Positions 1-64,000 of a DNA stretch of 64,000 nt are shown here, piece by piece (position 1 is the first letter of the stretch; every line of letters begins with the position of its first letter). Made by a program: the position numbers and the translations under genes. This DNA comes from Fimbriimonadaceae bacterium (GTDB lineage: Bacteria > Armatimonadota > Fimbriimonadia > Fimbriimonadales > Fimbriimonadaceae): assembly GCA_040902435.1 (NCBI GenBank), contig JBBDXG010000019.1, positions 42,779 through 106,778 of the forward strand, read 5' to 3'. The notes beneath the pieces are model-generated. The model was not told the origin of the DNA. It saw only the letters and a program-made list of their open reading frames with translations, and made no database searches.

Positions 1-191
1 ACGCTGTCCGGCTGGTGGTCGCCGACGGAGACGATGAGCCGGCGCGGCGTGCCGAGGGACGTGACCTGGCCGTGGCCGAGCCCCTGTTGGTCGAGGCGGT
101 CGGCGATTTCCTGCCCGAGTTGCGTGTAGGCCCGGCGCACGGAGCTGGCAGGAAGCTCCTCGCAGCCGAGTTCGAACAAGAGTTCAGGCAT
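1..191 (-). CDS. glyS: Glycine--tRNA ligase beta subunit, N-terminal fragment (the gene runs off the window start)
   Basis: Not in the ORF track because it leaves the window. The reverse-strand ATG (cat at 189-191) opens MPELLFELGCEELPASSVRRAYTQLGQEIADRLDQQGLGHGQVTSLGTPRRLIV. This matches the conserved GlyS N-terminus (LLxEIGxEELPA). Confidence 0.7.
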   Translation of the reverse strand, partial: MPELLFELGCEELPASSVRRAYTQLGQEIADRLDQQGLGHGQVTSLGTPRRLIVSVGDHQPDS

Positions 192-311
192 GCCGGGGCG
201 ATTGTACCGCTGAGATTTTGAACCTAACCCAGCATCCCGGGGTCCGTTTCAATGTAGAATGCGGGTTGGCCCATATGGACAGGGCCAACACGTTACGTTA
301 CGGAAGGATTT

Positions 312-827
312 ATGATGAAGCGACTGTTTGTTCTAGCGGCCTTTGCCATTTCTGCGCTTGCGAGCGCACAGGGTGGATTTGGTACGCCTGTAAACCTGTC
401 GTTCCGGGTCGGGTTCGTCTATCCCTTGGACGAGTTCACGCGGGACGCAACTGGGAACCTTATCGGAGTGGGTGCGGACTATTTCCTCGAACGGAGCTTG
501 CTCCAGGGAGCCGGGGAAACTACGCTCAGTTTTGACTGGATGGGACGGGGCATGAACGGGGCAAAGGGCAACATGTTCCCGATCATGATCAACCAGCGTT
601 GGTACCGGAGCGGGGACTACCAGAGCGCCAACCGACGGTACTACTTCCTCGGCGCCGGTGTCGCGATCATTGACGTGGTCAACACGAACACCGTCTTCGC
701 CGCTCGCGCGGGAGTCGGCATGGAGCTCGGAGAGCACATCTTCGGCGAAGTGACCTTCGTCTGGAGCGACGCCTCGGCGGGCGCCCGGGCCACCTCGCTG
801 GGTGCATACCTCGGGTATCGGTTCTAG
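312..827 (+). CDS. Small outer-membrane beta-barrel protein (OmpW/porin-like), function unknown
   Basis: GGAAGGA lies upstream of the ATG. The signal peptide is MMKRLFVLAAFAISALASAQG. The sequence shows an alternating beta-strand pattern and ends ...GAYLGYRF, the aromatic terminus typical of BAM-inserted barrels. Confidence 0.6.
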   Translation: MMKRLFVLAAFAISALASAQGGFGTPVNLSFRVGFVYPLDEFTRDATGNLIGVGADYFLERSLLQGAGETTLSFDWMGRGMNGAKGNMFPIMINQRWYRSGDYQSANRRYYFLGAGVAIIDVVNTNTVFAARAGVGMELGEHIFGEVTFVWSDASAGARATSLGAYLGYRF

Positions 828-843
828 AGCAGTCGCTCTATTG

Positions 844-870
844 GGGCGCCGCGGTTTAGCCGCGGCGCCC
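844..870. terminator. Bidirectional GC-rich hairpin between the convergent OMP gene and prcB
   Basis: GGGCGCCGCGG (844-854), loop TTTAG, then CCGCGGCGCCC (860-870) form a perfect 11-bp stem. It sits 17 nt after the OMP stop and directly abuts the prcB stop at 871-873. There is no clear U-tract. Confidence 0.5.
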
Positions 871-1614
871 TCAGCCGTTAAGCACGCGCTCGACGTAGGG
901 CCGGATCTCCGCGTCGCCGAGAACCCGCGAGCCCTCGCGGGTCAGAACGCTGATGGACGGGAGCACCTTTCGGAACCCGCCGGTGGCGGAGTCCAGGTCG
1001 CTCGCGATGTCGAGCATGCGGAGCCCGTCGGTGAGGACCTCGTCGAGGCCCCGCCCGTGCCACTGGCCCTTCGTGCGCGAGAGGAACTCGAAGACGCCGC
1101 GGATTCGTTCGGAACCCGAACCGGCGCACGCGTACTCTGCCCCGCTGAAGCGAGCCCCGGCAAGGTCGAAGAAGTAGATGCCGAACTCTTGGGCGCGCCG
1201 GTCGTAGGTCGCGGCGATCGGTAGGAAGTACCCCGTGCCGCCATCGGCATTGACGATGTTCGAGGCGAGCGCCCGCGATATCTCCATCAGCTTCCCTTCG
1301 GCGGAGATCTCGTGGAGGTTGCGCCGCTCGTAGAACTTGAACGCGTGCTTGAGATAGCGGCATACCTCGATGCTCCGCGCGTACGCGCCGCTGATCGCAA
1401 CGATCGTGCGGCGGTCCAGTGCGACGATCTTCTCCGCCTGCTCGAACATGATGAGGTTGCCCATGGTGGCGCGGCGGTCGGCGAGCATCACCACGCCCTT
1501 GTCGAAGCGCAGGGCCAGAACGGTCGTGCCGTGGACCTCGGACTCGCAAGTGGGCAGTCGCGAGGAGTCGAAGCCGACGAGCTTGGCAAAGTCTGCAGGC
1601 GCAGTGGCGTTCAT
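871..1614 (-). CDS. prcB: Proteasome beta subunit (PrcB-like, with N-terminal propeptide)
   Basis: The 247-aa product contains ...CESEVHG|TTVLALRFDKGVVMLADRRATMGNLIMFEQAEKI. Counting from the TT after the Gly gives Thr1, Asp17 and Lys33, the canonical Ntn-hydrolase proteasome triad, behind a roughly 29-aa propeptide. A GSGS motif follows later (ACAGSGSE). Its ATG overlaps the UBact stop (ATGA at 1611-1614). Confidence 0.85.
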   Translation of the reverse strand: MNATAPADFAKLVGFDSSRLPTCESEVHGTTVLALRFDKGVVMLADRRATMGNLIMFEQAEKIVALDRRTIVAISGAYARSIEVCRYLKHAFKFYERRNLHEISAEGKLMEISRALASNIVNADGGTGYFLPIAATYDRRAQEFGIYFFDLAGARFSGAEYACAGSGSERIRGVFEFLSRTKGQWHGRGLDEVLTDGLRMLDIASDLDSATGGFRKVLPSISVLTREGSRVLGDAEIRPYVERVLNG

Positions 1615-1796
1615 TGGCCCGAGCGCTGCCTGTACTTTTTGGCCTGGTCGGGATCCACGCGCTTCATCCGCTTCAGCAGCTCGTTCGGCGCCGTCGGTTT
1701 CTTGACGTCGGGCTTGCTCGGGCCCTCGTCGTCGCCGAGCTTGCGTTCGGGGTCCGGGGTGAACTGCCTCTGCGTGCGGTCTGCTTGGATCGTCAT
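1611..1796 (-). CDS. UBact / Pup-like prokaryotic ubiquitin-like modifier (C-terminal Gln)
   Basis: The 61-aa product is low-complexity and charged at the N-terminus. It has the conserved tail ...NELLKRMKRVDPDQAKKYRQRSGQ, matching the UBact signature as I recall it (LxRMxxVDPxxAxxYRQRxG[QE]). It sits between the dop-like gene and prcB, with ATGA overlaps at both ends. Confidence 0.8.
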   Translation of the reverse strand: MTIQADRTQRQFTPDPERKLGDDEGPSKPDVKKPTAPNELLKRMKRVDPDQAKKYRQRSGQ

Positions 1797-3283
1797 CTCG
1801 GTGCTTCCAGTTCCATTATGAGTTCTTCTACGGTCCCGCAGTCGGCGAGCGTAGCAGAATACGCCCGTTCGGGGTCGAGCGCGACCGTCTTTTCGCCGTT
1901 AGCGGTCTTGAATGTCAGGGCGCCCCAACTGGCCGAGACGAGGCTCTCCTGGAACTTGGAGACAGCAATGGAGCGGGCCCGGGCGCGGGAGTCTTCGAAC
2001 ACCCTTGTCCGCCTCTTGGCCGTCTCCTCTTCCGGCGGGTCGGGGTCAACGAGCGAGGCGTCGCGGAGGGCCTGGAACACGCCCACGCCTCCGTCGAGCC
2101 GGTGGTACTCCAGGTCGAGCGACTGGAGCGAGCCGTGCCGCCAGCCGACCCCTTCCGACTCGACGTACTGCTCCAGGAGCGACCGCTTGGCGGCCCAGTC
2201 TACTGAGCGCGCGAACCTCTCCGGGTCTGCGAACCGCGCCTCTAGGAGCGAGAGTGCGCCCGTCAGCGCCTTGCGCAGCTCTTGTACGTAGGGATCCGTC
2301 ACGTCCAGGGTACTCGCCAAGAAGGGCTCGACGTACGACTCGATCACGTGCCGGGCGGTCGTCCATGACCGCCCTTCGAGTTCAATGCGCCCCTCACCGT
2401 CCGGCTGTCGGCTGAGCTGCTTGGTTGCGCTGACCGGGTCTGCAAGCGGCCAGACCGGCTGATCCCCCGCTTCGATCAGGTGGATCGCGGCCTTCGTCAG
2501 TGCGAGCTTGATCCGCGTCGCGGTCGAGATCAGATTGGACTCGCCGCAAATCACGTGTAGGCGGACCCACTTCTTCAGATCGGCGTGCGGCTCGTCGCGC
2601 GTGTTGAAGACCGGTCGGCGATAGAGCGTCTCGGCGTTGACCGCCTCGGCGAAGAAGTCGGCACGCTGCGAGATCTGAAAGTCGCACCGTGCTCCCTGCT
2701 CCGACCCGACCTTCCCTGCCCCGGTGAGGACCTGTCGCGCGACGAAGAGCGGCATCAGCCCGGAAATGAGGTTCTCGACCGGCACGGACCTCGGCACGAG
2801 GTAGCTCTCGTGCGTGCCGTACGACGCGCCGTGGAAGTCTGTGTTGTTCTTGTAGACCCGCACTTCGCGACCGACCGACGCCGCGAGGGCGGCGGCCGAG
2901 GAGAGCACGGCGTGGTCGCCTGCGCGGTCGTGCATCACGAGCTCTTCGAGCGACCACGTCTCCGGCGTCGCGTACTCCGGGTGCCCGTGGTCGTTGTAGA
3001 AGCGCGCGCCGTTGCACAGCACGCGGTCGGCGCGCACCTCGTGGACCGGCTCCGGCGCGCGGTCGGCGTCGAACTTGGCGTCTTCTGGGTCGAAGCTCAG
3101 GCGGTCGAGGCGGAAGCCGCGCAGGTCGCTTCGCGGCGATTCAAACCGGTCGTCCCAAAATGGAAAGCACTCGCCCGGAAAGCTCCGGACGAGCGCTCTC
3201 GCGTCGTCAACCTGGTCGCCCGCCCCGCGGCCCTCTACGGAGAAACCATACTCCGTGTCGAGGCCCGCCAGGATCGGCCGCAT
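1793..3283 (-). CDS. dop: Pup-ligase superfamily enzyme, Dop-like (deamidase/depupylase type)
   Basis: The 496-aa product carries GLDTEYGF, NGARFYNDHGHPEYATPE, HDRAGD, YKNNTDFHGASYGTHESYL, FNTRDEPHAD and RLHVICGESN, which are hallmark PafA/Dop blocks. The insert WDDRFESPRSDLRGFRLDR, plus ARQVLTGAGKVG and FQISQRADF, resemble Mycobacterium Dop rather than PafA. Confidence 0.85.
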   Translation of the reverse strand: MRPILAGLDTEYGFSVEGRGAGDQVDDARALVRSFPGECFPFWDDRFESPRSDLRGFRLDRLSFDPEDAKFDADRAPEPVHEVRADRVLCNGARFYNDHGHPEYATPETWSLEELVMHDRAGDHAVLSSAAALAASVGREVRVYKNNTDFHGASYGTHESYLVPRSVPVENLISGLMPLFVARQVLTGAGKVGSEQGARCDFQISQRADFFAEAVNAETLYRRPVFNTRDEPHADLKKWVRLHVICGESNLISTATRIKLALTKAAIHLIEAGDQPVWPLADPVSATKQLSRQPDGEGRIELEGRSWTTARHVIESYVEPFLASTLDVTDPYVQELRKALTGALSLLEARFADPERFARSVDWAAKRSLLEQYVESEGVGWRHGSLQSLDLEYHRLDGGVGVFQALRDASLVDPDPPEEETAKRRTRVFEDSRARARSIAVSKFQESLVSASWGALTFKTANGEKTVALDPERAYSATLADCGTVEELIMELEAPR

Positions 3284-4572
3284 TACCTGCGGAAGACTCT
3301 GAACTGCCCGGTGAGCGGCAGATTGAAGTCAGCGGGCAGGCCGAGCGCCGGGAACGTGAACGTCCCGACCGTGACCTCGCCGTTGAGCATGATGTAGTCG
3401 CTCATGACACCGACGGCCGGGTCAATCTCGGCCAGCGACAGCACGTCTCGGACGCGGGTCAGACGGATCTCGTTCGCGTCAGGGCCGGTGAACCGCGCGG
3501 GGCCGTGCCACAGCGCTGTGATTGTGCCCGTGTTGTCGCGCGCGATGTAGACCGCCGTGAAGTTCTCCTTGTCGTCGCGGCTGTTCGGCAACACGACCAT
3601 CATGTTGCTGCCAATGTTGCTCAGCACCTGCCTGTACGGCCGCCACCGCCCCTGCAACGAGACGATGATGCCCATCGTCGGGTCAATGAGCCGCCAATCG
3701 GGCTCGAAGAGGGTGTAGGTGCCGTCCGCTGGGACGCCGCCAATGACGCTCGGCGAGCTGATCTGGCCCGTGTCAGTGTTGGCCATCGGGTCGAAGTTCG
3801 GGTTCAGGACCTGTAGCGTATCGAGGCCGTCAATCCCAGACGAAATGGCGACTGTGTCGCCGGTGAACAGGATCATGTCGCTCTCGCCTGCGGGCGTCGC
3901 ATTGATCACGATGTTCGGGCGGTCCGCGGCGGCCATGCTGGAGATGTCGAACGCGACATAGTCGCTGAACAGGGCCTCCATCTTGTTCGTGTCGGGATTG
4001 TAGTTCTCGAGCTCGAACAGCGGGCGGTTAAAGACGGGGCCCGTGAACGGGTCGGCGGTCGGAATGATCCCGTCGTTGATGTTGAACTGGAGGACTGTGT
4101 CCCGTCCTCGGGCCAACATGATGTCGGCGTCGAAATTTTGACTGAAGAAGCCGGTCCAGGACACTGTGTTGCCGTTCGTGTCTTCGCCAGACACCTCCTG
4201 GATCTTGAGCGAGAAGATCGAGAATCTCTTGAACGGAACCCCCGTCGGGAGCACGAGCTGGTCGTTGATGGAGTAGAGCGCGAAGCTGTTTAGCGTCGCA
4301 AGGATGACCTTCGTCGTCATGAAGACGTCTTCGTTGCTGTTCCGCACGTCGAGCGCCTGCATCTTCGCCACCATTTCGCCAGGCGCGCGACGGCCCGTGC
4401 CGGTCACGGCCGTCCACTGCATGTCTCCGAAGTCGTTGCCAAGGTTGACGGTCGGTGCGGGTGCCGCCTGGCCCCCACCGGTCGTACCGCTTGTCGTACC
4501 ACCTGGCGTCGTACTACCGCCGCACCCGAAGGCGACGGCCACGGCAAGAAACGCAATCCACCAATTCTTCAA
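3283..4572 (-). CDS. Putative lipoprotein, function unknown, translationally coupled to dop
   Basis: The track ORF is 3283..4647. I prefer the in-frame TTG at 4572, which gives MKNWWIAFLAVAVAFGCGG (signal peptide plus Cys) followed by a Gly/Thr-rich linker. Its TAA stop (3283-3285) shares one nt with the dop ATG (3281-3283), giving TAATG. Confidence 0.5.
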   Translation of the reverse strand: MKNWWIAFLAVAVAFGCGGSTTPGGTTSGTTGGGQAAPAPTVNLGNDFGDMQWTAVTGTGRRAPGEMVAKMQALDVRNSNEDVFMTTKVILATLNSFALYSINDQLVLPTGVPFKRFSIFSLKIQEVSGEDTNGNTVSWTGFFSQNFDADIMLARGRDTVLQFNINDGIIPTADPFTGPVFNRPLFELENYNPDTNKMEALFSDYVAFDISSMAAADRPNIVINATPAGESDMILFTGDTVAISSGIDGLDTLQVLNPNFDPMANTDTGQISSPSVIGGVPADGTYTLFEPDWRLIDPTMGIIVSLQGRWRPYRQVLSNIGSNMMVVLPNSRDDKENFTAVYIARDNTGTITALWHGPARFTGPDANEIRLTRVRDVLSLAEIDPAVGVMSDYIMLNGEVTVGTFTFPALGLPADFNLPLTGQFRVFRR

Positions 4573-4721
4573 TGCTGAATACCTCTCTAGAGCGAACGCC
4601 CGCCGATGATACTTGCTTCTGGTCCAGATAGCAAGAACACTGCTCATCCGCAGCGCGGAGCCCGCGATTTCAGGCCCAAGACTACTCGATTTGACGCCCC
4701 GATTGGCAGCTTTCGTTCAAT

Positions 4722-5606
4722 TCATGCCGCACTTGACCGGCGGCGCTGGGTGAAGTCGAGCGCCGCGGACAGCCTCCCAGACGCGTACTCCAGCACGCCC
4801 GGGCCGTCCGCTGGCCTGATCAGCGCGCCTTCCAGGGTCTGCCTGTCGAGCTCGACCGGCGGGCCGGAGAACCCAAAGTCGCCCCCGACGGCACCCACCG
4901 CCACCGTCGCCGCCTTGAGGACCTTGCCTGCCAGGTCCTGCTCGATCGAGGGCGCGTGGTGGTTGTGGGCGAAGCCGGCCACCTCGTCCGGGAACTTGTA
5001 CAGCCTCAGCGCAGCCTCGCCGACCGCCTGGTGGTCGAACCCAAAAGAGGCCATTTCGAACTCTTGCAGGGGCAGGGCGAGCTTGCTCGAAGCGATCGAG
5101 GAGTAGACCTCGGGCAAAACATAGACCATCGCCACGAGCCCGGCGTCAACGAGCACAGCGGCCCTGAAGGCGTCCTCGGGCTCGATCACATGGCGGCCGG
5201 CAAGCCAGTAGGCCGTCTCGGCCGTCGCCAAGGAGGTCGCCACGATCTTGGAAGACGAGACCCCAGACTTGCCCGCGCTCAGGACGACGAAGTCCGTCCA
5301 GGCCGCGAAGAGGCAGGCTCGGCACACGACCTTGTGCCGGTCGCTGTTCAGGGCCTCTCGGAGCGACTTAAAGTTGGCGGGAGCCTCGTCGCAGAGGCCC
5401 CGCGACACCAGGGCGAGGACCTCGGCCGAGACGTCGTTCCCGGGGGCCATCACCCGATCAATCACGCGGGGGCTGAGCCCGGTGGTCCGCACGAGCGTGG
5501 ACAAGCGGGTGAGCGCCGCATGGACGCGGGGGTCCGATTGCAGCATGTCGGCGACCTTCCGGGGCAGGAAGCCGTGGTCGTCCTCAGGCAAGCGAGAGCC
5601 CGACAT
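4722..5606 (-). CDS. HDOD domain-containing signalling protein
   Basis: ...EFEMASFGFDHQAVGEAALRLYKFPDEVAGFAHNHHAP is a typical HDOD core. The track ORF extends to 5750 and would overlap the yceD start, so I use ATG 5606 (MSGSRLPEDD...) instead. Confidence 0.65.
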   Translation of the reverse strand: MSGSRLPEDDHGFLPRKVADMLQSDPRVHAALTRLSTLVRTTGLSPRVIDRVMAPGNDVSAEVLALVSRGLCDEAPANFKSLREALNSDRHKVVCRACLFAAWTDFVVLSAGKSGVSSSKIVATSLATAETAYWLAGRHVIEPEDAFRAAVLVDAGLVAMVYVLPEVYSSIASSKLALPLQEFEMASFGFDHQAVGEAALRLYKFPDEVAGFAHNHHAPSIEQDLAGKVLKAATVAVGAVGGDFGFSGPPVELDRQTLEGALIRPADGPGVLEYASGRLSAALDFTQRRRSSAA

Positions 5607-5712
5607 CTCTATAGGTTTGTTCCTTGACTCGCGCCTGCGCGCACCTGGCACGAGTGCCGGGGGAACAGGGCATGGGGACATGAGAAGCCAAAGGTAGACT
5701 CGCGCTCCAACC

Positions 5713-6249
5713 ATGAAACGCCATGGCCTGCTCGATCTGAACGAGGCCATTCAGCACCCGGGTAAGAAGCTCCACTTCGAGGTCACGACGAGCCTTCCCG
5801 CCGAGGAGGACCTGGACCTCCTCTCTCCCATCGAAGGGGAGCTCGAGGCGGTCAGCACGGGCAACATCCTGCTCCTCAAGGGGAAGTTCTCGGCCAAGTG
5901 CGTGGTCGAGTGCTCCCGGTGCGGGGAGCCCCTCGACCAAACGGTCGAGTTCCTCATGGCCGACGAGTTCGACGTCGAGGGCGTGCCGTCGGGGTTCGGC
6001 ACCGGGGAGCACGCAAGGGTCGTCGAGGAAGAGGACTACCCGCTCTTCGACAAGAACTCGCTGCAGAAGGACGTGTACGTGCGGCAGGGCCTCTTCGTCA
6101 ACATGCCTGTGCAGCCCCTCTGCGAGTTTGGATGGGACGGCCCGTGCCCGAAGGCGGCGGCGAAGGCGGCGAAAGTCGCACAGGCCGAGGAGCACGGGCA
6201 CCCAGCGATGCAGAAGCTCCGTGACCTTGTGCGCCCGGAGGACGATTGA
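5713..6249 (+). CDS. yceD: YceD/DUF177 family protein (large-subunit rRNA accumulation protein)
   Basis: The 178-aa acidic protein carries the CSRCGEP ... QPLC Cys pairs. It occupies the conserved position directly upstream of plsX-fabH. Confidence 0.75.
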   Translation: MKRHGLLDLNEAIQHPGKKLHFEVTTSLPAEEDLDLLSPIEGELEAVSTGNILLLKGKFSAKCVVECSRCGEPLDQTVEFLMADEFDVEGVPSGFGTGEHARVVEEEDYPLFDKNSLQKDVYVRQGLFVNMPVQPLCEFGWDGPCPKAAAKAAKVAQAEEHGHPAMQKLRDLVRPEDD

Positions 6250-7235
6250 GGATCGCGCTCGACGCCATGGGGGGCGACCACGCCCCGAAGGAGATCGTCG
6301 CCGGGGCGATCGAGGCGGCACCGTTGATAAAGGGCGGGATCGTGCTCGTCGGCGACCCTTCGCAGATCGAGGACTGCACGCACGGTCCAATGCCATCGAA
6401 CATAGACATCCACGCGGCGAGCGAGGTCGTCGGCATGGACGAAAAGCCGATGGAGGCGGTCCGCAAGAAGAAGGACTCCTCTCTTGCAGTGGCGGTCCAG
6501 CTCGTCAAGGACGGGCACGCCTCTGCTCTGGTCTCCGCAGGCAACACCGGCGCGGTGACGGCCGCGACGCTGATCTCGTGGAGGCAGATCAGCGGCGTGC
6601 ACCGTCCCGCCATCGCGAGCCCGTTCCCAAACCGGCACGGGCAGTTCCTGCTCCTGGACGCAGGAGCCTCGCCCGACATAAACCCGGTCCAGCTCCTCGA
6701 GTTCGCCCTGATGGGCCGTGCCTACGCCCTGAAGGTGATGGGAAAGGAGGACCCCAAGGTCCACCTGCTCAACATCGGCGAAGAGCCGGGCAAGGGCAAC
6801 GCCTTCGCCAAGCAGGCGCACGAGCTGTTGGCCGGCCACCCGTGGTTCGCCGGGAACATCGAGGGCAAGGAGATGTTCCACGAGCCTTGCGACGTCGTCG
6901 TCTGCGACGCATTCGTGGGCAACATCGTCCTCAAGACCGCCGAAGGCGTCGGCGAGTTCATCATGAAGGAGATCAGGGACGCGGTGCCCAAGGGGATCGG
7001 CAGGCTCGCCTTCTTGCCGCTCATGAAGGCGCTCGCGCCTATGCGAAAGCGCGTGGACTACGCGGAATACGGCGGATCGCCCCTGCTGGGGCTCAACGGC
7101 TTGTGTATCATCTGCCATGGGAGGAGCAACGCGAAGGCCATCAAGAACGCGGTCCTGACTGCGGCGATGGCCGTCGAGAACGAGCTGGTGCCCGCGATCT
7201 GTGAAGCGATCGGGCACGAACGGAAACTTAACTAG
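6246..7235 (+). CDS. plsX: Phosphate acyltransferase PlsX
   Basis: MRIALDAMGGDHAPKEIVAGAIEA..., SAGNTGA and a C-terminal ...LCIICHGRSNAKAIKNA match PlsX. It overlaps the yceD stop by 4 nt. Confidence 0.9.
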   Translation: MRIALDAMGGDHAPKEIVAGAIEAAPLIKGGIVLVGDPSQIEDCTHGPMPSNIDIHAASEVVGMDEKPMEAVRKKKDSSLAVAVQLVKDGHASALVSAGNTGAVTAATLISWRQISGVHRPAIASPFPNRHGQFLLLDAGASPDINPVQLLEFALMGRAYALKVMGKEDPKVHLLNIGEEPGKGNAFAKQAHELLAGHPWFAGNIEGKEMFHEPCDVVVCDAFVGNIVLKTAEGVGEFIMKEIRDAVPKGIGRLAFLPLMKALAPMRKRVDYAEYGGSPLLGLNGLCIICHGRSNAKAIKNAVLTAAMAVENELVPAICEAIGHERKLN

Positions 7236-7238
7236 CAG

Positions 7239-8225
7239 ATGAGCATTCGAGCAGTCGTCCACGGGATCGGTCGCTTCGTGCCGGAGAAGGTGCTCTCCAA
7301 CGCCGACCTCGAGAGGATGGTGGACACGACCGACGAATGGATCATGCAGCGCACCGGCATCAAGGAGCGGCGGATCTGCAGCGACGACGAAAGCGCGAGC
7401 ACCCTCGCGATCGCGGCGGCGAAAGAGGCGCTCGAGGACGCAAAGCTCGACCCGCTCGACGTCCAGGTCATCATCGTCGGGTGCGTGACGGGCGACTATC
7501 CGTTCCCATCAGTCTCCTGCCTGGTGCAAGAGGCGGTCGGCGCGAAGAAGGCGGCTGCGTTCGACGTCGGCGCGGCCTGCGCAGGCTTCATCTATTCGCT
7601 CAACGTCGCGACCGCGATGATCGAGTCGGGGCAGGTCACCAACGCGCTCGTCATCGGCGCGGACGCGCTGACGAAGTTCGTGGACTTCACCGACCGCTCG
7701 ACGTGCGTGCTGTTCGGCGACGGCGCGGGCGCGGTGGTCCTGCGCGCAGAGAAAGGCACCGATCGGGGAGTGATTGACACAGTCCTGCTCGCAGACGGGG
7801 CCGGCGCAAAGCACATTGATCTGCAGTTGGGCGGATCGAAGTACCCGGTCGGACGGCCGTACTCCGAGGGCAAGCGGCCGCACATTTTCATGGCTGGCTC
7901 CGAGGTCTACCGCTTCGCAGTGACCGCTATGGGCGACGCGTGCTGCCGCGCTCTGCAGGAGGCCGGGATGGAGGCGAGCGACATTGACCTCTTCGTGCCA
8001 CACCAGGCGAACCTGAGGATCGTCCAGTCGGCCGCGGACCGGCTCGGCCTGCCGCCGGAGAAGGTCTTCATCAACCTCGAGAAGTACGGCAACACCAGCG
8101 GCGCCTCGATCCCGATAGGCCTCTACGAGGCCGTGAAGGCCGGGCGCCTGAAGCGGGGCATGGTCGTCATGACGGTCGGCTTCGGCGCAGGCCTCGTCTG
8201 GGGCGCGAACCTCATCCGCTGGTAA
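7239..8225 (+). CDS. fabH: 3-oxoacyl-ACP synthase III
   Basis: The 328-aa product has active-site context AACAGF, and also HQANLRI and GNTSGASIP. It lies in plsX-fabH synteny. Confidence 0.9.
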   Translation: MSIRAVVHGIGRFVPEKVLSNADLERMVDTTDEWIMQRTGIKERRICSDDESASTLAIAAAKEALEDAKLDPLDVQVIIVGCVTGDYPFPSVSCLVQEAVGAKKAAAFDVGAACAGFIYSLNVATAMIESGQVTNALVIGADALTKFVDFTDRSTCVLFGDGAGAVVLRAEKGTDRGVIDTVLLADGAGAKHIDLQLGGSKYPVGRPYSEGKRPHIFMAGSEVYRFAVTAMGDACCRALQEAGMEASDIDLFVPHQANLRIVQSAADRLGLPPEKVFINLEKYGNTSGASIPIGLYEAVKAGRLKRGMVVMTVGFGAGLVWGANLIRW

Positions 8226-8395
8226 CAGCACTAACTAGTACTTTTGTCCTGTTTTGCTAAAATATATTTGACAAACGGTCACTAGGCTATGGTATCCTGT
8301 AGTTAGTGGGGGCAGATACGCCCAATCCGACCGACCCGTCGGCCTGCAAGAAAACGGCCTTAAAACGGACCCCCACCTTCAAACTCCCCGGGGCG

Positions 8396-8599
8396 CTAAC
8401 TCGCTTTCCCTTTCTTGACCGAGACGGTGATCTCGCGCTTGAGCGACCACTTCTCGACTTCGCTGAGGTGTGCGCAGGAGACGCCGGGCTGGTGGAGCAG
8501 GAACGAGACGTACGCAAGGAGGTCTTCGGCCTCTTCTCGGGTCAGGACGATGTCTACGTCCCTGAGTTGTTTTCCCGATTCGAAGTCGGTGATCTGCAC
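8396..8599 (-). CDS. Small hypothetical protein (67 aa)
   Basis: The GTG start is preceded by AGGAGG 4 nt upstream on the reverse strand. The composition is balanced (MQITDFESGKQLRDVDIVLTREEAEDLL...). I recognise no family. Confidence 0.4.
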   Translation of the reverse strand: MQITDFESGKQLRDVDIVLTREEAEDLLAYVSFLLHQPGVSCAHLSEVEKWSLKREITVSVKKGKAS

Positions 8600-8688
8600 T
8601 GCGCCTCCTGCCTGTCCCCGTCCCCTGTTACCGGCTACGACGCTCGGAACGGTTCCCGGTTGCAGCAGACCGGGACCCTATCGGGACG

Positions 8689-9024
8689 TCAGGGATGGGC
8701 CGTCGCCTGGTACCAGTGGCCGTCGGGGTCTTGGAACGTCAGGCACTCGTCGTGGTTGGTAACGGCGACGCCGTTCGATTCCAGCCTTTCACGGAACCCA
8801 TCGAGGTCTGAAAGATAGAGGACGGGCGCGACCGCGGTGGCGCGATAGGCGGCTGCGATCGAGCCGGAACCTGGCCTGAGAAGGATCTCGACCACACCGA
8901 GCGCGACCCACTGCGCCAGTCCTTGGTCGGCGACGAACTTCGCGCCGAGCACGTGGACGTACCAGTCGCGCGAAGAGACGGGGTCCTGCACGAAGACTTC
9001 CAGGTGGCCGATCCGTGGTTCCAT
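8689..9024 (-). CDS. VOC (glyoxalase/bleomycin-resistance/dioxygenase) family protein
   Basis: The 111-aa product has IGHLEVFVQDPVSSRDWYVHVLGAKF... and ...FQDPDGHWYQ, a typical single VOC module. Confidence 0.65.
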   Translation of the reverse strand: MEPRIGHLEVFVQDPVSSRDWYVHVLGAKFVADQGLAQWVALGVVEILLRPGSGSIAAAYRATAVAPVLYLSDLDGFRERLESNGVAVTNHDECLTFQDPDGHWYQATAHP

Positions 9025-9075
9025 CCCTTGACTTCCAGGATTGGACGACGTGCGGGCCCCGGTGTTCGAAAGTTT

Positions 9076-10014
9076 CTACGCGGTGACGGGGGCCTCGACC
9101 TGTGCGAAGGTCGCCTTGAGCGACTCGGCGCTCTTGATCAGCCCTTCGCGCTCCGCGTCGTTCACGGCCGGTTCGTAGATGTCCACGACGCCCTTGCGGC
9201 CGACGACCGTCGGGAGCGAGAGCGAGATGTCCTTGATGCCGAGCTTGCCGGTCTGCGCCGCGCTCACGGGGAGGAGCCTTCCGTCGTCGAGCGCGATGCC
9301 CTCGACGACCTCTTTGATCGAGATCCCGACCGCTCGGCCCGCGCCGCCCTTCTGCGCGATGACCGTGGCGCCGGACTTCTTGGTCACGTCGAACAGCGTC
9401 GCCGCCGAAGAGTCGTTCCATCCGGGGATGGACTTCACCGAGACACCGTTGATCGTCGCGCTCGACCAGATCGGCACCATCGAGTCGCCGTGCTCGCCGA
9501 GGATGAGCGCCTTGACGTCGAGCGCGCCGACCTTGAAGTGGTCGGCTATGAGGCTGCGGAACCGCGCGGTGTCGAGGACAGTCCCGAGGCCCATGACCTG
9601 CGACTGTGGCAGTAGCCCGCTCTGCACGGTCATGTGCGTGAGGATGTCCACGGGGTTGCTGACGACGAGGATCGTCGCGCCGCTGGCGAGCTTGACTTTC
9701 TTGAGCTCTTCGAGGATGCCTTTGAACAGCCCGACGTTGCGGTTGATGAGGTCGAGCCGGCTCTCGTCCGGCTTGCGTCGCAGGCCAGCGGTGATGACGA
9801 CGCAGTCGCTGCCGTCGCAGACGCCGTAGTCGCCGCCAGAGAACGTCTGGTTTGCCGTGAGGCTCGCGCCGTGGCGCAGGTCGAGCGCCTCGCCTTGGGC
9901 GAGCTCGGCGTTCACGTCCATTAGCGCGATGTGGTTGACGACCTTGCCGAGCTGGAGCGCGTACGCCGCGTCCGAACCGACGCGCCCGCCTCCGCCGATG
10001 ATGCTGACTTTCAT
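9076..10014 (-). CDS. Lactate/malate dehydrogenase family oxidoreductase
   Basis: MKVSIIGGGGRVGSDAAYAL (Rossmann fold), ITAGLRRKPDESRLDLI and LGEHGDS are present. The Arg in GLRRKP hints at MDH-type specificity. The track ORF start at 10101 adds an implausible leader, so I use ATG 10014. Confidence 0.8.
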   Translation of the reverse strand: MKVSIIGGGGRVGSDAAYALQLGKVVNHIALMDVNAELAQGEALDLRHGASLTANQTFSGGDYGVCDGSDCVVITAGLRRKPDESRLDLINRNVGLFKGILEELKKVKLASGATILVVSNPVDILTHMTVQSGLLPQSQVMGLGTVLDTARFRSLIADHFKVGALDVKALILGEHGDSMVPIWSSATINGVSVKSIPGWNDSSAATLFDVTKKSGATVIAQKGGAGRAVGISIKEVVEGIALDDGRLLPVSAAQTGKLGIKDISLSLPTVVGRKGVVDIYEPAVNDAEREGLIKSAESLKATFAQVEAPVTA

Positions 10015-10118
10015 TGTTGTTAGGAGGAGTTTAGCCGGGAGGGGGAGGAGGAACGAGGCGAAAGGCGGAAGGAGTAGGGAGAAGCGAGAGAACCCCTTCA
10101 CCCGTCACCCGAGGCCCG

Positions 10119-11270
10119 TCATGTGTGGTACTCGGCGTTGATCCGCACGTAGCCATAGCCAAAGTCGCACGTGTAGACGGTCGCGGACTCGCCTGGGCCG
10201 AGCGCGAGGTCAATGACGACCTCGGTGGACTTGAGCGCGGTCGAGGCCCGCTTGGGGTCGTAGGCCGCTGGTGCGCCGTTTTCAAAGAGCAGGTGCTCTT
10301 CGCCTTGTGACACGACCTTCAGCACGGCCGTGTCCGGGTCAAACGCCACGCCAGCACGTCCCGCGGCGGCCAAGACACGGCCCCAGTTTGGGTCGCAGCC
10401 GAACATCGCGGTCTTGACGAGCGGCGAGTTGGCGATCGTCATCGCCACGGCCTTCGGGTCGCTCGTGCCTGTGACCCGGACCTCGATGAGCTTGGTCGCG
10501 CCCTCGCCGTCCCGCGCGATCTGCTTGGCGAGGCTGACGCAGACCTCTCGCATCGCGCCATCGAGCTCCTCGTCGGTCGGCTCGGTTCCGCTCGCGCCGT
10601 TGGCGAGAGCGAGGACCAAGTCGTTGGTCGAGGTGTCGGAGTCCACGGTGAGGCAGTTGAAGCTCGTCGCCACGGCCCTCCGGAGCGCCACGCCCAGCCT
10701 CGCCGGTTCCACGTTCAGGTCCGTCACGATAAACCCGAGCATCGTCGCCATGTCGGGCGCGACCATCCCGCTGCCCTTGCCTACCGCCAGGACCGTCGCT
10801 CCACGAACGTCCGCGGCGGCGCTCTTTTCGACAAGGTCCGTGGTCAAGATGGCCTCCAAGAACGGCTTCGGGTCGTCAGAGAGAGACTTGGCGGCCTCGG
10901 CGATGCCGTGCTCGACCTTGGCCATATCAATGAACTGGCCGATGACTCCGGTCTGAGCGACGGCGACCTCTTTAGTGGTGAGGCCGAGGTGGTGGGCGGC
11001 CAGCTCGGCCATGCGGCCGACGTCCCGGGCGCCTTGTTCGCCAGTGCAGCAGTTGGCGTTGCCGCTGTTCGCGACTATTGCACGGAGGCGTTGAACCTTG
11101 ACCGCCTCCCGCGTGAAGTCCACGCTCGCCGCTCGGACGAGGTTCTGCGTGAAGACCCCTGCCGCCGCCGCTGGGCGGTCGCTGACGATGAGGCCGATGT
11201 CTTTGCGCTTGTTCTTGAGGCCGCAGCGGACGCCGGCGAACTGGAACCCGCTCGGCGCCACTACGGCCAC
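10119..11270 (-). CDS. argJ: Bifunctional ornithine acetyltransferase / N-acetylglutamate synthase
   Basis: ...APSGFQFAGVRCGLKNKRKDIGLI..., ATMLGFIVTD and a C-terminal YVRINAEYHT match ArgJ. The Arg-rich N-terminal extension of the track ORF overlaps argC, so I use GTG 11270. Confidence 0.85.
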   Translation of the reverse strand: MAVVAPSGFQFAGVRCGLKNKRKDIGLIVSDRPAAAAGVFTQNLVRAASVDFTREAVKVQRLRAIVANSGNANCCTGEQGARDVGRMAELAAHHLGLTTKEVAVAQTGVIGQFIDMAKVEHGIAEAAKSLSDDPKPFLEAILTTDLVEKSAAADVRGATVLAVGKGSGMVAPDMATMLGFIVTDLNVEPARLGVALRRAVATSFNCLTVDSDTSTNDLVLALANGASGTEPTDEELDGAMREVCVSLAKQIARDGEGATKLIEVRVTGTSDPKAVAMTIANSPLVKTAMFGCDPNWGRVLAAAGRAGVAFDPDTAVLKVVSQGEEHLLFENGAPAAYDPKRASTALKSTEVVIDLALGPGESATVYTCDFGYGYVRINAEYHT

Positions 11271-12274
11271 ACCCCGGCGGTCTGGAGCCCGGCGGTCTCT
11301 GGAAGCTCGAACATGAGGTTCATGTTCTGCACGGCCTGGCCGGAGGCGCCCTTGACGAGGTTGTCTATCACGCTGACGAGCACGGCGTGGCCGGTGCGCT
11401 CGTCGAAGTCTGCGAAGAGCGCGCACGAGTTCGAGCCGTGGACCTGCTTCGTCGAGGGCGGTTCCGGCAGTATGCGCACGAACGGTTCGCCCTCATACGC
11501 GCTCTGCCAGCATCCGATGACGTCGGCCGCGCCCTTGTTGGCAGCAAGCGGCACGTGGATGGTCGCGCATATCCCGCGTGAGGTGGGCAGCAGGTGCGGA
11601 GTGAACCGAACGACGTCGCCGAGCATCTGCTCGATCTCGGGAGTGTGGCGGTGGCCCGTGGTCTTGTACGGCTTGAACGATCCGTGCAGCTCGCCGAGGA
11701 GGTATTCGGACTCTCCGCGTGAGCGGCCAGCGCCGGAGACGCCGGACTTGGCATCAATGACTGGGGTCCCGCCCAGGACTCGCGCGCGCTGTAGCGGCAT
11801 GAGTGCGAGAAGCGAGGCGGTGACATAGCAGCCGGGGTTGGCGACGACCTGCGCGGACGCGATCGCGCTGCGATCCACGAGCTCCGGCAGGCCATAGACC
11901 GGCCACGGCCTGAACCCTGGGCAGGCGTGTTCGGCGCCGTACCACTTTTGGTAGAGCGAGGCGTCGGCCAAGCGGAAGTCGGCCGAGAGGTCAATGACCT
12001 TCATTCGCTTGGCGAGCGAGGGCACGACCTTCATCGCGACGGTGTTCGACTGGCAGAGGAACGCGACGTCCGCGTCGAGCGACTCGGCGTCGAACCGGGT
12101 CAGTTCCAGTTCGGAGTCGAGCCACGGGCACGCTGCACCGAGTGGCGCGCCCGCCTGCCTTTCGGACGTCGCAACGACGACGCTTGCGAAGGGGTGTTGG
12201 GAGAGCAGGCGAACGGCTTCGGCACCGGTGTATCCGGTGGCGCCGACCACGGCGGCTCGGACCTGCTTTGCCAA
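11261..12274 (-). CDS. argC: N-acetyl-gamma-glutamyl-phosphate reductase
   Basis: The N-terminus VRAAVVGATGYTGAEAVRLL and active-site context ANPGCY match ArgC. It lies directly upstream of argJ. Confidence 0.9.
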   Translation of the reverse strand: MAKQVRAAVVGATGYTGAEAVRLLSQHPFASVVVATSERQAGAPLGAACPWLDSELELTRFDAESLDADVAFLCQSNTVAMKVVPSLAKRMKVIDLSADFRLADASLYQKWYGAEHACPGFRPWPVYGLPELVDRSAIASAQVVANPGCYVTASLLALMPLQRARVLGGTPVIDAKSGVSGAGRSRGESEYLLGELHGSFKPYKTTGHRHTPEIEQMLGDVVRFTPHLLPTSRGICATIHVPLAANKGAADVIGCWQSAYEGEPFVRILPEPPSTKQVHGSNSCALFADFDERTGHAVLVSVIDNLVKGASGQAVQNMNLMFELPETAGLQTAGVWP

Positions 12275-12292
12275 GGGCAGAGGATACCTAGC

Positions 12293-13177
12293 TCAATCGA
12301 GGTCCCAGACGTACCTGCTCAGGTCGTAGACGTATCCGCCCCAGTCGGTGCGGATCCTGCATCCTTCGGCGGCTTCTGAGACGCGTATCCGCCTCGCGTG
12401 CCCGTCGGCGAAGATCGCGGTCAGCTTTTCGTTGTGCCAAGGCCAAAGCCCACCGGACAACTGCGGTGAATGTATCGGTGTGCCCGGCCCCTCCACGTCC
12501 CATTTGATCGCGTCAATGTAGAACGCGGAGTTCGGGACGTTCTCAAGCCGGAACGTGTCCCGCCTAACGCGGCCGACGAGGGCGTAGCGGCACGGTGGGA
12601 CGATGAGATAGTTGCCGCCGCCTTGTGGACGTCCGTCCGATGTGACGTCGTGCACGGAGTCTCCGAACACTAGCATGGCGGACGGATCGTTGATCTCGAC
12701 GTTCGACCGGCTCAGAGGGGAGATCGTTCCCTGCAAGCGGATCAGCGGCGAAAGGTAGATGTAGTTGTAGCCGATGTTGGTGTGCTTTGAAGCCGTGTAG
12801 TAGCGCGTGTACGTGTCGCCCGGGACGAGGTCTTCGTCGAAGACGGCCTTCGAATCGGGCCGTTGCGTGTAATCGCTAGGGCAACGGAAGAGCCGGAACT
12901 CCCGGCTGTAGGGCAGTACGAGCTGGACCCACGTGCGGTCGTCGGCGCTGGTCGCGCTGCTACTCGTGGTGTAGCGAGAGAGAGCGAAGCGGTCGTCGTA
13001 GTCGGACATGTAGAGCGTCGCGCTAAAGGTGGCCTGCTTGAAGTTGCTCATGCAGACGCTGGCCTGGGCCGCCAGTTTCGCTTGTCCGAACACTGGCAAG
13101 AGCACGGCGGCAAGCACCGCGACGATCGAAACCGCCACGATGAGCTCGATGAGCGTGTAAGCCCTACTTCGCAACAC
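12293..13177 (-). CDS. Prepilin-type N-terminal cleavage/methylation domain protein (DUF1559 / H-X9-DG type)
   Basis: AYTLIELIVAVSIVAVLAAVLLPVF is the class III signal plus hydrophobic helix. It is followed by ...ASVCMSNFKQ and a C-terminal ...IFADGHARRI. This architecture is abundant in Planctomycetota, Verrucomicrobiota and Armatimonadota. Confidence 0.8.
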   Translation of the reverse strand: MLRSRAYTLIELIVAVSIVAVLAAVLLPVFGQAKLAAQASVCMSNFKQATFSATLYMSDYDDRFALSRYTTSSSATSADDRTWVQLVLPYSREFRLFRCPSDYTQRPDSKAVFDEDLVPGDTYTRYYTASKHTNIGYNYIYLSPLIRLQGTISPLSRSNVEINDPSAMLVFGDSVHDVTSDGRPQGGGNYLIVPPCRYALVGRVRRDTFRLENVPNSAFYIDAIKWDVEGPGTPIHSPQLSGGLWPWHNEKLTAIFADGHARRIRVSEAAEGCRIRTDWGGYVYDLSRYVWDLD

Positions 13178-13195
13178 CGTCCAAAACCTGCTCTC

Positions 13196-13999
13196 TTAGA
13201 CCAGTATATCATCGGTCGGGGCTTGCGCAAGCGTGAACGCGCCAATGCTTCCCACACGCTCGAAATCCAGGCTCGAATACCACTCGGCCAGATCCTCGCC
13301 GCACTGGAGGACGACCGTTCGGTCCGTCCGGGCGGCGGCTGACTGAACCGCCCTGACCAGATCGGACCCAAGGCCCTTGCCCCTGGACTCGGTCGCCACA
13401 CAGAGGTTGAACAGCCCCACGGCCTCCGGCTGTTCGACGAGCATGACGGCGGCGGTGGGATCGCGGCCGTCCCCGACGACCCAGATCGTGTGCGGCGAGG
13501 CGGCGGTCGCTGCGGCGATTCCCTGCCGCGCCTCGCGCCCCATCCGCCAGAAGAACTGCCGCGCCATGAAGTCTCCCACGGCCCGGCGCTCGTCTGGCCC
13601 GGTCACGACGCGCGCGCCGACGTCCTTCGCCTCGACTGGCGCGCTGCTCGCCATGCTCACGAGCGACTGTCGGCACTGGAAGCCGCGCTCTTCCAACCGC
13701 TTGTCAAAGTCGGCGGGCTCGTCGCCCGAGATCGAGAAGACGTAGAACTCAAAGCACTCGGCCGCCTGACCGACGAGGAAGTCAACGGCCGCATCAACGT
13801 CGCCGGGCGCGAGGTCGAAGCCCGCGGCGAAATTGCAGAAGGAGAACACGCCTGGCCCGCGTACGAGCGTAAAGCCCATCGGCCTTCGCACGACCGCGCC
13901 CTCGACAGAACCGACGAGCCCGACGTACGTCGCGAGCGCGTTGCTCCGAACGAGCTGGACCGCGTTGCTCAGAGCACGATGCTCCATAGGACGCCCCAC
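13196..13999 (-). CDS. GNAT family N-acetyltransferase
   Basis: LCVATESRGKGLGSDLVRAVQSAAA is the acetyl-CoA-binding motif A. An alternative start is ATG 13987. The gene overlaps the 3' end of the upstream hydrolase gene. Confidence 0.6.
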   Translation of the reverse strand: MGRPMEHRALSNAVQLVRSNALATYVGLVGSVEGAVVRRPMGFTLVRGPGVFSFCNFAAGFDLAPGDVDAAVDFLVGQAAECFEFYVFSISGDEPADFDKRLEERGFQCRQSLVSMASSAPVEAKDVGARVVTGPDERRAVGDFMARQFFWRMGREARQGIAAATAASPHTIWVVGDGRDPTAAVMLVEQPEAVGLFNLCVATESRGKGLGSDLVRAVQSAAARTDRTVVLQCGEDLAEWYSSLDFERVGSIGAFTLAQAPTDDILV

Positions 14000-15180
14000 G
14001 TCGTCTTCTTGCGCAGTACAGAGACGCCGATCGCAAAGTTCTTGCTAAAGGTGTGGCCGATGAACCCCTGTCCGCCGCGCGGCGTGACCATCACGGCCGC
14101 AAAGGTCTCGCCGTCGGCGCGGAGCCGCCAGACATCGAGCCCCGCCATGACTTGCAGCCCGTTCTCCTGGTTGAACTCCAGGCCCCACCGGATCGTGGGC
14201 GCGTATAGGCTGGCGGGCGCGGCAAAGCCCGGGCCGCGAAACGTCTGCGCGAAAAAGCGCGCCACGGTTCGCACGAGCTTTGCCTGCACGAGCGCGCCGC
14301 CGTAGTGGCCCGTGTCCAGCCAGGTGACCTGCACGTTGCCGAGCGCTGCGATGAGCTTTTCTGCGTCGGCGGGCGGGACCACTGTGTCGAACTTGGCCGC
14401 GATCACGAAGCTCGGGCGGAGGTCGTCCTCTTTGAGGAAGTTGAGCGGTTCGATAGGCGCGAGCGCGCTCCGTAGCCTGTCTTCCGTGTAGCCGTTGCGG
14501 CGGAGCTCCTCCCTCTGCGACACGACCCGCGACGAGTGCCAGAGGATGTGTGCGACGTCCGCCCCGCCGAGGAGGTAGCAGGACGCGGCGAACCGCGGTT
14601 CGACGGCGTACGCCAGCGCGCTCACGAGCGCGCCGAGGCTCGTGCCCGCGACGCCGATCTGGTCGTGCCGAAACTCGCTCCTGGTCTCGATCCAGTCCAC
14701 CGTGCGCCGGACGTCGGCGACGCTCTGGACCATTGTCGCGGTCAGCTTGGCAGGGTCGGGCTCGATGGCGAGCTCGCCGGAGAAGTGGCCTGGCGGCGTG
14801 CGATCTAGGTGGTACGGCAGCGGCACGATGACGCTCGCGACGCCGGCTTCGGCGAGGCGCCGGGCCACGCTGCGCTCGATTCCGACGTCGGAGGCGCCCC
14901 AATAGTGGAGCAGCACGACGACGGGCACGGCGCCGATCGAGTCGGTCGGAAGCACGACGCGGAGCCTTACGGTGTTGTTGTCCGCGTACTGGGTGACGAT
15001 CGAACTCGGGAACGACACCGCGTAGTCCGTAAAGAACTCGCTTCTGCCGACCTCGCGCCACTGTTCGAACGCAATCGGCGGCGGCGGTTGCGTGACGTCA
15101 GCGTCCTGGGCCAAAGTGGGGATGGCCGACGCCAGCAGGAACCCGCATATGAACGCTTTCGTGATCGCCGCCCTGACCAT
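13969..15180 (-). CDS. Secreted alpha/beta hydrolase (dienelactone-hydrolase-like) with a C-terminal extension
   Basis: I use the start MVRAAITKAFICGFLLASAIPTLAQD (signal peptide) at 15180; the track ORF starts at 15273. The nucleophile elbow is GVAGTSLGA, and VVVLLHYWG lies upstream of it. Confidence 0.6.
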   Translation of the reverse strand: MVRAAITKAFICGFLLASAIPTLAQDADVTQPPPPIAFEQWREVGRSEFFTDYAVSFPSSIVTQYADNNTVRLRVVLPTDSIGAVPVVVLLHYWGASDVGIERSVARRLAEAGVASVIVPLPYHLDRTPPGHFSGELAIEPDPAKLTATMVQSVADVRRTVDWIETRSEFRHDQIGVAGTSLGALVSALAYAVEPRFAASCYLLGGADVAHILWHSSRVVSQREELRRNGYTEDRLRSALAPIEPLNFLKEDDLRPSFVIAAKFDTVVPPADAEKLIAALGNVQVTWLDTGHYGGALVQAKLVRTVARFFAQTFRGPGFAAPASLYAPTIRWGLEFNQENGLQVMAGLDVWRLRADGETFAAVMVTPRGGQGFIGHTFSKNFAIGVSVLRKKTTWGVLWSIVL

Positions 15181-17140
15181 GGCCCAGTCCGCACCCAGTT
15201 TAGACAACCGCCTCGACGACGCGCTCGGCGTGGCGGGACTCTCGACCAAGACGGCCAGGTACGACGCAGGCATCCTCTCTTTGTACGGCCAGGGCGACTT
15301 CGCGTCGCTCTATTTCAAGACTCTTCACGATAACCCGTGGCGCGCCCCGTTCGCGATGGAGATGAACCGCAGGCTCCTGGCGGCTACGAAGTCGGACCCG
15401 GCAGGCACGGTCTCGGTGCTCTCCCGCCTGAGCGGCGATGGGAGCCGACGGTCGCTGCTGGCCAACCCGATCGCGCGGGCCGAGCAGCTCGCGGGCGAGA
15501 GCGGCGCGCTGGTCAAGGCCCTCCAAACGATGAAGGCCGAAGGAATCCTGGTCGGCAACGTGCCCGCGACGGTGGGCGCCCCCGGCCCGGTGCAGACGGC
15601 GGCCGCGCTGGTCTTGTACTGTGCGATGGACCTGGTGCGCTATCGCCGGGCGGCATTTGCGCGCTTGAGCGACCTGGAAGAGGCGTACAGCCGCGAGACG
15701 TCGGTGCAACCGACCGACGACGACCCGCAGACCCACCAGCAACTCGTCGAGTTCTACCGTTTGGTTGACCTGAACTACCTCTATGCCGCCGGCCAGGACC
15801 TCGCCGCGGCGGTGGCTAAAGCGCAGGAGACCGTGCAGTCGGTCCCCGAGGGCGAGAAGTTCGGCGTGCAGTTCGAGACGATCTGGGGCCGCATCGTCCT
15901 CAGCGGAGGGGGCGACTCCCGGCACGACGGGCAGAACGTGCTCTTGCTCATTGACACAGGGGGAAACGACACGTACATCAACGCACCGACGAACGACTCG
16001 GTGAGCAACTGGCTGAGCGTGGTCATTGACACGCGCGGGGACGACAAGTACGTCTCCGACGACTACCTGGTCGAGAACGGGATCACGACCTGGGACAAGC
16101 GCAAGGAAGGGCGCGCAAAGCCCGGCCCGTGCAGCGCGACGTTCGGGTTCAGCTACCTGGTGGACAGCCGCGGCGACGACCTCTACCGCTCGCACTCCTC
16201 TGCGTTCGGATCGGCGTCGTTCGGTGTCGCGATGCTCGTGGACAAGCAGGGCAACGACTCGTACGACGCGTACTGCGACTCGTTGGGGTTTGGCAAGTTT
16301 GGGATCGGGATCCTCGAGGACTGGGAGGGCAGGGACCGGTACCTTGGGTTCACCCAGGTGCAGGGGGTCGGCCTGACCGGCGGGATCGGCGCGCTGATAG
16401 ACAGGGCGGGCGACGACACATACATAGCCAACGACGGCGTGCTCGACTTCCCGTCGCCGCAGAGCGACCGGCACAACGTCAGCATGGCCCAGGGCGCGGG
16501 ATATGGATCGCGTAGCGACTACCTGACGGGCCACAGCCTGAGCGGCGGCATCGGGCTGCTCTACGACCAAGAAGGGAACGACTCCTACTCTTGCGGCGTG
16601 TTCGGCCAGGGGACCGGCTATTGGGAGGGCGTCGGAATCCTATGGGACGAGAAGGGCGACGACAAGTACCACGGGATCTGGTACGTGCAGGGCGCGGCGG
16701 CTCACTATGCGATCGGGTACTTCGAAGACCTCGACGGCACGGACACCTACCGCGCGGACATGAACATGGCGCAGGGCGCAGGGCACGATTTCAGCACGGG
16801 CTACATGCTCGACCGCGCCGGCAACGACTCTTACACGGCGCCGAACCTCTCGCTCGGTGCGGGGAACGCCAACGGAATCGGCGTGTTCATCGAGTTCTCC
16901 GGCAACGACACTTATGTCTCGAACGGGCTCACTCTCGGCAAGGCCAGCGAGTCAACCAAAGGGTCAATGCGCGAGCGCGCGCTGTGCCTCGGGTTCTTCA
17001 TGGACCTGGGCGGCAGGGACGAGTACCCAGGCGCGGCGAGCTGGGCGAAGGACGGTGCGCGGGTCGCCAACTGGACCGACAGGGGCCCGTACCCGGCGGA
17101 AAGCCAGCTCGGGGTCTTCTGGGACGGGGAGGCCCGGTAG
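15149..17140 (+). CDS. Repeat (solenoid-like) protein with 12 x DxxG[ND]DxY motifs, function unknown
   Basis: The track ORF is 15092..17140 and the true start is uncertain (15092, 15149 or 15179). The motifs are IDTGGNDTY, IDTRGDDKY, VDSRGDDLY, VDKQGNDSY, EDWEGRDRY, IDRAGDDTY, YDQEGNDSY, WDEKGDDKY, EDLDGTDTY, LDRAGNDSY, EFSGNDTY and MDLGGRDEY, spaced roughly 25-35 aa apart. Confidence 0.6.
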   Translation: MNAFVIAALTMAQSAPSLDNRLDDALGVAGLSTKTARYDAGILSLYGQGDFASLYFKTLHDNPWRAPFAMEMNRRLLAATKSDPAGTVSVLSRLSGDGSRRSLLANPIARAEQLAGESGALVKALQTMKAEGILVGNVPATVGAPGPVQTAAALVLYCAMDLVRYRRAAFARLSDLEEAYSRETSVQPTDDDPQTHQQLVEFYRLVDLNYLYAAGQDLAAAVAKAQETVQSVPEGEKFGVQFETIWGRIVLSGGGDSRHDGQNVLLLIDTGGNDTYINAPTNDSVSNWLSVVIDTRGDDKYVSDDYLVENGITTWDKRKEGRAKPGPCSATFGFSYLVDSRGDDLYRSHSSAFGSASFGVAMLVDKQGNDSYDAYCDSLGFGKFGIGILEDWEGRDRYLGFTQVQGVGLTGGIGALIDRAGDDTYIANDGVLDFPSPQSDRHNVSMAQGAGYGSRSDYLTGHSLSGGIGLLYDQEGNDSYSCGVFGQGTGYWEGVGILWDEKGDDKYHGIWYVQGAAAHYAIGYFEDLDGTDTYRADMNMAQGAGHDFSTGYMLDRAGNDSYTAPNLSLGAGNANGIGVFIEFSGNDTYVSNGLTLGKASESTKGSMRERALCLGFFMDLGGRDEYPGAASWAKDGARVANWTDRGPYPAESQLGVFWDGEAR

Positions 17141-17152
17141 ACTCGGAGCCCG

Positions 17153-17845
17153 ATGATCCCCCTCCGCGATAACCTCGAATCGCGCGAGAAGCCGATCGTC
17201 ACGTGGACGCTGATCGGGCTCAACCTCTTTCTCTTCCTTTGGGACAGAGAGTGGTCGTGGAGCGGTTATAGCGTCGCGTTCGCCGACATGGCGATGCGCC
17301 CGTCCGAGGTCGTCGCCGCGATGACCGGCCAGGGCGACCCGATGGAGCTGGGAAAGCTCTTCACGAGCATGTTCCTGCACGGCTCGGCGTGGCACTTGAT
17401 CGGAAACATGCTGTACCTGCTCGCCTTTGGGGGCAACGTGGAGACAGCTCTCGGCGGGCTACGGTTCGCGCTCTACTACCTCTTTTGGGGGCTCTTCGCG
17501 AGCGCGGCGCACATGTTCGTCAGCCCGGCTTCGGACATCCCGACCCTGGGGGCGTCTGGTGCGATCGGCGGTGTGCTCGGGTGCTATTTTCTGCTGTTCC
17601 CGGGCAACCGTGTGCAAGTGCTGATCCCGCCGCTGATTTTCTGGGTCTTCGCGTTCCCCGCGTGGATCCTGCTCGGTCTTTGGTTCGTATTCCAGGTTCT
17701 CGTGCCACAGTCTGGTGTGGCGAACTGGGCGCACGCTGGCGGGTTCCTGGCCGGGATGGTGACGGTGCTCGTCATGGGCGGTCGTGAGAAAGTCTTGAAG
17801 GACTCGGTGTTCGAGAAGGTGGAACTGGAGGAGGACTATGTCTAA
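17153..17845 (+). CDS. Rhomboid family intramembrane serine protease
   Basis: The product has multiple TM helices. HGSAWHLIGNMLYL, the catalytic GASGAIGGVLG and HAGGFLAG are all present. Confidence 0.85.
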   Translation: MIPLRDNLESREKPIVTWTLIGLNLFLFLWDREWSWSGYSVAFADMAMRPSEVVAAMTGQGDPMELGKLFTSMFLHGSAWHLIGNMLYLLAFGGNVETALGGLRFALYYLFWGLFASAAHMFVSPASDIPTLGASGAIGGVLGCYFLLFPGNRVQVLIPPLIFWVFAFPAWILLGLWFVFQVLVPQSGVANWAHAGGFLAGMVTVLVMGGREKVLKDSVFEKVELEEDYV

Positions 17846-19730
17846 GGCGCCGTGGTGGGTGTGGGCTTCCGTCTTCGCCTGCGCCGTCGCGTCGCTTGTC
17901 TCGATCTCGGCGCGTCACAAGTCCGAGTCGTCCAACCGCGCGGTCGGGCTGATGATGGAGATGTCCGACGTCGAGTCGCTCGCCCTAGCGGCGGGGGTCC
18001 CGACGTCCGAGGCGCTCGGGTCGCTGAAGCAGCAAGGGCTGACGGGCGTCGCGATCACCGAAGAGACCGTTCAAGACCTCTTGGACCGGCAGTTGGTCAG
18101 ATGGGACGGCGATTCTCTTGTCGCAACTTCGCTTCCCGATCTCAGAAGCGATGCTACGTATGAAGACAACGCAGCCCCCTTCGCGCTAGCGAGAGCGGTG
18201 AACGCCTTCACTGTCAGAGATATCGGTGAACTGATTATCCGCCAGAGCGGCGCGAACGGAGGAGAACTTACGTGGAAGATCCCTCGCGTTACGACCTCGC
18301 GCGATGCGGCGATGGCGGTGATGCGGACCCCCGTCGGGATTGACCCGGCCTCGATCAAGACCGTGACCGACGCTGGCCTCGTCGCGGTCGCGCGGCTGTA
18401 CAACGAGCCCGGCATACGGCCAGACATCATCACATCGAGCCTTCGCAACGCATCGCAGGCTGGCGCGACAGCGTTTCTCATCGGCGGCGACGAGGCGATC
18501 GGGAACCGCGACCAGATCGGCGTGACCGCTGAGTCTATAAGGATCCTCGGCATGACCTATCTCTCTCCCGAGTTCGTCGTGCTCGGCGGCGACGCGTTCC
18601 TGCGCCGCGAGCTGGCGGACAGCACGATCCGGCTGCACTCGATCTCACAGATCGAGGGCGAGAGGATGTCGCCGGGCGAGTTCCGCGAGAGGATGGCGAA
18701 GGCGTTCCGCGAGCGCGACGTGCGATGGCTGCTCTTGCGTCCGACGTCGAAGTCGAGCAAGGAGCCGCTGGCGCAAGCGGGCGAGACTCTCGCAACGCTT
18801 AACCGCGCGATACAGAAGGTCGGCGGAGTCGTCAAGGAGCCGCGCCCGTTCGAAGAGCCCGCAGTGCAAAGTTGGATGGCGGGCGTCATCGCGCTGCTCG
18901 CGCTGCCAGCGGTCGTATGGACGCTCTTCGCCGCGTTCGGCAAAAACTGGTTTGGTCTGACCTGCGCTGCGATCGCCGCGATCGCAAGCGGGGCTGCGTT
19001 CCTATCTGGGTACCGCGAGTACGCGGCGCTCGTCATCGCGACGGCGTTCCCTGTGCTCGGTTTTCTGACGATCGCTCCTAAGGGGCAGCTCAAAAGCTCT
19101 ACTCACCCGATGCTCTCGTTTGGGATCGTTTCTCTCGTGAGCCTCGCCGGCGGGCTGTGCGTCGCAGGAATGCTCGTCGGGCTCGACTACATGCTTCGCA
19201 ACGACGCGTTCATGGGGGTGAAGTTTGCGATGTTCGTGCCCGTGCTCGTCGTGGGGTTGTTGCTGTTGCGCTCTCAGGGCCCGATACGCGAGACGATGAA
19301 CAAGCCGGTGACGTGGCTGGCTGCTTCGGTTTCGCTAGTCGGGCTGGCCGTGATCGCTCTGGTGGCGCTGCGCTCCGGCAACGAGAACCCGACGGCCGTT
19401 TCTTCTCTCGAGTTGCAGCTCCGCTCTCTTCTCGACAACATCCTGCTCGTTCGGCCGCGGTCGAAGGAGGTCGCGTTCGGGCATCCGGCGATGGTGCTCG
19501 GGCTCTGCCTTGCGGCCTACCGTCCGAACCTTCGGGGATGGGCTGCGCTGCTGATCGTGGCCGGCATGGTGGGCCAAACGAGCGTCGTGAACACCCTGTG
19601 CCACCTGCACACGCCGGTCTTGTTGAGCCTACAGAGGATCGGGGTCGGGCTTGTAGTCGGCGGTATAATCGGCCTTCTTGTCTGGCTGATAGCAAGGCGT
19701 TGGACCCCCAAAATGGAGACCGCAGACTGA
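17838..19730 (+). CDS. Polytopic membrane protein (resembles the DUF5693 family that often neighbours csaB)
   Basis: The 630-aa product has an N-terminal TM helix, a soluble domain of about 330 aa, then roughly 9-10 TM helices. It overlaps the rhomboid stop by 8 nt and abuts csaB. The family assignment is from memory only. Confidence 0.5.
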   Translation: MSKAPWWVWASVFACAVASLVSISARHKSESSNRAVGLMMEMSDVESLALAAGVPTSEALGSLKQQGLTGVAITEETVQDLLDRQLVRWDGDSLVATSLPDLRSDATYEDNAAPFALARAVNAFTVRDIGELIIRQSGANGGELTWKIPRVTTSRDAAMAVMRTPVGIDPASIKTVTDAGLVAVARLYNEPGIRPDIITSSLRNASQAGATAFLIGGDEAIGNRDQIGVTAESIRILGMTYLSPEFVVLGGDAFLRRELADSTIRLHSISQIEGERMSPGEFRERMAKAFRERDVRWLLLRPTSKSSKEPLAQAGETLATLNRAIQKVGGVVKEPRPFEEPAVQSWMAGVIALLALPAVVWTLFAAFGKNWFGLTCAAIAAIASGAAFLSGYREYAALVIATAFPVLGFLTIAPKGQLKSSTHPMLSFGIVSLVSLAGGLCVAGMLVGLDYMLRNDAFMGVKFAMFVPVLVVGLLLLRSQGPIRETMNKPVTWLAASVSLVGLAVIALVALRSGNENPTAVSSLELQLRSLLDNILLVRPRSKEVAFGHPAMVLGLCLAAYRPNLRGWAALLIVAGMVGQTSVVNTLCHLHTPVLLSLQRIGVGLVVGGIIGLLVWLIARRWTPKMETAD

Positions 19731-19731
19731 G

Positions 19732-20802
19732 ATGGCGAAACGCCTCGTGCTGGCCGGTTATTTTGGCAGAGGGAACTTAGGGGACGACGCGATCCTGTTG
19801 GGCTTTACTAAGGCTATCGCGGACAAGGGTTATGAGTACACGATCCTTGCCGGAAAGCCCGAGCTCTTGATGCGAGAGTACGGCCTGCGCAGCATCAGCC
19901 ACGTTGACTTCAGGTCCATCCAGTCGAACATCGAGGCGGGCGACGCACTTGTCTTCCCCGGCGGCAGCATCTTCCAGGACGTCTCGAGCGCGCGGAGCGT
20001 CGCCTATTACGCCAACCTCGTGAAGATGGCCAAGAAGGCGAACAAGAAGGTCGTCATGCTCGGCCAAGGCGTCGGCCCGCTCAACGGCTTCATCGGCAAG
20101 AGGCTGGCGTCGGCCGCGTTTTCCGCCGCCGACGTGATCGCTGTGCGCGACAAGGAATCGGTGAAGACGCTGCAAGATCTGGGGGTGCGCGGTTCGTTCC
20201 GCGTGACCGCCGACATGGCGTTCCTCCTACCGGTGCCCAAACACGAGCAGGGCCAACAGCAGTACGGCGTCGGCACGATGAAGTCCGTCGGCGTGAACGC
20301 GCGGCCCTCGGGCAGCGACAAGCACGTGGTCAAGGTCTTCAGCAAGCTGTTGCGCCTGCTGTTCGAAAATGGATGGGTGCCGACAATGATCGAAATGGAC
20401 CGCGAACTCGACCGACCGATCATTGACAAGATTGGAAAGGAGCACGGAGGCAAGGTGCCCGAGATCAGGAACATCGGGAGCTGCGTCCAGCTGCAAGAGC
20501 GGATCATGCGGATGGACGCCGTGATCGGGATGCGGCTGCACGCTGGGATCCTCGCTACCACCGTTGGGGTCCCGGCCTATATGGTGAGCTACGACCCAAA
20601 GGTGACGGCTTTCACGAACGCAATGGGGTACCCGACCCCTCTGAACATAGCGGACGCCACTCCCGAGAGGATCTTCGACGGGTTCCAGGGGTTTATAAAG
20701 GACCGGGAGCGCCTGGCCGTCACAGTCTCCCACAAGCGCGATGAGCTCAAGAACCTGGCCCAAGGGAACATCGAGGTGCTGGCCTCTACCGTCGGCACGT
20801 AG
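19732..20802 (+). CDS. csaB: Polysaccharide pyruvyl transferase CsaB
   Basis: LVLAGYFGRGNLGDDAILLGF..., FPGGSIFQDVSSARSVAYYANLV, LGQGVGPL and VRDKES match the CsaB-type pyruvyl transferase pattern. Confidence 0.8.
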   Translation: MAKRLVLAGYFGRGNLGDDAILLGFTKAIADKGYEYTILAGKPELLMREYGLRSISHVDFRSIQSNIEAGDALVFPGGSIFQDVSSARSVAYYANLVKMAKKANKKVVMLGQGVGPLNGFIGKRLASAAFSAADVIAVRDKESVKTLQDLGVRGSFRVTADMAFLLPVPKHEQGQQQYGVGTMKSVGVNARPSGSDKHVVKVFSKLLRLLFENGWVPTMIEMDRELDRPIIDKIGKEHGGKVPEIRNIGSCVQLQERIMRMDAVIGMRLHAGILATTVGVPAYMVSYDPKVTAFTNAMGYPTPLNIADATPERIFDGFQGFIKDRERLAVTVSHKRDELKNLAQGNIEVLASTVGT

Positions 20803-23359
20803 CCTGCTTGCGGCCGCCCTCCTTTGCGCCTGCGGCGACGTGGCGTTGGCGCAGGCGGGCCTCGGGCTACCCCGATGGATGCAGGAGCAGCTCGTCCAGC
20901 GAATCAGCATCAGCGGCTACCGCAGGCTCTCCTACCACGACCACGCGGTAAGCGGCGACGGCGAGGCGTTCGAGCTCGGCAACTACGGCGGTCAAGGCGA
21001 CAAGGCGTTCACGGACTTCGGGAACGTGAGGGTGACCGGCAGAGAGGTGTTCGGTGCGGTCAACTTCGAGTTCGTGATCCAGGACAGCAGGTACCAGGAT
21101 CCACAGGGCCAGCGGTTCAGCATTGACTACGAGCGGGGCCCCTGGAAGGCGAACCTGGGCGACATCCGCGGCAGCCTCTTGAACACGAACCGGTTTGCGA
21201 CGTTCACCAAGACCCTGCGCGGCGTCTCGTTCGGTTACTCTGCCGGGGGGTTCAGCGCAAAGACCGTCGTCAGCGACGTCAAGGGCGCGCCGCGGACCGT
21301 GACGATCCAAGGGACGAACAGCGCCGGCCCGTACTACCTTCAGAGCGCGCAGATCGTGCGCGGATCCGAACACATCCAAGTGGACGGCGTGCCGAAGACG
21401 CTGGGCGAGGACTACATCATCAACTACGAGATCGGCGCGATCACGTTCGTGAACCGCTCGACAGGCGTCGGCACGATCATTCCGCCGACGAGCACGATCG
21501 TCGCGTCCTACGAAGTGTTCGGGTTCAGCGGGTCGCGCGGACGCATTGACGCGCTCGGTCTGCTCTACAACTTCAACGACGTCGTCTCGGTCGGCTTGAC
21601 GGGGATGCAGCAGATGCGTGGAGGGAGCGGCGGGCTCTCGACGCGGCTGGAGAAGTTCCAGGGCTTCGGCCCTCCTTCTACGCCCTACTTCTTGCAGTTC
21701 GAACCGCTCGAGACCGAACCGATCATCGTCCGCGTCAACGGCATCCTTCAGACCGAGTTCGTGGACTACTTCTTCGACGACGAGAACCCGAGCATCTTCT
21801 TTTTCACGCGGTTCATGCCGGCGACCGACAACATTGACGTGATCTATACGCCCAAACCGACGTCCACGGTGGACGGCGACCGCCAGATCGTGGGGTACGA
21901 CGTCAACTTCCCACTTGGTCGCGGCGGATCCGCAGGGAGCCTGAAGTTCAGCGAGGCCACGGGGCGGCTGACGAACACGCCCACGCCGACCTCCGGCACG
22001 GCCCGCGGGATTGACCTTCGCTACGGCACGGGCGGCCTAGCGTTCGTCGCCTCGCTCCGTCGCATACCCGCGGGCTATGTGAACATCGAGACGACAGGGT
22101 TCAACAGGAACGAAGACGCGATGGACTACAACGCGACTTGGCGGCCCGAGGGGCTGTTCAACTACGGGCTCAATTACACGAACGCGGCCATCACGTCGCG
22201 GTTTGTGGACTCCGGCGGAGAAGTGACCCTCCTTAAGAACCGGTTTACTAAGGCGGGCGCGAGCGTCGGCTACGGCGCGTCCACCGGCATGCCATGGACG
22301 ATGGAGTTCGCGAAGACGCAATCGAGGAACCCTCAGGGCGAGACACAGGTCGCGACGACTAGCCTCTCTACGAGCCGCGCAGCAGCGAACTGGAACTGGA
22401 GCGTGGGAGTGCAGCACCAGGACGCGCGAGGGCCGGTGACCGAAGACACGGGCACGACGATCAAGAGCCTATCGATAGACACACTGAACCTGCGCGGGGC
22501 ATTTCGGCCAAGCCCCGTCTGGAACGTATCGCTGAGCACCGGCCTGAGCCAAATCCGCTCCGAGGGCGATGAGGGGCTGGGACGGGACGTACAGGCCACC
22601 GTGCAATGGAAGCCGAACGACGCGTTCGACACGACGCTTTCGGTCCAAGACAGCGACGCCGGCCAGCTCGCCACCTTCGGTTTCATCAACGGCTATGGGC
22701 TGGGCTACAACGGCAATGGCTTCAGCGGTGGCACCGGCCAGAGCGGGCTGCTCAGCGCCACCAAGGTCCGCGCCTACACACTGCGCAGCACTTGGAGCCC
22801 GGGCAGCGAGCTCAGCTTCAACGCGCGAGGCTATACGCGCCTGACCGAGGGCTCGTTCAGCTCGAACACGCGGACCGACGGCGTCGGGTTCGACGCGAGC
22901 TGGCTGATCAACGACCACACGAACCTGCAGGGCTCGATTGACACGAGCCGCACGATATTCACCGGTTCGCCCCTGACCAGCGCGAACACGGTCCTGAGCG
23001 GGTACCTCGACTGGGCGCCGCCGGGGCCCTGGAGCTGGCACTCCGGGCTCAACTTCTTCGTGTCAAGCGGGGCTGGCGGTTTCAACCAGACCTCGTCCTC
23101 GATTGACGCAGCGCTCGGCTACAAGCTGAGCCAGCGCCAGACTCTCGGCCTGAACCTCTATCAAACAGCCAGCACCGGGCAGTTCGCGCAGGACGATTTC
23201 GATCTCTCGGTCGCCTACCGCTACCAGATTTGGCGAAGCGTGGCCCTCCAGGCCTCCTACAGGTTCCGGGACGTCACGAACAAAGACCCACTGGCGGCGA
23301 CCGGCGCGTACAGGTCGCGCGGGTTCGACGTAGAACTTGTATTCAACTTCGGTTCGTAA
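20741..23359 (+). CDS. Large (872 aa) beta-rich outer-membrane/surface protein, function unknown
   Basis: The signal-like N-terminus is ...SLLAAALLCACGDVALAQA. Amphipathic beta-strand periodicity runs throughout the sequence, and the C-terminus is ...FDVELVFNFGS. The start is uncertain, because the ATG at 20741 overlaps csaB by 62 nt. Confidence 0.5.
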   Translation: MSSRTWPKGTSRCWPLPSARSLLAAALLCACGDVALAQAGLGLPRWMQEQLVQRISISGYRRLSYHDHAVSGDGEAFELGNYGGQGDKAFTDFGNVRVTGREVFGAVNFEFVIQDSRYQDPQGQRFSIDYERGPWKANLGDIRGSLLNTNRFATFTKTLRGVSFGYSAGGFSAKTVVSDVKGAPRTVTIQGTNSAGPYYLQSAQIVRGSEHIQVDGVPKTLGEDYIINYEIGAITFVNRSTGVGTIIPPTSTIVASYEVFGFSGSRGRIDALGLLYNFNDVVSVGLTGMQQMRGGSGGLSTRLEKFQGFGPPSTPYFLQFEPLETEPIIVRVNGILQTEFVDYFFDDENPSIFFFTRFMPATDNIDVIYTPKPTSTVDGDRQIVGYDVNFPLGRGGSAGSLKFSEATGRLTNTPTPTSGTARGIDLRYGTGGLAFVASLRRIPAGYVNIETTGFNRNEDAMDYNATWRPEGLFNYGLNYTNAAITSRFVDSGGEVTLLKNRFTKAGASVGYGASTGMPWTMEFAKTQSRNPQGETQVATTSLSTSRAAANWNWSVGVQHQDARGPVTEDTGTTIKSLSIDTLNLRGAFRPSPVWNVSLSTGLSQIRSEGDEGLGRDVQATVQWKPNDAFDTTLSVQDSDAGQLATFGFINGYGLGYNGNGFSGGTGQSGLLSATKVRAYTLRSTWSPGSELSFNARGYTRLTEGSFSSNTRTDGVGFDASWLINDHTNLQGSIDTSRTIFTGSPLTSANTVLSGYLDWAPPGPWSWHSGLNFFVSSGAGGFNQTSSSIDAALGYKLSQRQTLGLNLYQTASTGQFAQDDFDLSVAYRYQIWRSVALQASYRFRDVTNKDPLAATGAYRSRGFDVELVFNFGS

Positions 23360-23402
23360 CGTAGGGCTGGGTTGGACGTTGATTTTGGAGCAGGAGGATT
23401 CA

Positions 23403-24728
23403 ATGAAGAAGTCCACCGTTTTTTGCACTCTATCGCTGGGCCTAGTAGCCCTTTTAGCCGGCTGTGGCGGGATCACCGGGCCCAAGACGGCGACGATCAC
23501 AGGCATCGTCCTCGACGTAGACAGCAACCCGGTCCGGGACGCGAGGGTCTGGACACACGACGCCGAGACGCGGACGTCGTCTAGCGGCACGTACGTCCTC
23601 ACCGCCAACCGGGCGGGGGAGCTGCGCGTGCGCGCCGAGATCGTCAAGGACGGCGTCACCTATCGGGGCTCCAACTGGGCCCTCAACTTCGAAGACGAGC
23701 AGACCCAGAACGTCAACATCGTCGTCGGCGCGGTCCACACGCTGGCCACGGTGCGGGGCACCGTCCGTGACAAAGACGGGTTCTTCCTTGAGAACGCCAA
23801 CGTGTTCGCCTACAACGGCATCGGCAGCTCTGTGCGGGTCTTTACGAACGTGAACGGCGAGTACGAGCTCACCGAGCTGATATCAGGGTTCATCTACACG
23901 GTCACCGCCTCCGCACGCACGTACAGCAACGACGCGGTAGACGTCGTTCTCACGCCTTTGGAGGTCCGCACTGTCAACTTCGTCTTGGGAGACCCGGGCG
24001 TACCCAACTTCGATCCACCGACGAACCTAGACGCAGTGACGTGGGTCTCTCCTGCCGACCCCGGCCGGAGCCCGACTGGCGGCCAGGACCCGTACGCTCA
24101 CTTCAAGAAGAAGTACGACCCCCGCTATCGGCAGGAGTCGTTCTTGGCGGGCCTCACTCGCGTCCAGGGCCGCGGACTGGGCACCGGCCTCCTCGTCGAG
24201 ACCGACCTCTTCTGGGACGAGTTCCTGCACCCTGAGCTCCTCGGGTTTGGGATCTACCGGGCCCCAGGCGCGACATCGTCCTTGAACTTCCTCGACTTTT
24301 CGTCCGACCCGATGGCTCCGTTTTACGTGGACATCGGGATCAACCCGGACTCGACGTACAGCTATGGCGTCACGGCGCTGGCGACGCTCTTCCCCGACTT
24401 TCCGAACACGGAGAGCGACCTGAGCAACATCGTCGTCGTGGACACCCTCAACGAGCTCGAGCTCCTCAACGTCACCTTCGGTCCGCTGACCTTCCGGTGG
24501 CTGAGCGGTTCGGGCGCGGACGAGTACCTGGTGTTCCTGTTCGACAGGTTCCCTGGGGTCGAAGTGGACTGGATCTGGGACAACCAGGGCGACCCTGCTT
24601 TTGGTACCAGTTACCAGTACGACGGCCCTGGCCTGACCCCGGGCCATACATACTACTATCTTGTCCTCGGAACGGCAAACGGCGGCTTTAGTCGAACGAT
24701 CAGCCGCATTGGATCCTTCCAAGGATAG
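23403..24728 (+). CDS. Lipoprotein with carboxypeptidase-regulatory-like (CarboxypepD_reg) domains
   Basis: GGAGCAGGAGG lies upstream of ATG 23403. The N-terminus MKKSTVFCTLSLGLVALLAGCGG carries a lipobox. ITGIVLDVDSNPVRDARVW...SSSGTYVL and VRGTVRDKDGFFLENANVF...NVNGEYEL are typical Cna-B/CarboxypepD_reg repeats. Confidence 0.65.
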   Translation: MKKSTVFCTLSLGLVALLAGCGGITGPKTATITGIVLDVDSNPVRDARVWTHDAETRTSSSGTYVLTANRAGELRVRAEIVKDGVTYRGSNWALNFEDEQTQNVNIVVGAVHTLATVRGTVRDKDGFFLENANVFAYNGIGSSVRVFTNVNGEYELTELISGFIYTVTASARTYSNDAVDVVLTPLEVRTVNFVLGDPGVPNFDPPTNLDAVTWVSPADPGRSPTGGQDPYAHFKKKYDPRYRQESFLAGLTRVQGRGLGTGLLVETDLFWDEFLHPELLGFGIYRAPGATSSLNFLDFSSDPMAPFYVDIGINPDSTYSYGVTALATLFPDFPNTESDLSNIVVVDTLNELELLNVTFGPLTFRWLSGSGADEYLVFLFDRFPGVEVDWIWDNQGDPAFGTSYQYDGPGLTPGHTYYYLVLGTANGGFSRTISRIGSFQG

Positions 24729-24743
24729 AGGTAGTACCGAACA

Positions 24744-27494
24744 GTGCTTCGATTGGACCGGACTCTGCGGCCGCTGCTGGTAGCGGCCGCAGTACTTGTG
24801 CTCTCCCCCCTCACGCTCGCGACAGAACTGCGGGTCGAGGTCGGGGGCTTGCGCTCTATGTCGCCGATCCGCGACTTGACGGACGAGGCCGTGCGACGGT
24901 TCGCGCGGCAGACTGCGCTGCTTGGGCGCCGGCAGCTTGAGGCGTGGTCGCTCACCGGTCGGCTGAAAACGGAGCACACCCTGCCATTGCGCGTCGTGCT
25001 GACGCAAAACGGGGTTCCGATCCGGCCGCCGTTTACGGTCTTCGCCGCCGGTGGCGGCGACATAAGCCTGGTTTTCCACACCTCGCCTCACCCGCGCGCG
25101 TTCCCCGCCGTGTACCAGACGCTGTTGCAGGACACGCTGACGTTGGCGCGCCCGGCGATGAACGCGGTGTTCGGCTCCCCCGCTGTCGGCGGAAACGTCA
25201 CAGTCAGCAACTACGACGCCGACATCCAGGACCGTTACGCGGTCGCGGGCGGGTACTTCATCCCGAACGCGCTCGGCGGGCCGGAGATCCGCTTCCCCGT
25301 CTACAACTCGACCGTCGCCGCTTCGATCAACTTCGTCCACTGCCTGTTGCTCGCGTACCAGAACCCAGAGCCCTACGTGTTCGAGGCGTTCAACGAAGGG
25401 CTCGTGCGCGCAGCGACGATGCGCGTTGCGCGGACGCCAGGCAGCCTCCCCAGCGCGCCGACGCAGTCGGAGATCGAGGCGACCCTCGACAGCCTCTACG
25501 ACGCAAGCGCGTTCTACGACTGGAGCAACCAGTCCGCGCTCGGTTGCGAGACGTTCATCGCGCCCAACCTGCTGAACACGCAGCTGCCTCCTGGCGGCAG
25601 CACAGGCGGGATCTACCTGCTGCGCTACTTGATGGCAGGGACCGCGTTCGCAAAGGTCATCGCAGAACATCCGGCGTTCATCGCGGTGTTCAACGGGCTT
25701 TATTACGCGGACCCCGGCGCGTTTACGACGATGCCCGCACTCGTCGTCCTGGGACAGACTGCGCTCGACACGGTCGCAGGCGGCACGGGGACGATCGAGG
25801 GCATGAGCTTCGCCGACTGGGTGGAGAGGCAGTACATCCTCGACACAGAGACGACGGCTGGCCTGAAGGTCATGCTCAACGCGTTTCCGATTGATGCGAC
25901 CGGCGGCACGAGCGACTTCGGCGTCTTCGGCATCGAGGCCAACGTCTTCCGCACGGACCTCGACGGGAACGAGTCGCTCCTCGTGGGGACTGCGTACCCG
26001 ATCTACTGGCGCCCCGACTTCTCGCGGTTCTTCATGACTGCGCAGGACGACAGAATGAGCATTACGGGCGCGTATGGCTCCGTCGCTCCCAACTTCCCTG
26101 CCGCGACGTTCGGCAACCAGGTCTATCGCGTGGCGGTGGACGTGCCGTTCGGCGGCATGAACTCGCGCGTCGTGCTGCCCGCCGGCGCGTACTCGACCGG
26201 ATCGAGCCCGCTGCCCAAGAACTTCATCGGAACGCTCACGGGGTTCGCGCCACCGTCGAGCGGCGAGTACAGCGTCACGGTCGAGTGGACCTTTGGTGGC
26301 GGAGGCTCGCAAGCTACCATTCCTGTCCGCAACTTCGCTTTTGGCTTCAACATCACGAACGCGAACTTCGTCCCGGCGCAAGCGATCACCGTGCGGCTGT
26401 TCGAAGACACCGGCGGCGGGCCGGTGGAAGTGCACAGCCGACGCGTGAACAAGGGCCTCGGGATGCTCGCGATCAACCTCAGCCACCCCGACTCGGACGC
26501 GACGTGGAACGACACGCTGCAGCCGCGGCTCGAGATGCGCGGCGTGCCGCTACAGCCGTACCGCACCAGGCCGACGGGCGTGTTCGGCATCGCGGAGGGC
26601 GACCTGCTCTTCGCGCACTGGAACCCGACGACCGTCAGCTACGACCTCTTCCCCGACATCTCGCAGACGATGGCCGGCGTCGGCTTCTTCGTCCGGCCTT
26701 CTGTCGCGACGCCGTATTCGGTCAACGGCTACGCTCCGCCGCGGACCCCGGTCTCCGTTTCGCTGCTTCCGGGTTGGAACATGGTCTCGGTGCCGTTCAA
26801 CGACACGCTCGCGACGTCGAACGTCAGTTTCACGGTGGCGACCGAGGCGGTAACGACCTACGCACAGTCGCTCGGGGCGACGATCGGGACGACTGTCTTC
26901 GAGTTTCAGCCCGACGGACTGAACCCCGACGAGGGGACGATGTTTCCTGCGACGACCTTTGTGCCCGGAATGGCCTACTACGTTCGCGCCCTGCGCCCTG
27001 ACGGCGCCGTCATGATCTTCACCCCGACGGTGTTCAGCTTCGTCGGCGGCTCGCAGCCACTCTCGCCTGGCACGCCGCTGCGCGTGCACGGCGACAACAT
27101 GTGGGAGTCAAAGCTGCTGATCGAGAACAGCCGCAGCAAGACGACGTATGCGGTCGTCGGCCAGAGCCGGCACACGTTCCGCGGCTTCGACCCGAGAATA
27201 GACTCCGAGCTCCCGCCGACTGTCGGCGGTCTGCAGGTCGCCGTGATGACCGAGCGCGCGATGTTCAAGGACGTGAACGTGCTCGGCGACACCGAGACGT
27301 TCCGCGTGCTGGTGAAGGGGCTGGTGCCTGGTGAGCGCTGCGTCCTCAAGTGGTCGCCGCTCGTCGGTCGAAAGTCCGTGACGCTGTACGACGTCGAGAC
27401 TCGGCGCACGAAGCGCCTCAGCGAGGACGGCAGCTTTGTCTTCAACGCCGCAGGAAGCACGCACCGGTTTGAAGTCCGGGTGGGAGGACGATGA
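24744..27494 (+). CDS. Large (916 aa) secreted protein, function unknown
   Basis: The start is GTG. The signal peptide is LRPLLVAAAVLVLSPLTLA. Codon usage is consistent with neighbouring genes. I recognise no catalytic motif. Confidence 0.55.
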   Translation: MLRLDRTLRPLLVAAAVLVLSPLTLATELRVEVGGLRSMSPIRDLTDEAVRRFARQTALLGRRQLEAWSLTGRLKTEHTLPLRVVLTQNGVPIRPPFTVFAAGGGDISLVFHTSPHPRAFPAVYQTLLQDTLTLARPAMNAVFGSPAVGGNVTVSNYDADIQDRYAVAGGYFIPNALGGPEIRFPVYNSTVAASINFVHCLLLAYQNPEPYVFEAFNEGLVRAATMRVARTPGSLPSAPTQSEIEATLDSLYDASAFYDWSNQSALGCETFIAPNLLNTQLPPGGSTGGIYLLRYLMAGTAFAKVIAEHPAFIAVFNGLYYADPGAFTTMPALVVLGQTALDTVAGGTGTIEGMSFADWVERQYILDTETTAGLKVMLNAFPIDATGGTSDFGVFGIEANVFRTDLDGNESLLVGTAYPIYWRPDFSRFFMTAQDDRMSITGAYGSVAPNFPAATFGNQVYRVAVDVPFGGMNSRVVLPAGAYSTGSSPLPKNFIGTLTGFAPPSSGEYSVTVEWTFGGGGSQATIPVRNFAFGFNITNANFVPAQAITVRLFEDTGGGPVEVHSRRVNKGLGMLAINLSHPDSDATWNDTLQPRLEMRGVPLQPYRTRPTGVFGIAEGDLLFAHWNPTTVSYDLFPDISQTMAGVGFFVRPSVATPYSVNGYAPPRTPVSVSLLPGWNMVSVPFNDTLATSNVSFTVATEAVTTYAQSLGATIGTTVFEFQPDGLNPDEGTMFPATTFVPGMAYYVRALRPDGAVMIFTPTVFSFVGGSQPLSPGTPLRVHGDNMWESKLLIENSRSKTTYAVVGQSRHTFRGFDPRIDSELPPTVGGLQVAVMTERAMFKDVNVLGDTETFRVLVKGLVPGERCVLKWSPLVGRKSVTLYDVETRRTKRLSEDGSFVFNAAGSTHRFEVRVGGR

Positions 27495-28354
27495 TGAATC
27501 GCTGGTGGCTGCTTTTTCTCGGGCTCGTCCTGCTCGGTTGCGGCGGTGGGGGCGGCCCGGCGCCCGTCGTTGCGGTCCTTGTCGGCCGCGTGCTGTGGAT
27601 CGAATCGAACGCCGCGCCCGACCCGGTCGCGAGCGTCACCTCCGGCGGCAACTCGACGACGACCGACGTCGTGGACGGGTCGTTCCAGCTCGACACCGCA
27701 CTCGGCGCGACGAATGCGACGATCAGCTGGTCCGACGGCGGGGCTCCGGTCGTGTTCACGTTCACCTTTCCGCCCGCGAGCGGGGTCGTGGACATCGGCG
27801 ACGTCTACATCGGCCCGGACACCGTCACCGTGCACGGGACTGTGATTGACTCTTCGAGCGGGCTCCCCGTCGAGGGCGCGCTCGTCAAGCTCGCTGGCCG
27901 GTCCGCCATAACCGCCGCGAACGGCGAGTTCAACGTGCTCGACGTCGCCTACTCGAACGCGGCCCCGGCCGCTTTCGGCGACCTGATCGGCGAGGTCTCG
28001 ATGGTCCTTTACGTCACCCGCCAGTTCAGTCCGCCGGTCAACGCCGTCGCGGGCGTGGTCGAGGTCGGAACGCTCCAGATCACGCCCGAGAGCGCGGGCG
28101 ACCCCCCGCCGCTACCGGCCAACATCACCGGCCGGATCCTGCCTCTGCCCGCTGGCGCAGGGGCCCTGGTAGAGCTACTGGACGGCCCGACGGTCATCCG
28201 TTCGACGATCGCCGACGGGGCCGGGGAGTACCGGTTCTGGGTGGGAGTCGGGACCTATACTGTGCGGGCCACGAGCGGGCTGCTGACTGGGTCCGAGAGT
28301 GTCACGGTAACCTCGCAGAACGTCCAACAGGTTGTAGATGTTCAGATCAGCTAG
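27491..28354 (+). CDS. Lipoprotein with CarboxypepD_reg-like domains
   Basis: The N-terminus MMNRWWLLFLGLVLLGCGGGGG carries a lipobox. VHGTVIDSSSGLPVEGALVKLAGRSAITAANGEFNV and ITGRILP...DGAGEYRFWVGVGTYTVRA follow. Its ATGA overlaps the preceding gene. Confidence 0.65.
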   Translation: MMNRWWLLFLGLVLLGCGGGGGPAPVVAVLVGRVLWIESNAAPDPVASVTSGGNSTTTDVVDGSFQLDTALGATNATISWSDGGAPVVFTFTFPPASGVVDIGDVYIGPDTVTVHGTVIDSSSGLPVEGALVKLAGRSAITAANGEFNVLDVAYSNAAPAAFGDLIGEVSMVLYVTRQFSPPVNAVAGVVEVGTLQITPESAGDPPPLPANITGRILPLPAGAGALVELLDGPTVIRSTIADGAGEYRFWVGVGTYTVRATSGLLTGSESVTVTSQNVQQVVDVQIS

Positions 28355-29711
28355 ACCCTGGCTACGAAACGCCCTCCTGGTCCTTGGCGGAGCAGGGGTG
28401 GTCGGCATGGCTTGGGTCAGCCTCGCGCAGATCCTGAAGGTGGACGCCTTCGCCAAGTTCGGGCCGACCGGCGTCCCCGTCGGCGCGGAAGCCGGCGTCA
28501 CGCTGACGAACTTTCGCATGAAGGCCTATGAGGGCGGTCGGCTCGCGGCGGAGGCCGTGATGGACGGCGTCGAGGTGCGGCGCGACAGGTCGCAGATGGC
28601 CATGACCGGCGTGCGCGACGGCAAGTTCTACGAGTCGGGCGGCGAGACTTACTCCTTCGACATGCCGAGCGCGACGTTCCACTATTTCCAGGACCGGCTC
28701 TCCGCCGAGAGCGGCGCGCACGTCGTCGGCAAGGACATGGACCTCACGTCCGACAAGTTCAACTACGACAAGACTTCGAAGACTCTGCTCGTGCGCGGAA
28801 CTGTGCAGGGCGAGCTGCACGGCGGCGCCGTCAAGGCCGACGACCTTACCATCGTGTCGTCGTCCAAGGCGCTGAGCGCGAACAACATCCGCTGGATCGG
28901 CGAGGTCGAGCTCGAGCAGGACGGCCAGCGCAGACAGTGGGAAATCGTTGGCAAACACATGTCACGCAGCGCGGACGGCAAGACCGACATCTACACCAAG
29001 GTCCGTGCGACCGACGGCGAGATCATCGTGATCGCCGACAAGGGCGAGTACACGAAGGAGACGGACGTGCTCGTCGCGACCGGGAACGTCCGGTACTGGG
29101 GCGTGGACGCGAACATGACGTGCGACACAGCCACCGTGTACCGGAAGGAAAGGCGTGCGGTGATGACCGGCGTCGTGCGGATGATGATCAAGTCGGAGGA
29201 CGACGAGAAGGTCGTCGAGTCTGAGATTCCCGCCATTGAACGCGTGACGAAGGAGTCTCTCAAGACAAACCCGCAGGGCGCGACGGAGGAGCAGATCAAG
29301 GTCCTGCGCGACTCTGACAACATCCGCAAGTTCCCGATCAAGGTCGTCTCCGACAAGATCGAGTATTGGTACAAGAAGGGCGAGCGAAGAGCGGTGATCA
29401 CGGGCAGCCCGTTCGCCAGGCAGGACTTTTCCGACGGATGGCGCATCGGATGGGCGGTCGAGGCGTTCTACGACGGCGAGGCCGAAAAGCTGACGCTCAA
29501 GAGCAAAGCGGCCGAGAAGGACGTGATCATCATGGTCTCGATCGGTGACGTCTTCAACGCCGTGGACATCGTCCTCTCGACCAAGGAGGGCGACAAGTCG
29601 TTCGACGGCAACAAGATCGCTGCGCTTTACTACACTTCGCCCGACGAGGTCCCTACTCGCAACACTGGCGGCGGTACTGGCGGCGGCGCGACGACCGGCG
29701 GTCGCCCGTAA
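28338..29711 (+). CDS. Membrane-anchored LptC/LptA (OstA)-like beta-jellyroll repeat protein
   Basis: The N-terminal TM helix is ALLVLGGAGVVGMAWV. Repeated OstA-like strings follow: SDKFNYDKTSKTLLVRGTV, ADKGEYTKETDVLVATGNVRY and SDKIEYWYKKGERRAVITG. The tail is Gly-rich. The assignment rests on pattern only. Confidence 0.45.
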   Translation: MFRSARPWLRNALLVLGGAGVVGMAWVSLAQILKVDAFAKFGPTGVPVGAEAGVTLTNFRMKAYEGGRLAAEAVMDGVEVRRDRSQMAMTGVRDGKFYESGGETYSFDMPSATFHYFQDRLSAESGAHVVGKDMDLTSDKFNYDKTSKTLLVRGTVQGELHGGAVKADDLTIVSSSKALSANNIRWIGEVELEQDGQRRQWEIVGKHMSRSADGKTDIYTKVRATDGEIIVIADKGEYTKETDVLVATGNVRYWGVDANMTCDTATVYRKERRAVMTGVVRMMIKSEDDEKVVESEIPAIERVTKESLKTNPQGATEEQIKVLRDSDNIRKFPIKVVSDKIEYWYKKGERRAVITGSPFARQDFSDGWRIGWAVEAFYDGEAEKLTLKSKAAEKDVIIMVSIGDVFNAVDIVLSTKEGDKSFDGNKIAALYYTSPDEVPTRNTGGGTGGGATTGGRP

Positions 29712-29774
29712 CTGCCAGTCCCGGAGACCTTCGTCAGTGCGAAGCGGATCGCCCTTGCCTGGCTGATTTGCCCG

Positions 29775-30194
29775 CTATGGTTCGTTCGCTAGTAACTTCT
29801 GCCCTTCCCTAAAGTACAGAACGTAGACTCTTCTTCCCTGCAAGCTGATCTCGGATGGTGACTTCCGGAGCCTGCTCTTCGGCGTCAAGTCGATAGACAG
29901 TGTGTTTCCTTGCCAAGCAAGTCTTGGCGTCCCGCCATCCTGGACAACGACTTGAGCACCGCGCCAATATGTCGGCGCATAGCCACGAGCAACGACGATG
30001 TGATAGCCAAACGACGACATTGCTCCCGGATTAGATCGATAGATGACAGCCTTTACTGAGCTGTCACGATTACGCACCACTTGATGGCGCTCAGTGAGTA
30101 GCAGTGCGATGCAACCTTCCGGCAACACACAGCAGAATACGGTGCAAAGGAGCAACACTCTGACCACCTTCAACCACTTCGACTTCTTCCGCAT
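29775..30194 (-). CDS. Hypothetical membrane-anchored protein (139 aa) in an AT-richer patch
   Basis: MRKKSKWLKVVRVLLLCTVFCCVL... forms an N-terminal anchor. Local composition is visibly AT-richer than the flanks. I recognise no family. Confidence 0.35.
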   Translation of the reverse strand: MRKKSKWLKVVRVLLLCTVFCCVLPEGCIALLLTERHQVVRNRDSSVKAVIYRSNPGAMSSFGYHIVVARGYAPTYWRGAQVVVQDGGTPRLAWQGNTLSIDLTPKSRLRKSPSEISLQGRRVYVLYFREGQKLLANEP

Positions 30195-30200
30195 CCGAAA

Positions 30201-30785
30201 TCAGCACCCCGATTGGCGCGAACCAGTCCCACTCAATCCCAATGATTCCGCGCTCCCGCGCAACGCCGCGATACAGTTCGCGACGTGCTCCTCGAGCGGG
30301 ACGCCGATCAGCTCCGCACCTATGTACACGTCCTCTCGCTTGACGCCGGCCGCAAACGCGGGGGTCTTCAGCTTCTTCGTCACACTTTTCACCTCAACCT
30401 CGTGGACGCTCTTCGACGGCCGCACGTACGTGACCGCGAAGATGAAGCCGCTCAGTTCGTCGCACGCGTAGAGGTGCTTGTCCATCGTCGCCGTCGGCTC
30501 GATGCCCGTCTTCGCGGTGTAGTGCGAACCGATCGCTGTGACGATCTCCTCCGGCCAACCGAGCGAGCGCAAGAGCGCCATCCCCCACAGCGGGTGTTCG
30601 TCCGGGTGCTGCTCGTAGTCGAAGTCGTGCAGCAGTCCCGCGATGCCCCACGCCTCGACGTCCTCGCCGAGCCGCTGCGCGTACCAGCGCATGCACGCCT
30701 CGACGCCCATGCAGTGCCGCCGCAACGCGTCGCTCGGCGTGTGCTCGCACAGAAGAAGGAACGCGTCCTCGCGGGTGTGCCCCAT
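30201..30785 (-). CDS. HD/HDIG-domain metal-dependent phosphohydrolase
   Basis: [15 protein letters not shown]..., GLLHDFDY (HD motif) and the overall layout match the small HDIG proteins. I use ATG 30785 ([11 protein letters not shown]...); the track ORF starts at 30935. Confidence 0.7.
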
Positions 30786-30833
30786 CGCAGGCCATTCTAC
30801 GCGAAAGCTCCCCGATGGACGTATACTTTGCTC

Positions 30834-31073
30834 ATGGAGCACTCGGCCCAGAAGGTCTGGAAGGACCTCATCTGGCAAGATAACGACAGGATGAGCGGGG
30901 CGCCATGCATCTATGGCACCCGAGTCCGCGTACAAGACCTGTTCGATTGGCTTGCTGGCGGTGGCTCGTTGGACGAGTTCCTAGTTACCTATCCGCTCAT
31001 CCCCCGTGAGCGCGCCGTTGCAATTCTAAAGCTGGCCGAGCAAGACCTCCTAAAGGAATTTGACGTCGCGTGA
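30834..31073 (+). CDS. DUF433 domain protein (putative antitoxin)
   Basis: This is the C-terminal part of track ORF 30285..31073. The product [65 protein letters not shown] fits the DUF433 pattern (GxPxIxGTRIxV...YP). Confidence 0.75.
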
Positions 31074-31393
31074 GGCGAGTGTTCCTCGACGAGAACGTAG
31101 ATCTCGCCCTCTCGGCCGCACTTGTGGGATTCGAAGTCGAGTCGGTTCGTTCGCTCGGCCTCTCTGGAATCTCAAACGGCGAACTGATCGCGCGAATCGA
31201 GAAGGACTTCGACGTGTTCATCTCGCACGACAGGGGACTCCCACACCAACAGCAGTGGTCGGGCCGCGACCTAGCCTGCATCGTCTTGGACTCGCGCAGC
31301 ACGAGGTTCGCCTCCTACAATGAAGGGCTCCAAGTTCTGGTAGACGCAGTCAACGGCGCATCGCCTGGATCCGTCCAAGTTCTCAAGCTATGA
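31070..31393 (+). CDS. DUF5615 (PIN-like, Mut7-C-related) protein, putative toxin
   Basis: VFLDENVDLALSAAL..., ISHDRG and the 107-aa size fit DUF5615. Its GTGA overlaps the DUF433 gene, which is the classic DUF433/DUF5615 pairing. Confidence 0.7.
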   Translation: MRRVFLDENVDLALSAALVGFEVESVRSLGLSGISNGELIARIEKDFDVFISHDRGLPHQQQWSGRDLACIVLDSRSTRFASYNEGLQVLVDAVNGASPGSVQVLKL

Positions 31394-31704
31394 GCGCAGT
31401 TCCAACGATGCGGTTCCGCGAGATGAAGCCAGAAGCTGGCTTAGCGCGCTTCGTCGCCTGCTACTGGGAGTTCGTCGTCGGGCCCGAAACGCCGGTCGGG
31501 CACGTGCACACGATCCCGCCAGACGGCTGCGTATCGGTCTCCTGCATGGCAGGGCACGGGTCGCCCGGCATGGTCGGCCCGCGCCTCGAGAGCCTGCACC
31601 AAGTCCTTCGAGATGTCGCTGAAGAAAGCCTGCTGAACGCACCAATGGAGGGCCGACCTCCCGGGCGGCCAAGGGCGGTATCCTCCCACCGATGCTCGCC
31701 CTGA
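31390..31704 (+). pseudogene. AraC-family N-terminal (DUF6597-like) fragment lacking the HTH domain; reading frame runs into a REP element
   Basis: ...LARFVACYWEFVVGPETPVGHVHTIPPDGCVSV...MVGPRLES resembles the N-terminal sensor region of AraC-type regulators. No HTH_18 part follows. The last 20 or so codons are the REP copy. Its ATGA overlaps the toxin stop. Confidence 0.3.
31642..31675. repeat. Single copy of the 34-bp REP-like element
   Basis: CCAATGGAGGGCCGACCTCCCGGGCGGCCAAGGG is near-identical to the units at 36168-36303. It contains the GGAGG-N5-CCTCC inverted repeat. Confidence 0.7.
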
Positions 31705-32282
31705 TCGTTGCGCTCGTCCTTTCGCAAGACGCCAAGCCGGTCAAGATCTTCGACGGCAAGACGCTCGAAGGCTGGACGGCGGTTGGCGGCGGCGTGTGGA
31801 CCGTCGAAGACGGCGCGATCGTCGGTCGCAGCAAGCCAGGGCAACAACAGGGCCTGCTCGTCTTCAAAGACCCTGTCAAAGACTTCGACGCAACGATGAA
31901 GTTCAAGATCAGCGCGGGCGACAGCGGCTTCTATTTCCGCGTCAACCTCATTGACAAGGACCCGTTCTGCGAGGGCTTCCAAGTCGAGATAGACACGAGC
32001 GCAGAGACCGGCGGCATCTACGAGACCGAGGGCCGCGGCTGGGTCGCGTTCCCCGACGCGAAGCTGCACGAGGCTTCGAAGTACAAGGCCGGCGAGTGGG
32101 CGGAGCTGATCGTTCGCGCGAACGGCGACCACTACGTCGTCATCGTCAACGGAACCACGATCACGGACGTTCGCGATGCACAGGGCCGCCGCGAGGGCCG
32201 GCTAGCGCTCCAGCTCCACGGCAACATGGAAATGGACGTGATGTTCAAGGACATCGTCTTCAAGCCGCTCCCTACTGAATGA
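31692..32282 (+). CDS. DUF1080 (3-keto-disaccharide hydrolase-like, concanavalin fold) protein
   Basis: IFDGKTLEGWTAVGGGVWTVEDGAIVG..., GFYFRV, EVEIDT-like FQVEID and ALQLHG...VMFKDIVFKPL are typical DUF1080 strings. The N-terminal signal appears truncated, so the start is uncertain. Confidence 0.75.
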   Translation: MLALIVALVLSQDAKPVKIFDGKTLEGWTAVGGGVWTVEDGAIVGRSKPGQQQGLLVFKDPVKDFDATMKFKISAGDSGFYFRVNLIDKDPFCEGFQVEIDTSAETGGIYETEGRGWVAFPDAKLHEASKYKAGEWAELIVRANGDHYVVIVNGTTITDVRDAQGRREGRLALQLHGNMEMDVMFKDIVFKPLPTE

Positions 32283-32310
32283 CTCCGGCCAGCGCGGGTA
32301 AACACGCTGG

Positions 32311-33930
32311 ATGTTCGCCTTTGAGACCTGGCTGAACCCGATCAAGCTGAGCAGCGACCGCATCCTGGAAGTCCGACGCGACGTCGAGGACATGAGCACG
32401 CCGGTCCGCTCCTACTTCGTCCTTGTGGTGCTTTCGACGGCGATCGCGTCCTACGGCCTCCTTGCTGGCTCGACGGCCGTTGTGATCGGTGCGATGCTCG
32501 TCGCACCCCTCATGGGCCCTATCTTCGGAGTCGCTCTGGGGCTGATCACAGGCTCCCGAAGGCTGCTCTTCCGCTCGGGCTTTTCGGAGTCAATCGGCGT
32601 GTTCCTGGTCGTTCTGATCTCCCTGCTTATCGCTAAGTTCGGCCCTGGCGTCGAGCTCGGCCCAGAGATCCTCTCGCGCACCCGCCCGACCATCCTCGAC
32701 CTTGCCATCGCGCTTGCCAGCGGACTGGTCGGCGCCTTCGCACTGGCCAACGAGCGGACCAACGCCGCCCTGCCCGGCGTGGCCATTTCGACCGCCTTGG
32801 TCCCTCCGCTGGCGGCTTGTGGCATCTGCCTCGGATTCGGCCAATGGGCGCTGGCCGGGGGTGCTTTCGTGCTCTTTTTGGCCAACTTCCTCGCCATCGA
32901 GCTGGCGGCTGCGCTGGTCTTCACGATTTACGGCATGCGCCGCGAACGGGCGAGCTCGGGCTTTGGGGCGTTCGTCCGCCAGTTCGGGCTGAGCGGGGTG
33001 CTCTTGCTCGTGATGTCCTTCTTCCTCTACCGCGCCCTCGCTTCGACGATCGAGCAGAGCCGGCTCCACTCCAAGGTTGGCGGCGTCTTGGCGACCCTTG
33101 CCACCGAAATCCCAGGCGCCCGCCTCGACACGTACTCTATCGAGAAGCGGCCCAGGGGCACTGACGTCGCTGCGGTCTTCCTCACCCCGAGCGCGTTCGG
33201 CAGCGACTCCGTCTCGGCGATCGAGGGGCGCCTGCGTGCAGAGGTCAGCGAAGACATCAGGCTCGTCGTTCGCAGCCTAATCTCTTCGGACTCCGACAGT
33301 CGTGGGCCGGTCTACGTTCCAGAGGAGCGACGGGAGAAGCAAGCGGCCGCCGAACGGCGCGCAGAGTACTTCGCCTCGCTACGCAGAACCATTGACGATT
33401 ACCTCGACACTCTTCCCGGCGCCGAGCTCGCCAACCTCTTCATTCCCGCCGAGCTGCCTGAGACGAACGTCACTGCGGTCGTCAATACTCCAATGGCGCT
33501 CGCGCCGGAGCAGGTCGCTGCGCTTCAAAACCTTTTGCGAAAAGCGACGGGCCGCGAAGTCTCGCTCACCGTCCGCTCGTTGCTCACCATTGACGCCAAC
33601 TTCGAGAAGTACATCTACACCGCGGCCAAGCCTCCGGAGCCGACCGCAGAGGAGCGGCGCATGATCGAGCGACTCAGGGCGGCGTTCAAGAACCAACTCT
33701 CACGAAGGCAGCCGGGCGCATTTCTAGTGAACTTGACCGTGACGGAGGAAGAAGGTCGGTGGAAGGTGCGCGGGATCTGCCGCAGTCCGGCCGCGATCAC
33801 TCCCGAAATGGTGAAGGAGATCGAGGACGACGTGCAAGAGTACATCGCGCCAAACATTGACCTCGTCGTGCGCACTTTGCTCGAAGCCGACGCGTCGTCG
33901 AGCCGATACCTCATCGCCGAGGACGAATAG
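32311..33930 (+). CDS. DUF389 / TIGR00341-type membrane protein with a long C-terminal soluble extension
   Basis: SYFVLVVLSTAIASYGLLAGSTAVVIGAMLVAPLMGPI... is followed by several more TM helices and then about 280 aa of soluble repeats. Confidence 0.7.
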   Translation: MFAFETWLNPIKLSSDRILEVRRDVEDMSTPVRSYFVLVVLSTAIASYGLLAGSTAVVIGAMLVAPLMGPIFGVALGLITGSRRLLFRSGFSESIGVFLVVLISLLIAKFGPGVELGPEILSRTRPTILDLAIALASGLVGAFALANERTNAALPGVAISTALVPPLAACGICLGFGQWALAGGAFVLFLANFLAIELAAALVFTIYGMRRERASSGFGAFVRQFGLSGVLLLVMSFFLYRALASTIEQSRLHSKVGGVLATLATEIPGARLDTYSIEKRPRGTDVAAVFLTPSAFGSDSVSAIEGRLRAEVSEDIRLVVRSLISSDSDSRGPVYVPEERREKQAAAERRAEYFASLRRTIDDYLDTLPGAELANLFIPAELPETNVTAVVNTPMALAPEQVAALQNLLRKATGREVSLTVRSLLTIDANFEKYIYTAAKPPEPTAEERRMIERLRAAFKNQLSRRQPGAFLVNLTVTEEEGRWKVRGICRSPAAITPEMVKEIEDDVQEYIAPNIDLVVRTLLEADASSSRYLIAEDE

Positions 33931-33935
33931 CGGCG

Positions 33936-35747
33936 TCAGAGCATCGTTGACTTTCGCGCCACGACGAACGCGTCGCGCTCGCGGCCGCGCAGCTCGATCG
34001 TGCGGTTGCCGTCGCGGACGAACACCGACTCCTGTCCTTGTCCGTGCCTGTCCTTCCAGACCAGGTACGTGACGCCTGGCTGCGGTGAAACCGCCACGAC
34101 GCACACGACCTGGCCCTGCATCTCCTCGAACCGCAACGCAACGCCGCCGAGCGGCAGGGGATCGAGCGCGTTCTTCATGAACTCCCGCAGACGGGACTCG
34201 AACTCATCTTCTGACTGGCCCGGATCCATCCCAACCGGCACCCCCTTGTCGTCCACGCCTATGTACAAGTCTCCACCGTCAGAGTTCAGGAAAGCCGCTA
34301 TCGTGCGCAGCGTGCCGTGCCGCATCTCCGGGCTCGCCGCCCCGCGGCGCGGATCCCACTCGAAGCTCGCCTTGTACTCCACTTCTGGACCTTCCTTCGG
34401 CAACTTTGTCTTGGCGCCCTCCAGCGCACCACCGCGGCGGACGACCTTTCGCAGGTCGGGCAGCTCGCTCGGCCCCGCGTCCGACGAGACCAACGAAAGC
34501 GCCAATCGAAACTGTGCGACCTGCACCGCGAGCTCGTCGCGGTCGAGGCCGCGCAAGTTCTCCGATGCGATGCGTCGCTTCAACTTCGCACGGTCAACAG
34601 GAATGCCGAGCGCGACTTCCGTGCGCGCGGCGATGTCGGTCAGCTCCTCGAGCGCAGCAACGAGGAACGTGCCGTTGCCGCACGATTCGTCGAAGACGTG
34701 CAGGTCTCGCAGTCCCTCCTGCCACGTCAAAAGTGTCGCGCGGTCGGTGGGAAGCTCGAGCGACTCATGGGCGCCCAGGTGCGACGCGACCACGCGCCTG
34801 CATGCGCGCCTGTCCGCGACCGTGTCCACGTAAACGGGTACGTCGCCATCGGTGAGGAACGCGCCGAGCACTGCGCCCATCGCTTCCGGCGTCACAGCAA
34901 CGACCGACTCGTTAGGCGCGCTTTCCGAAACTGAGAACGCGTACCGCGTCAACAGACCGTCTTGCGCGAACAGGTCGTTGCTGAGTTCTGGCGGCAGCAC
35001 TGCTGTACCGTTCTTCGTCATGAACTCCTTCTCGAACTGCTCCGGAGCGAAAAGCCCACCACCGATGTACGGAACAAACCCATTTTGCTCCGACAAGAAC
35101 TCGCGCGCTGCAGCGCGCGGCTCGTCGAGCGCGTTGAAGAACACGAGCGCCAGTCGCTGATAGAACGTCCGTGCGCCAGGCGACTCCGTCCAGTCCTCGT
35201 ACAGCGCTTGCAGATAGTCGCGGCGCCCGCGAAACTCCATCCAGCCCTTCGTCTGCAAGAACGCGCCGAGCAGGATGCGCAACAAGAACCGGTTGAGGAT
35301 CGCGCGCGCGTCGCCTTCACCAATTGGTCGGCGGCCCGCCACCAGGGATCCCTTGTACTTCTCGAACACTCGGCGGTAGTCGAAGAGAAACCCGCGAGCC
35401 ACGGCGCGAGGGTCGAAGCACTCCGATAGCCCAACGCCCGGGCGCCCCTCGCGGACAGCCGGCACGTTCTTCAGGACAACCAGGCGCTCGATCGAGGACG
35501 CCGGGGGCCGGATTCGGTCTATTGGCAGGCGATAGCGCCGCCCGCCGTCGCGCCACACCAGCTCTATGGCGCGCTCGGACCCGAGCGCCACGATCTCCCC
35601 GTCCCCTTCTTCCGACACGACCCGGACCCCGCCGCGTTCGGCGATCGCAGAGTCGGACCTCTCCCAGCCGAGTCCATCAACGAAGAGGCGTTCTACGGCC
35701 TCGGCGGCCGTACCACCGTGCTGCAGGGCCTCGACGATCCCACGCAT
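33936..35747 (-). CDS. Fusion protein: PglX/MmeI-like (type IIG) methyltransferase helical + SAM-binding module without catalytic motif IV, fused to a C-terminal AlbA_2 (Schlafen-type) domain
   Basis: The MTase-like part has ILNRFLLRILLGAFLQTKGW, FYQRLALVFFNALD, FVPYIGGGLF (compare IPYLNGGLF), TPEAMGAVLGAFL, motif I VFDESCGNGTFL, NLRGLDRDELAVQVAQFRLAL and LPDLRKVVRRGGAL. No NPPY/DPPY follows. Instead comes EVEYKASFEWDP...TIAAFLNSDGGDLYIGVDDKGVPVG, the AlbA_2 signature. Confidence 0.65.
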   Translation of the reverse strand: MRGIVEALQHGGTAAEAVERLFVDGLGWERSDSAIAERGGVRVVSEEGDGEIVALGSERAIELVWRDGGRRYRLPIDRIRPPASSIERLVVLKNVPAVREGRPGVGLSECFDPRAVARGFLFDYRRVFEKYKGSLVAGRRPIGEGDARAILNRFLLRILLGAFLQTKGWMEFRGRRDYLQALYEDWTESPGARTFYQRLALVFFNALDEPRAAAREFLSEQNGFVPYIGGGLFAPEQFEKEFMTKNGTAVLPPELSNDLFAQDGLLTRYAFSVSESAPNESVVAVTPEAMGAVLGAFLTDGDVPVYVDTVADRRACRRVVASHLGAHESLELPTDRATLLTWQEGLRDLHVFDESCGNGTFLVAALEELTDIAARTEVALGIPVDRAKLKRRIASENLRGLDRDELAVQVAQFRLALSLVSSDAGPSELPDLRKVVRRGGALEGAKTKLPKEGPEVEYKASFEWDPRRGAASPEMRHGTLRTIAAFLNSDGGDLYIGVDDKGVPVGMDPGQSEDEFESRLREFMKNALDPLPLGGVALRFEEMQGQVVCVVAVSPQPGVTYLVWKDRHGQGQESVFVRDGNRTIELRGRERDAFVVARKSTML

Positions 35748-35864
35748 TGACCTGTATTCTGCCGGTTACAGGCTCCCGGGATGCAAGATGCAACGGTCCC
35801 AGACCGCCAGTAAAAGTGCCCGGATTGACCGCCCCGGGCCCGCCTTGAACCTGCGGGCTAATTC

Positions 35865-36080
35865 CTAGGGCAGCGAACCGCCGTCCCAGGCGTGCTCGGG
35901 ATCGGGGACGAAGGTGGTCGAAACCCCCGCGTCCTGGTGCCCGGACGTATAAAAGACCGTCAAAAGCCAGCCGCCCGGGATCTTCGACCGCAGGGCGGTG
36001 GAGTAGGTGAACTCGTGCTTGGGCTCGGCGATCGCGAGCTTCTCCCAGTGGAGCTTCGTTTGTGACTCGACCATGGCCAT
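35865..36080 (-). CDS. Small hypothetical protein (71 aa)
   Basis: The product is MAMVESQTKLHWEKLAIAEPKHEFTYSTALRSKIPGGWLLTVFYTSGH... with balanced composition. It lies upstream of, and co-oriented with, the MTase-like/AlbA_2 gene. I recognise no family. Confidence 0.35.
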   Translation of the reverse strand: MAMVESQTKLHWEKLAIAEPKHEFTYSTALRSKIPGGWLLTVFYTSGHQDAGVSTTFVPDPEHAWDGGSLP

Positions 36081-36167
36081 TGCTCTGTACTCCGGCGGCG
36101 AGACTGCCGCCTACCGGGTTTGACGAAGGTTTTGAGCCGAAAGTCGAGATTGTTCGGCACAAAATCG

Positions 36168-36303
36168 CCGATGGAGGGCCGACCTCCCGGGCGGCCATGG
36201 GCCGATGGAGGGCCGACCTCCCGGGCGGCTAAGGGCCGATGGAGGGCCGACCTCCCGGGCGGCTAAGGGCCGATGGAGGGCCGACCTCCTGGGCGGCCAA
36301 AGG
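36168..36303. repeat. Tandem array of 4 x 34-bp REP-like elements
   Basis: The units occupy 36168-36201, 36202-36235, 36236-36269 and 36270-36303. The unit is CCGATGGAGGGCCGACCTCCCGGGCGGC[C/T]A[T/A][G/A]GG. The units are contiguous with no spacers, and each carries GGAGG-GCCGA-CCTCC. Confidence 0.9.
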
Positions 36304-36397
36304 CGCACGGGAGCGCGCCGCTCCATGGGTGGCCACGCTGGCAGAACGCCAACCGACGACAAGCAGGCGGCTACATGACGACCACTAGGCGACGCCC

Positions 36398-36640
36398 TCA
36401 CTTCAGCCACTTCCGCCACCACTTGACGATCTCGCCCAGCCGTCGGGCTTTGGTCTTGGTTGGTGACTTTTTTGGGTGCGGCTGTCCGGGGGCGACGGTG
36501 CCAACCCGTGGCTATCTTTTTGCACCCCTTCGGGATCCCCGGAACGACCTCGCACCAGTCTGGTCTCCGGCGGAAGTCGTAGGCGTCGGACGTGCCTGGT
36601 GTCGCCGAGCGTCGATCAGTCTGACGTAGCCCAGGCTGAA
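36398..36640 (-). pseudogene. Decayed 3' remnant of an S9 peptidase paralogue
   Basis: The reverse strand ends ...ARRLGEIVKWWRKWLK* (stop at 36398-36400), against ...HRLGEIVKWWKKWLK* in the intact S9 gene at 39060. Another frame upstream reads ...GDTRHV...DSHGLAPSPPDSR, against SEGDMRCN...SSHGLSRNGPPDLR. There is at least one frameshift plus an in-frame TAG, and no 5' part. Confidence 0.55.
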
Positions 36641-36706
36641 GCCACTCGGATCACTCTTCACCGGGCCACGCGTCGGTCGAGACGGGTTGGAGCTTGGCAA
36701 GTTGAA

Positions 36707-37510
36707 TTAGGCTGTCCGTGGCGCCCCTTCTTTCTTCTCTCTTCGATTGTGCAGCCTTTCCTTGCCATGTTCCCCTTCGCTATGCTCATGTTTTGCGACT
36801 GAGGCTCTTCTTCTAGGCTTTGGGATTTTGCCAATTCGGTTTGCTCCGATAAACTGAACCACCGGAGGTAGCTGACCATTTTGCCAAGGCTCTGCCAAAT
36901 CCATGGTGACGATGTTTCTGCCGTCGCATCCGATGGATTCACCTTCGTCCAAACGGACCGTCTCGCCTTTTAGCGTAAGGAGAACCGACCCGCAAAGCAC
37001 GAAGTAGATCGCGTCACGATAGTTTTGAGAGACGGGGTCAGTGGGGCCGTGGACTTCATAAAGCAGGATTCCCGGACCGTTTGGCATTAGGTATTCCAGA
37101 CCGCTGCCAAACAGAGTGGCAAACCCTAGGCGCCCGAGCCGAATTCGCTCTTGCACGTCTTGAATTAGTTGCAGATTGTTTTCCGGCACGCGGCGCCTAT
37201 GATCGCCATACACATACCACGTTGTTCGATCTCGCGCATGCTTTGCATACAACGCATCATCTGGTTTGAGATTGCTGAGTCTTGGGGAGCTGTTGGCTTC
37301 CTCAAGAAGTCCGTCCAGGCCGTCCTCAACGATTTTCTTGAGATACTTCCTGCGCACTACTTTGCCTTGCTCGGCCTTATAGATCGTCGTGATGCCGACG
37401 CCAGCTCGGGCGGCGAGTTCTTCTTGAGAAAATCCCCGAATGACTCTCCAGCCGCGGATGTTTTCGGCAAGCAGCTCACGATCGAGATCGACATCGCGCA
37501 CGGGTTCCAT
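36707..37510 (-). CDS. XRE-family HTH transcriptional regulator with a cupin domain
   Basis: IRGWRVIRGFSQEELAARAGVGITTIYKAEQG is an HTH_3 motif. A cupin-like region follows (AIYFVLCGSVLLTLKGETVRLDEGESI), then a basic tail. Composition is AT-richer than the flanks. Confidence 0.7.
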   Translation of the reverse strand: MEPVRDVDLDRELLAENIRGWRVIRGFSQEELAARAGVGITTIYKAEQGKVVRRKYLKKIVEDGLDGLLEEANSSPRLSNLKPDDALYAKHARDRTTWYVYGDHRRRVPENNLQLIQDVQERIRLGRLGFATLFGSGLEYLMPNGPGILLYEVHGPTDPVSQNYRDAIYFVLCGSVLLTLKGETVRLDEGESIGCDGRNIVTMDLAEPWQNGQLPPVVQFIGANRIGKIPKPRRRASVAKHEHSEGEHGKERLHNRREKKEGAPRTA

Positions 37511-37541
37511 CGCTTCATCTTATCATAATTTGAGCCCATCG

Positions 37542-37567
37542 CACCGATAATTACTCAACAATCGGTG
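37542..37567. promoter_or_regulatory. Candidate operator (7-bp inverted repeat) in the divergent XRE / thioredoxin-like intergenic region
   Basis: CACCGAT (37542-37548), N12, then ATCGGTG (37561-37567) lie between the divergently transcribed regulator and the TlpA-like gene. Confidence 0.25.
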
Positions 37568-37682
37568 TGTATGAAGTGTGAGTCTCTGGAGCGGGTTTGA
37601 GGTGAGATTTCTCTCGTGTAACCTCACTTCGTTCGACTAAAGCGCAGAAATTGACTTTCCTTCGCTTCAAGGAGTAACCGAC

Positions 37683-38870
37683 ATGATGCTCACTATGATT
37701 GCCGCTATGGCCCTGGCTGGACCTCCCCAACTCTCTATCTGCGACAAGGCTCCCCCACTGAGATTTGGGGCGGCGATCAAGGGCAGTCCTGTTCAGGCCT
37801 TCAGCAAGTCCAGGGTGACGGTCGTTGAGTTTTGGGCGACTTGGTGCAAGCCTTGCATCCAAATCATGCCTCACCTTTCGGAGCTGTGGGCCAAGTACAA
37901 AGGAAGTGCAGACTTTGTGAGCGTGAGCGTCATGGAGGACGACCCTAGCAAGGTCAAGCCGTTTGTGAAGAGCATGGGCGACAAGATGGCTTACCCGGTC
38001 GTCATCGACAAACTGGATGGCGAGGGCAAGGGCTACATGTATACGAACTGGCTCCTTGCCGCGAAGCAGGAAGCGATCCCCGTGGCGTTCATCGTGGACA
38101 AGGAGGCCAATATCGCATGGATTGGCCATCCGAGCCAGCTGGAGGCTGTGCTGCTAAAGGTGATCGACGGCAGTTGGGATGCAAGAGCCTACAAGTTAAG
38201 GTTCGAGGCTCAAGCCAAAGATGAGGATGCTTCCTCACGGTTGGTGGACGAGGCTTATGGCACGATTTCCGGCACACCACGCACACACAGCTACGTCGCA
38301 ACTCTTACGTGGATCGAAGACAACCGAAGCAAGTACGACGGCCCTGAGACTCAAGCCGCGCTGAATGAGTTCAAAAGTCTGTTCTCGGCCTTTGCCGAGG
38401 AAGAGTATGAGACCGCTCTGAAGCTCTCGGAGGCCGAACCGAAGAACGGGCTCGTGTGGACCTACTTTCGCCCAATGTTGGTGGTCGCACGGATCGACGC
38501 GCTACAGAGTTTGAACAGGAGTGAGTGGAGGGACGTTGCCAATGCTGCGGTCGATGGGCCGCCCGATCCCAACATCCTGATGGCCTTGGCAGATTCGTTC
38601 ACGCTCCCAGACAGCAAGTTGGCGCAGAAGGATGCGGCGATCTCGCTAAAGGCAGGAGAAAGGCTTGCAGGCTTGGCTCGCGTCCCAATGTTTCTATTGC
38701 GCCTTGCATGGGCGCAGTACGCGGACGGACAAACGGACGTAGCGAAGGCGACGTTGACCGAAGCGCTTTCTAAAATGGACGAGGAGAAGAAGCGTAACCC
38801 ACGCTCGTACGACGGGCTAATGGCGCGGCTGAAGGAAGCGAAGTCTTTCTTTGACCAGGGCAAGCGGTGA
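37683..38870 (+). CDS. TlpA/ResA-like thiol:disulfide oxidoreductase with a C-terminal helical (TPR-like) extension
   Basis: The product has a signal-like N-terminus. VVEFWATWCKPCIQIMPHL carries the CxxC motif, and IPVAFIVDKEANIAW is also present. About 230 aa of alpha-helical tail follow. Confidence 0.75.
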   Translation: MMLTMIAAMALAGPPQLSICDKAPPLRFGAAIKGSPVQAFSKSRVTVVEFWATWCKPCIQIMPHLSELWAKYKGSADFVSVSVMEDDPSKVKPFVKSMGDKMAYPVVIDKLDGEGKGYMYTNWLLAAKQEAIPVAFIVDKEANIAWIGHPSQLEAVLLKVIDGSWDARAYKLRFEAQAKDEDASSRLVDEAYGTISGTPRTHSYVATLTWIEDNRSKYDGPETQAALNEFKSLFSAFAEEEYETALKLSEAEPKNGLVWTYFRPMLVVARIDALQSLNRSEWRDVANAAVDGPPDPNILMALADSFTLPDSKLAQKDAAISLKAGERLAGLARVPMFLLRLAWAQYADGQTDVAKATLTEALSKMDEEKKRNPRSYDGLMARLKEAKSFFDQGKR

Positions 38871-38872
38871 AC

Positions 38873-38902
38873 CCAAAGGACGCAGAATTCATCGTCCTTT
38901 GG
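38873..38902 (+). terminator. Hairpin just after the thioredoxin-like gene stop
   Basis: CCAAAGGACG (38873-38882), a 10-nt loop, then CGTCCTTTGG (38893-38902) begin 3 nt after the TGA. There is no U-run. Confidence 0.4.
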
Positions 38903-39059
38903 CGCTTGCGTCTTGACATGTGTATAGAGGCCCCTCGCTATCTGTGGTGGGTTGGGGGTCGAAGGCGCGAGGTCTCCTGGCGACGTTCGGACGGGCCGCG
39001 GTCGTCGCCTTGCGCAGGTGCTAGTGTCTGGTTGCGTTTTCTTGACCGTCTCCGTCCAT

Positions 39060-41063
39060 TTACTTCAGCCACTTTTTCCACCACTTGACGATTTCGCCGA
39101 GGCGGTGAAGCCGCAGGTCGGGCGGGCCGTTGCGGGAGAGTCCGTGCGACGAGTTCGCCGGGTAGCGCACGAACCGCGTCTTCACGCCGACCGACTTCAG
39201 CACGTAGAACACCTGCTCCGCCTGCTCGACGTTGCAGCGCATGTCCCCCTCCGAGTGGATGATCAGCGTCGGCGTCTGGACCTTGTCGAAGTACGCCGCC
39301 GGCGACTGCCGCCACAGGTCCTTCAGGTTTGAGAGCGGCCCCCACGCGCAACCGCCGAAGTAGTCGTCGCGGTTCAGCGGATAGTCGCTGTTCCCTGCCA
39401 TCGAGACCCAGTTGAACACGCACCGGTCCGTGATCGCGCCCTTGAAGTCGTTCGTGTGGCCGATCACCCAGTTCGTCATGAAGCCGCCGTACGAGCCGCC
39501 CATCACGCCCATCCTCTTCGAGTCAATGAACGGCTGCTTCTTCATCCAGTTCCGCACTGCGGCGATGTCCTCCCAGTCCTTCACGCCCCAGTTGCGACGG
39601 ATCGCCTCGCAGAACTTTTCGCCGTAGCCCTTCGAGCCGCGCGGGTTGCTGTAGACGACGACGTAGCCCTGCGCCGCGAGCAGTTGGAACTCGTGGAAGA
39701 ACGCCCAGCCGTACTGCGTGTGCGGCCCGCCGTGGATCTCCAGCACCGCCGCGTGCTTGCGCGCCTTCTTCGACGGGCGCATGCACCACACGTGGACCTT
39801 CGTGCCGTCCTTCGACTTCACCCACGTCGCCGTCGGAACTGCGACCTCGACCTTTTCGATCAGCTCCTTGTTGAAGCTCGTCAGCACGCGCACGCCTTTG
39901 CCGTCGTAGACGGCGATCTCAGCCGGAGAGGCGGGTGTGCCGAGGGTCAGCGCCGTCGCCTTGCCGTCGCGCGAGGACGACCCCACGCCGAGCACGTGCT
40001 CGCCCTTCGTCAGCAACTTGACCGTCCTTTGCGAGACCGAGGCTTCGCCGATCTGCGCGGTCCCCTCCGTGCCGACCATCACGCGGACCGCCTTGCTGTT
40101 CGGCGTCCATTCGACGGTGCCGTCGCTTCCCGCACCGGTGTCGCTCAGAGTCGCGACGTAGAGGCAATAGTCGGACTTGTCCGAGAGGCACTTCTGCTTG
40201 CCGCCCTTGATCGGTGCGACGTAGAGGCGCGTGTTGCGCATCCCCCAGACCTCTTCGTCCTTGTCGTCGCCCAGCCATGCGACGAGCTTTCCGTCCGGCG
40301 ATACGCGCACGTCGCCCTTCGACCCGCGCGGCAGCCCCGCCAGCTTGCGTGCGCTCCCCTTGAGCGGCACCACGTAGATCTGGTCGTTCGGCTTCTTGAG
40401 CAGCGCGTCGGTCCTGTGCGCGGTGTGCGCGACCACGAGCGCCGACGAGTCCGGCGTCCAGTCGAACGAGTAGAAGTCGAGCGACGCCTCGTCATAGAGC
40501 AGGCGGTGCTTGCCGGTCTTCGTGTCCACGACGTAGACCGCGTACCGCTGGCCGCCGAAGTATCCGTCGCCGTCCTGTCGGTACCACAGGTCGTCGAGCT
40601 CCCACGGCGGCGGGCTACCGCCCTTCTTCTTGCGCTCCTCGACCGCCTTCTTAGTTCGGTCGGGGTGCACTTCGCGGAAAGTGAACGCGATGTGCCGCCC
40701 GTCCGGCGACCACGCGATCGCGCCGATCGAGCCCTCTAGCAGCGCCGTCAGCTTTCGTGCCTCGCCGCCGTCCGTCGGCAGCAGGAAGACCTGCGCGCTC
40801 GGCCCTTCGCGCCCGCTCACGAACGCGATCGTCTTGCCGTCGCGCGACCAGCGCCCGATCCCGCCCGGCTTTTCGCCTTGCGTCCACTGCTTGACCGCCC
40901 CTGTCTTCACGTCCACCGTGAACAGGTTGCCGACGTACTTGTTCTTCTCCTTGTCAACGTGGGTCTTGACGAAGAGCACGGACTTCCCGTCCGGGCTCAT
41001 CTGCGGGTCTGTCACGAACTGTATCGCGAGCAGGTCGTCGGCCTTGATCGGTCGCTTTCGCAT
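39060..41063 (-). CDS. S9 family serine peptidase (acylaminoacyl/prolyl oligopeptidase type) with an N-terminal beta-propeller
   Basis: The 667-aa product has PD40/TolB-like propeller repeats (SPDGKSVLF, SRDGKTIAF, SPDGRHIAF, SPDGKLVAW). The catalytic Ser lies in GGSYGGFMTNW, and LIIHSEGDMR and SSHGL are also present. Confidence 0.85.
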   Translation of the reverse strand: MRKRPIKADDLLAIQFVTDPQMSPDGKSVLFVKTHVDKEKNKYVGNLFTVDVKTGAVKQWTQGEKPGGIGRWSRDGKTIAFVSGREGPSAQVFLLPTDGGEARKLTALLEGSIGAIAWSPDGRHIAFTFREVHPDRTKKAVEERKKKGGSPPPWELDDLWYRQDGDGYFGGQRYAVYVVDTKTGKHRLLYDEASLDFYSFDWTPDSSALVVAHTAHRTDALLKKPNDQIYVVPLKGSARKLAGLPRGSKGDVRVSPDGKLVAWLGDDKDEEVWGMRNTRLYVAPIKGGKQKCLSDKSDYCLYVATLSDTGAGSDGTVEWTPNSKAVRVMVGTEGTAQIGEASVSQRTVKLLTKGEHVLGVGSSSRDGKATALTLGTPASPAEIAVYDGKGVRVLTSFNKELIEKVEVAVPTATWVKSKDGTKVHVWCMRPSKKARKHAAVLEIHGGPHTQYGWAFFHEFQLLAAQGYVVVYSNPRGSKGYGEKFCEAIRRNWGVKDWEDIAAVRNWMKKQPFIDSKRMGVMGGSYGGFMTNWVIGHTNDFKGAITDRCVFNWVSMAGNSDYPLNRDDYFGGCAWGPLSNLKDLWRQSPAAYFDKVQTPTLIIHSEGDMRCNVEQAEQVFYVLKSVGVKTRFVRYPANSSHGLSRNGPPDLRLHRLGEIVKWWKKWLK

Positions 41064-41085
41064 GCGCTGATTATGCCGAAAGCTG

Positions 41086-41118
41086 CCCTCCCCTCGAACG
41101 TGTGATTCGAGGGGAGGG
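41086..41118 (-). terminator. 13-bp perfect hairpin between the S41 and S9 peptidase genes (GC-rich palindromic element)
   Basis: CCCTCCCCTCGAA (41086-41098), loop CGTGTGA, then TTCGAGGGGAGGG (41106-41118). GGGGTGGGGGTAGGG flanks it. It lies 15 nt downstream of the S41 stop on the minus strand. Confidence 0.5.
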
Positions 41119-41132
41119 GGTGGGGGTAGGGC

Positions 41133-42206
41133 CTAACGCAGGTCCGACACCGACCGCAGCAGCCCGATCACTTCCTCTCGCGTACCCTTCAGGTCGTTGA
41201 GGACTCGCGTCAGCTCCGACCGCCATTCTTCGTCGGCCGTCTTCATTACTTCCTCGATCGCCATGACCTGCGCCTTCACCAGCGCTTCCGACGAAGGGCA
41301 GTCCACGTCCGGCTTGACGCCCGTCCCCTCCCAGTTCGTCTTCGTCACCGGGTTGATCGCGCGGCCCATTGGCACGAACACCGCAAAGTGGTCGTTCAGC
41401 CGCACGTTGCCGCCAGGGTTCGCACCGCCCCACGTCGTTTCTCCCACCAGCGTCGCGCGCTTCCGGGTCTGGAGGTTGTAGGCGCACTCCTCCGCGCCGC
41501 TGCCAGTGCGCTTGCTCGTCAGAACGAACACCGGCTTGCCCACGTACCTCGGCCCGTCCAGCTTTTCGAGCGTATAAAAGTCGTTCGTCTCGTTGGTCGG
41601 TCTCCAGTAGATGCTGTTGAGGTGCACGGGCTTCTCGCCGAAGAGGTACGAGCACAGGATCCGCACCGCCTCCGGGCTCCCTCCCCCGTTCCGGCGAAGG
41701 TCAATGATGAGGGCGTCCGTGTCCTTGAGGAACTCGAACGCCGCGGCCGCCGGCCTGGCGATCGCCTCCGCTCCCTGGAAGCTATCGACATTGAGATAGC
41801 CGATGTTCCCTGAGAGCACGTCCGCGGCGGCGATGCCGCCGTTGCGGCGCTTGACCATCAGCTCATAGGACTCGATCTCCTTCTGCGAAGGCTCGGCACG
41901 GTTCTCGCGCACGGGCAGCTTCTCGGCGCTGTAGCGCATCCTGAAGTGCGCGTCCTTCAGCACGGCGTTGACGTCTGCGCTCAGCTTGGCCGCGAACGCC
42001 GGGCCGGAACCGATCTCTTTGTACGCCCCGGCCTTCACCGCCGCGCGGACGGCTTCGTCGGCCTTCTTCGCCAGGTCCGGGAAGACGTAGCTCTCGTTCA
42101 GCGCGTCCAGCAGCGCCTCGATGGTCTGCGCCTTCTCTGTCTCTGTCAACTGCGCAGGCTGCTGCTGTAGTGCGATGGCCGCGAATGCGATGAGTGTTGT
42201 GAACAT
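41133..42206 (-). CDS. S41 family peptidase (tail-specific-protease-like)
   Basis: The signal peptide is MFTTLIAFAAIALQ. LIIDLRRNGGGSPEAV, VFVLTSKRTGSGAEECAY and LVGETTWGGANPG are all present. Confidence 0.8.
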   Translation of the reverse strand: MFTTLIAFAAIALQQQPAQLTETEKAQTIEALLDALNESYVFPDLAKKADEAVRAAVKAGAYKEIGSGPAFAAKLSADVNAVLKDAHFRMRYSAEKLPVRENRAEPSQKEIESYELMVKRRNGGIAAADVLSGNIGYLNVDSFQGAEAIARPAAAAFEFLKDTDALIIDLRRNGGGSPEAVRILCSYLFGEKPVHLNSIYWRPTNETNDFYTLEKLDGPRYVGKPVFVLTSKRTGSGAEECAYNLQTRKRATLVGETTWGGANPGGNVRLNDHFAVFVPMGRAINPVTKTNWEGTGVKPDVDCPSSEALVKAQVMAIEEVMKTADEEWRSELTRVLNDLKGTREEVIGLLRSVSDLR

Positions 42207-42208
42207 GG

Positions 42209-42823
42209 TTATCTCAGAATCCCGGCCACGAGGATCGTGGCCATCTTTTCGATCCGGTCGAGGAGGTCGCCGGGCTGGCGCATCTCCTCCAAACTGAGCG
42301 AGTACGGCAAGTAGGCGTTCGTCGCCTGGACCAGCAGCCGAGCGGTCTCCATCGGGTCGGCAGTGCCAAAGACGCCTGTCTTCTTTCCGTCCTCGATCAC
42401 GAGGGCGAGCATCCTGGCCTCTTCCTCGAAGTACTGGCGCCTGCGCTGCATGTAGGCCGGCCGCACGACCGCGAACACCGAGTCCAGGCTCTGGGTGATG
42501 TCGCGGACCTTTTCGATCCGCACGGCGACCCGGGCGACCAGCATCCGGTAGATCCGCTCGGCGGGCGCGTGGTCGCTCGCGGCCTCCTCGGCCATCCTCG
42601 CCTGCGCCTGCCGCACGACCCGGTCAATCGAGGCCAGGGCCAGCGCCTGCTTGTTCTTGAAGTACAAGTAGACGGTCCGGCGGCTGACGTCGGCCTCCTG
42701 GGCAACGTCCTCCATGGTCATCTTCTTCAGCCCGAACCGCCCGATGAGTCGGTCGGTCGCGTTGAGGATCAGTTCCTCGGTCGAGCCTTCCGTCGAGCCC
42801 TGAATCACCACAGCCGCAGACAT
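42209..42823 (-). CDS. TetR/AcrR family transcriptional regulator
   Basis: FGLKKMTMEDVAQEADVSRRTVYLYFKNKQAL is the TetR_N HTH motif. The product is 204 aa and lies 2 nt upstream of the S41 gene. Confidence 0.85.
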   Translation of the reverse strand: MSAAVVIQGSTEGSTEELILNATDRLIGRFGLKKMTMEDVAQEADVSRRTVYLYFKNKQALALASIDRVVRQAQARMAEEAASDHAPAERIYRMLVARVAVRIEKVRDITQSLDSVFAVVRPAYMQRRRQYFEEEARMLALVIEDGKKTGVFGTADPMETARLLVQATNAYLPYSLSLEEMRQPGDLLDRIEKMATILVAGILR

Positions 42824-42869
42824 GCAAACAGTCTACGACACGTTTGCACATAAAGTGTGATTCTGTGCA
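42823..42869. promoter_or_regulatory. Candidate TetR operator/promoter region (two short inverted repeats)
   Basis: TGCAAAC (42823-42829) pairs with GTTTGCA (42842-42848). TGCACA (42845-42850) pairs with TGTGCA (42864-42869). Both sit at or just upstream of the TetR start codon. Confidence 0.25.
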
Positions 42870-42933
42870 AAAACCTGGGTCCGATGGTCGGTTTGAACCT
42901 GAATCGAGCCCCGTCTCCCATCACTCGTCACCC

Positions 42934-43806
42934 TTAATAGATCACTTTGTTCAGCGGATACTCGACCAGCCCGGTGGCCCCGGCCTTCTTCAGCTTCGGC
43001 ACCAGCTCCCGCACTTCGGCCTCGCTGAGGATCACCTCGACGGCCAGGAACCGGTCGTCTGCCAGCGGCGAGACGGTCGGGTTCTGGAGCGCCGGCAGGA
43101 GCCCGAGGACCTCCTCGCGGGCCGCGGCCGGGAGGTTCATCTTGAGCCCGACCAGTTTGGCGGCGTTCATCGCGCCCTCGAGCAGGATCGCCATGCTCTC
43201 CAGCTTTTCCCGCTTCCTTGGGTCGGCCCAGGTCGCGTGGCTGCAGACCAGACGGGTCGTCGAGGTCAGCAGGGTCTCGATCACTTCCAGGTTGTGGGCG
43301 CGAAGGGACGAGCCCGTCTCGGTGTTCACGACGATCGCGTCCGCGACGCCCTGGGCGATCTTGACCTCGCACGCGCCCCAACTGAACTCGACGTCCGCCT
43401 TCACCCCCTGCTCGCCCAGGAACCTCTCAGTAAGGCGCACGTACTCGGTGGCGATTCGCTTGCCCTCCAGGTCGGCCGCCGTCATGATCCCGCTGTCCCT
43501 GGCCACAGCCACCACCACCCGGATCGGGCTGTTCGTGAGCTTCGAATACCGCAGCTCGCAGACCTCGTGGACGTCGGCGCCGCAGTCGGTGATCCAGTCG
43601 AGCCCGGTCAGGCCGGCGTCAATGACGCCCTCTTCGACGTACCTCGGGATCTCCTGCGGCCGCAGGAGCGCGGGCTCGAGCTCCGGGTCGTCCACGACCG
43701 GCTGATAGCTCCGCGAGTCCACCCGGAACCGCCAGCCGGCCTTCTCAAAGAGCGCGAACGTCGCGTCCTGCAGGCTGCCTTTCGGGATTCCCAGGCGGAG
43801 GATCAT
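42934..43806 (-). CDS. hisG: ATP phosphoribosyltransferase (long form)
   Basis: MILRLGIPKGSLQDATFALFEKAGW..., RPQEIPRYVEEGVIDAGLTGLDW, and a C-terminal regulatory domain in a 290-aa product match long-form HisG. Confidence 0.85.
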   Translation of the reverse strand: MILRLGIPKGSLQDATFALFEKAGWRFRVDSRSYQPVVDDPELEPALLRPQEIPRYVEEGVIDAGLTGLDWITDCGADVHEVCELRYSKLTNSPIRVVVAVARDSGIMTAADLEGKRIATEYVRLTERFLGEQGVKADVEFSWGACEVKIAQGVADAIVVNTETGSSLRAHNLEVIETLLTSTTRLVCSHATWADPRKREKLESMAILLEGAMNAAKLVGLKMNLPAAAREEVLGLLPALQNPTVSPLADDRFLAVEVILSEAEVRELVPKLKKAGATGLVEYPLNKVIY

Positions 43807-43859
43807 GGGGGGACATTACCTGCGAGGTGCGTTGAGCGGAGGGTCGAGCGCCTGCGCGG

Positions 43860-43892
43860 CCCATGGACGCCCTGGAGGTCGTCCCTCCATCG
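43860..43892. repeat. Inverted-orientation copy of the 34-bp REP-like element
   Basis: CCCATGGACGCCCTGGAGGTCGTCCCTCCATCG is the reverse complement of the 36168 unit with 3 mismatches. It lies in the hisG/purS divergent intergenic region. Confidence 0.55.
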
Positions 43893-43919
43893 AGAATAGT
43901 CAGGTGCCACAATTGCCAC

Positions 43920-44153
43920 ATGCCCAAGGTGCGCGTGTACGTCACGCTCAAGCCCTCGCTGCTCGATTCCGCGGGCAAGACGGTGGCGGGGTCGCTGGAC
44001 AAGCTCGGGTTCCACGAGGTCAAGGGAGCGAGGATCGGAAAGCTGATCGAGCTCGAGGTCGAGACGGCCGACGAAGGGCGCATCAAGGAGATGTGCGACA
44101 GGCTGCTCGCCAACCCGGTGATCGAGGACTACCGGTTCGAGGAAGTCAAGTGA
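43920..44153 (+). CDS. purS: Phosphoribosylformylglycinamidine synthase subunit PurS
   Basis: MPKVRVYVTLKPSLLDSAGKTVAGSLDKLGFHEVKGARIGKLIELEV... is typical PurS (77 aa). The track ORF start at 43863 runs through the REP copy. Confidence 0.85.
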   Translation: MPKVRVYVTLKPSLLDSAGKTVAGSLDKLGFHEVKGARIGKLIELEVETADEGRIKEMCDRLLANPVIEDYRFEEVK

Positions 44154-44848
44154 AGGTCGCGGTCCTGCAGTTCCCCGGCTCGAACTGCGACCAGGACGCG
44201 CTCTGGTCGCTCCGCGACGACCTCGGCTACCAAGCCGAGTACGCCTGGCACGAGTCGGACTCACTGGACGGCTTCGACGCCGCGTTCCTCCCTGGCGGGT
44301 TCACCTACGGCGACTACCTCCGCTGTGGCGCAATCGCCTCGCAGTCGCCGATCGTCGGCGCACTCAAGGCGTTCGCGGCCGAGGGCCGGCCCGTGATCGG
44401 GGTCTGCAACGGGTTCCAGATCCTGTGCGAGGCGGGGCTGCTGCCCGGCGCACTGCTGCTCAACGCGAGCGAGAAGTTCGTCTGCCGGACGGTGACGCTG
44501 AAGGCCGTCAACCGGGACTCGCCCTGGACCCGGGGGGCAGAGGGGCTCATCCGGGTGCCCGTCGCCCACGGAGAGGGCCGGTACGTCTGCGAGGAGGAGA
44601 CCCTGAAAGAGCTCCGGGAGGCGAACAGAGTGGCCTTTTTATACGTCAACGCTATGGGAGAGCCGACCGAGGAGGCCAACCCCAACGGCTCGACCGGCAA
44701 CGTGGCAGGCGTCCTGAACCAGGCCGGGAACGTGCTCGGAATGATGCCGCACCCTGAGAGGGCTACCCGTAACCTTTTGGGTTCTTCGGACGGTCTAGTG
44801 ATATTGAGAGGCTTGGACCTCGTCTGTTCCGGGTACAAAACCCGGTAG
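44150..44848 (+). CDS. purQ: Phosphoribosylformylglycinamidine synthase I (glutaminase subunit PurQ)
   Basis: The GTG start overlaps the purS stop. VKVAVLQFPGSNCDQD, GGFTYGDYLR, GVCNGFQIL (catalytic Cys) and MMPHPER are all present. Confidence 0.85.
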   Translation: MKVAVLQFPGSNCDQDALWSLRDDLGYQAEYAWHESDSLDGFDAAFLPGGFTYGDYLRCGAIASQSPIVGALKAFAAEGRPVIGVCNGFQILCEAGLLPGALLLNASEKFVCRTVTLKAVNRDSPWTRGAEGLIRVPVAHGEGRYVCEEETLKELREANRVAFLYVNAMGEPTEEANPNGSTGNVAGVLNQAGNVLGMMPHPERATRNLLGSSDGLVILRGLDLVCSGYKTR

Positions 44849-44871
44849 TTCTGCCGACCATTGGCTTAGAG

Positions 44872-45594
44872 ATGAACCTAAATCGCCTGCTTGGACTGAC
44901 GATCGCCCTGAGCGCGCTTGCCGCGCCCGGGTTCGCGTTCTCCCAGGAGCAGGGGCGGGTGGCGCTGGGCAAGCTCGGCCAGGCCATCGAGCCGGCGAAG
45001 ATCCACCAGTCGGCCAGCGCCAAGTCCAAGGTCTACTACACGACCAAAGAGTTCGAGTACCTGGTCATCAACCCCTACGAGGACGCGGCCTGGATCAAGG
45101 TCCTGCTGACGAACGGCAAGCACGGTTTCATCGCGGCCGACTCGGTCGCGCAGCTCCCCTACACGGTGACCGCACCGAAGCAGCAGGCGCGGGGCACGTC
45201 CGCGAGCCGCGACATGAGCAAGGCCGTCGAGATTTCGTTCGAGTACATGGGCGCGCCGTACAAGTTCGGCGGGACCAACGCGGCGAGCGGGATTGACTGC
45301 TCGGCGTTCGTGCAGGACGTGTTCGAGAAGATCGGCGTGGACCTGCCGCGAACGGCGGCCGAGCAGTACAAGGTCGGCACGCCGGTGACCCGGCTGGAAG
45401 ACCTGCAGGCCGGCGACCGGCTGTACTTCTGGGACAAGAAGCGCGGGCTGATCGGGCATACGGGCATGTTCATCGGTTGGCGCGAGGACGGCGGGGCCTA
45501 CTTCATCCACTCTTCGAGCAACAACAAGGGCGTCGCCACCGACGACCTCCGCAACGCGAAGTGGCGCAACCTGCTCGTCGCCGCCCGGCGCTAA
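44872..45594 (+). CDS. NlpC/P60 (C40) cell-wall peptidase with an N-terminal SH3b-like domain
   Basis: The product has a signal peptide. YKFGGTNAASGIDCSAFVQDVF carries the catalytic Cys, and GHTGMFIG carries the His. Confidence 0.8.
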   Translation: MNLNRLLGLTIALSALAAPGFAFSQEQGRVALGKLGQAIEPAKIHQSASAKSKVYYTTKEFEYLVINPYEDAAWIKVLLTNGKHGFIAADSVAQLPYTVTAPKQQARGTSASRDMSKAVEISFEYMGAPYKFGGTNAASGIDCSAFVQDVFEKIGVDLPRTAAEQYKVGTPVTRLEDLQAGDRLYFWDKKRGLIGHTGMFIGWREDGGAYFIHSSSNNKGVATDDLRNAKWRNLLVAARR

Positions 45595-45781
45595 GCCGGA
45601 ATTGGGTGACGCGCCTGTTTCCCCCTATAGTCTCATTCTACCAGATCGTGTAGCTAATTTGTCAAGCCTGTTTCGCGAAATCAGGTAGTAAGCCCTAGCT
45701 TGGTTGACAGACTGACCTTATCGCTTTGTATCCACCGCTAAGTGGTGAATATTTCACCGCCGCCGTGGTAGACTCGTCGCG

Positions 45782-46996
45782 GTGTATCCGAGGCTTGCGG
45801 AGGAGCGGGTGCGGGCGGCGATGGGGGACACGCCGGTCGTGGTTGTCCAAGGCCCTCGGCAGTGCGGGAAGACGACGCTAGTGCGGCGGTTCGTAGGGGA
45901 GGGCGTTCCGTTCGTGACCTTGGACGACTCGCTCGCGCTGGACGCGGCGGTGCGGAACCCGGACGCGTTCGTCTCACAGTTCCGCGGGTCGGTCGTGATT
46001 GACGAGGTTCAGCGCGCGCCGGGTGTTTTCCGCGCGATCAAGAAGTCGGTGGACGCGGACCGTCGGCCGGGCCGGTTCTTGCTGACCGGTTCGTCCAACG
46101 TGCTGTTGCTGCCTCGGCTGTCGGAGTCATTGGCCGGTCGGATGGAGGTCGTACCGTTGTGGCCGCTGTGCCAGGCGGAGGTGGAGGGCGTCGAGGGTGG
46201 TTTTGTTCAGAGGGTGTTTGCGGCAGGCGACCCCTCACCCCTAGCCCCTCTCCCCCGGAGGGGAGAGGGGGATTGCTGGGAGCGGGTCTTGCGCGGGGGG
46301 TTTCCGGAGCCGCTGTCGCGCTCGACGAAAGACCGGGCGAGCGCGTGGTTCGATTCGTACATCAAGACGGTGACGGAGCGCGACGTGCGCGACCTTTCGG
46401 ACATCGAGGGCCTGACGGCGATGCCGCGGCTGTTGAAAGTGTTGGCGCGGCACTGCGGCGAGTCGGTGAACGTGTCGCGCGTCTCGCGCGAGGTGGGGAT
46501 CCCGCACACGACCCTGACGCGCTACTTGTCGCTGCTCGAGTCGGTGTTCGTGCTGCGGCCGTTGCACGCGTGGTCGCACGGCGCGAAGACTGCGAAGCTC
46601 CAGTTCTCTGATCCCGGCGTGTTGGCGCACTTGCTTGGCATTGACGACGTCCGTGCGGCGGACGAGTCGTCGCTGTTGCGGTTGTTAGAGTGTTTTGTCT
46701 CGTGCGAGATCGTGCGGCTGGTTGACGGCTGTGGATCGCGGACGCTTGTTCAGCACTTTCGTTCGTTGCGGACTTGGTCTGTGCCTGTGGTGTTAGAGTC
46801 TGCGTCCGGGGAGGTCGTGGGGGTGTCGGTGACCGCTGATCCCGTTCCCGCGCCTTCGGCGTTTCGCGGGTTGGAGGTTTTGGCGGACATCGCGGGGGAG
46901 CGGTTTTTGCGCGGAGTAGTGTTGCACACGGGCGCTTCTTCTGCGGTGTACAAGGACGGGTTTGTTGGGTTGCCCGTTTCGTCGTTGTGGGAGTGA
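45782..46996 (+). CDS. AAA-type ATPase (AAA_14 + DUF4143 architecture)
   Basis: VVVQGPRQCGKTTL is a Walker A motif, and VVIDEVQRAP is Walker B-like. LLTGSS and RGGFPEP fit this architecture, and the C-terminal part fits DUF4143-type ATPases. Confidence 0.7.
   Translation: MYPRLAEERVRAAMGDTPVVVVQGPRQCGKTTLVRRFVGEGVPFVTLDDSLALDAAVRNPDAFVSQFRGSVVIDEVQRAPGVFRAIKKSVDADRRPGRFLLTGSSNVLLLPRLSESLAGRMEVVPLWPLCQAEVEGVEGGFVQRVFAAGDPSPLAPLPRRGEGDCWERVLRGGFPEPLSRSTKDRASAWFDSYIKTVTERDVRDLSDIEGLTAMPRLLKVLARHCGESVNVSRVSREVGIPHTTLTRYLSLLESVFVLRPLHAWSHGAKTAKLQFSDPGVLAHLLGIDDVRAADESSLLRLLECFVSCEIVRLVDGCGSRTLVQHFRSLRTWSVPVVLESASGEVVGVSVTADPVPAPSAFRGLEVLADIAGERFLRGVVLHTGASSAVYKDGFVGLPVSSLWE
46245..46270. repeat. 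GC-rich 11-bp perfect palindromic element embedded in frame in the ATPase gene
   Basis: CCCCTCTCCCC (46245-46255), loop CGGA, then GGGGAGAGGGG (46260-46270). It is preceded by CCCCTCACCCCTAG and encodes ...PSPLAPLPRRGEGD.... It resembles the element at 41086-41130. Confidence 0.6.
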
Positions 46997-47234
46997 ACGC
47001 GGAAGGTCCGGTGAACCTGTTTAAGTCTCACGTCGCGCTGCGACGTTCGACCTTGGTCGTTCGGCCCGCTACCAGGGGTGTCGCTTCGCTCGACCCCTGG
47101 CTATCGAACTGTGACCCCTGCCGGGGTCGGTCTCTGGCAGGCCGGACCTAGAATTCTCGGAACACGGATAAGCCGTGCGTCGGAGCAGGCGTTGGCCGGC
47201 GGTGCACGGCCGGCCTGTCCGTTCAACCCGGAAA

Positions 47235-47455
47235 CTAAGCCTCAGGACTCTGTCTGGCCCTCGCCAGGTCCTGCGTATGCGCGTCCTGAGGCATGGAATG
47301 GCTCACGCGGTTCTAAGCCTCAGGACTCTGTTCGACCCTCGCCAGGTTTTGCGTTCGCGCGTCCTGAGGCATGGAAGGGCTCACGCGGTTCTAAGCCTCA
47401 GGACTCTGTTTGACCCTCGCCAGGTCTTGCGTTTGCGCGTCCTGAGGCATGGAAG
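47235..47455. repeat. Tandem repeat, about 3 x 78 bp, each unit carrying a perfectly conserved 10-bp inverted repeat
   Basis: Units start at 47235, 47313 and 47391. The unit is CTAAGCCTCAGGACTCTGT..GCCCTCGCCAGGT..TGCGT.TGCGCGTCCTGAGGCATGGAA.GGCTCACGCGGTT. GCCTCAGGAC and GTCCTGAGGC are invariant in all three, and the third unit diverges after GGAAG. Confidence 0.85.
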
Positions 47456-47467
47456 CCCGCGCTCCGA

Positions 47468-48541
47468 TTAGCTCAAAAGGGAGTCCAGAAGGCGGGCGGT
47501 ACCGAAGCGGACGGGGTCGGTGGTGGGGAGGTTGGTTTCGCGCTCAGTTTCTTCGCAAGCGGCGAGGGCTTCGGCGTCCGGCGAGAGGTGGGCGCAGTTG
47601 AGGGCGATGCCGACGGCCTGCGGCCGCACGTAGGTGCCGCAGACCTCGGCGAGGTCCTGGTAGAGCCTGATGAACTCGACGAGCGGCGGGACATGGACCC
47701 AAGGCAGGCGAGGCAGCGTGTCCATCCCCGCGCGATGGCAGAGCACGAGGTGCGTCGGCTGCGAGCCGCGGATGAGCGGCAGGGTCGAGGTGCTGCCTGG
47801 GTGGAGGAGCGAGCCCTGGCCTTCGATCAGGACGAGGTCCGCGTCTTTGCACGCCATCACTTCCCTCTCGATCGCGCCGCAGGCGAAGTCGAGACGTATG
47901 CAATCGAGCGGCACGCCCTTGCCAGTGATCGTGATACCGATCTGCCCTGTCGCGACAAACTCCGCCTTGATGCCCCGCGCGAGCGCCTCCTTCCACATCA
48001 CGAGCCCCGCGGTCATCTTTCCGACGGCCATGTCGGTACCGATGAAGAGCACGCGGGTGTTCGTGAGGTGGCGCGCTTCGGCGTAGCCGACACCGATGTC
48101 GGGGGGCTCGGTGCGGATGTCGTAGATGAATTGGTCCGGGTTGGTACGGGTTGGTTCGGATTGGTTCGGGGGTACGGAACTCTGAAGGAACGGGTATCGC
48201 GGTGCGAGGCGGTCGTGGAGGCCGTTGACGATGTTGAAGCCGAGTTCGACCGCGCGGTCCAGCGTCGGGAACCAGCTTTCAGGAATGAGCCCGCCGGGCG
48301 GCGCGATGCCGAGGAGCAGGACGTCCGCGCCGAGCGCGCGCGCGTCCTCGACGCTCCCGACGATCGGAACTTTGCGATCAACGCGCGTGAGCGCGACGCT
48401 GTCCTCGCCGACGTTCTGCGAATCCACGAGGCAGACGATCTCGTGCGGCGAAAACCGCAGGACGCCGAGGCCCATCTTGCCTGTCTTTTCGGCGAACGCG
48501 CCCTCCATGTAGACGGCGATCCTGTGCGCGCTCGTGAGCAC
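47468..48541 (-). CDS. DUF1611 family protein (DgcN-type N-acetyltransferase-like)
   Basis: The 357-aa product contains ...VLFIGTDMAVGKMT..., DLVLIEGQGSLLHPG and LVLCHRAG. It pairs with the adjacent enolase-superfamily epimerase, as is typical for DUF1611. Confidence 0.75.
   Translation of the reverse strand: MLTSAHRIAVYMEGAFAEKTGKMGLGVLRFSPHEIVCLVDSQNVGEDSVALTRVDRKVPIVGSVEDARALGADVLLLGIAPPGGLIPESWFPTLDRAVELGFNIVNGLHDRLAPRYPFLQSSVPPNQSEPTRTNPDQFIYDIRTEPPDIGVGYAEARHLTNTRVLFIGTDMAVGKMTAGLVMWKEALARGIKAEFVATGQIGITITGKGVPLDCIRLDFACGAIEREVMACKDADLVLIEGQGSLLHPGSTSTLPLIRGSQPTHLVLCHRAGMDTLPRLPWVHVPPLVEFIRLYQDLAEVCGTYVRPQAVGIALNCAHLSPDAEALAACEETERETNLPTTDPVRFGTARLLDSLLS
48131..48170. repeat. Four tandem decamers TTGGTNCGGR inside the DUF1611 coding region
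   Basis: TTGGTCCGGG TTGGTACGGG TTGGTTCGGA TTGGTTCGGG, then GGTACGG. On the coding strand this encodes ...PPNQSEPTRTNPDQ.... Confidence 0.8.
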
Positions 48542-49588
48542 TTATTTGAGGAAGGCGCCGTGGCCTGGGTGGTTGGTCGGGACGACGACGCCGGAGACGA
48601 GCTTGGTGCCCCCCGCCGGGTCGGGATCCAGGTTGAAGTGCGCGTCGAGGTCAATGTAGTCCATGAGCGCGCCGATGCTCGCTCCCGCGGCGATCGCGAC
48701 GCTGCTCTCGCCCATGCATCCGATCATCGTCTTGAGGCCGTGCGCGCGCGCGGTGTTCACGGCGCGTAACGCCTCGGTCAGTCCTCCGGTCTTCATGAGC
48801 TTGAAGTTTATTCCGTCGCAGCGGTCGGCTACTTTGGGGACGTCGGCCGCGGTGTGGACGCTCTCGTCGAGGAAGATGGGGAGCTTTCTTTGGGCGAAGA
48901 CCCCCGGCAGCGCGTCCTCGTCGCCCTTTGCGAGCGGCTGTTCCACGTATCCGCAGCCCCTCTCCGCGAGCCAGGCGATCATGTGCGTCGCGTCCTTTTC
49001 TGACCAACCGCCGTTGGCGTCCACCCTCAGCGCGACGTTGTAAGGGGCGGCGGCTTCCCTCGCCGCTTCGTACGCTTGCTTGTCCCTTTCGATGCCTTCA
49101 GGGTTGCCGAGCTTGACCTTGAGCGCCTTCGCCTCGTTGTTCGTCCAGTTGAGGATGATTTCGGGGACCCGTTCTGCAATGACTTCCGGGGGGTTGATGC
49201 CGACGGTGATGCTGGTCGGGACGAAGGGCTTGCCGAGGCCGAAGAGCCTGTAGAGCGGGAGGCCGGCCTGCTTGCCGAGGAGGTCCCAGAGGGCGATGTC
49301 CACGCCGGCCATTGCGGGGCGCTCGATCCCCATGTGGAGCATCTTCGTGTAGACCTCGTGGATGGCGAGCTCGTAGAGGCCGGACTTGTTGAGCTGTCCG
49401 ATCTGGTCTACGGCTCGCTGGGCGAGGTCCTGGTCGTCGCCTGTGCCGGGGGCGCACTCGCCGAGCCCGGTGTGGGCGCCGTCTGTGGCCGTGACGAAGA
49501 CGTTGCGGCTGCCTGTGCTCGTGCCTCTGCTGATCTGGAGCGGGTACTGCTTTTTGAGCTCGATGACCTTTGTGGCGAGGGTGAGCAT
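48542..49588 (-). CDS. Enolase-superfamily dipeptide (L-Ala-D/L-Glu-type) epimerase
   Basis: QISRGTSTGSRNVFV..GLGECAPG, KVKLG, LRVDANGGW, YVEQPL, IFLDES, NFKLMKTGG and IGCMGES are present. I use ATG 49588 (MLTLATKV...). The Pro-rich extension of the track ORF up to 49774 is probably not translated. Confidence 0.8.
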   Translation of the reverse strand: MLTLATKVIELKKQYPLQISRGTSTGSRNVFVTATDGAHTGLGECAPGTGDDQDLAQRAVDQIGQLNKSGLYELAIHEVYTKMLHMGIERPAMAGVDIALWDLLGKQAGLPLYRLFGLGKPFVPTSITVGINPPEVIAERVPEIILNWTNNEAKALKVKLGNPEGIERDKQAYEAAREAAAPYNVALRVDANGGWSEKDATHMIAWLAERGCGYVEQPLAKGDEDALPGVFAQRKLPIFLDESVHTAADVPKVADRCDGINFKLMKTGGLTEALRAVNTARAHGLKTMIGCMGESSVAIAAGASIGALMDYIDLDAHFNLDPDPAGGTKLVSGVVVPTNHPGHGAFLK

Positions 49589-49760
49589 GTGTGGCGAGGA
49601 TACCGGGGGTGGTCCGGGGGTTCGGGAAGGGGCGGCGGGAAGGGGCGGGTTCGTGATGAGAGTGGTTCGGGGGTCAGGGAGTCGAGGGTCGAAGAGTTTG
49701 CGCTGTGTGCGCCCCTTGCCAGGACCACCGGCCTGATAGAATGAAGGGTGGAGGCCTGCA

Positions 49761-49949
49761 GTGTACGGTGTCACGTTCTTAGCGATCGGCAGAATCGTCG
49801 CCCTTGTTGCGTCTGGAGCGCTTCTGTTCGTGTCTCTGACGGGGACGTACTCTCCTGATCCCGCGCTCGAGCGGAAGAAGATCGAGCTTTATGACAACCA
49901 GATGCTCATTTGTCCCTTCGGGTTCCCCACTTTTCTCGACGAAGACTAG
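49761..49949 (+). CDS. Possible small membrane protein (62 aa)
   Basis: The start is GTG. One hydrophobic helix is present (FLAIGRIVALVASGALLFVSL). It lies in an AT-richer patch. Support is weak. Confidence 0.25.
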   Translation: MYGVTFLAIGRIVALVASGALLFVSLTGTYSPDPALERKKIELYDNQMLICPFGFPTFLDED

Positions 49950-50013
49950 CTTCGGCACAATGGGGCGTTCGGGGTAGTTCGGCGGGAGTCCAGACGACGA
50001 GAACCGTGATAGT

Positions 50014-50613
50014 ATGAGGGTGGAGTATCACATGACGGACGCTAGAGCCCGCTTCCTGAAGCGCACTGCGATCGTGTCTATCGTCGCCGCGCCGTTCCTG
50101 TGGTTTGTTCTCGCTCCGTTCCCGGGGCTGGGTTTGATCTACTCGATCACGGACCCGTTGCGCGGGCATCCGCACTCCAAGCACGGCACGCAACCAACGA
50201 AGTTCGTAGGACTGTGGGTGCAGGAGGTTACCAAGGAGTTTGGCAGCAAGGAGAAGGCTTTCTTTCTCATGGACAACTGGGATGTCGCAGACATCCCATC
50301 TACGTCCCAGCGGACATGGCACTATGACGATGGTCGTCTCGTCATCGACAGCGTCTCCGGCTGCGGCAACTGCTATAGCGGGATTGTAACCGGTGAGTAC
50401 ACCGTCACGTTCGATGGCGCCGATCGAATGGAACTGACCCACGTAGACGGGCACGACCACCACTACTTCGGATGGTATCGGCGTGTCGAGATCACCGATG
50501 CGCTGAGAGAGGCGATCGAGCAGCAAATGAGATCAGAAAGCGATCTTGAGGCGCGCCAGGCAAAGATGGTCATGTTCGCGATCGAGCAGTATGAGCACAA
50601 GTCGAATCGCTGA
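50014..50613 (+). CDS. Hypothetical membrane-anchored protein (199 aa)
   Basis: The N-terminal TM helix is IVSIVAAPFLWFVLAPFPGLGLI, followed by a soluble domain containing CGNCYSG. The region is AT-richer than the flanks. I recognise no family. Confidence 0.4.
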   Translation: MRVEYHMTDARARFLKRTAIVSIVAAPFLWFVLAPFPGLGLIYSITDPLRGHPHSKHGTQPTKFVGLWVQEVTKEFGSKEKAFFLMDNWDVADIPSTSQRTWHYDDGRLVIDSVSGCGNCYSGIVTGEYTVTFDGADRMELTHVDGHDHHYFGWYRRVEITDALREAIEQQMRSESDLEARQAKMVMFAIEQYEHKSNR

Positions 50614-50637
50614 GTGGTGCGATCCGTTCGATGTAGC

Positions 50638-52350
50638 TTAGCGCTTCATCGAGTCGAGCTCTTTGGCGAACTTTTCCTTGACGACCTTGCGCTTGACTTT
50701 GAGCGAGGGGGTGAGTTCGCCGGTTTCCACCGAGAACACGACGCCAAGGATGGTGTGCTTTTTCGCCTTCTCATAGTCGGCGAGGGTCTTGTTGGTGTTC
50801 GAGACCTCCCCTTTGATCAGCTCGCGCACGTCGTCGCGCGCGGCGATCGCCGCGAGGTCGCTCTCTTCGACGCCCTTCGCCTTCAGCCACGTCTTCACTC
50901 GGTCGAACTCGGGGACGATGAGCGCGCAGCAGTACTCCATGCCGTCGCCGAAGAGCACGGCCTCGTTGATGAACTCGCTCTCCTTGAGCTTGTTCTCGAT
51001 CGGCAGCGGCGCGACGTTCTTCCCATTGCCGAGCACGAGCAGGTCCTTCTTCCTGTCGGTGATCTTGAGGTGCCCGTCGTCGAACTCTCCGATGTCGCCG
51101 GTGTGGAACCACCCGTCGCTCTCGATCGCGGCGGCAGTGTCCTCGGGCAGGTTGTAGTAGCCCTTCATCACGCTGCTGCCGCGCTGCAGGATCTCGCCGT
51201 CGCCCGCGATCTTGATCTCGACGACGTCGAGCGGCGGGCCGACGGTGTGCGGGCGGTTGTCCCACGGCCTGTTGATGCAGCTCGCGGCCGTCGTCTCCGT
51301 GAGGCCGTAGCCCTGCAGGACCGTGAGGTGGAACGCGTTGTAGAACTCGTTGACGTGCGGCGGCAGCGCGGCGCCGCCGCTGACGAAGAACCGCACGGAC
51401 CCGCCGATCTTGTCGCGCAGTTTCTTTCCGACGATCTTGTCGAGCAGCCCGTGGAACGGCGCGGGCTGCTTGCGGTACTTCTTGATGCCTTGGTCGAGCG
51501 CCCAGTAGAAGAGCTTTTTGCGGAGCGTCGGCGACTTCTCGACGCCATCGAGCACGCGCGCGCGCATGGACTCGAGGAAGCGCGGGACGCAGAGCACGAT
51601 CGTGGGGCTCGTTTTGAGGAGGTCCGCGCCGATGCTGGCGATCGAGCCGGCGTACACGGTGCTGCCGCCGATCGCGACGGGCAGCGCGTGTCCCGCGTAC
51701 CGCGCAAATACGTGCGCGAGCGGGAGGAAGATGAAGAAGCGGTCGTTCTCGTCCACCGGGAACCCGCTCTGGATGCTCGCGCTGAGCGAGATGAAGTTGT
51801 CGTGCGTGAGGATGACGCCCTTCGGGCTCCCCGTCGTGCCGCTGGTGTAGATGAACGTCGCGTTGTCGTGTTTGCCGATCTCGTCAATGCGCGCGTTGAG
51901 CTGCGCTTCTGTGAGGCCCGACTTTTCGGTGAGCAGGCCGGCCCAGGTTAGCGCGCGCACGCCGGGCATGCCGCGGACCTTCGCCGACTGCTTTTCGTCG
52001 CTGCAGACGACGACCTTCGCGCCGGAGTCGGCGACGATGTACTGCGCCTGGTCCTCCGGGAGCGTCGGGTAGATCGGGACGGTGACGACGCCGAGGCACT
52101 GGCACGCCCAGTCCACGAGCGCCCACTCCTTGCACGTTTCGCCGATGATGCAGAGGCGGTCGCCTCGCTGGACGCCGAGCGCGTTGACGCAGATCGCGTA
52201 CTTCAGCGTCTCTTGCCAGAGCTCCTTGTACGTGACCGTGTGGAAGTCCTTGTTCTCGGGATAGACGAGCGCGGTGCGGCCGGCGTGTTTGACGCACGAT
52301 CTGCGCAGCATGTCTGCGAGGGACTTGGCTTCCGCGATGAAGGGGTTCAT
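50638..52350 (-). CDS. fadD: Long-chain-fatty-acid--CoA ligase (AMP-dependent synthetase)
   Basis: FIYTSGTTGSPKGVILTHDNF is the AMP-binding motif. GYGLTET, WFHTGDIG and DRKKDL are also present in the 570-aa product. Confidence 0.85.
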   Translation of the reverse strand: MNPFIAEAKSLADMLRRSCVKHAGRTALVYPENKDFHTVTYKELWQETLKYAICVNALGVQRGDRLCIIGETCKEWALVDWACQCLGVVTVPIYPTLPEDQAQYIVADSGAKVVVCSDEKQSAKVRGMPGVRALTWAGLLTEKSGLTEAQLNARIDEIGKHDNATFIYTSGTTGSPKGVILTHDNFISLSASIQSGFPVDENDRFFIFLPLAHVFARYAGHALPVAIGGSTVYAGSIASIGADLLKTSPTIVLCVPRFLESMRARVLDGVEKSPTLRKKLFYWALDQGIKKYRKQPAPFHGLLDKIVGKKLRDKIGGSVRFFVSGGAALPPHVNEFYNAFHLTVLQGYGLTETTAASCINRPWDNRPHTVGPPLDVVEIKIAGDGEILQRGSSVMKGYYNLPEDTAAAIESDGWFHTGDIGEFDDGHLKITDRKKDLLVLGNGKNVAPLPIENKLKESEFINEAVLFGDGMEYCCALIVPEFDRVKTWLKAKGVEESDLAAIAARDDVRELIKGEVSNTNKTLADYEKAKKHTILGVVFSVETGELTPSLKVKRKVVKEKFAKELDSMKR

Positions 52351-52432
52351 GGGGGGAGTTTGGAAGTTCGGCGGGATCGGCGGGTTTGAGTTTGTCGAAT
52401 CTACCCGGAACTAATCCGAACCAACCTGAACC

Positions 52433-53743
52433 TCAGATCAACGCCAGCTCCTTCACCCTGAGATACGCGCTGACGAGGGCGGCGGAGAGGTCCTCGGGCT
52501 CGGCCTCGATGCTCTGGACGCCGCCGGTCGAGAGCCGCACGTCGGCCTTCTTGCGGTCGCGGAAGTACCAGAAAGCGGCCGCGCGGTGGTAGAGGTCGGT
52601 CGGCTTTTCGACGCCGGTCGCGAGGACCTCGCGCAGGCGCGGGTCTGCGACGCGCACGACGAAGAGCAGGTGCCTTCGCCGGAGGATCGAAAGCGCGGCG
52701 GAGAGTTCTGCGGCCTGTTCCTCGTTCTCCGCATCGGTGAAGACGACGACGAGCGAGCGCCGCTTCCAACGCGAGGCGAGGTATGAGAACGCGGCCAGAT
52801 AGTTGGGCTGCACTGGCTCGGCGTGGACGCCGTGCACGGTGTCGAGGATCGCGCTGACCTGCGCGCGGCCCTTCTTCGGCGCGATGTAGCGCCCGACGTA
52901 GTCGCTGAACATGAGCAGCCCGATCTGGTCGCCCATCTTCTCAGCGGCGTGCATGAGCATAAGCGAAGAGTCAATCGCGTAGTCGAGCTTTCGGCGTCCG
53001 GCGACCTCCGCGAGCATGTGGCGTCCGACGTCGAGCGCGACGATGACACCCTGGTTCCGCTCGACCTCGTAGTTGCGCACAACCAGTTTTCCTGTCCGTG
53101 CGGTGGTCTTCCAATCTATGATGCGGTAATCGTCGTCGTTGTACTCGCGCAGCGACTCGAACTCCGTGCCGAGCCCTTTCACGCGCGAGCGCCGCACTCC
53201 CATGAGCGCGAGGTGGCCCTTCTGCTTGAGCAGGTCGTACTCTGCGAGCGCGCGGACGTTGGGATAGATCGGCGCCTTCTGTTGGTTGGGGACGAACTTC
53301 TCGACCCACGCGAGGCCGAGCGGCGCAAGCACGCGGAGGTACGTGCCGCCGAAGGCGTCGTTGCCGCGGTGGCGCGGCGTGATGGTGTAGGAGAGCTGTT
53401 GCGCACGCCCCGGCTCGAGCGCGACGGCAAACTCGTGCCGCGTCGCGTCGGAGTCGGACGGCGGGGCGTCCCGGACGAGGAGGCGCACCCGAATGTCGCT
53501 GGCGTTCTCGACGTCGAGCCGCACGGGGTTTGGGACGCCGACGCTGAACAGCGGCGCGGTGACGCGAGTGACCGTGAGAAAGTCCCACCGGCGAGCAACG
53601 AGCCAGCTCGTGACCAGAGCGACCAGGAGCATGGCGTTGTACGGCAGCAGCACGGCCTCGAATCCGGGCACGACCGCGCCGATGAGCGCCAGCGGTATGC
53701 CGGCGGCGATGAGGAGCCAGAAGCGCGTGGTCGGGACGGGCAT
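52433..53743 (-). CDS. DUF58 domain protein (vWA-like, usually MoxR-associated)
   Basis: The product has two N-terminal TM helices. EFESLREYNDDDYRIIDWKTTARTGKLVVRNYEVERNQ is the DUF58 core, followed by VIVALDVGRHM. Confidence 0.8.
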   Translation of the reverse strand: MPVPTTRFWLLIAAGIPLALIGAVVPGFEAVLLPYNAMLLVALVTSWLVARRWDFLTVTRVTAPLFSVGVPNPVRLDVENASDIRVRLLVRDAPPSDSDATRHEFAVALEPGRAQQLSYTITPRHRGNDAFGGTYLRVLAPLGLAWVEKFVPNQQKAPIYPNVRALAEYDLLKQKGHLALMGVRRSRVKGLGTEFESLREYNDDDYRIIDWKTTARTGKLVVRNYEVERNQGVIVALDVGRHMLAEVAGRRKLDYAIDSSLMLMHAAEKMGDQIGLLMFSDYVGRYIAPKKGRAQVSAILDTVHGVHAEPVQPNYLAAFSYLASRWKRRSLVVVFTDAENEEQAAELSAALSILRRRHLLFVVRVADPRLREVLATGVEKPTDLYHRAAAFWYFRDRKKADVRLSTGGVQSIEAEPEDLSAALVSAYLRVKELALI

Positions 53744-53762
53744 GGGTGATAGAATCTAGATT

Positions 53763-54506
53763 GTGAACGACCAGCACACGGTGCTGACTCCAGAAAAGGC
53801 CGTGGTGAGCTTTCGGGTCGCCGGGGTAGGTGGCCGGATCGGGGCGCAGATCATTGATCTGATGTTACTCGCGGCCACCATCTTTGCGGCGACGTTTCTA
53901 GCGGGGCTCGCGGGTCTCGTCTTGGGCGAGTTCGCCTTTGGGCTCTACGGGTTCTTCCTGGCGGCGTCGTTCTTCCTCTATTTCATCCTCTTCGAGTGGT
54001 TGTGGAACGGCTTGACGCCGGGCAAGAAGGCCGCCGGGATCCGGGTCGTCTCGGACGACGGGACCCCGGTGACGCTCCGCTCGGCGGTGTACAGGAACTT
54101 TCTGCGCGTGGCCGACTTCCTTCCGATGTTCTACTTTGCCGGGTTCATCGCGAGCTTCATGAACGAGAAGTCGCAGCGGCTGGGCGACCTCGCGGCCGGG
54201 ACGATCGTGATCTACGACGCCAAGCCGAACCCGCAGTACCAGGTCACGCCGCACCACGCGGGCGTGCACCCGTTCGAGGAGACCGTCGGTGAGCTCACGA
54301 CCATGACGATGGAGGAGTACTTCGCGATCAAGCGGCTGTGCGACCGCTTCCCGGAGCTCCCGCCGACCGTGCAGATGCGCAGCGTCGAAGAGGTCTGGAA
54401 GCCGTTCGCGACAAAGGAGCGGATCGAACCGCTCCCGGGAGTGCACCCCGTGTACCAGATGGAGGCCGTCGTGATGAAGTACGGGCGCAAGAGAAAGTTG
54501 TTCTGA
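53763..54506 (+). CDS. RDD family membrane protein
   Basis: The start is GTG. RIGAQIIDLMLL..., TM helices, and GKKAAGIRVVSDDGTPVT...RNFLRVADFLP are typical RDD strings. Confidence 0.7.
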   Translation: MNDQHTVLTPEKAVVSFRVAGVGGRIGAQIIDLMLLAATIFAATFLAGLAGLVLGEFAFGLYGFFLAASFFLYFILFEWLWNGLTPGKKAAGIRVVSDDGTPVTLRSAVYRNFLRVADFLPMFYFAGFIASFMNEKSQRLGDLAAGTIVIYDAKPNPQYQVTPHHAGVHPFEETVGELTTMTMEEYFAIKRLCDRFPELPPTVQMRSVEEVWKPFATKERIEPLPGVHPVYQMEAVVMKYGRKRKLF

Positions 54507-54708
54507 ATCTGTGGGGACAACGCGGCGGAAAGCGGCGTGGGGGATTCTGCAACGCTTCCGCTGGGGTTTTCCGGTCCGGTTGTCGGCAGGTTGTCCGGGC
54601 GAGGGTCCGAACCTGAGCCAGGTTCAGCCCGACACGCTTTCCCCACTATTCACACCTTAGTAACTGTAATAAGGTTGTCTATATACGAGATAGGATTTAC
54701 GAACAGCT

Positions 54709-55806
54709 GTGGAAACACGCGTCGCCGCGCCGGTCATCGAGCGCCTTTCGTTGCACTTCTTCCGGAACTACCGGGACGCGTTCGCGCGTCCGGGGGCGGG
54801 GTTCAACATCGTCTCGGGGGCGAACGCGCAGGGCAAGACGAACCTCCTGGAAGCGGTGCACCTGGTCTCAACTGGAAGGTTGATACGCGGGACCAGGGAC
54901 GCGCAGGCGGTGATGCACGGCGAGGAGACCGGTTCGGTCAGTGCGGAGCTGGCCGGTTCGGGGACGACGGTCGCGGTCGAGCTGCGGCGCGGGGTGCGGA
55001 AGAGGGTGCTTTTGAACGGGGCTTCGCTTCCCCGCCCGAGCGACGTCCTGGGACGGATCCCGACGGTCTCGTTCTCGGCCGGGGACCTGGAGATCGTCCG
55101 CGGCGATCCGAGCGAGCGCAGGCACTTTTTGGACAGCGAGCTCTCGCAGCTCTACCCCGGCTATCTTCGGCACCTGGCCGTCTACAAGCGGGCCCTGGAA
55201 CAGCGCAACGCGCTGCTGAAATCGGCTCAGGAGACGTACCAGCCGCCCGACGTCTTCGAAGCCTGGGAGGAGCAGCTCGCACAGCACGGGACCGAGATGC
55301 GGCGGTACCGGCGGGACTGGATTTCGGCCATCGCCCCGCTCGTCGCAGCGGCGCACGCGGACCTAGGCGCCGGCGAGGAGGTGGCGCTGCGGTACGTCGA
55401 GCGCGACGCGGGCGACCTGCTCGAGAACCTTGCGAGCGGGCGCGTGGACGACCTCCGCCGCGGCACGACCGGCACGGGCCCGCACAGGGACGAGCTCGAG
55501 ATCGAGATAGGGGGGTCGGAGGCTCGACCATTTGGTTCACAAGGGCAACAGCGGACGGCGGTGATCGCGCTGAAGCTCGCAGTGCTCGCCTCTGCCAGCG
55601 GCGTCCTGGGAGTGCCGCCGGTGCTGCTGCTCGACGACGTGTTCTCGGACCTCGACCAGGGCCGCCGGTCACGTCTCGTCGAACGCTCGCTCGAACTTGG
55701 CGGACAGGTGTTCCTGACGTGCACCGAGCCGGAGCAGGCGGGCGTCGAGCTCGTCGGCCGCTCAAAAGTCTTCCGGGTAGTCTCCGGCACGGTCACAGAG
55801 GCATGA
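54709..55806 (+). CDS. recF: DNA replication/repair protein RecF
   Basis: IERLSLHFFRNYRD..NIVSGANAQGKTNLLEAV carries the Walker A motif. The SMC-like signature FGSQGQQRT and the Walker B motif LLLDDVFSDLD are also present. Confidence 0.85.
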   Translation: METRVAAPVIERLSLHFFRNYRDAFARPGAGFNIVSGANAQGKTNLLEAVHLVSTGRLIRGTRDAQAVMHGEETGSVSAELAGSGTTVAVELRRGVRKRVLLNGASLPRPSDVLGRIPTVSFSAGDLEIVRGDPSERRHFLDSELSQLYPGYLRHLAVYKRALEQRNALLKSAQETYQPPDVFEAWEEQLAQHGTEMRRYRRDWISAIAPLVAAAHADLGAGEEVALRYVERDAGDLLENLASGRVDDLRRGTTGTGPHRDELEIEIGGSEARPFGSQGQQRTAVIALKLAVLASASGVLGVPPVLLLDDVFSDLDQGRRSRLVERSLELGGQVFLTCTEPEQAGVELVGRSKVFRVVSGTVTEA

Positions 55807-56102
55807 AGAAGGTCGAGGGCATGCTGGGAGCCGCGCTGGGCCGCCCCGAAGTCTTGAAGGCTGCGAGGGCGCAGATCGCCATGCGCAAGTGGGGGGAGAT
55901 CGTCGGCGAGGCGCTCGCGGACAAGTCCGAGCCCGACAGGTACGAAAAGGGGACCCTGTGGGTGGTGGCGAGCGGGTCTGCCTGGGCGCAGGAGATCCGC
56001 CTCAGGAAAGAGGACATCGTGGCCCGGCTGAACGAAGCAGCGGCCGAGCCAGGGCTCTTTCGGGACATGCGGGTCGGCGTCCGGTCCTTCAGGGTCCGCT
56101 AG
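55803..56102 (+). CDS. DUF721 domain protein (DciA-like)
   Basis: Its ATGA overlaps the recF stop. ...RKWGEIVGEALADKSEPDRYEKGTLWVVASGSAWAQEIRLRKEDIVARLN fits the DUF721 pattern, and the gene holds the conserved post-recF position. Confidence 0.65.
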   Translation: MKKVEGMLGAALGRPEVLKAARAQIAMRKWGEIVGEALADKSEPDRYEKGTLWVVASGSAWAQEIRLRKEDIVARLNEAAAEPGLFRDMRVGVRSFRVR

Positions 56103-56111
56103 GAGGAGGCG

Positions 56112-57485
56112 TTGCGAGAGGAGCTGGACCGTCGCCCCCTGGTCGCGGTCTTCCTTGGGCTCGTAGCAGGGTGCGCCGGCGCGGTGGTCGGGTGGTTCGC
56201 GCTCTTCGCCGTGCCGTTGGTGCTCTTCGTCAAGCGCTGGCCTGTGCGGCTCGCGTGCGTGCTGGCCTGCGGGCTCGGGTTACTGATCTACCCACGCCTG
56301 GACGAGGCGCCCGTGGTCGAGGAGGCGTTCCTCGAGACCGAGGTGGACGTGCTGACGATGCCGGTCACGACTGCCGAATCCATGCGGACGGTTGTCGGCC
56401 ACGGCGACGAGCGGTACGTGCTCTACCTCGACGCCGACTCCGGCGTGGTGCTTGGGGACAGGCTTAAGGTGCGGGCCGACATCAAGCCGCTGAGCGAGGG
56501 GCAGATAGCGCACCGCGGGGCGATCGGCACGATGAGGGCCATCTCAGAGCCGGCGGTCGTGGATCGCGGCTCGTTCGTTTGGCGGGTCGGGATGGCGCTC
56601 CGGCGGAGCTTCCAACGCATGACCGACGGGTTCGCCGACCCGGCCGCGGGACCGCTGCTCGACGGCATGTGCTTCAGCATGACCTCCGACATCCCGCTCG
56701 ACCTGCGCCGTGCAATGGCCAAGACCGGCACGTCGCACATCGTCTCGACCTCCGGCTTGCACATCGTTCTGGTCGCGTTCGCGCTTGCCGGCCTGCTCGG
56801 GACGATGCCCGTTCCCCGCCCCGCCCAGATCACCGTGCTCTTCGCGCTGCTGGCCGTCTACGCGGCCGCGGCGGGGTTCCAGCCGCCGGTCATGCGCGCG
56901 ATCCTTATGACGCTGGTGCTCGTCAGCGCCTACCTGTTCCGTCGTGGCCCGGACGGCCTCTCGGCCTTGGCGTTCGCTGGGATTGTGTCGCTGCTCTGGG
57001 CGCCGGAGCTGGTGCGAGACATCGGGTTCCAGCTCTCGATGGTCGCGGTGGGCTCGCTCGTGCTGTTCTCGCGCCTGCCAGAGGCCACGCCGCTCGACTC
57101 TCACGCCGGGCTGCGCGAGTGGGCGCTGCAGTACACCCAGGCGAGCGTGGTCGTGACCGTGGCGACGGCCCCGCTGCTCGCCTACCACTTCGGCATGGTG
57201 CCGCTGATGAGCGTGCCTGCCAACCTTTTGGTTGTGCCCGTACTGGGGATCGTGATCTCGGGGGCGCTGGCGGCCTGGGGGCTGTGGGCGATCGTGCCCG
57301 CGGTCGGCGTGGGGATGCTCAAGCTGTGCGTCGAGCCGATGACGGGGTGGGTCGGGCTCGTGATCGAGCGGCTCGGGTCGCTCCCCTTCGCCGCGCTCGA
57401 CGCGCCGGAGTTCTCCGCCTATTGGCTGGTCCCGACCTACCTGCTCGCCCTGCTGCTCTGGAGGCCGCATGTCCGCCCGGCTTAG
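56112..57485 (+). CDS. comEC: ComEC/Rec2 competence channel protein, DUF4131 + Competence domains only
   Basis: The start is TTG. The product has multiple TM helices. KTGTSHIVSTSGLHIVLVAF is the Competence-domain signature. It ends where the MBL-domain ORF begins. Confidence 0.7.
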   Translation: MREELDRRPLVAVFLGLVAGCAGAVVGWFALFAVPLVLFVKRWPVRLACVLACGLGLLIYPRLDEAPVVEEAFLETEVDVLTMPVTTAESMRTVVGHGDERYVLYLDADSGVVLGDRLKVRADIKPLSEGQIAHRGAIGTMRAISEPAVVDRGSFVWRVGMALRRSFQRMTDGFADPAAGPLLDGMCFSMTSDIPLDLRRAMAKTGTSHIVSTSGLHIVLVAFALAGLLGTMPVPRPAQITVLFALLAVYAAAAGFQPPVMRAILMTLVLVSAYLFRRGPDGLSALAFAGIVSLLWAPELVRDIGFQLSMVAVGSLVLFSRLPEATPLDSHAGLREWALQYTQASVVVTVATAPLLAYHFGMVPLMSVPANLLVVPVLGIVISGALAAWGLWAIVPAVGVGMLKLCVEPMTGWVGLVIERLGSLPFAALDAPEFSAYWLVPTYLLALLLWRPHVRPA

Positions 57486-58320
57486 CGCCTTTGCGGTCGG
57501 GCTTGCGGCCCTGCTCGGCGGGGTCGCCTACGAGGGCACGACGGGCAACGTGGGGGTGAAGGTCGCGTTCCTCTCCGTCGGGCAGGGCGACTGCACGGTC
57601 CTGATGAGCGACGACCGGACGGTCGTGGTGGACGTGGCGGCGAGCACGGAGGACTTCGACGCGGGCGAGCGGTTGGTCGTGCCGGGCCTGAGGCGGCTGG
57701 GGGTGAAGACGATTGACTGTTTGATCTTGACGCACCCGGACCTCGACCACGTCGGTGGGCTGCTGTCCGTCGCCGGCCGGTTCCGGATCGGGCGGGTGAT
57801 CGTGTCGCAGGCGTTCCGCAACGACCCGGAGATGTTGAAGGCGCTCGGAGAAGCGGGGCTGCGCGAGTCGCAGGTGGAGTGGCTCGATGGCAGCACGCGC
57901 GCCCAGATCGGGGAGTTGTCCCTGTTGATCGCAGCGCCCCCGTGGTTCGAAGGCATCGAGGCGAACGAGGCTTCGCTGTTCGTGCGCGTTGACGTCGGCG
58001 GTGCGTCGCTCGCAATGACAGGGGACGCGAACTCGATCGTCGAGGGCGCGATGTCTTCGGTCGGTGACTGGGACGTTGACTTGCTGAAGGCCGGGCACCA
58101 CGGCAGCCGACACTCGACGTCAACCGAGTGGCTCGAAGAGACTTCGCCTTCGTTCGTCGTCGTGTCGTGCGGACGTCGCAACACGTACGGCCATCCTGCC
58201 GTGCAGATGCAGGACCGCGTGCGAGAGCACGGCGCCCGGCTCATGCGCACCGACCGCGACGGCACGATCGTGTTCGTGCCGCGCGGCGACGAGTTCGTGC
58301 TGGCGAAGGTGTATAGATAG
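57469..58320 (+). CDS. MBL-fold metallo-hydrolase (ComEC C-terminal beta-lactamase-like domain as a separate ORF)
   Basis: The N-terminal TM helix is followed by VAFLSVGQGDCTVL, ILTHPDLDHVGG, LKAGHHGS and YGHP. It overlaps comEC by 17 nt in a different frame. Confidence 0.7.
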   Translation: MSARLSAFAVGLAALLGGVAYEGTTGNVGVKVAFLSVGQGDCTVLMSDDRTVVVDVAASTEDFDAGERLVVPGLRRLGVKTIDCLILTHPDLDHVGGLLSVAGRFRIGRVIVSQAFRNDPEMLKALGEAGLRESQVEWLDGSTRAQIGELSLLIAAPPWFEGIEANEASLFVRVDVGGASLAMTGDANSIVEGAMSSVGDWDVDLLKAGHHGSRHSTSTEWLEETSPSFVVVSCGRRNTYGHPAVQMQDRVREHGARLMRTDRDGTIVFVPRGDEFVLAKVYR

Positions 58321-58323
58321 GCG

Positions 58324-58351
58324 CTACGGAGGGTCGGCCTCCCGGACGACC
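58324..58351. repeat. Diverged REP-like copy
   Basis: CTACGGAGGGTCGGCCTCCCGGACGACC shares the GGAGGG-N4-CCTCCCGG core with the 34-bp element. It lies in the convergent intergenic region between the MBL gene and valS. Confidence 0.35.
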
Positions 58352-58395
58352 TGAATCGTGCGACCTCGGTCGCGCAGGAGCGCGACCCTCCATAC

Positions 58396-60993
58396 CTATC
58401 CACCGAACAGCTTCTTGCGCGACTCGAGCTTCGCGATCATGTCGCGCAGGTCGTTGGTGGTCGCACGCTCCTTCTCGACGACCTCCGGCTTTGCGCGCTC
58501 GACGAAGTTCGGGTTTTCCAGTCTTTGTTCGAGCTTCGCCAGTTCCTGCGTCGCCTTCTCGATCTGCCCTCCGATGCGCTCGCGCTCCGCGACCTCGTCA
58601 ATCAGCCCCTCCGTCGGAAGGTGCAGGTCAATTCCGGGGATCGAAGTGGAGACGAACTTCCCTTCCGGCCGGCCCCTGCGAAGGTCCTCGATCCACGCCT
58701 GCCCCGCGACCAACGATGCGCCGTCGCCGAGGTCGCCCTCGTAGTAGGCGACGGGCACCGCCTTCATCGCGGCCAGGCCGAGCTCGGCGCGCAGGGCGCG
58801 CAGCGCTCGGGTCGTCTCTAGCCACGATTCGACCAGGTTTTCGGCCCTTTCATTGACAGTCCCTGCCTGCTCGGGCCATGTGGCCTGCATGAGGAGCGCC
58901 GACTTGCCGGGGACCGGTAGGTGGCTGTAGACCTCCTCTGTTATGTGCGGCATGACCGGGTGTATCATGCGCAGGAAAGCGTCGAGGCACGTGACGAGCA
59001 CCCACTGTGGCGCGCTCCTCTGCGCCGGGTCCGCGAGCCGGCCCTTGCTGATCTCGATGTACCAGTCGCAGAGCTCCGACCAGAAGAACTGGTAGAGCGC
59101 CTGGCACGCGCTCTGCACGTCGTACGCCTCGTAGCTCTCGCGCACCGTCCGCTCAGTGCGCGCAAGTCGCGAGAGGATCCATTCGTCAACGACCTGCAGC
59201 TGTCGCGACCGACTGTGGTCATAGCCTTCGAGGTTCATGAAGACGAAGCGCGAGGCGTTCCAGATCTTGTTGCAGAAGTTGCGTGCTTCTTCCGTCCGAC
59301 GGTCCGAGTAGCGGATGTCCTGGTTGTATCCCGTCTGGCTGAAGAGCGTGTACCGCAGCGCGTCCGCGCCCTTCGTCCCAATGATGTCCATCGGGTCCAC
59401 TCCAGTGCCGAGCGACTTCGACATGCGCTTGCCGTCCTCCGTGAGCACGGTCGCGTAGATGTAAACGTCTTTGAAGGGGACCTCCTTGACGAAGTCGAGC
59501 CCCATCATCATCATGCGCGCGACCCAGAGGTAGATGATGTCGCGCGCTGTGACGAGCACGTCGGTCGGGTAGTGCGTCTTGAGATCGTCCGTCTGTTCCG
59601 GCCAACCCAGCGTCGCGAACGGCCACAGCCCGCTCGAGAACCACGTGTCGAGCACGTCGTCGTCTTGGCGCACTATCTTTCTGTCGCCCGCCTTCTTCTG
59701 CGCGTCCTCCCAACTCAGCGCGGCGAACGGCGCGTTGTCCTCCGTGTAATAAACGGGAATGCGGTGCCCCCACCAGAGCTGTCTGCTCACGCACCAGTCG
59801 CGGATGTTGTTCATCCAGTCGAGATAGACCGACGTGTACCGCTCGGGCACGAACCGGACCTTGCCTTCCTCGACCGCCTTGATCGCCGGCGCGGCGAGCT
59901 GCGTCTGGGAGACGAACCACTGCTCCGACGCCATCGGCTCGACGGGCTCGTTCGAGCGAGTGCTGACGACGAGCGCGATCTCGTGGTCCTCGGTCCTTTC
60001 GAGGAACCCCTGCTCCTCTAGGTCGGCGACGATCCTCTCCCGCGCCTTGACGCGGTCGAGGCCCTTGTAGGCGCCCCCGAGGTCGTTGACCTTCGCCGCC
60101 TCGTCGAAGACGACGAGGGTCTCAAGCCCATGCCGCTGGCCGACCTCGAAGTCGTTGGCGTCGTGGCCGGGGGTGATCTTGACCGCCCCCGTCCCAAACT
60201 CCGGGTCGGGGTATTCGTCGGCGATCAGCGGCAGCTCGCGGCCGACGAGCGGGAGCACGAGGGTCTTTCCAATCAGCTCGGTGTAGCGCTTGTCCTTGGG
60301 GTGTACGGCGACGGCGACGTCGGCGAGCATGGTCTCTGGCCGCGTCGTGGCGATAGTTAGGTGACCTGAGTTATCTTTGAACGGATAGCGGACGTGGTAG
60401 AGCTTGCCTCTCGTGACGCGGCGCTCGGTCTCGATGTCGCTGACGCTGGTCTTGAGGATGGGGTCCCAGTTGACGACACGGAGCCCGCGGTAGATCAGGC
60501 CCCTCTCGAACCATTCGATGAAGACCTTGAGGACGGCCTGGACGTAGCGGTCGTCGAGCGTGAACCGCTCGCGGTCCCAGTCGAAGGCGCAGCCTAGCGA
60601 CCGGAACTGCCTGAGGATCGTGTCGCCAGACTCGGTCCGCCACTGCCAGACCCGCTCAACGAACTTCTCCCTGCCGATCTGGAACGCCTCAACGCCCTCC
60701 TTTTTGAGCTGCTTGGTCACGACCGACTGGGTGGCGATCCCGGCGTGGTCTTGGCCGGGGAGGATCAGGACGCTGTAGCCGCGGAGCCGCTTGTACCTGC
60801 CAAGGAGGTCCTGGAGCCCGTAGCACAGGGCGTGGCCCATGTGGAGCGACCCGGTAATGTTGGGAGGGGGGATGGTGATCGTGTACCGGCGGTCGCCCGG
60901 CCCGGGCTTGAAGAGGCCGGCGTCCTGCCAGGCCTGGTACCACTTCGACTCGACGATCGAGGCGTCGTAACGGGTTGAGAGATCCGTGTCCAT
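58396..60993 (-). CDS. valS: Valine--tRNA ligase
   Basis: The 865-aa product has PPPNITGSLHMGHAL (HIGH motif), KMSKSLGTG (KMSKS motif) and a C-terminal coiled coil. Confidence 0.95.
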   Translation of the reverse strand: MDTDLSTRYDASIVESKWYQAWQDAGLFKPGPGDRRYTITIPPPNITGSLHMGHALCYGLQDLLGRYKRLRGYSVLILPGQDHAGIATQSVVTKQLKKEGVEAFQIGREKFVERVWQWRTESGDTILRQFRSLGCAFDWDRERFTLDDRYVQAVLKVFIEWFERGLIYRGLRVVNWDPILKTSVSDIETERRVTRGKLYHVRYPFKDNSGHLTIATTRPETMLADVAVAVHPKDKRYTELIGKTLVLPLVGRELPLIADEYPDPEFGTGAVKITPGHDANDFEVGQRHGLETLVVFDEAAKVNDLGGAYKGLDRVKARERIVADLEEQGFLERTEDHEIALVVSTRSNEPVEPMASEQWFVSQTQLAAPAIKAVEEGKVRFVPERYTSVYLDWMNNIRDWCVSRQLWWGHRIPVYYTEDNAPFAALSWEDAQKKAGDRKIVRQDDDVLDTWFSSGLWPFATLGWPEQTDDLKTHYPTDVLVTARDIIYLWVARMMMMGLDFVKEVPFKDVYIYATVLTEDGKRMSKSLGTGVDPMDIIGTKGADALRYTLFSQTGYNQDIRYSDRRTEEARNFCNKIWNASRFVFMNLEGYDHSRSRQLQVVDEWILSRLARTERTVRESYEAYDVQSACQALYQFFWSELCDWYIEISKGRLADPAQRSAPQWVLVTCLDAFLRMIHPVMPHITEEVYSHLPVPGKSALLMQATWPEQAGTVNERAENLVESWLETTRALRALRAELGLAAMKAVPVAYYEGDLGDGASLVAGQAWIEDLRRGRPEGKFVSTSIPGIDLHLPTEGLIDEVAERERIGGQIEKATQELAKLEQRLENPNFVERAKPEVVEKERATTNDLRDMIAKLESRKKLFGG

Positions 60994-61064
60994 GTTGTAG
61001 CTTTCCTGTCGTGAAAGTTGGCCGGAGTGTATCTCATGCCGGGCGGTGAGCCTAGGCCCCCGTA

Positions 61065-61080
61065 TGTTTCACGTGAAACT
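61065..61080. promoter_or_regulatory. parS (ParB-binding centromere-like site), one mismatch
   Basis: TGTTTCACGTGAAACT, against the consensus TGTTNCACGTGAAACA. Confidence 0.7.
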
Positions 61081-61100
61081 AACCAAATGGAGAAGCAATG

Positions 61101-61116
61101 TGTTTCACGTGAAACA
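61101..61116. promoter_or_regulatory. parS, perfect consensus
   Basis: TGTTTCACGTGAAACA is embedded in the 18-bp palindrome GTGTTTCACGTGAAACAC. It lies 36 bp from the first site and ends 3 nt before the ABC gene stop codon. Confidence 0.8.
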
Positions 61117-61119
61117 CTG

Positions 61120-62097
61120 CTAGTGGCCGTGCTCGAAGAGCCTACGGACGACCTCTTCGACAGAGACCTCCTCAACGGCGATGTCCACCACCGGGAGGGT
61201 CTGGAGGATCTTGCTGGCAGCCTGGGTGACCTCGGCCTTGGGGACTGAGACAGTCGCCACGCGGCCCTCTGACTCAAGCACCTTGCCGTAGGCGCTCAGG
61301 TCTGGAATCGGGTCGGTTCCCCCGAAGGTGAGCCTGAGCTGCTTGTCTGCCCCGTACCGATCCACCAACTGGTGAATTACCCCGCTAAAGACCAGGGCTC
61401 CTTTATCAATAACGATCACCCTCTGGGCCAGCTCCTGGACGTCCTGCATGTAGTGGCTGGTCAGGACGATGGTGCACTGGGTGCGCTTGTTGAGGTCGCG
61501 GAGGAAGTCCCTCATCCGCTTTTGGGAGACTAGGTCGAGCCCGATTGTGGGCTCGTCCAGGAAGAGGACTTCGGGGCTGTGAAGCAGGGCGGCGATAAGC
61601 TCGCACTTCATCCGCTCGCCCAGGCTGAGCTTGCGGACCTGGGTGTCCAGCTTGTCGGTGAGCTGGAGCTGCTCGGCCAGGTAGTCCAGGCGCTCCTTGT
61701 AGTCGGCGTCTGAGACGTCGTAGAGCACCCGAAGGACGTTGAAGCTCTCTACCGCCGGGAGGTCCCACCAGAGCTGCTGCTTGTTCCCCATGACGAGGGC
61801 GATCCGGCGGAGCATGTCCGGGTTCCGCTTCCAGGGCTCAAAGCCGAGCACCGTGGCCGTGCCCGAAGTAGGGAACATGATGCCGCTGAGCATCTTTATG
61901 GTGGTGGTCTTCCCGGCCCCGTTGGGGCCGAGGAACCCGACGATCTCGCCCTTCTCGATATTGAGGTCTATGCCTTTGACCGCCTCGACCTCGTCTTTGA
62001 TCGGCTTCACCAGGCCCTTGACCGTGCCCCAGAACCCGGGCTGCTTGCGCGTCACCTCGTAGACCTTTCGGAGGTTCTCAGCTTGGATGACGGGCAT
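61120..62097 (-). CDS. ABC transporter ATP-binding protein (ABC-2/COG4586-like)
   Basis: GFLGPNGAGKTTTIKMLSG is Walker A. LSLGERMKCELIAALL is the ABC signature, and LFLDEPTIGLD is Walker B. I use ATG 62097 (MPVIQAENLRKVY); the track start is GTG 62121. No permease gene is adjacent. Confidence 0.85.
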   Translation of the reverse strand: MPVIQAENLRKVYEVTRKQPGFWGTVKGLVKPIKDEVEAVKGIDLNIEKGEIVGFLGPNGAGKTTTIKMLSGIMFPTSGTATVLGFEPWKRNPDMLRRIALVMGNKQQLWWDLPAVESFNVLRVLYDVSDADYKERLDYLAEQLQLTDKLDTQVRKLSLGERMKCELIAALLHSPEVLFLDEPTIGLDLVSQKRMRDFLRDLNKRTQCTIVLTSHYMQDVQELAQRVIVIDKGALVFSGVIHQLVDRYGADKQLRLTFGGTDPIPDLSAYGKVLESEGRVATVSVPKAEVTQAASKILQTLPVVDIAVEEVSVEEVVRRLFEHGH

Positions 62098-62108
62098 GGC
62101 GGTTGACT

Positions 62109-62912
62109 TTACCAGGGCCACTGTTTCACGTGAAACAGCTCCGGCGCGAGCAGGTAGAGGGCCAGCAGGCTGGGGTAGCTGCTGAAGAGGAACGAGTCCA
62201 GGCGGTCGAGCACACCGCCGTGACCGGGCAGGATCGTGCCGGAGTCCTTAACATTGGCCAGCCGCTTGAGGCGGCTCTGGAGCAGGTCTCCGACCTGGCC
62301 GAGGATCCCGGTCGTGAGCCCGACGGCGATGCTTGCTGCGAGGGGGACACCGAGCCAGGCTCCGATCCCGTACGCCGCCCCCAGGCATCCGAGCAGGTTG
62401 GCGGCCGCCCCCTCCCAGGTCTTGTTCGGGCTGATGCTCGGCGCCATCTTGTGCCTGCCGATCGCCTTGCCGACGAAGTAGGCCAGCGAGTCGCCGACCC
62501 AGAGCGGGAGCAGGGCGAGGAGAAGGAGGTTTGGAGCAAACGAAGCCGATTCGGAGAAGAATTGAGGTTGGAGCAACAACCCCGAAGCAAGTCCAGCCGC
62601 CGGCCAGATGACAATGCCGGGGCTAGACCACATACGTTTAGGAGACCAAACTAACAAACCGACGAGCGCCGGCACCCAGAGTATCGATAAGTTGAACGGA
62701 TTCGACAGCGATTCCGGCATTCCGAAAGCTGGAATCAGCGGAATGAACGCTAGCAGGCCCCAAGGGCTAACACCTACGAGGTGAGCGGCCTCTGCCCCGG
62801 CGAGCAGGAAGATGAGTACAGAGAGAACGATGATCCCCCACGGCTCCCGCCACAGGATCGCGGCGAGCGCGATCGAGCCTGCCAGGACTGCCGTGACGAT
62901 GCGGGAGAACAT
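62109..62912 (-). CDS. cdsA: Phosphatidate cytidylyltransferase
   Basis: The product has multiple TM helices. SPNKTWEGAAANLLG and DLLQSRLKRLANVKDSGTILPGHGGVLDRLDS form the CdsA signature. I use ATG 62912; the track start at 62993 runs through a repeat tract. Confidence 0.8.
   Translation of the reverse strand: MFSRIVTAVLAGSIALAAILWREPWGIIVLSVLIFLLAGAEAAHLVGVSPWGLLAFIPLIPAFGMPESLSNPFNLSILWVPALVGLLVWSPKRMWSSPGIVIWPAAGLASGLLLQPQFFSESASFAPNLLLLALLPLWVGDSLAYFVGKAIGRHKMAPSISPNKTWEGAAANLLGCLGAAYGIGAWLGVPLAASIAVGLTTGILGQVGDLLQSRLKRLANVKDSGTILPGHGGVLDRLDSFLFSSYPSLLALYLLAPELFHVKQWPW
62122..62137. promoter_or_regulatory. parS, perfect consensus, inside the 3' end of cdsA
   Basis: TGTTTCACGTGAAACA lies within the 18-bp palindrome CTGTTTCACGTGAAACAG. 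On the minus strand it encodes ...LFHVKQ... of CdsA. Confidence 0.8.
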
Positions 62913-63044
62913 GAAGCGCCACCGGGTTATACCGGGGGAGGATGGGTGAGGTTCGGTTTGATTCGGATTCGGGGTGGATACGAACCCGAACACAAAGGCG
63001 CCCAGCCACCGAGGGCGGCCGGGCGCTTCAATTGAACCAGTGGC

Positions 63045-64000
63045 CTAAGGGTTGACGACGACTTTGATCGTGCTGCTGTGCGGCTTCTTCAGGCCGAACT
63101 GGTCGTGCACGCTCACGGTGATCGTGTAGTTGCCGGGCTTGCGGAACCGCCGCCTGACGTACTGGCCTTCGGCGTCCACGTCCACGCCGTCCGCGGCGTC
63201 GAAGTCCCAGGTGTACCGGAGCTGCGAGGATCCACCGCTGCCGTAGGCCGACAGGACGATCTCGTCGCCTAGGGCCAGGTTCAGTTCGTAGACGCTGGGC
63301 TCGACGTAGAGCGGGGTCGTGTCGTTCACGACCTTGAGCTCGCCGACGTAGAACGTGCCGATCGTGTCGCCGGAAAAGGCGATGGACTTAATCATCTTGT
63401 TGGTCTTGTCGAACCCCGGGATGCTGACGAGGGGGACGCCGACCGACTTCCAGCCGCGCGAGTTCGCAAGCGCTCCGCCCACGTCAACGTAGACCTCCGA
63501 CTTCTTGCCGTCGGACGTCGTGATGATCATTCTCACCTTGGTGAGGGTCGTGTCGAATGTGACCTGCCGCTCCGTGCCGCCGGTCTGGCCTCCGGCCGCA
63601 CCGCCGCCGCCAGCCGCTCCACCGACGCCGCCCGCACCGCCGACTCCGCCGACTCCGCCGGCTCCACCGAGTCCGCCTCCTCCTCCGCCCTTGATGCCGC
63701 CCCCGCCTCCGGCGAGGCCGCCGCCGGATTCGACGGTCGTCGCGGCCGGGGCGCTCAGGGTGATCAGGAACATGTTGGCCTTGTCGGCCGAGGCTCCGGC
63801 CAGGTTCACGGGGTTCTCGAAGTGCACGATCCCGCCCTGGAAGAAGTTGCGCGAGGACACACGGATCGAGCCTCCGCCGTCAAAGGCCGTTTCGGAGGTC
63901 TCAGTGATCGTGCCGGAGCCCCACGGGGTGAGGGTGATCCGCTGGTCCGCGATCGCGATCGTGGGAGCGTAGATGACCTGGGCCTGGGCTGCAACAGCCA
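63045..64000 (-). CDS. Secreted surface protein with a Gly-rich linker and a C-terminal PKD domain (5' end beyond the window)
   Basis: The reading frame stays open upstream of the track start at 63860. I translated ...AVAAQAQVIYAPTIAIADQRITLTPWG... up to position 64000. The C-terminal RYTWDFDAADG...GNYTITVSVHDQFG is PKD-like. The product contains a run of about 45 aa of Gly/Ala/Val. Confidence 0.6.
   Translation of the reverse strand, partial: AVAAQAQVIYAPTIAIADQRITLTPWGSGTITETSETAFDGGGSIRVSSRNFFQGGIVHFENPVNLAGASADKANMFLITLSAPAATTVESGGGLAGGGGGIKGGGGGGLGGAGGVGGVGGAGGVGGAAGGGGAAGGQTGGTERQVTFDTTLTKVRMIITTSDGKKSEVYVDVGGALANSRGWKSVGVPLVSIPGFDKTNKMIKSIAFSGDTIGTFYVGELKVVNDTTPLYVEPSVYELNLALGDEIVLSAYGSGGSSQLRYTWDFDAADGVDVDAEGQYVRRRFRKPGNYTITVSVHDQFGLKKPHSSTIKVVVNP

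Follow-up and report, generated by a model that had tools for sequence, protein, structure and literature searches.

The closest described relative of the locus considered here is the canonical UBact locus of Gram-negative phyla, in which, as Lehmann et al. reportedly set out in 2017 (BBRC), the genes follow the order mpa-dop-ubact-prcB-prcA-pafA. To our knowledge, no UBact system has been the subject of an experimental study. A further parallel is offered by the Pup/PafA modules of Plesiocystis and Rhodopirellula, from which all three proteasome genes are absent and whose ligases carry transmembrane insertions (Iyer et al. 2008, PMC2588565). For Armatimonadota, a literature search found no description of proteasome loci.

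Here, we analyze such a locus in a stretch of 64,000 nucleotides (the window) from a member of the family Fimbriimonadaceae (Armatimonadota) living in soil or water. It is, in our estimate, rather likely that the locus, with its lipoprotein gene, dop, ubact and prcB, forms the conserved core operon of a UBact-proteasome system, the remaining genes of which are dispersed over the genome.

Layout of the operon and identity of its products

The four genes lie on the minus strand in the order lipoprotein gene, dop-type gene, UBact gene and beta-subunit gene, and are chained via overlaps of stop and start codons. The features of the locus and its boundaries are the following:

18..191, minus strand: 5' end of glyS (glycyl-tRNA synthetase beta), leaving the window at its left edge; boundary marker
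312..827, plus strand: convergent gene for a small OMP beta-barrel-like protein, 171 aa; boundary marker, outside the system
844..870, strand unassigned: GC-rich hairpin directly 3' of the beta stop codon
871..1614, minus strand: 20S proteasome beta subunit (PrcB-like), 247 aa, matching PF00227
1611..1796, minus strand: UBact modifier, 61 aa, above curated family cutoffs
1793..3283, minus strand: Dop-type gene of the Pup-ligase family, 496 aa, matching PF03136
3283..4647, minus strand: ORF of the lipoprotein gene p454, its stop overlapping the dop ATG by 1 nt
4606..4634, minus strand: sigma-70-like promoter match TTGCTA-17-TATCAT, 5' of the TTG 4572 start

The overlap is ATGA at both the dop/UBact and the UBact/beta junction, while at the upstream junction (TAATG) the TAA of the lipoprotein gene shares one base with the ATG of dop. 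All coordinates and gene calls of the first-pass annotation of this DNA were reproduced, including the three genes chained by ATGA overlaps, the strong hairpin and convergent OMP gene that follow prcB, and the lipoprotein gene that precedes dop. The hairpin, GGGCGCCGCGG-CTAAA-CCGCGGCGCCC, has no U-run and lies in a 56-nt segment with a folding energy of -35.6 kcal/mol. It is probably a bidirectional terminator between the convergent genes, and was missed by a simple terminator scan because a T-run is absent. The convergent gene, whose Pfam match to OMP_b-brl is weak and below cutoff, is kept at the same position in many related loci; past it, the next gene is glyS, both in the window itself and in a 98%-identical contig (L081). 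On this side, the locus lies only 870 nt from the left edge of the window. At the other end, the sigma-70-like element is a possible operon promoter: it is the sole promoter-like match in positions 1-6300, as against 0.4 expected from shuffles, and a match to the consensus only.

The first gene of the operon has its probable start at TTG 4572, giving a product of 429 aa, the length also called for the gene of a relative, while the ORF read from ATG 4647 comprises 454 aa. Its lipobox (..VAFGC) is conserved in orthologs. In particular, in nearly all of the 61 orthologs located directly 5' of dop, the lipobox reads V[IV]GC and a Gly-rich linker comes next. The protein evolves with a dN/dS of 0.17, and a search of Pfam, NCBIfam and PDB profiles gave no match for it.

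The 61-aa ORF was taken in the first-pass annotation for a UBact-type modifier, and the family models agree: it scores 81.7 bits against Pfam UBact (PF20513; cutoff 27.8, E 3.1e-23) and 77.9 bits against NCBIfam NF033388 (cutoff 35). Its C-terminus is KKYRQRSGQ (DPDQAKKYRQRSGQ), ending in Gln, and not in the RQRSGE given in that annotation. The gene overlaps both dop and prcB, and the ending of its product agrees with the G-[EQ] expected of a small UBact protein encoded beside a Pup-ligase-family gene. Across 76 loci, the last 14 residues are near-invariant, with Gln as the final residue in 52 and Glu in 24. The dN/dS of the modifier is 0-0.13. An alternation of Gln and Glu at this position, as in Pup, implies an active Glu form, together with deamidation and conjugation. 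On a target lysine, trypsin would be expected to leave Ser-Gly-Glu (a calculated +273.10 Da), and not the longer RQRSGE remnant suggested in the first-pass annotation.

The 496-aa protein belongs to the Pup-ligase superfamily (Pfam Pup_ligase, PF03136: 407 bits, E 1.4e-121), and its earlier description as Dop-like is borne out by several comparisons with the ligase PafA. Against known structures, it scores 263 bits with Dop and 162 bits with PafA, and the Dop-loop region aligns to residues 39-80 of Acidothermus Dop, while alignments to PafA begin only past the loop. Its best-scoring model is TIGR03688 (Dop), at 334.6 bits, under the equivalog cutoff of 492.3 of this model, which was built on actinobacterial sequences; with TIGR03686 (PafA), it reaches 258.5 bits, below both the curated cutoff and the Dop score. 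The GhExE ATP motif is present, and the DH.HPE motif lacks the PafA insertion at the catalytic Asp; E10, D94, H95 and E99 are invariant in 74 orthologs, again with no insertion. At the positions that discriminate Dop from PafA, taken from Hecht et al. (PMC7947786), it has V84, no VGS insertion, P103, F208 and S452 in place of the PafA-type F84, VGS insertion, A103, H208 and D452.

That said, the alpha-loop departs from that of canonical Dop, E210, V211, E212, G214, L215, T218, L219 and K220 being replaced by A, E, A, N, A, L, Y and R, and a PafA-type Glu stands at position 211 in 69 of the 74 orthologs. Since engineered Dop variants perform both reactions (PMC7947786), one could imagine a single bifunctional, ancestral-like enzyme that ligates, deamidates and removes UBact, making PafA unneeded. 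We consider this highly improbable and have dropped it, because the Dops of canonical UBact loci, which do encode PafA, have most of the same departures (N93, G96 and TL-Y in common with the window enzyme; V, D or E at the variable position 211), and because three assemblies contain PafA orthologs as well as the cluster, as detailed below; the enzyme also keeps its Dop loop and a DH.HPE motif of the Dop type. The alpha-loop departures, most of which recur in the Dops of canonical loci, are therefore typical of UBact-system Dops, i.e. a trait of the UBact lineage.

The 247-aa protein is a proteasome-family member (Pfam Proteasome, PF00227: 83.2 bits, cutoff 22.4, E 2.5e-23), which carries the name "proteasome subunit alpha" or "hypothetical" at NCBI. 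With TIGR03690, it scores 108.1 bits, below the cutoff of 191.9, yet this is its best model, and the beta subunit of a canonical UBact locus, at 149.7 bits, likewise stays below that cutoff. The propeptide comprises 29 aa and ends in HG|TT (residues 28-31), with Thr1 at residue 30. The earlier claim of a beta subunit with a propeptide and an intact Thr1/Asp17/Lys33 triad thus holds: Thr1, Asp17 (D46) and Lys33 (K62) are invariant in 58 orthologs, and these residues together with GSGS 165-168 and DSATGG 208-213 are all invariant or at least 90% conserved. Whether the protein groups with PrcB or with HslV was a check proposed at the outset, and both sequence scores and predicted fold place it with PrcB. 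Namely, HslV models give 23.5-28.7 bits against cutoffs of 137-158, and the AlphaFold2 model (pLDDT 81.9) has only M. tuberculosis or Rhodococcus PrcB as its top Foldseek matches (TM 0.76-0.86, and 0.79-0.86 for the best of them); HslV, BPH and Anbu are absent among the 60 phmmer matches listed and the best 50 Foldseek matches.

Could the locus be a decaying, non-functional remnant of a formerly complete one? The local absence of partner genes is all that speaks for this, and the conservation data effectively refute it. Purifying selection acts on all four genes (dN/dS 0.06-0.22; 0.06-0.17 for beta), the catalytic residues do not vary among 58 beta and 74 Dop orthologs, and a whole order keeps both the overlaps between coding regions and the sequence of the genes. 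Judging from these sequences, our best reading is that the core operon is functional.

Search for the alpha subunit, the unfoldase and the ligase

The gene order, as had been pointed out before, departs from the canonical mpa-dop-pup-prcB-prcA...pafA arrangement: in the window, there is no prcA 3' of prcB and no ARC/Mpa ATPase 5' of dop. The first-pass annotation had seen no alpha subunit, Mpa or PafA next to the cluster, and our searches extend this to the whole 64-kb window. In particular, tblastn found no paralog of dop or beta in the window, a Pfam scan no further proteasome-fold protein and no AAA protein among the ORFs scanned, and PafA was not found in the window either. A beta-family HMM is almost blind as a detector of alpha subunits, true alphas scoring only 5-6 bits with it, and for this reason it was replaced by an HMM based on the alpha subunits of canonical relatives; together with an Mpa HMM, likewise lineage-specific, this alpha HMM found neither protein among the window ORFs scanned.

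The same picture holds throughout the order. The arrangement fabH<-plsX<-yceD, p454->dop->UBact->beta, <-OMP recurs within Fimbriimonadales, in about 70 genomes counted at species level. An alpha gene adjoins beta in none of the 91 loci of this clade that include at least 1.5 kb 3' of beta, and no Mpa-type ATPase was found in or near any locus of the clade. Indeed, the Mpa HMM matched four canonical metagenome loci only, and outside canonical loci it found no Mpa in the 2.4 Mb of flanks searched in this clade and related genomes. Close relatives do have full Mpa-dop-UBact-beta-alpha-PafA loci (L114, L121, L150, L158 and L160), with a beta subunit that is about 50-53% identical.

What is more, some of the partners do occur at other positions within the clade. 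Sister genomes carry standalone PafA-like genes, orthologous to the PafA of canonical loci (53-59% identity and common motifs) and bearing the PafA-type residues given above. In three assemblies, such a gene lies at a site unlinked to the same cluster (JBBQWO01, loci L013/L090; JBBQZV01, L024/L093; JBBQUZ01, L015/L094), these being metagenome bins in which mis-binning is possible. In four further loci (L091, L092, L095 and L096), a PafA-like gene adjoins beta in convergent orientation. Finally, one in-clade lineage (L055, L175 and L176) has the order alpha->dop->UBact->beta, with an intact alpha gene directly 5' of dop and translationally coupled to it; its dop and beta are of the Fimbriimonadales type, and the divergence of the alpha is about equal to that of the beta.

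Two side observations belong to this survey. In the MBS17 batch, the accessions of a PafA-like gene (1720217) and of two beta genes (1715647 and 1724023) may point to different bins. Two small proteins encoded between the PafA-like and the Dop-like gene of locus L074 were considered as candidates, and are neither proteasome subunits nor UBact-like.

How should the missing genes be interpreted? Two readings had been offered at the outset, one in which the missing parts are encoded elsewhere and one in which a reduced, beta-only, tag-dependent protease is at work. The latter would mean that most Fimbriimonadaceae, including this organism, lack prcA and mpa genome-wide, and that beta forms a homo-oligomeric, HslV/BPH-like protease acting on UBact-tagged proteins, served by another unfoldase or by none. 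The absence of an adjacent alpha in all 91 informative loci and of Mpa in the 2.4 Mb of flanks outside canonical loci are what one would expect in that case, as are the L091-type loci, in which PafA lies beside beta, while alpha and Mpa are absent within 10 kb, and the lower TIGR03690 score of the window beta relative to the canonical-locus beta (108 and 150 bits, respectively). That said, this reading is not favored, because close relatives have full mpa-dop-UBact-prcB-prcA-pafA loci, PafA demonstrates that functional partners sit at unlinked sites in the clade, one in-clade lineage keeps an intact, coupled alpha, and the alpha-facing surface of beta is not relaxed. Namely, in known 20S structures, the H1-H2 helices of beta lie against the alpha ring, and this region is equally conserved in alpha-unlinked and alpha-linked clades. 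Moreover, in actinobacteria and archaea, beta subunits of the PrcB type are not known to assemble without alpha. A beta-only protease is, in short, the minority reading and unlikely, while the unlinked PafA genes of the three assemblies and the in-clade alpha favor the view that the missing parts are encoded elsewhere.

Another possibility is that tagging is uncoupled from bulk degradation, with UBact mainly regulatory and the role of beta narrower or dispensable. Some loci fit this idea: L047 has dop and UBact and no beta, L058 and L060 have p454 and dop without UBact or beta, and in L074, L075 and L079, Dop-like genes occur without a UBact in the vicinity. The Pup systems of Plesiocystis and Rhodopirellula, which have no proteasome genes, can be added to these (PMC2588565). 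However, in the great majority of loci, beta is kept, coupled to UBact, with intact catalytic residues and under strong purifying selection, which leaves this reading quite improbable.

In the relatives, then, the ligase is encoded elsewhere, as is the alpha subunit in one lineage, and the system is therefore probably a scattered version of the known one rather than a new kind of protease. On this view, pafA, prcA and an unfoldase would be present at other sites of this genome too; for alpha, we extrapolate from a single in-clade lineage, and for Mpa, the prediction is conjectural.

Proposed mode of action and significance

Judging by homology to the mycobacterial Pup system, a scattered UBact-proteasome system would act in four steps. 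UBact would be produced with a C-terminal Gln, which the Dop-type enzyme would deamidate to Glu, the same enzyme later stripping UBact from its targets. An unlinked PafA-type ligase would then phosphorylate the gamma-carboxylate and join UBact to lysines of the target proteins. Finally, the tagged proteins would be degraded by a 20S-type particle, with the Thr1 beta subunit forming the catalytic ring.

In one whole order of Armatimonadota, the UBact system is thus not a single operon. Only dop, ubact and prcB stay together, and pafA sits at other positions in Fimbriimonadales, as does prcA in at least one lineage. This has a practical consequence for annotation: wherever pipelines or readers look for the operon, the system will be labeled incomplete. 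It also bears on the choice of experimental models and on which partner proteins are indispensable to a bacterial beta subunit. Should alpha and Mpa be truly absent, one would be dealing with a new protease architecture, an outcome that the evidence makes less likely; linked to a ubiquitin-like tag, a beta-only protease would naturally stand midway between the HslV-like and the 20S-type enzymes.

Comparison with known systems

A likeness to HslV, BPH and Anbu would arise only if no alpha exists, in which case the window beta would need to form homo-oligomeric rings; by sequence and predicted fold, it falls with the 20S beta subunits. With the Plesiocystis and Rhodopirellula modules, the locus shares a non-canonical neighborhood, in which a Pup-like modifier and a Pup-ligase-family enzyme are encoded next to an envelope or membrane protein. 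Unlike these modules, it keeps beta, and its enzyme is of the soluble Dop type.

The resemblance to the mycobacterial and actinobacterial Pup-proteasome system extends to a Gln-ended modifier, implying deamidation by Dop, a Dop-type enzyme with the Dop loop, and a Thr1 beta with a propeptide. Indeed, the closest proteins in sequence and fold are PrcB of M. tuberculosis and Rhodococcus and Dop of Acidothermus. On the other hand, the modifier of the window is UBact, its genes are dispersed, and its Dop and beta stay under NCBIfam equivalog cutoffs built on actinobacteria.

Finally, the canonical UBact locus has the same protein families as the locus described here, the same order and coupling of dop, ubact and prcB, and Dop, beta and sister-genome PafA proteins that are 40-60% identical, with diagnostic motifs in common. 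The two differ in that, in the window, prcB is not followed by prcA, dop is not preceded by mpa, and pafA is not nearby. What takes the place 5' of dop is a translationally coupled lipoprotein gene, and this whole arrangement is fixed across Fimbriimonadales.

Layout of the locus and identity of its products

Four minus-strand open reading frames form the locus, chained in order by TAATG, ATGA and ATGA junctions.

3283-4647, minus strand: lipoprotein ORF, 454 aa; likely start TTG 4572 (429 aa, the length annotated in a near-identical contig)
1793-3283, minus strand: Dop-type enzyme ORF, 496 aa; Pfam Pup_ligase family, 407 bits
1611-1796, minus strand: UBact (Pup-like modifier) ORF, 61 aa; Pfam 81.7 bits; NF033388 77.9 bits (cutoff 35)
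871-1614, minus strand: proteasome beta ORF, 247 aa; Pfam Proteasome, 83.2 bits

A GC hairpin stands 3' of the beta stop codon, and a weak OMP-barrel gene converges on it. The locus lies 870 nt from the left window edge, which truncates glyS; L081, a contig with 98% identical proteins, has the same gene order and then glyS, so nothing proteasomal lies just beyond the edge. The first-pass annotation had described the locus correctly, apart from the UBact C-terminus, for which it gave Glu and which actually ends in ...RQRSGQ (Gln). Across related loci this end, ...DPDQAKKYRQRSG[Q/E], is near-invariant, with 52 loci ending in Q and 24 in E. Pup shows the same alternation at its C-terminus, and the alternation in UBact implies that the modifier is active in its Glu form. 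With dN/dS at 0.06-0.22, each of the four genes shows purifying selection, and the reading of the locus as a decaying remnant is poorly supported. Just upstream of the lipoprotein gene, on the same strand, lies an HDOD-domain gene (4722-5750, minus strand); outside the window it occurs there only in the nearest relatives (L001-L003, L010 and some others).

By sequence, the 496-aa enzyme is of the Dop type. Namely, it aligns with Dop structures at 263 bits, across the Dop loop, and with PafA, the ligase, at 162 bits, and the Dop equivalog (334.6 bits) outscores the PafA equivalog (258.5 bits), both under the curated cutoffs. At the positions discriminating the two enzymes, taken from Hecht et al. 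(PMC7947786), it has DH.HPE as in Dop, lacks the insertion of PafA, and carries P103, F208 and S452. Its alpha-loop differs from that of actinobacterial Dop. N93, G96 and the TL-Y residues in this loop are common to the Dops of complete UBact loci, which makes the difference a lineage trait, not an indication of altered function, and leaves a bifunctional Dop poorly supported.

The 247-aa protein is, as judged from its alignments and predicted fold, a PrcB-type beta subunit. Its top sequence matches are PrcB of M. tuberculosis and Rhodococcus, its best model is TIGR03690, with HslV models at just 23-29 bits, and superposition of its AlphaFold2 model (pLDDT 81.9) on PrcB gives a TM of 0.79-0.86. 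Gly-1, Thr1, Asp17, Lys33, GSGS and DSATGG are invariant or at least 90% conserved in 58 beta orthologs, and we regard both the identity and the intactness of the parts as observed. Some beta-type proteins are named 'proteasome subunit alpha' or 'hypothetical protein' at NCBI (P0016, P0031, P0057, P0098; L019; P0055/P0323), and contigs of the same set that bear a locus of Fimbriimonadaceae type are catalogued as Synechococcus, Kamptonema/Geitlerinema and Planctomycetes, probably through mis-binning or contamination.

A clade-wide arrangement

A search with the Dop sequence through one genome per species gave 80 loci. Each is from Armatimonadota, nearly all carry the label Fimbriimonadales or Fimbriimonadaceae, and the top one is 73% identical. 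About 70 of the 80 share the order fabH<-plsX<-yceD, lipoprotein->dop->UBact->beta, often followed by a convergent OMP gene, and the lipoprotein-dop-UBact-beta arrangement is a clade character. The lipobox is conserved in nearly all of 61 lipoprotein orthologs, a family with no relatives detected in Pfam, NCBIfam or PDB. This family (window 3283-4647, minus strand; 61 related loci, e.g. L002:8712-9998) is fast-evolving, with a V[IV]GC lipobox and then a Gly-rich linker; its gene lies directly 5' of dop throughout Fimbriimonadales, often translationally coupled, which places an exported protein in an operon with cytosolic tagging genes.

Rare loci with partial losses inside the clade suggest that UBact tagging may be uncoupled from degradation: one has dop and UBact without beta (L047:9995-11728), and two keep the lipoprotein gene and dop without UBact and beta (L058 and L060, around 8600-11400). 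Against this as the general case, almost every locus retains an intact beta. Basal Fimbriimonadales have Dop-like genes of 461-463 aa with no UBact or beta nearby (L074:7161-11386; L075:9995-11380; L079:5701-7077); L074 has a PafA-like gene, genes for two small uncharacterised proteins (198 and 215 aa) and a Dop-like gene, in this order, and the Dop-like genes of L075 and L079 come 3' of a hydantoinase gene.

Alpha subunit, ligase and unfoldase

In the 64 kb window, tblastn found no second Pup-ligase or proteasome-fold gene, the Pfam-scanned ORFs contained no AAA ATPase or further proteasome domain, and HMMs built from close relatives' proteins gave no match for alpha or Mpa. Other features of the window are as follows.

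33936-35747, minus strand: 603-aa protein with MmeI-like helicase-spacer and methyltransferase segments and a Schlafen AlbA_2 domain
36000-38000, beside it: lowest GC of the window (0.57), encoding an HTH-cupin regulator; together they could be a small island of defence or mobile genes
15092-29711, plus strand: succession of large ORFs on one strand, resembling an uncharacterised cluster of envelope genes; three of them (682, 872, 916 aa) match nothing in Pfam, and genes for rhomboid, DUF5693 and CarboxypepD_reg-domain proteins lie in between

A metagenome scan with the beta alignment yielded close relatives with canonical loci, complete (Mpa-dop-UBact-beta-alpha-PafA) in L114, L121, L150, L158 and L160 and dop-UBact-beta-alpha in others; NCBIfam scores there are 455 bits for pup_AAA, 76-96 bits for 20S_bact_alpha and 321 bits for PafA. 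An HMM for alpha, trained on these relatives, places alpha beside beta in 29 loci, whose betas make up a single clade, and in none of the 91 Fimbriimonadales-clade loci with 1.5 kb or more of sequence 3' of beta. There is one exception, with alpha upstream of dop.

L055/L175:1-2852; L176:3-2604: alpha->dop->UBact->beta lineage; Lake Fargette Armatimonadota MAG plus independent Logan and ENA contigs

In L055 (JAIOPU010000250.1) the alpha stop overlaps the dop start, and the independently assembled Logan contig agrees. Since Dop and beta of L055 clearly belong to the Fimbriimonadales type (56-64% identical) and its alpha, 45-53% identical to canonical alphas, has diverged about as much as beta, alpha has stayed under constraint inside the clade, and has moved. 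We know of no other description of prcA upstream of dop.

Helices H1 and H2 of the beta subunit are turned towards the alpha ring in known 20S structures. Conservation of this region in the alpha-unlinked clade equals that in the alpha-linked clade, with largely identical residues, as would be expected if an alpha ring still partners beta; another conserved ring contact would fit too. The first-pass annotation had left the choice between partners encoded elsewhere and a beta-only protease, and the latter we consider unlikely.

As for the ligase, a PafA-like family with PafA-type F84, VGS insertion, A103, H208 and D452 is abundant across Armatimonadota, with Fimbriimonas ginsengisoli among its carriers, and its genes mostly stand alone; its members are 53-59% identical to PafA of complete UBact loci and share its motifs. 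In three sister assemblies it co-occurs with a window-type lipoprotein-dop-UBact-beta cluster on a different contig.

JBBQWO01: L013 and L090
JBBQZV01: L024 and L093
JBBQUZ01: L015 and L094

In another Armatimonadota lineage (L091, L092, L095, L096) the PafA-like gene is convergent to beta. There, a 365-aa polytopic membrane protein (L091:13831-14928, minus strand) replaces the lipoprotein 5' of dop; it ends in ...SSAGE, Gly-Glu as in a Pup-type modifier, which may be coincidence.

Proposed working and comparison with known systems

By homology with the Pup system, we infer that UBact-Gln would be deamidated by the Dop-type enzyme and joined through its gamma-carboxylate to lysines by an unlinked PafA ortholog; Dop would also take UBact off targets again, and tagged proteins would be broken down by a particle with the 247-aa beta as catalytic ring. 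The window's own genome would accordingly carry pafA and prcA, and an unfoldase whose nature we likewise infer. This unfoldase is the weakest link of the mechanism, since the Mpa HMM found no Mpa-type gene in the Fimbriimonadales-clade sequence scanned.

Canonical Pup and UBact neighbourhoods contain all three proteasome genes. The described exceptions, Plesiocystis and Rhodopirellula, are without any of the three (PMC2588565), whereas in the window-type locus beta stays together with dop and UBact, and alpha, ATPase and ligase are detached. For Armatimonadetes, Hecht et al. (PMC7947786) reported no more than sporadic Dop/PafA homologs, and the literature searched, to which the original UBact paper did not belong, holds no description of such an arrangement. 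On present evidence, the window-type locus represents a known system in a variant gene order, which is fixed in a single bacterial order, and not a machine of a new kind.
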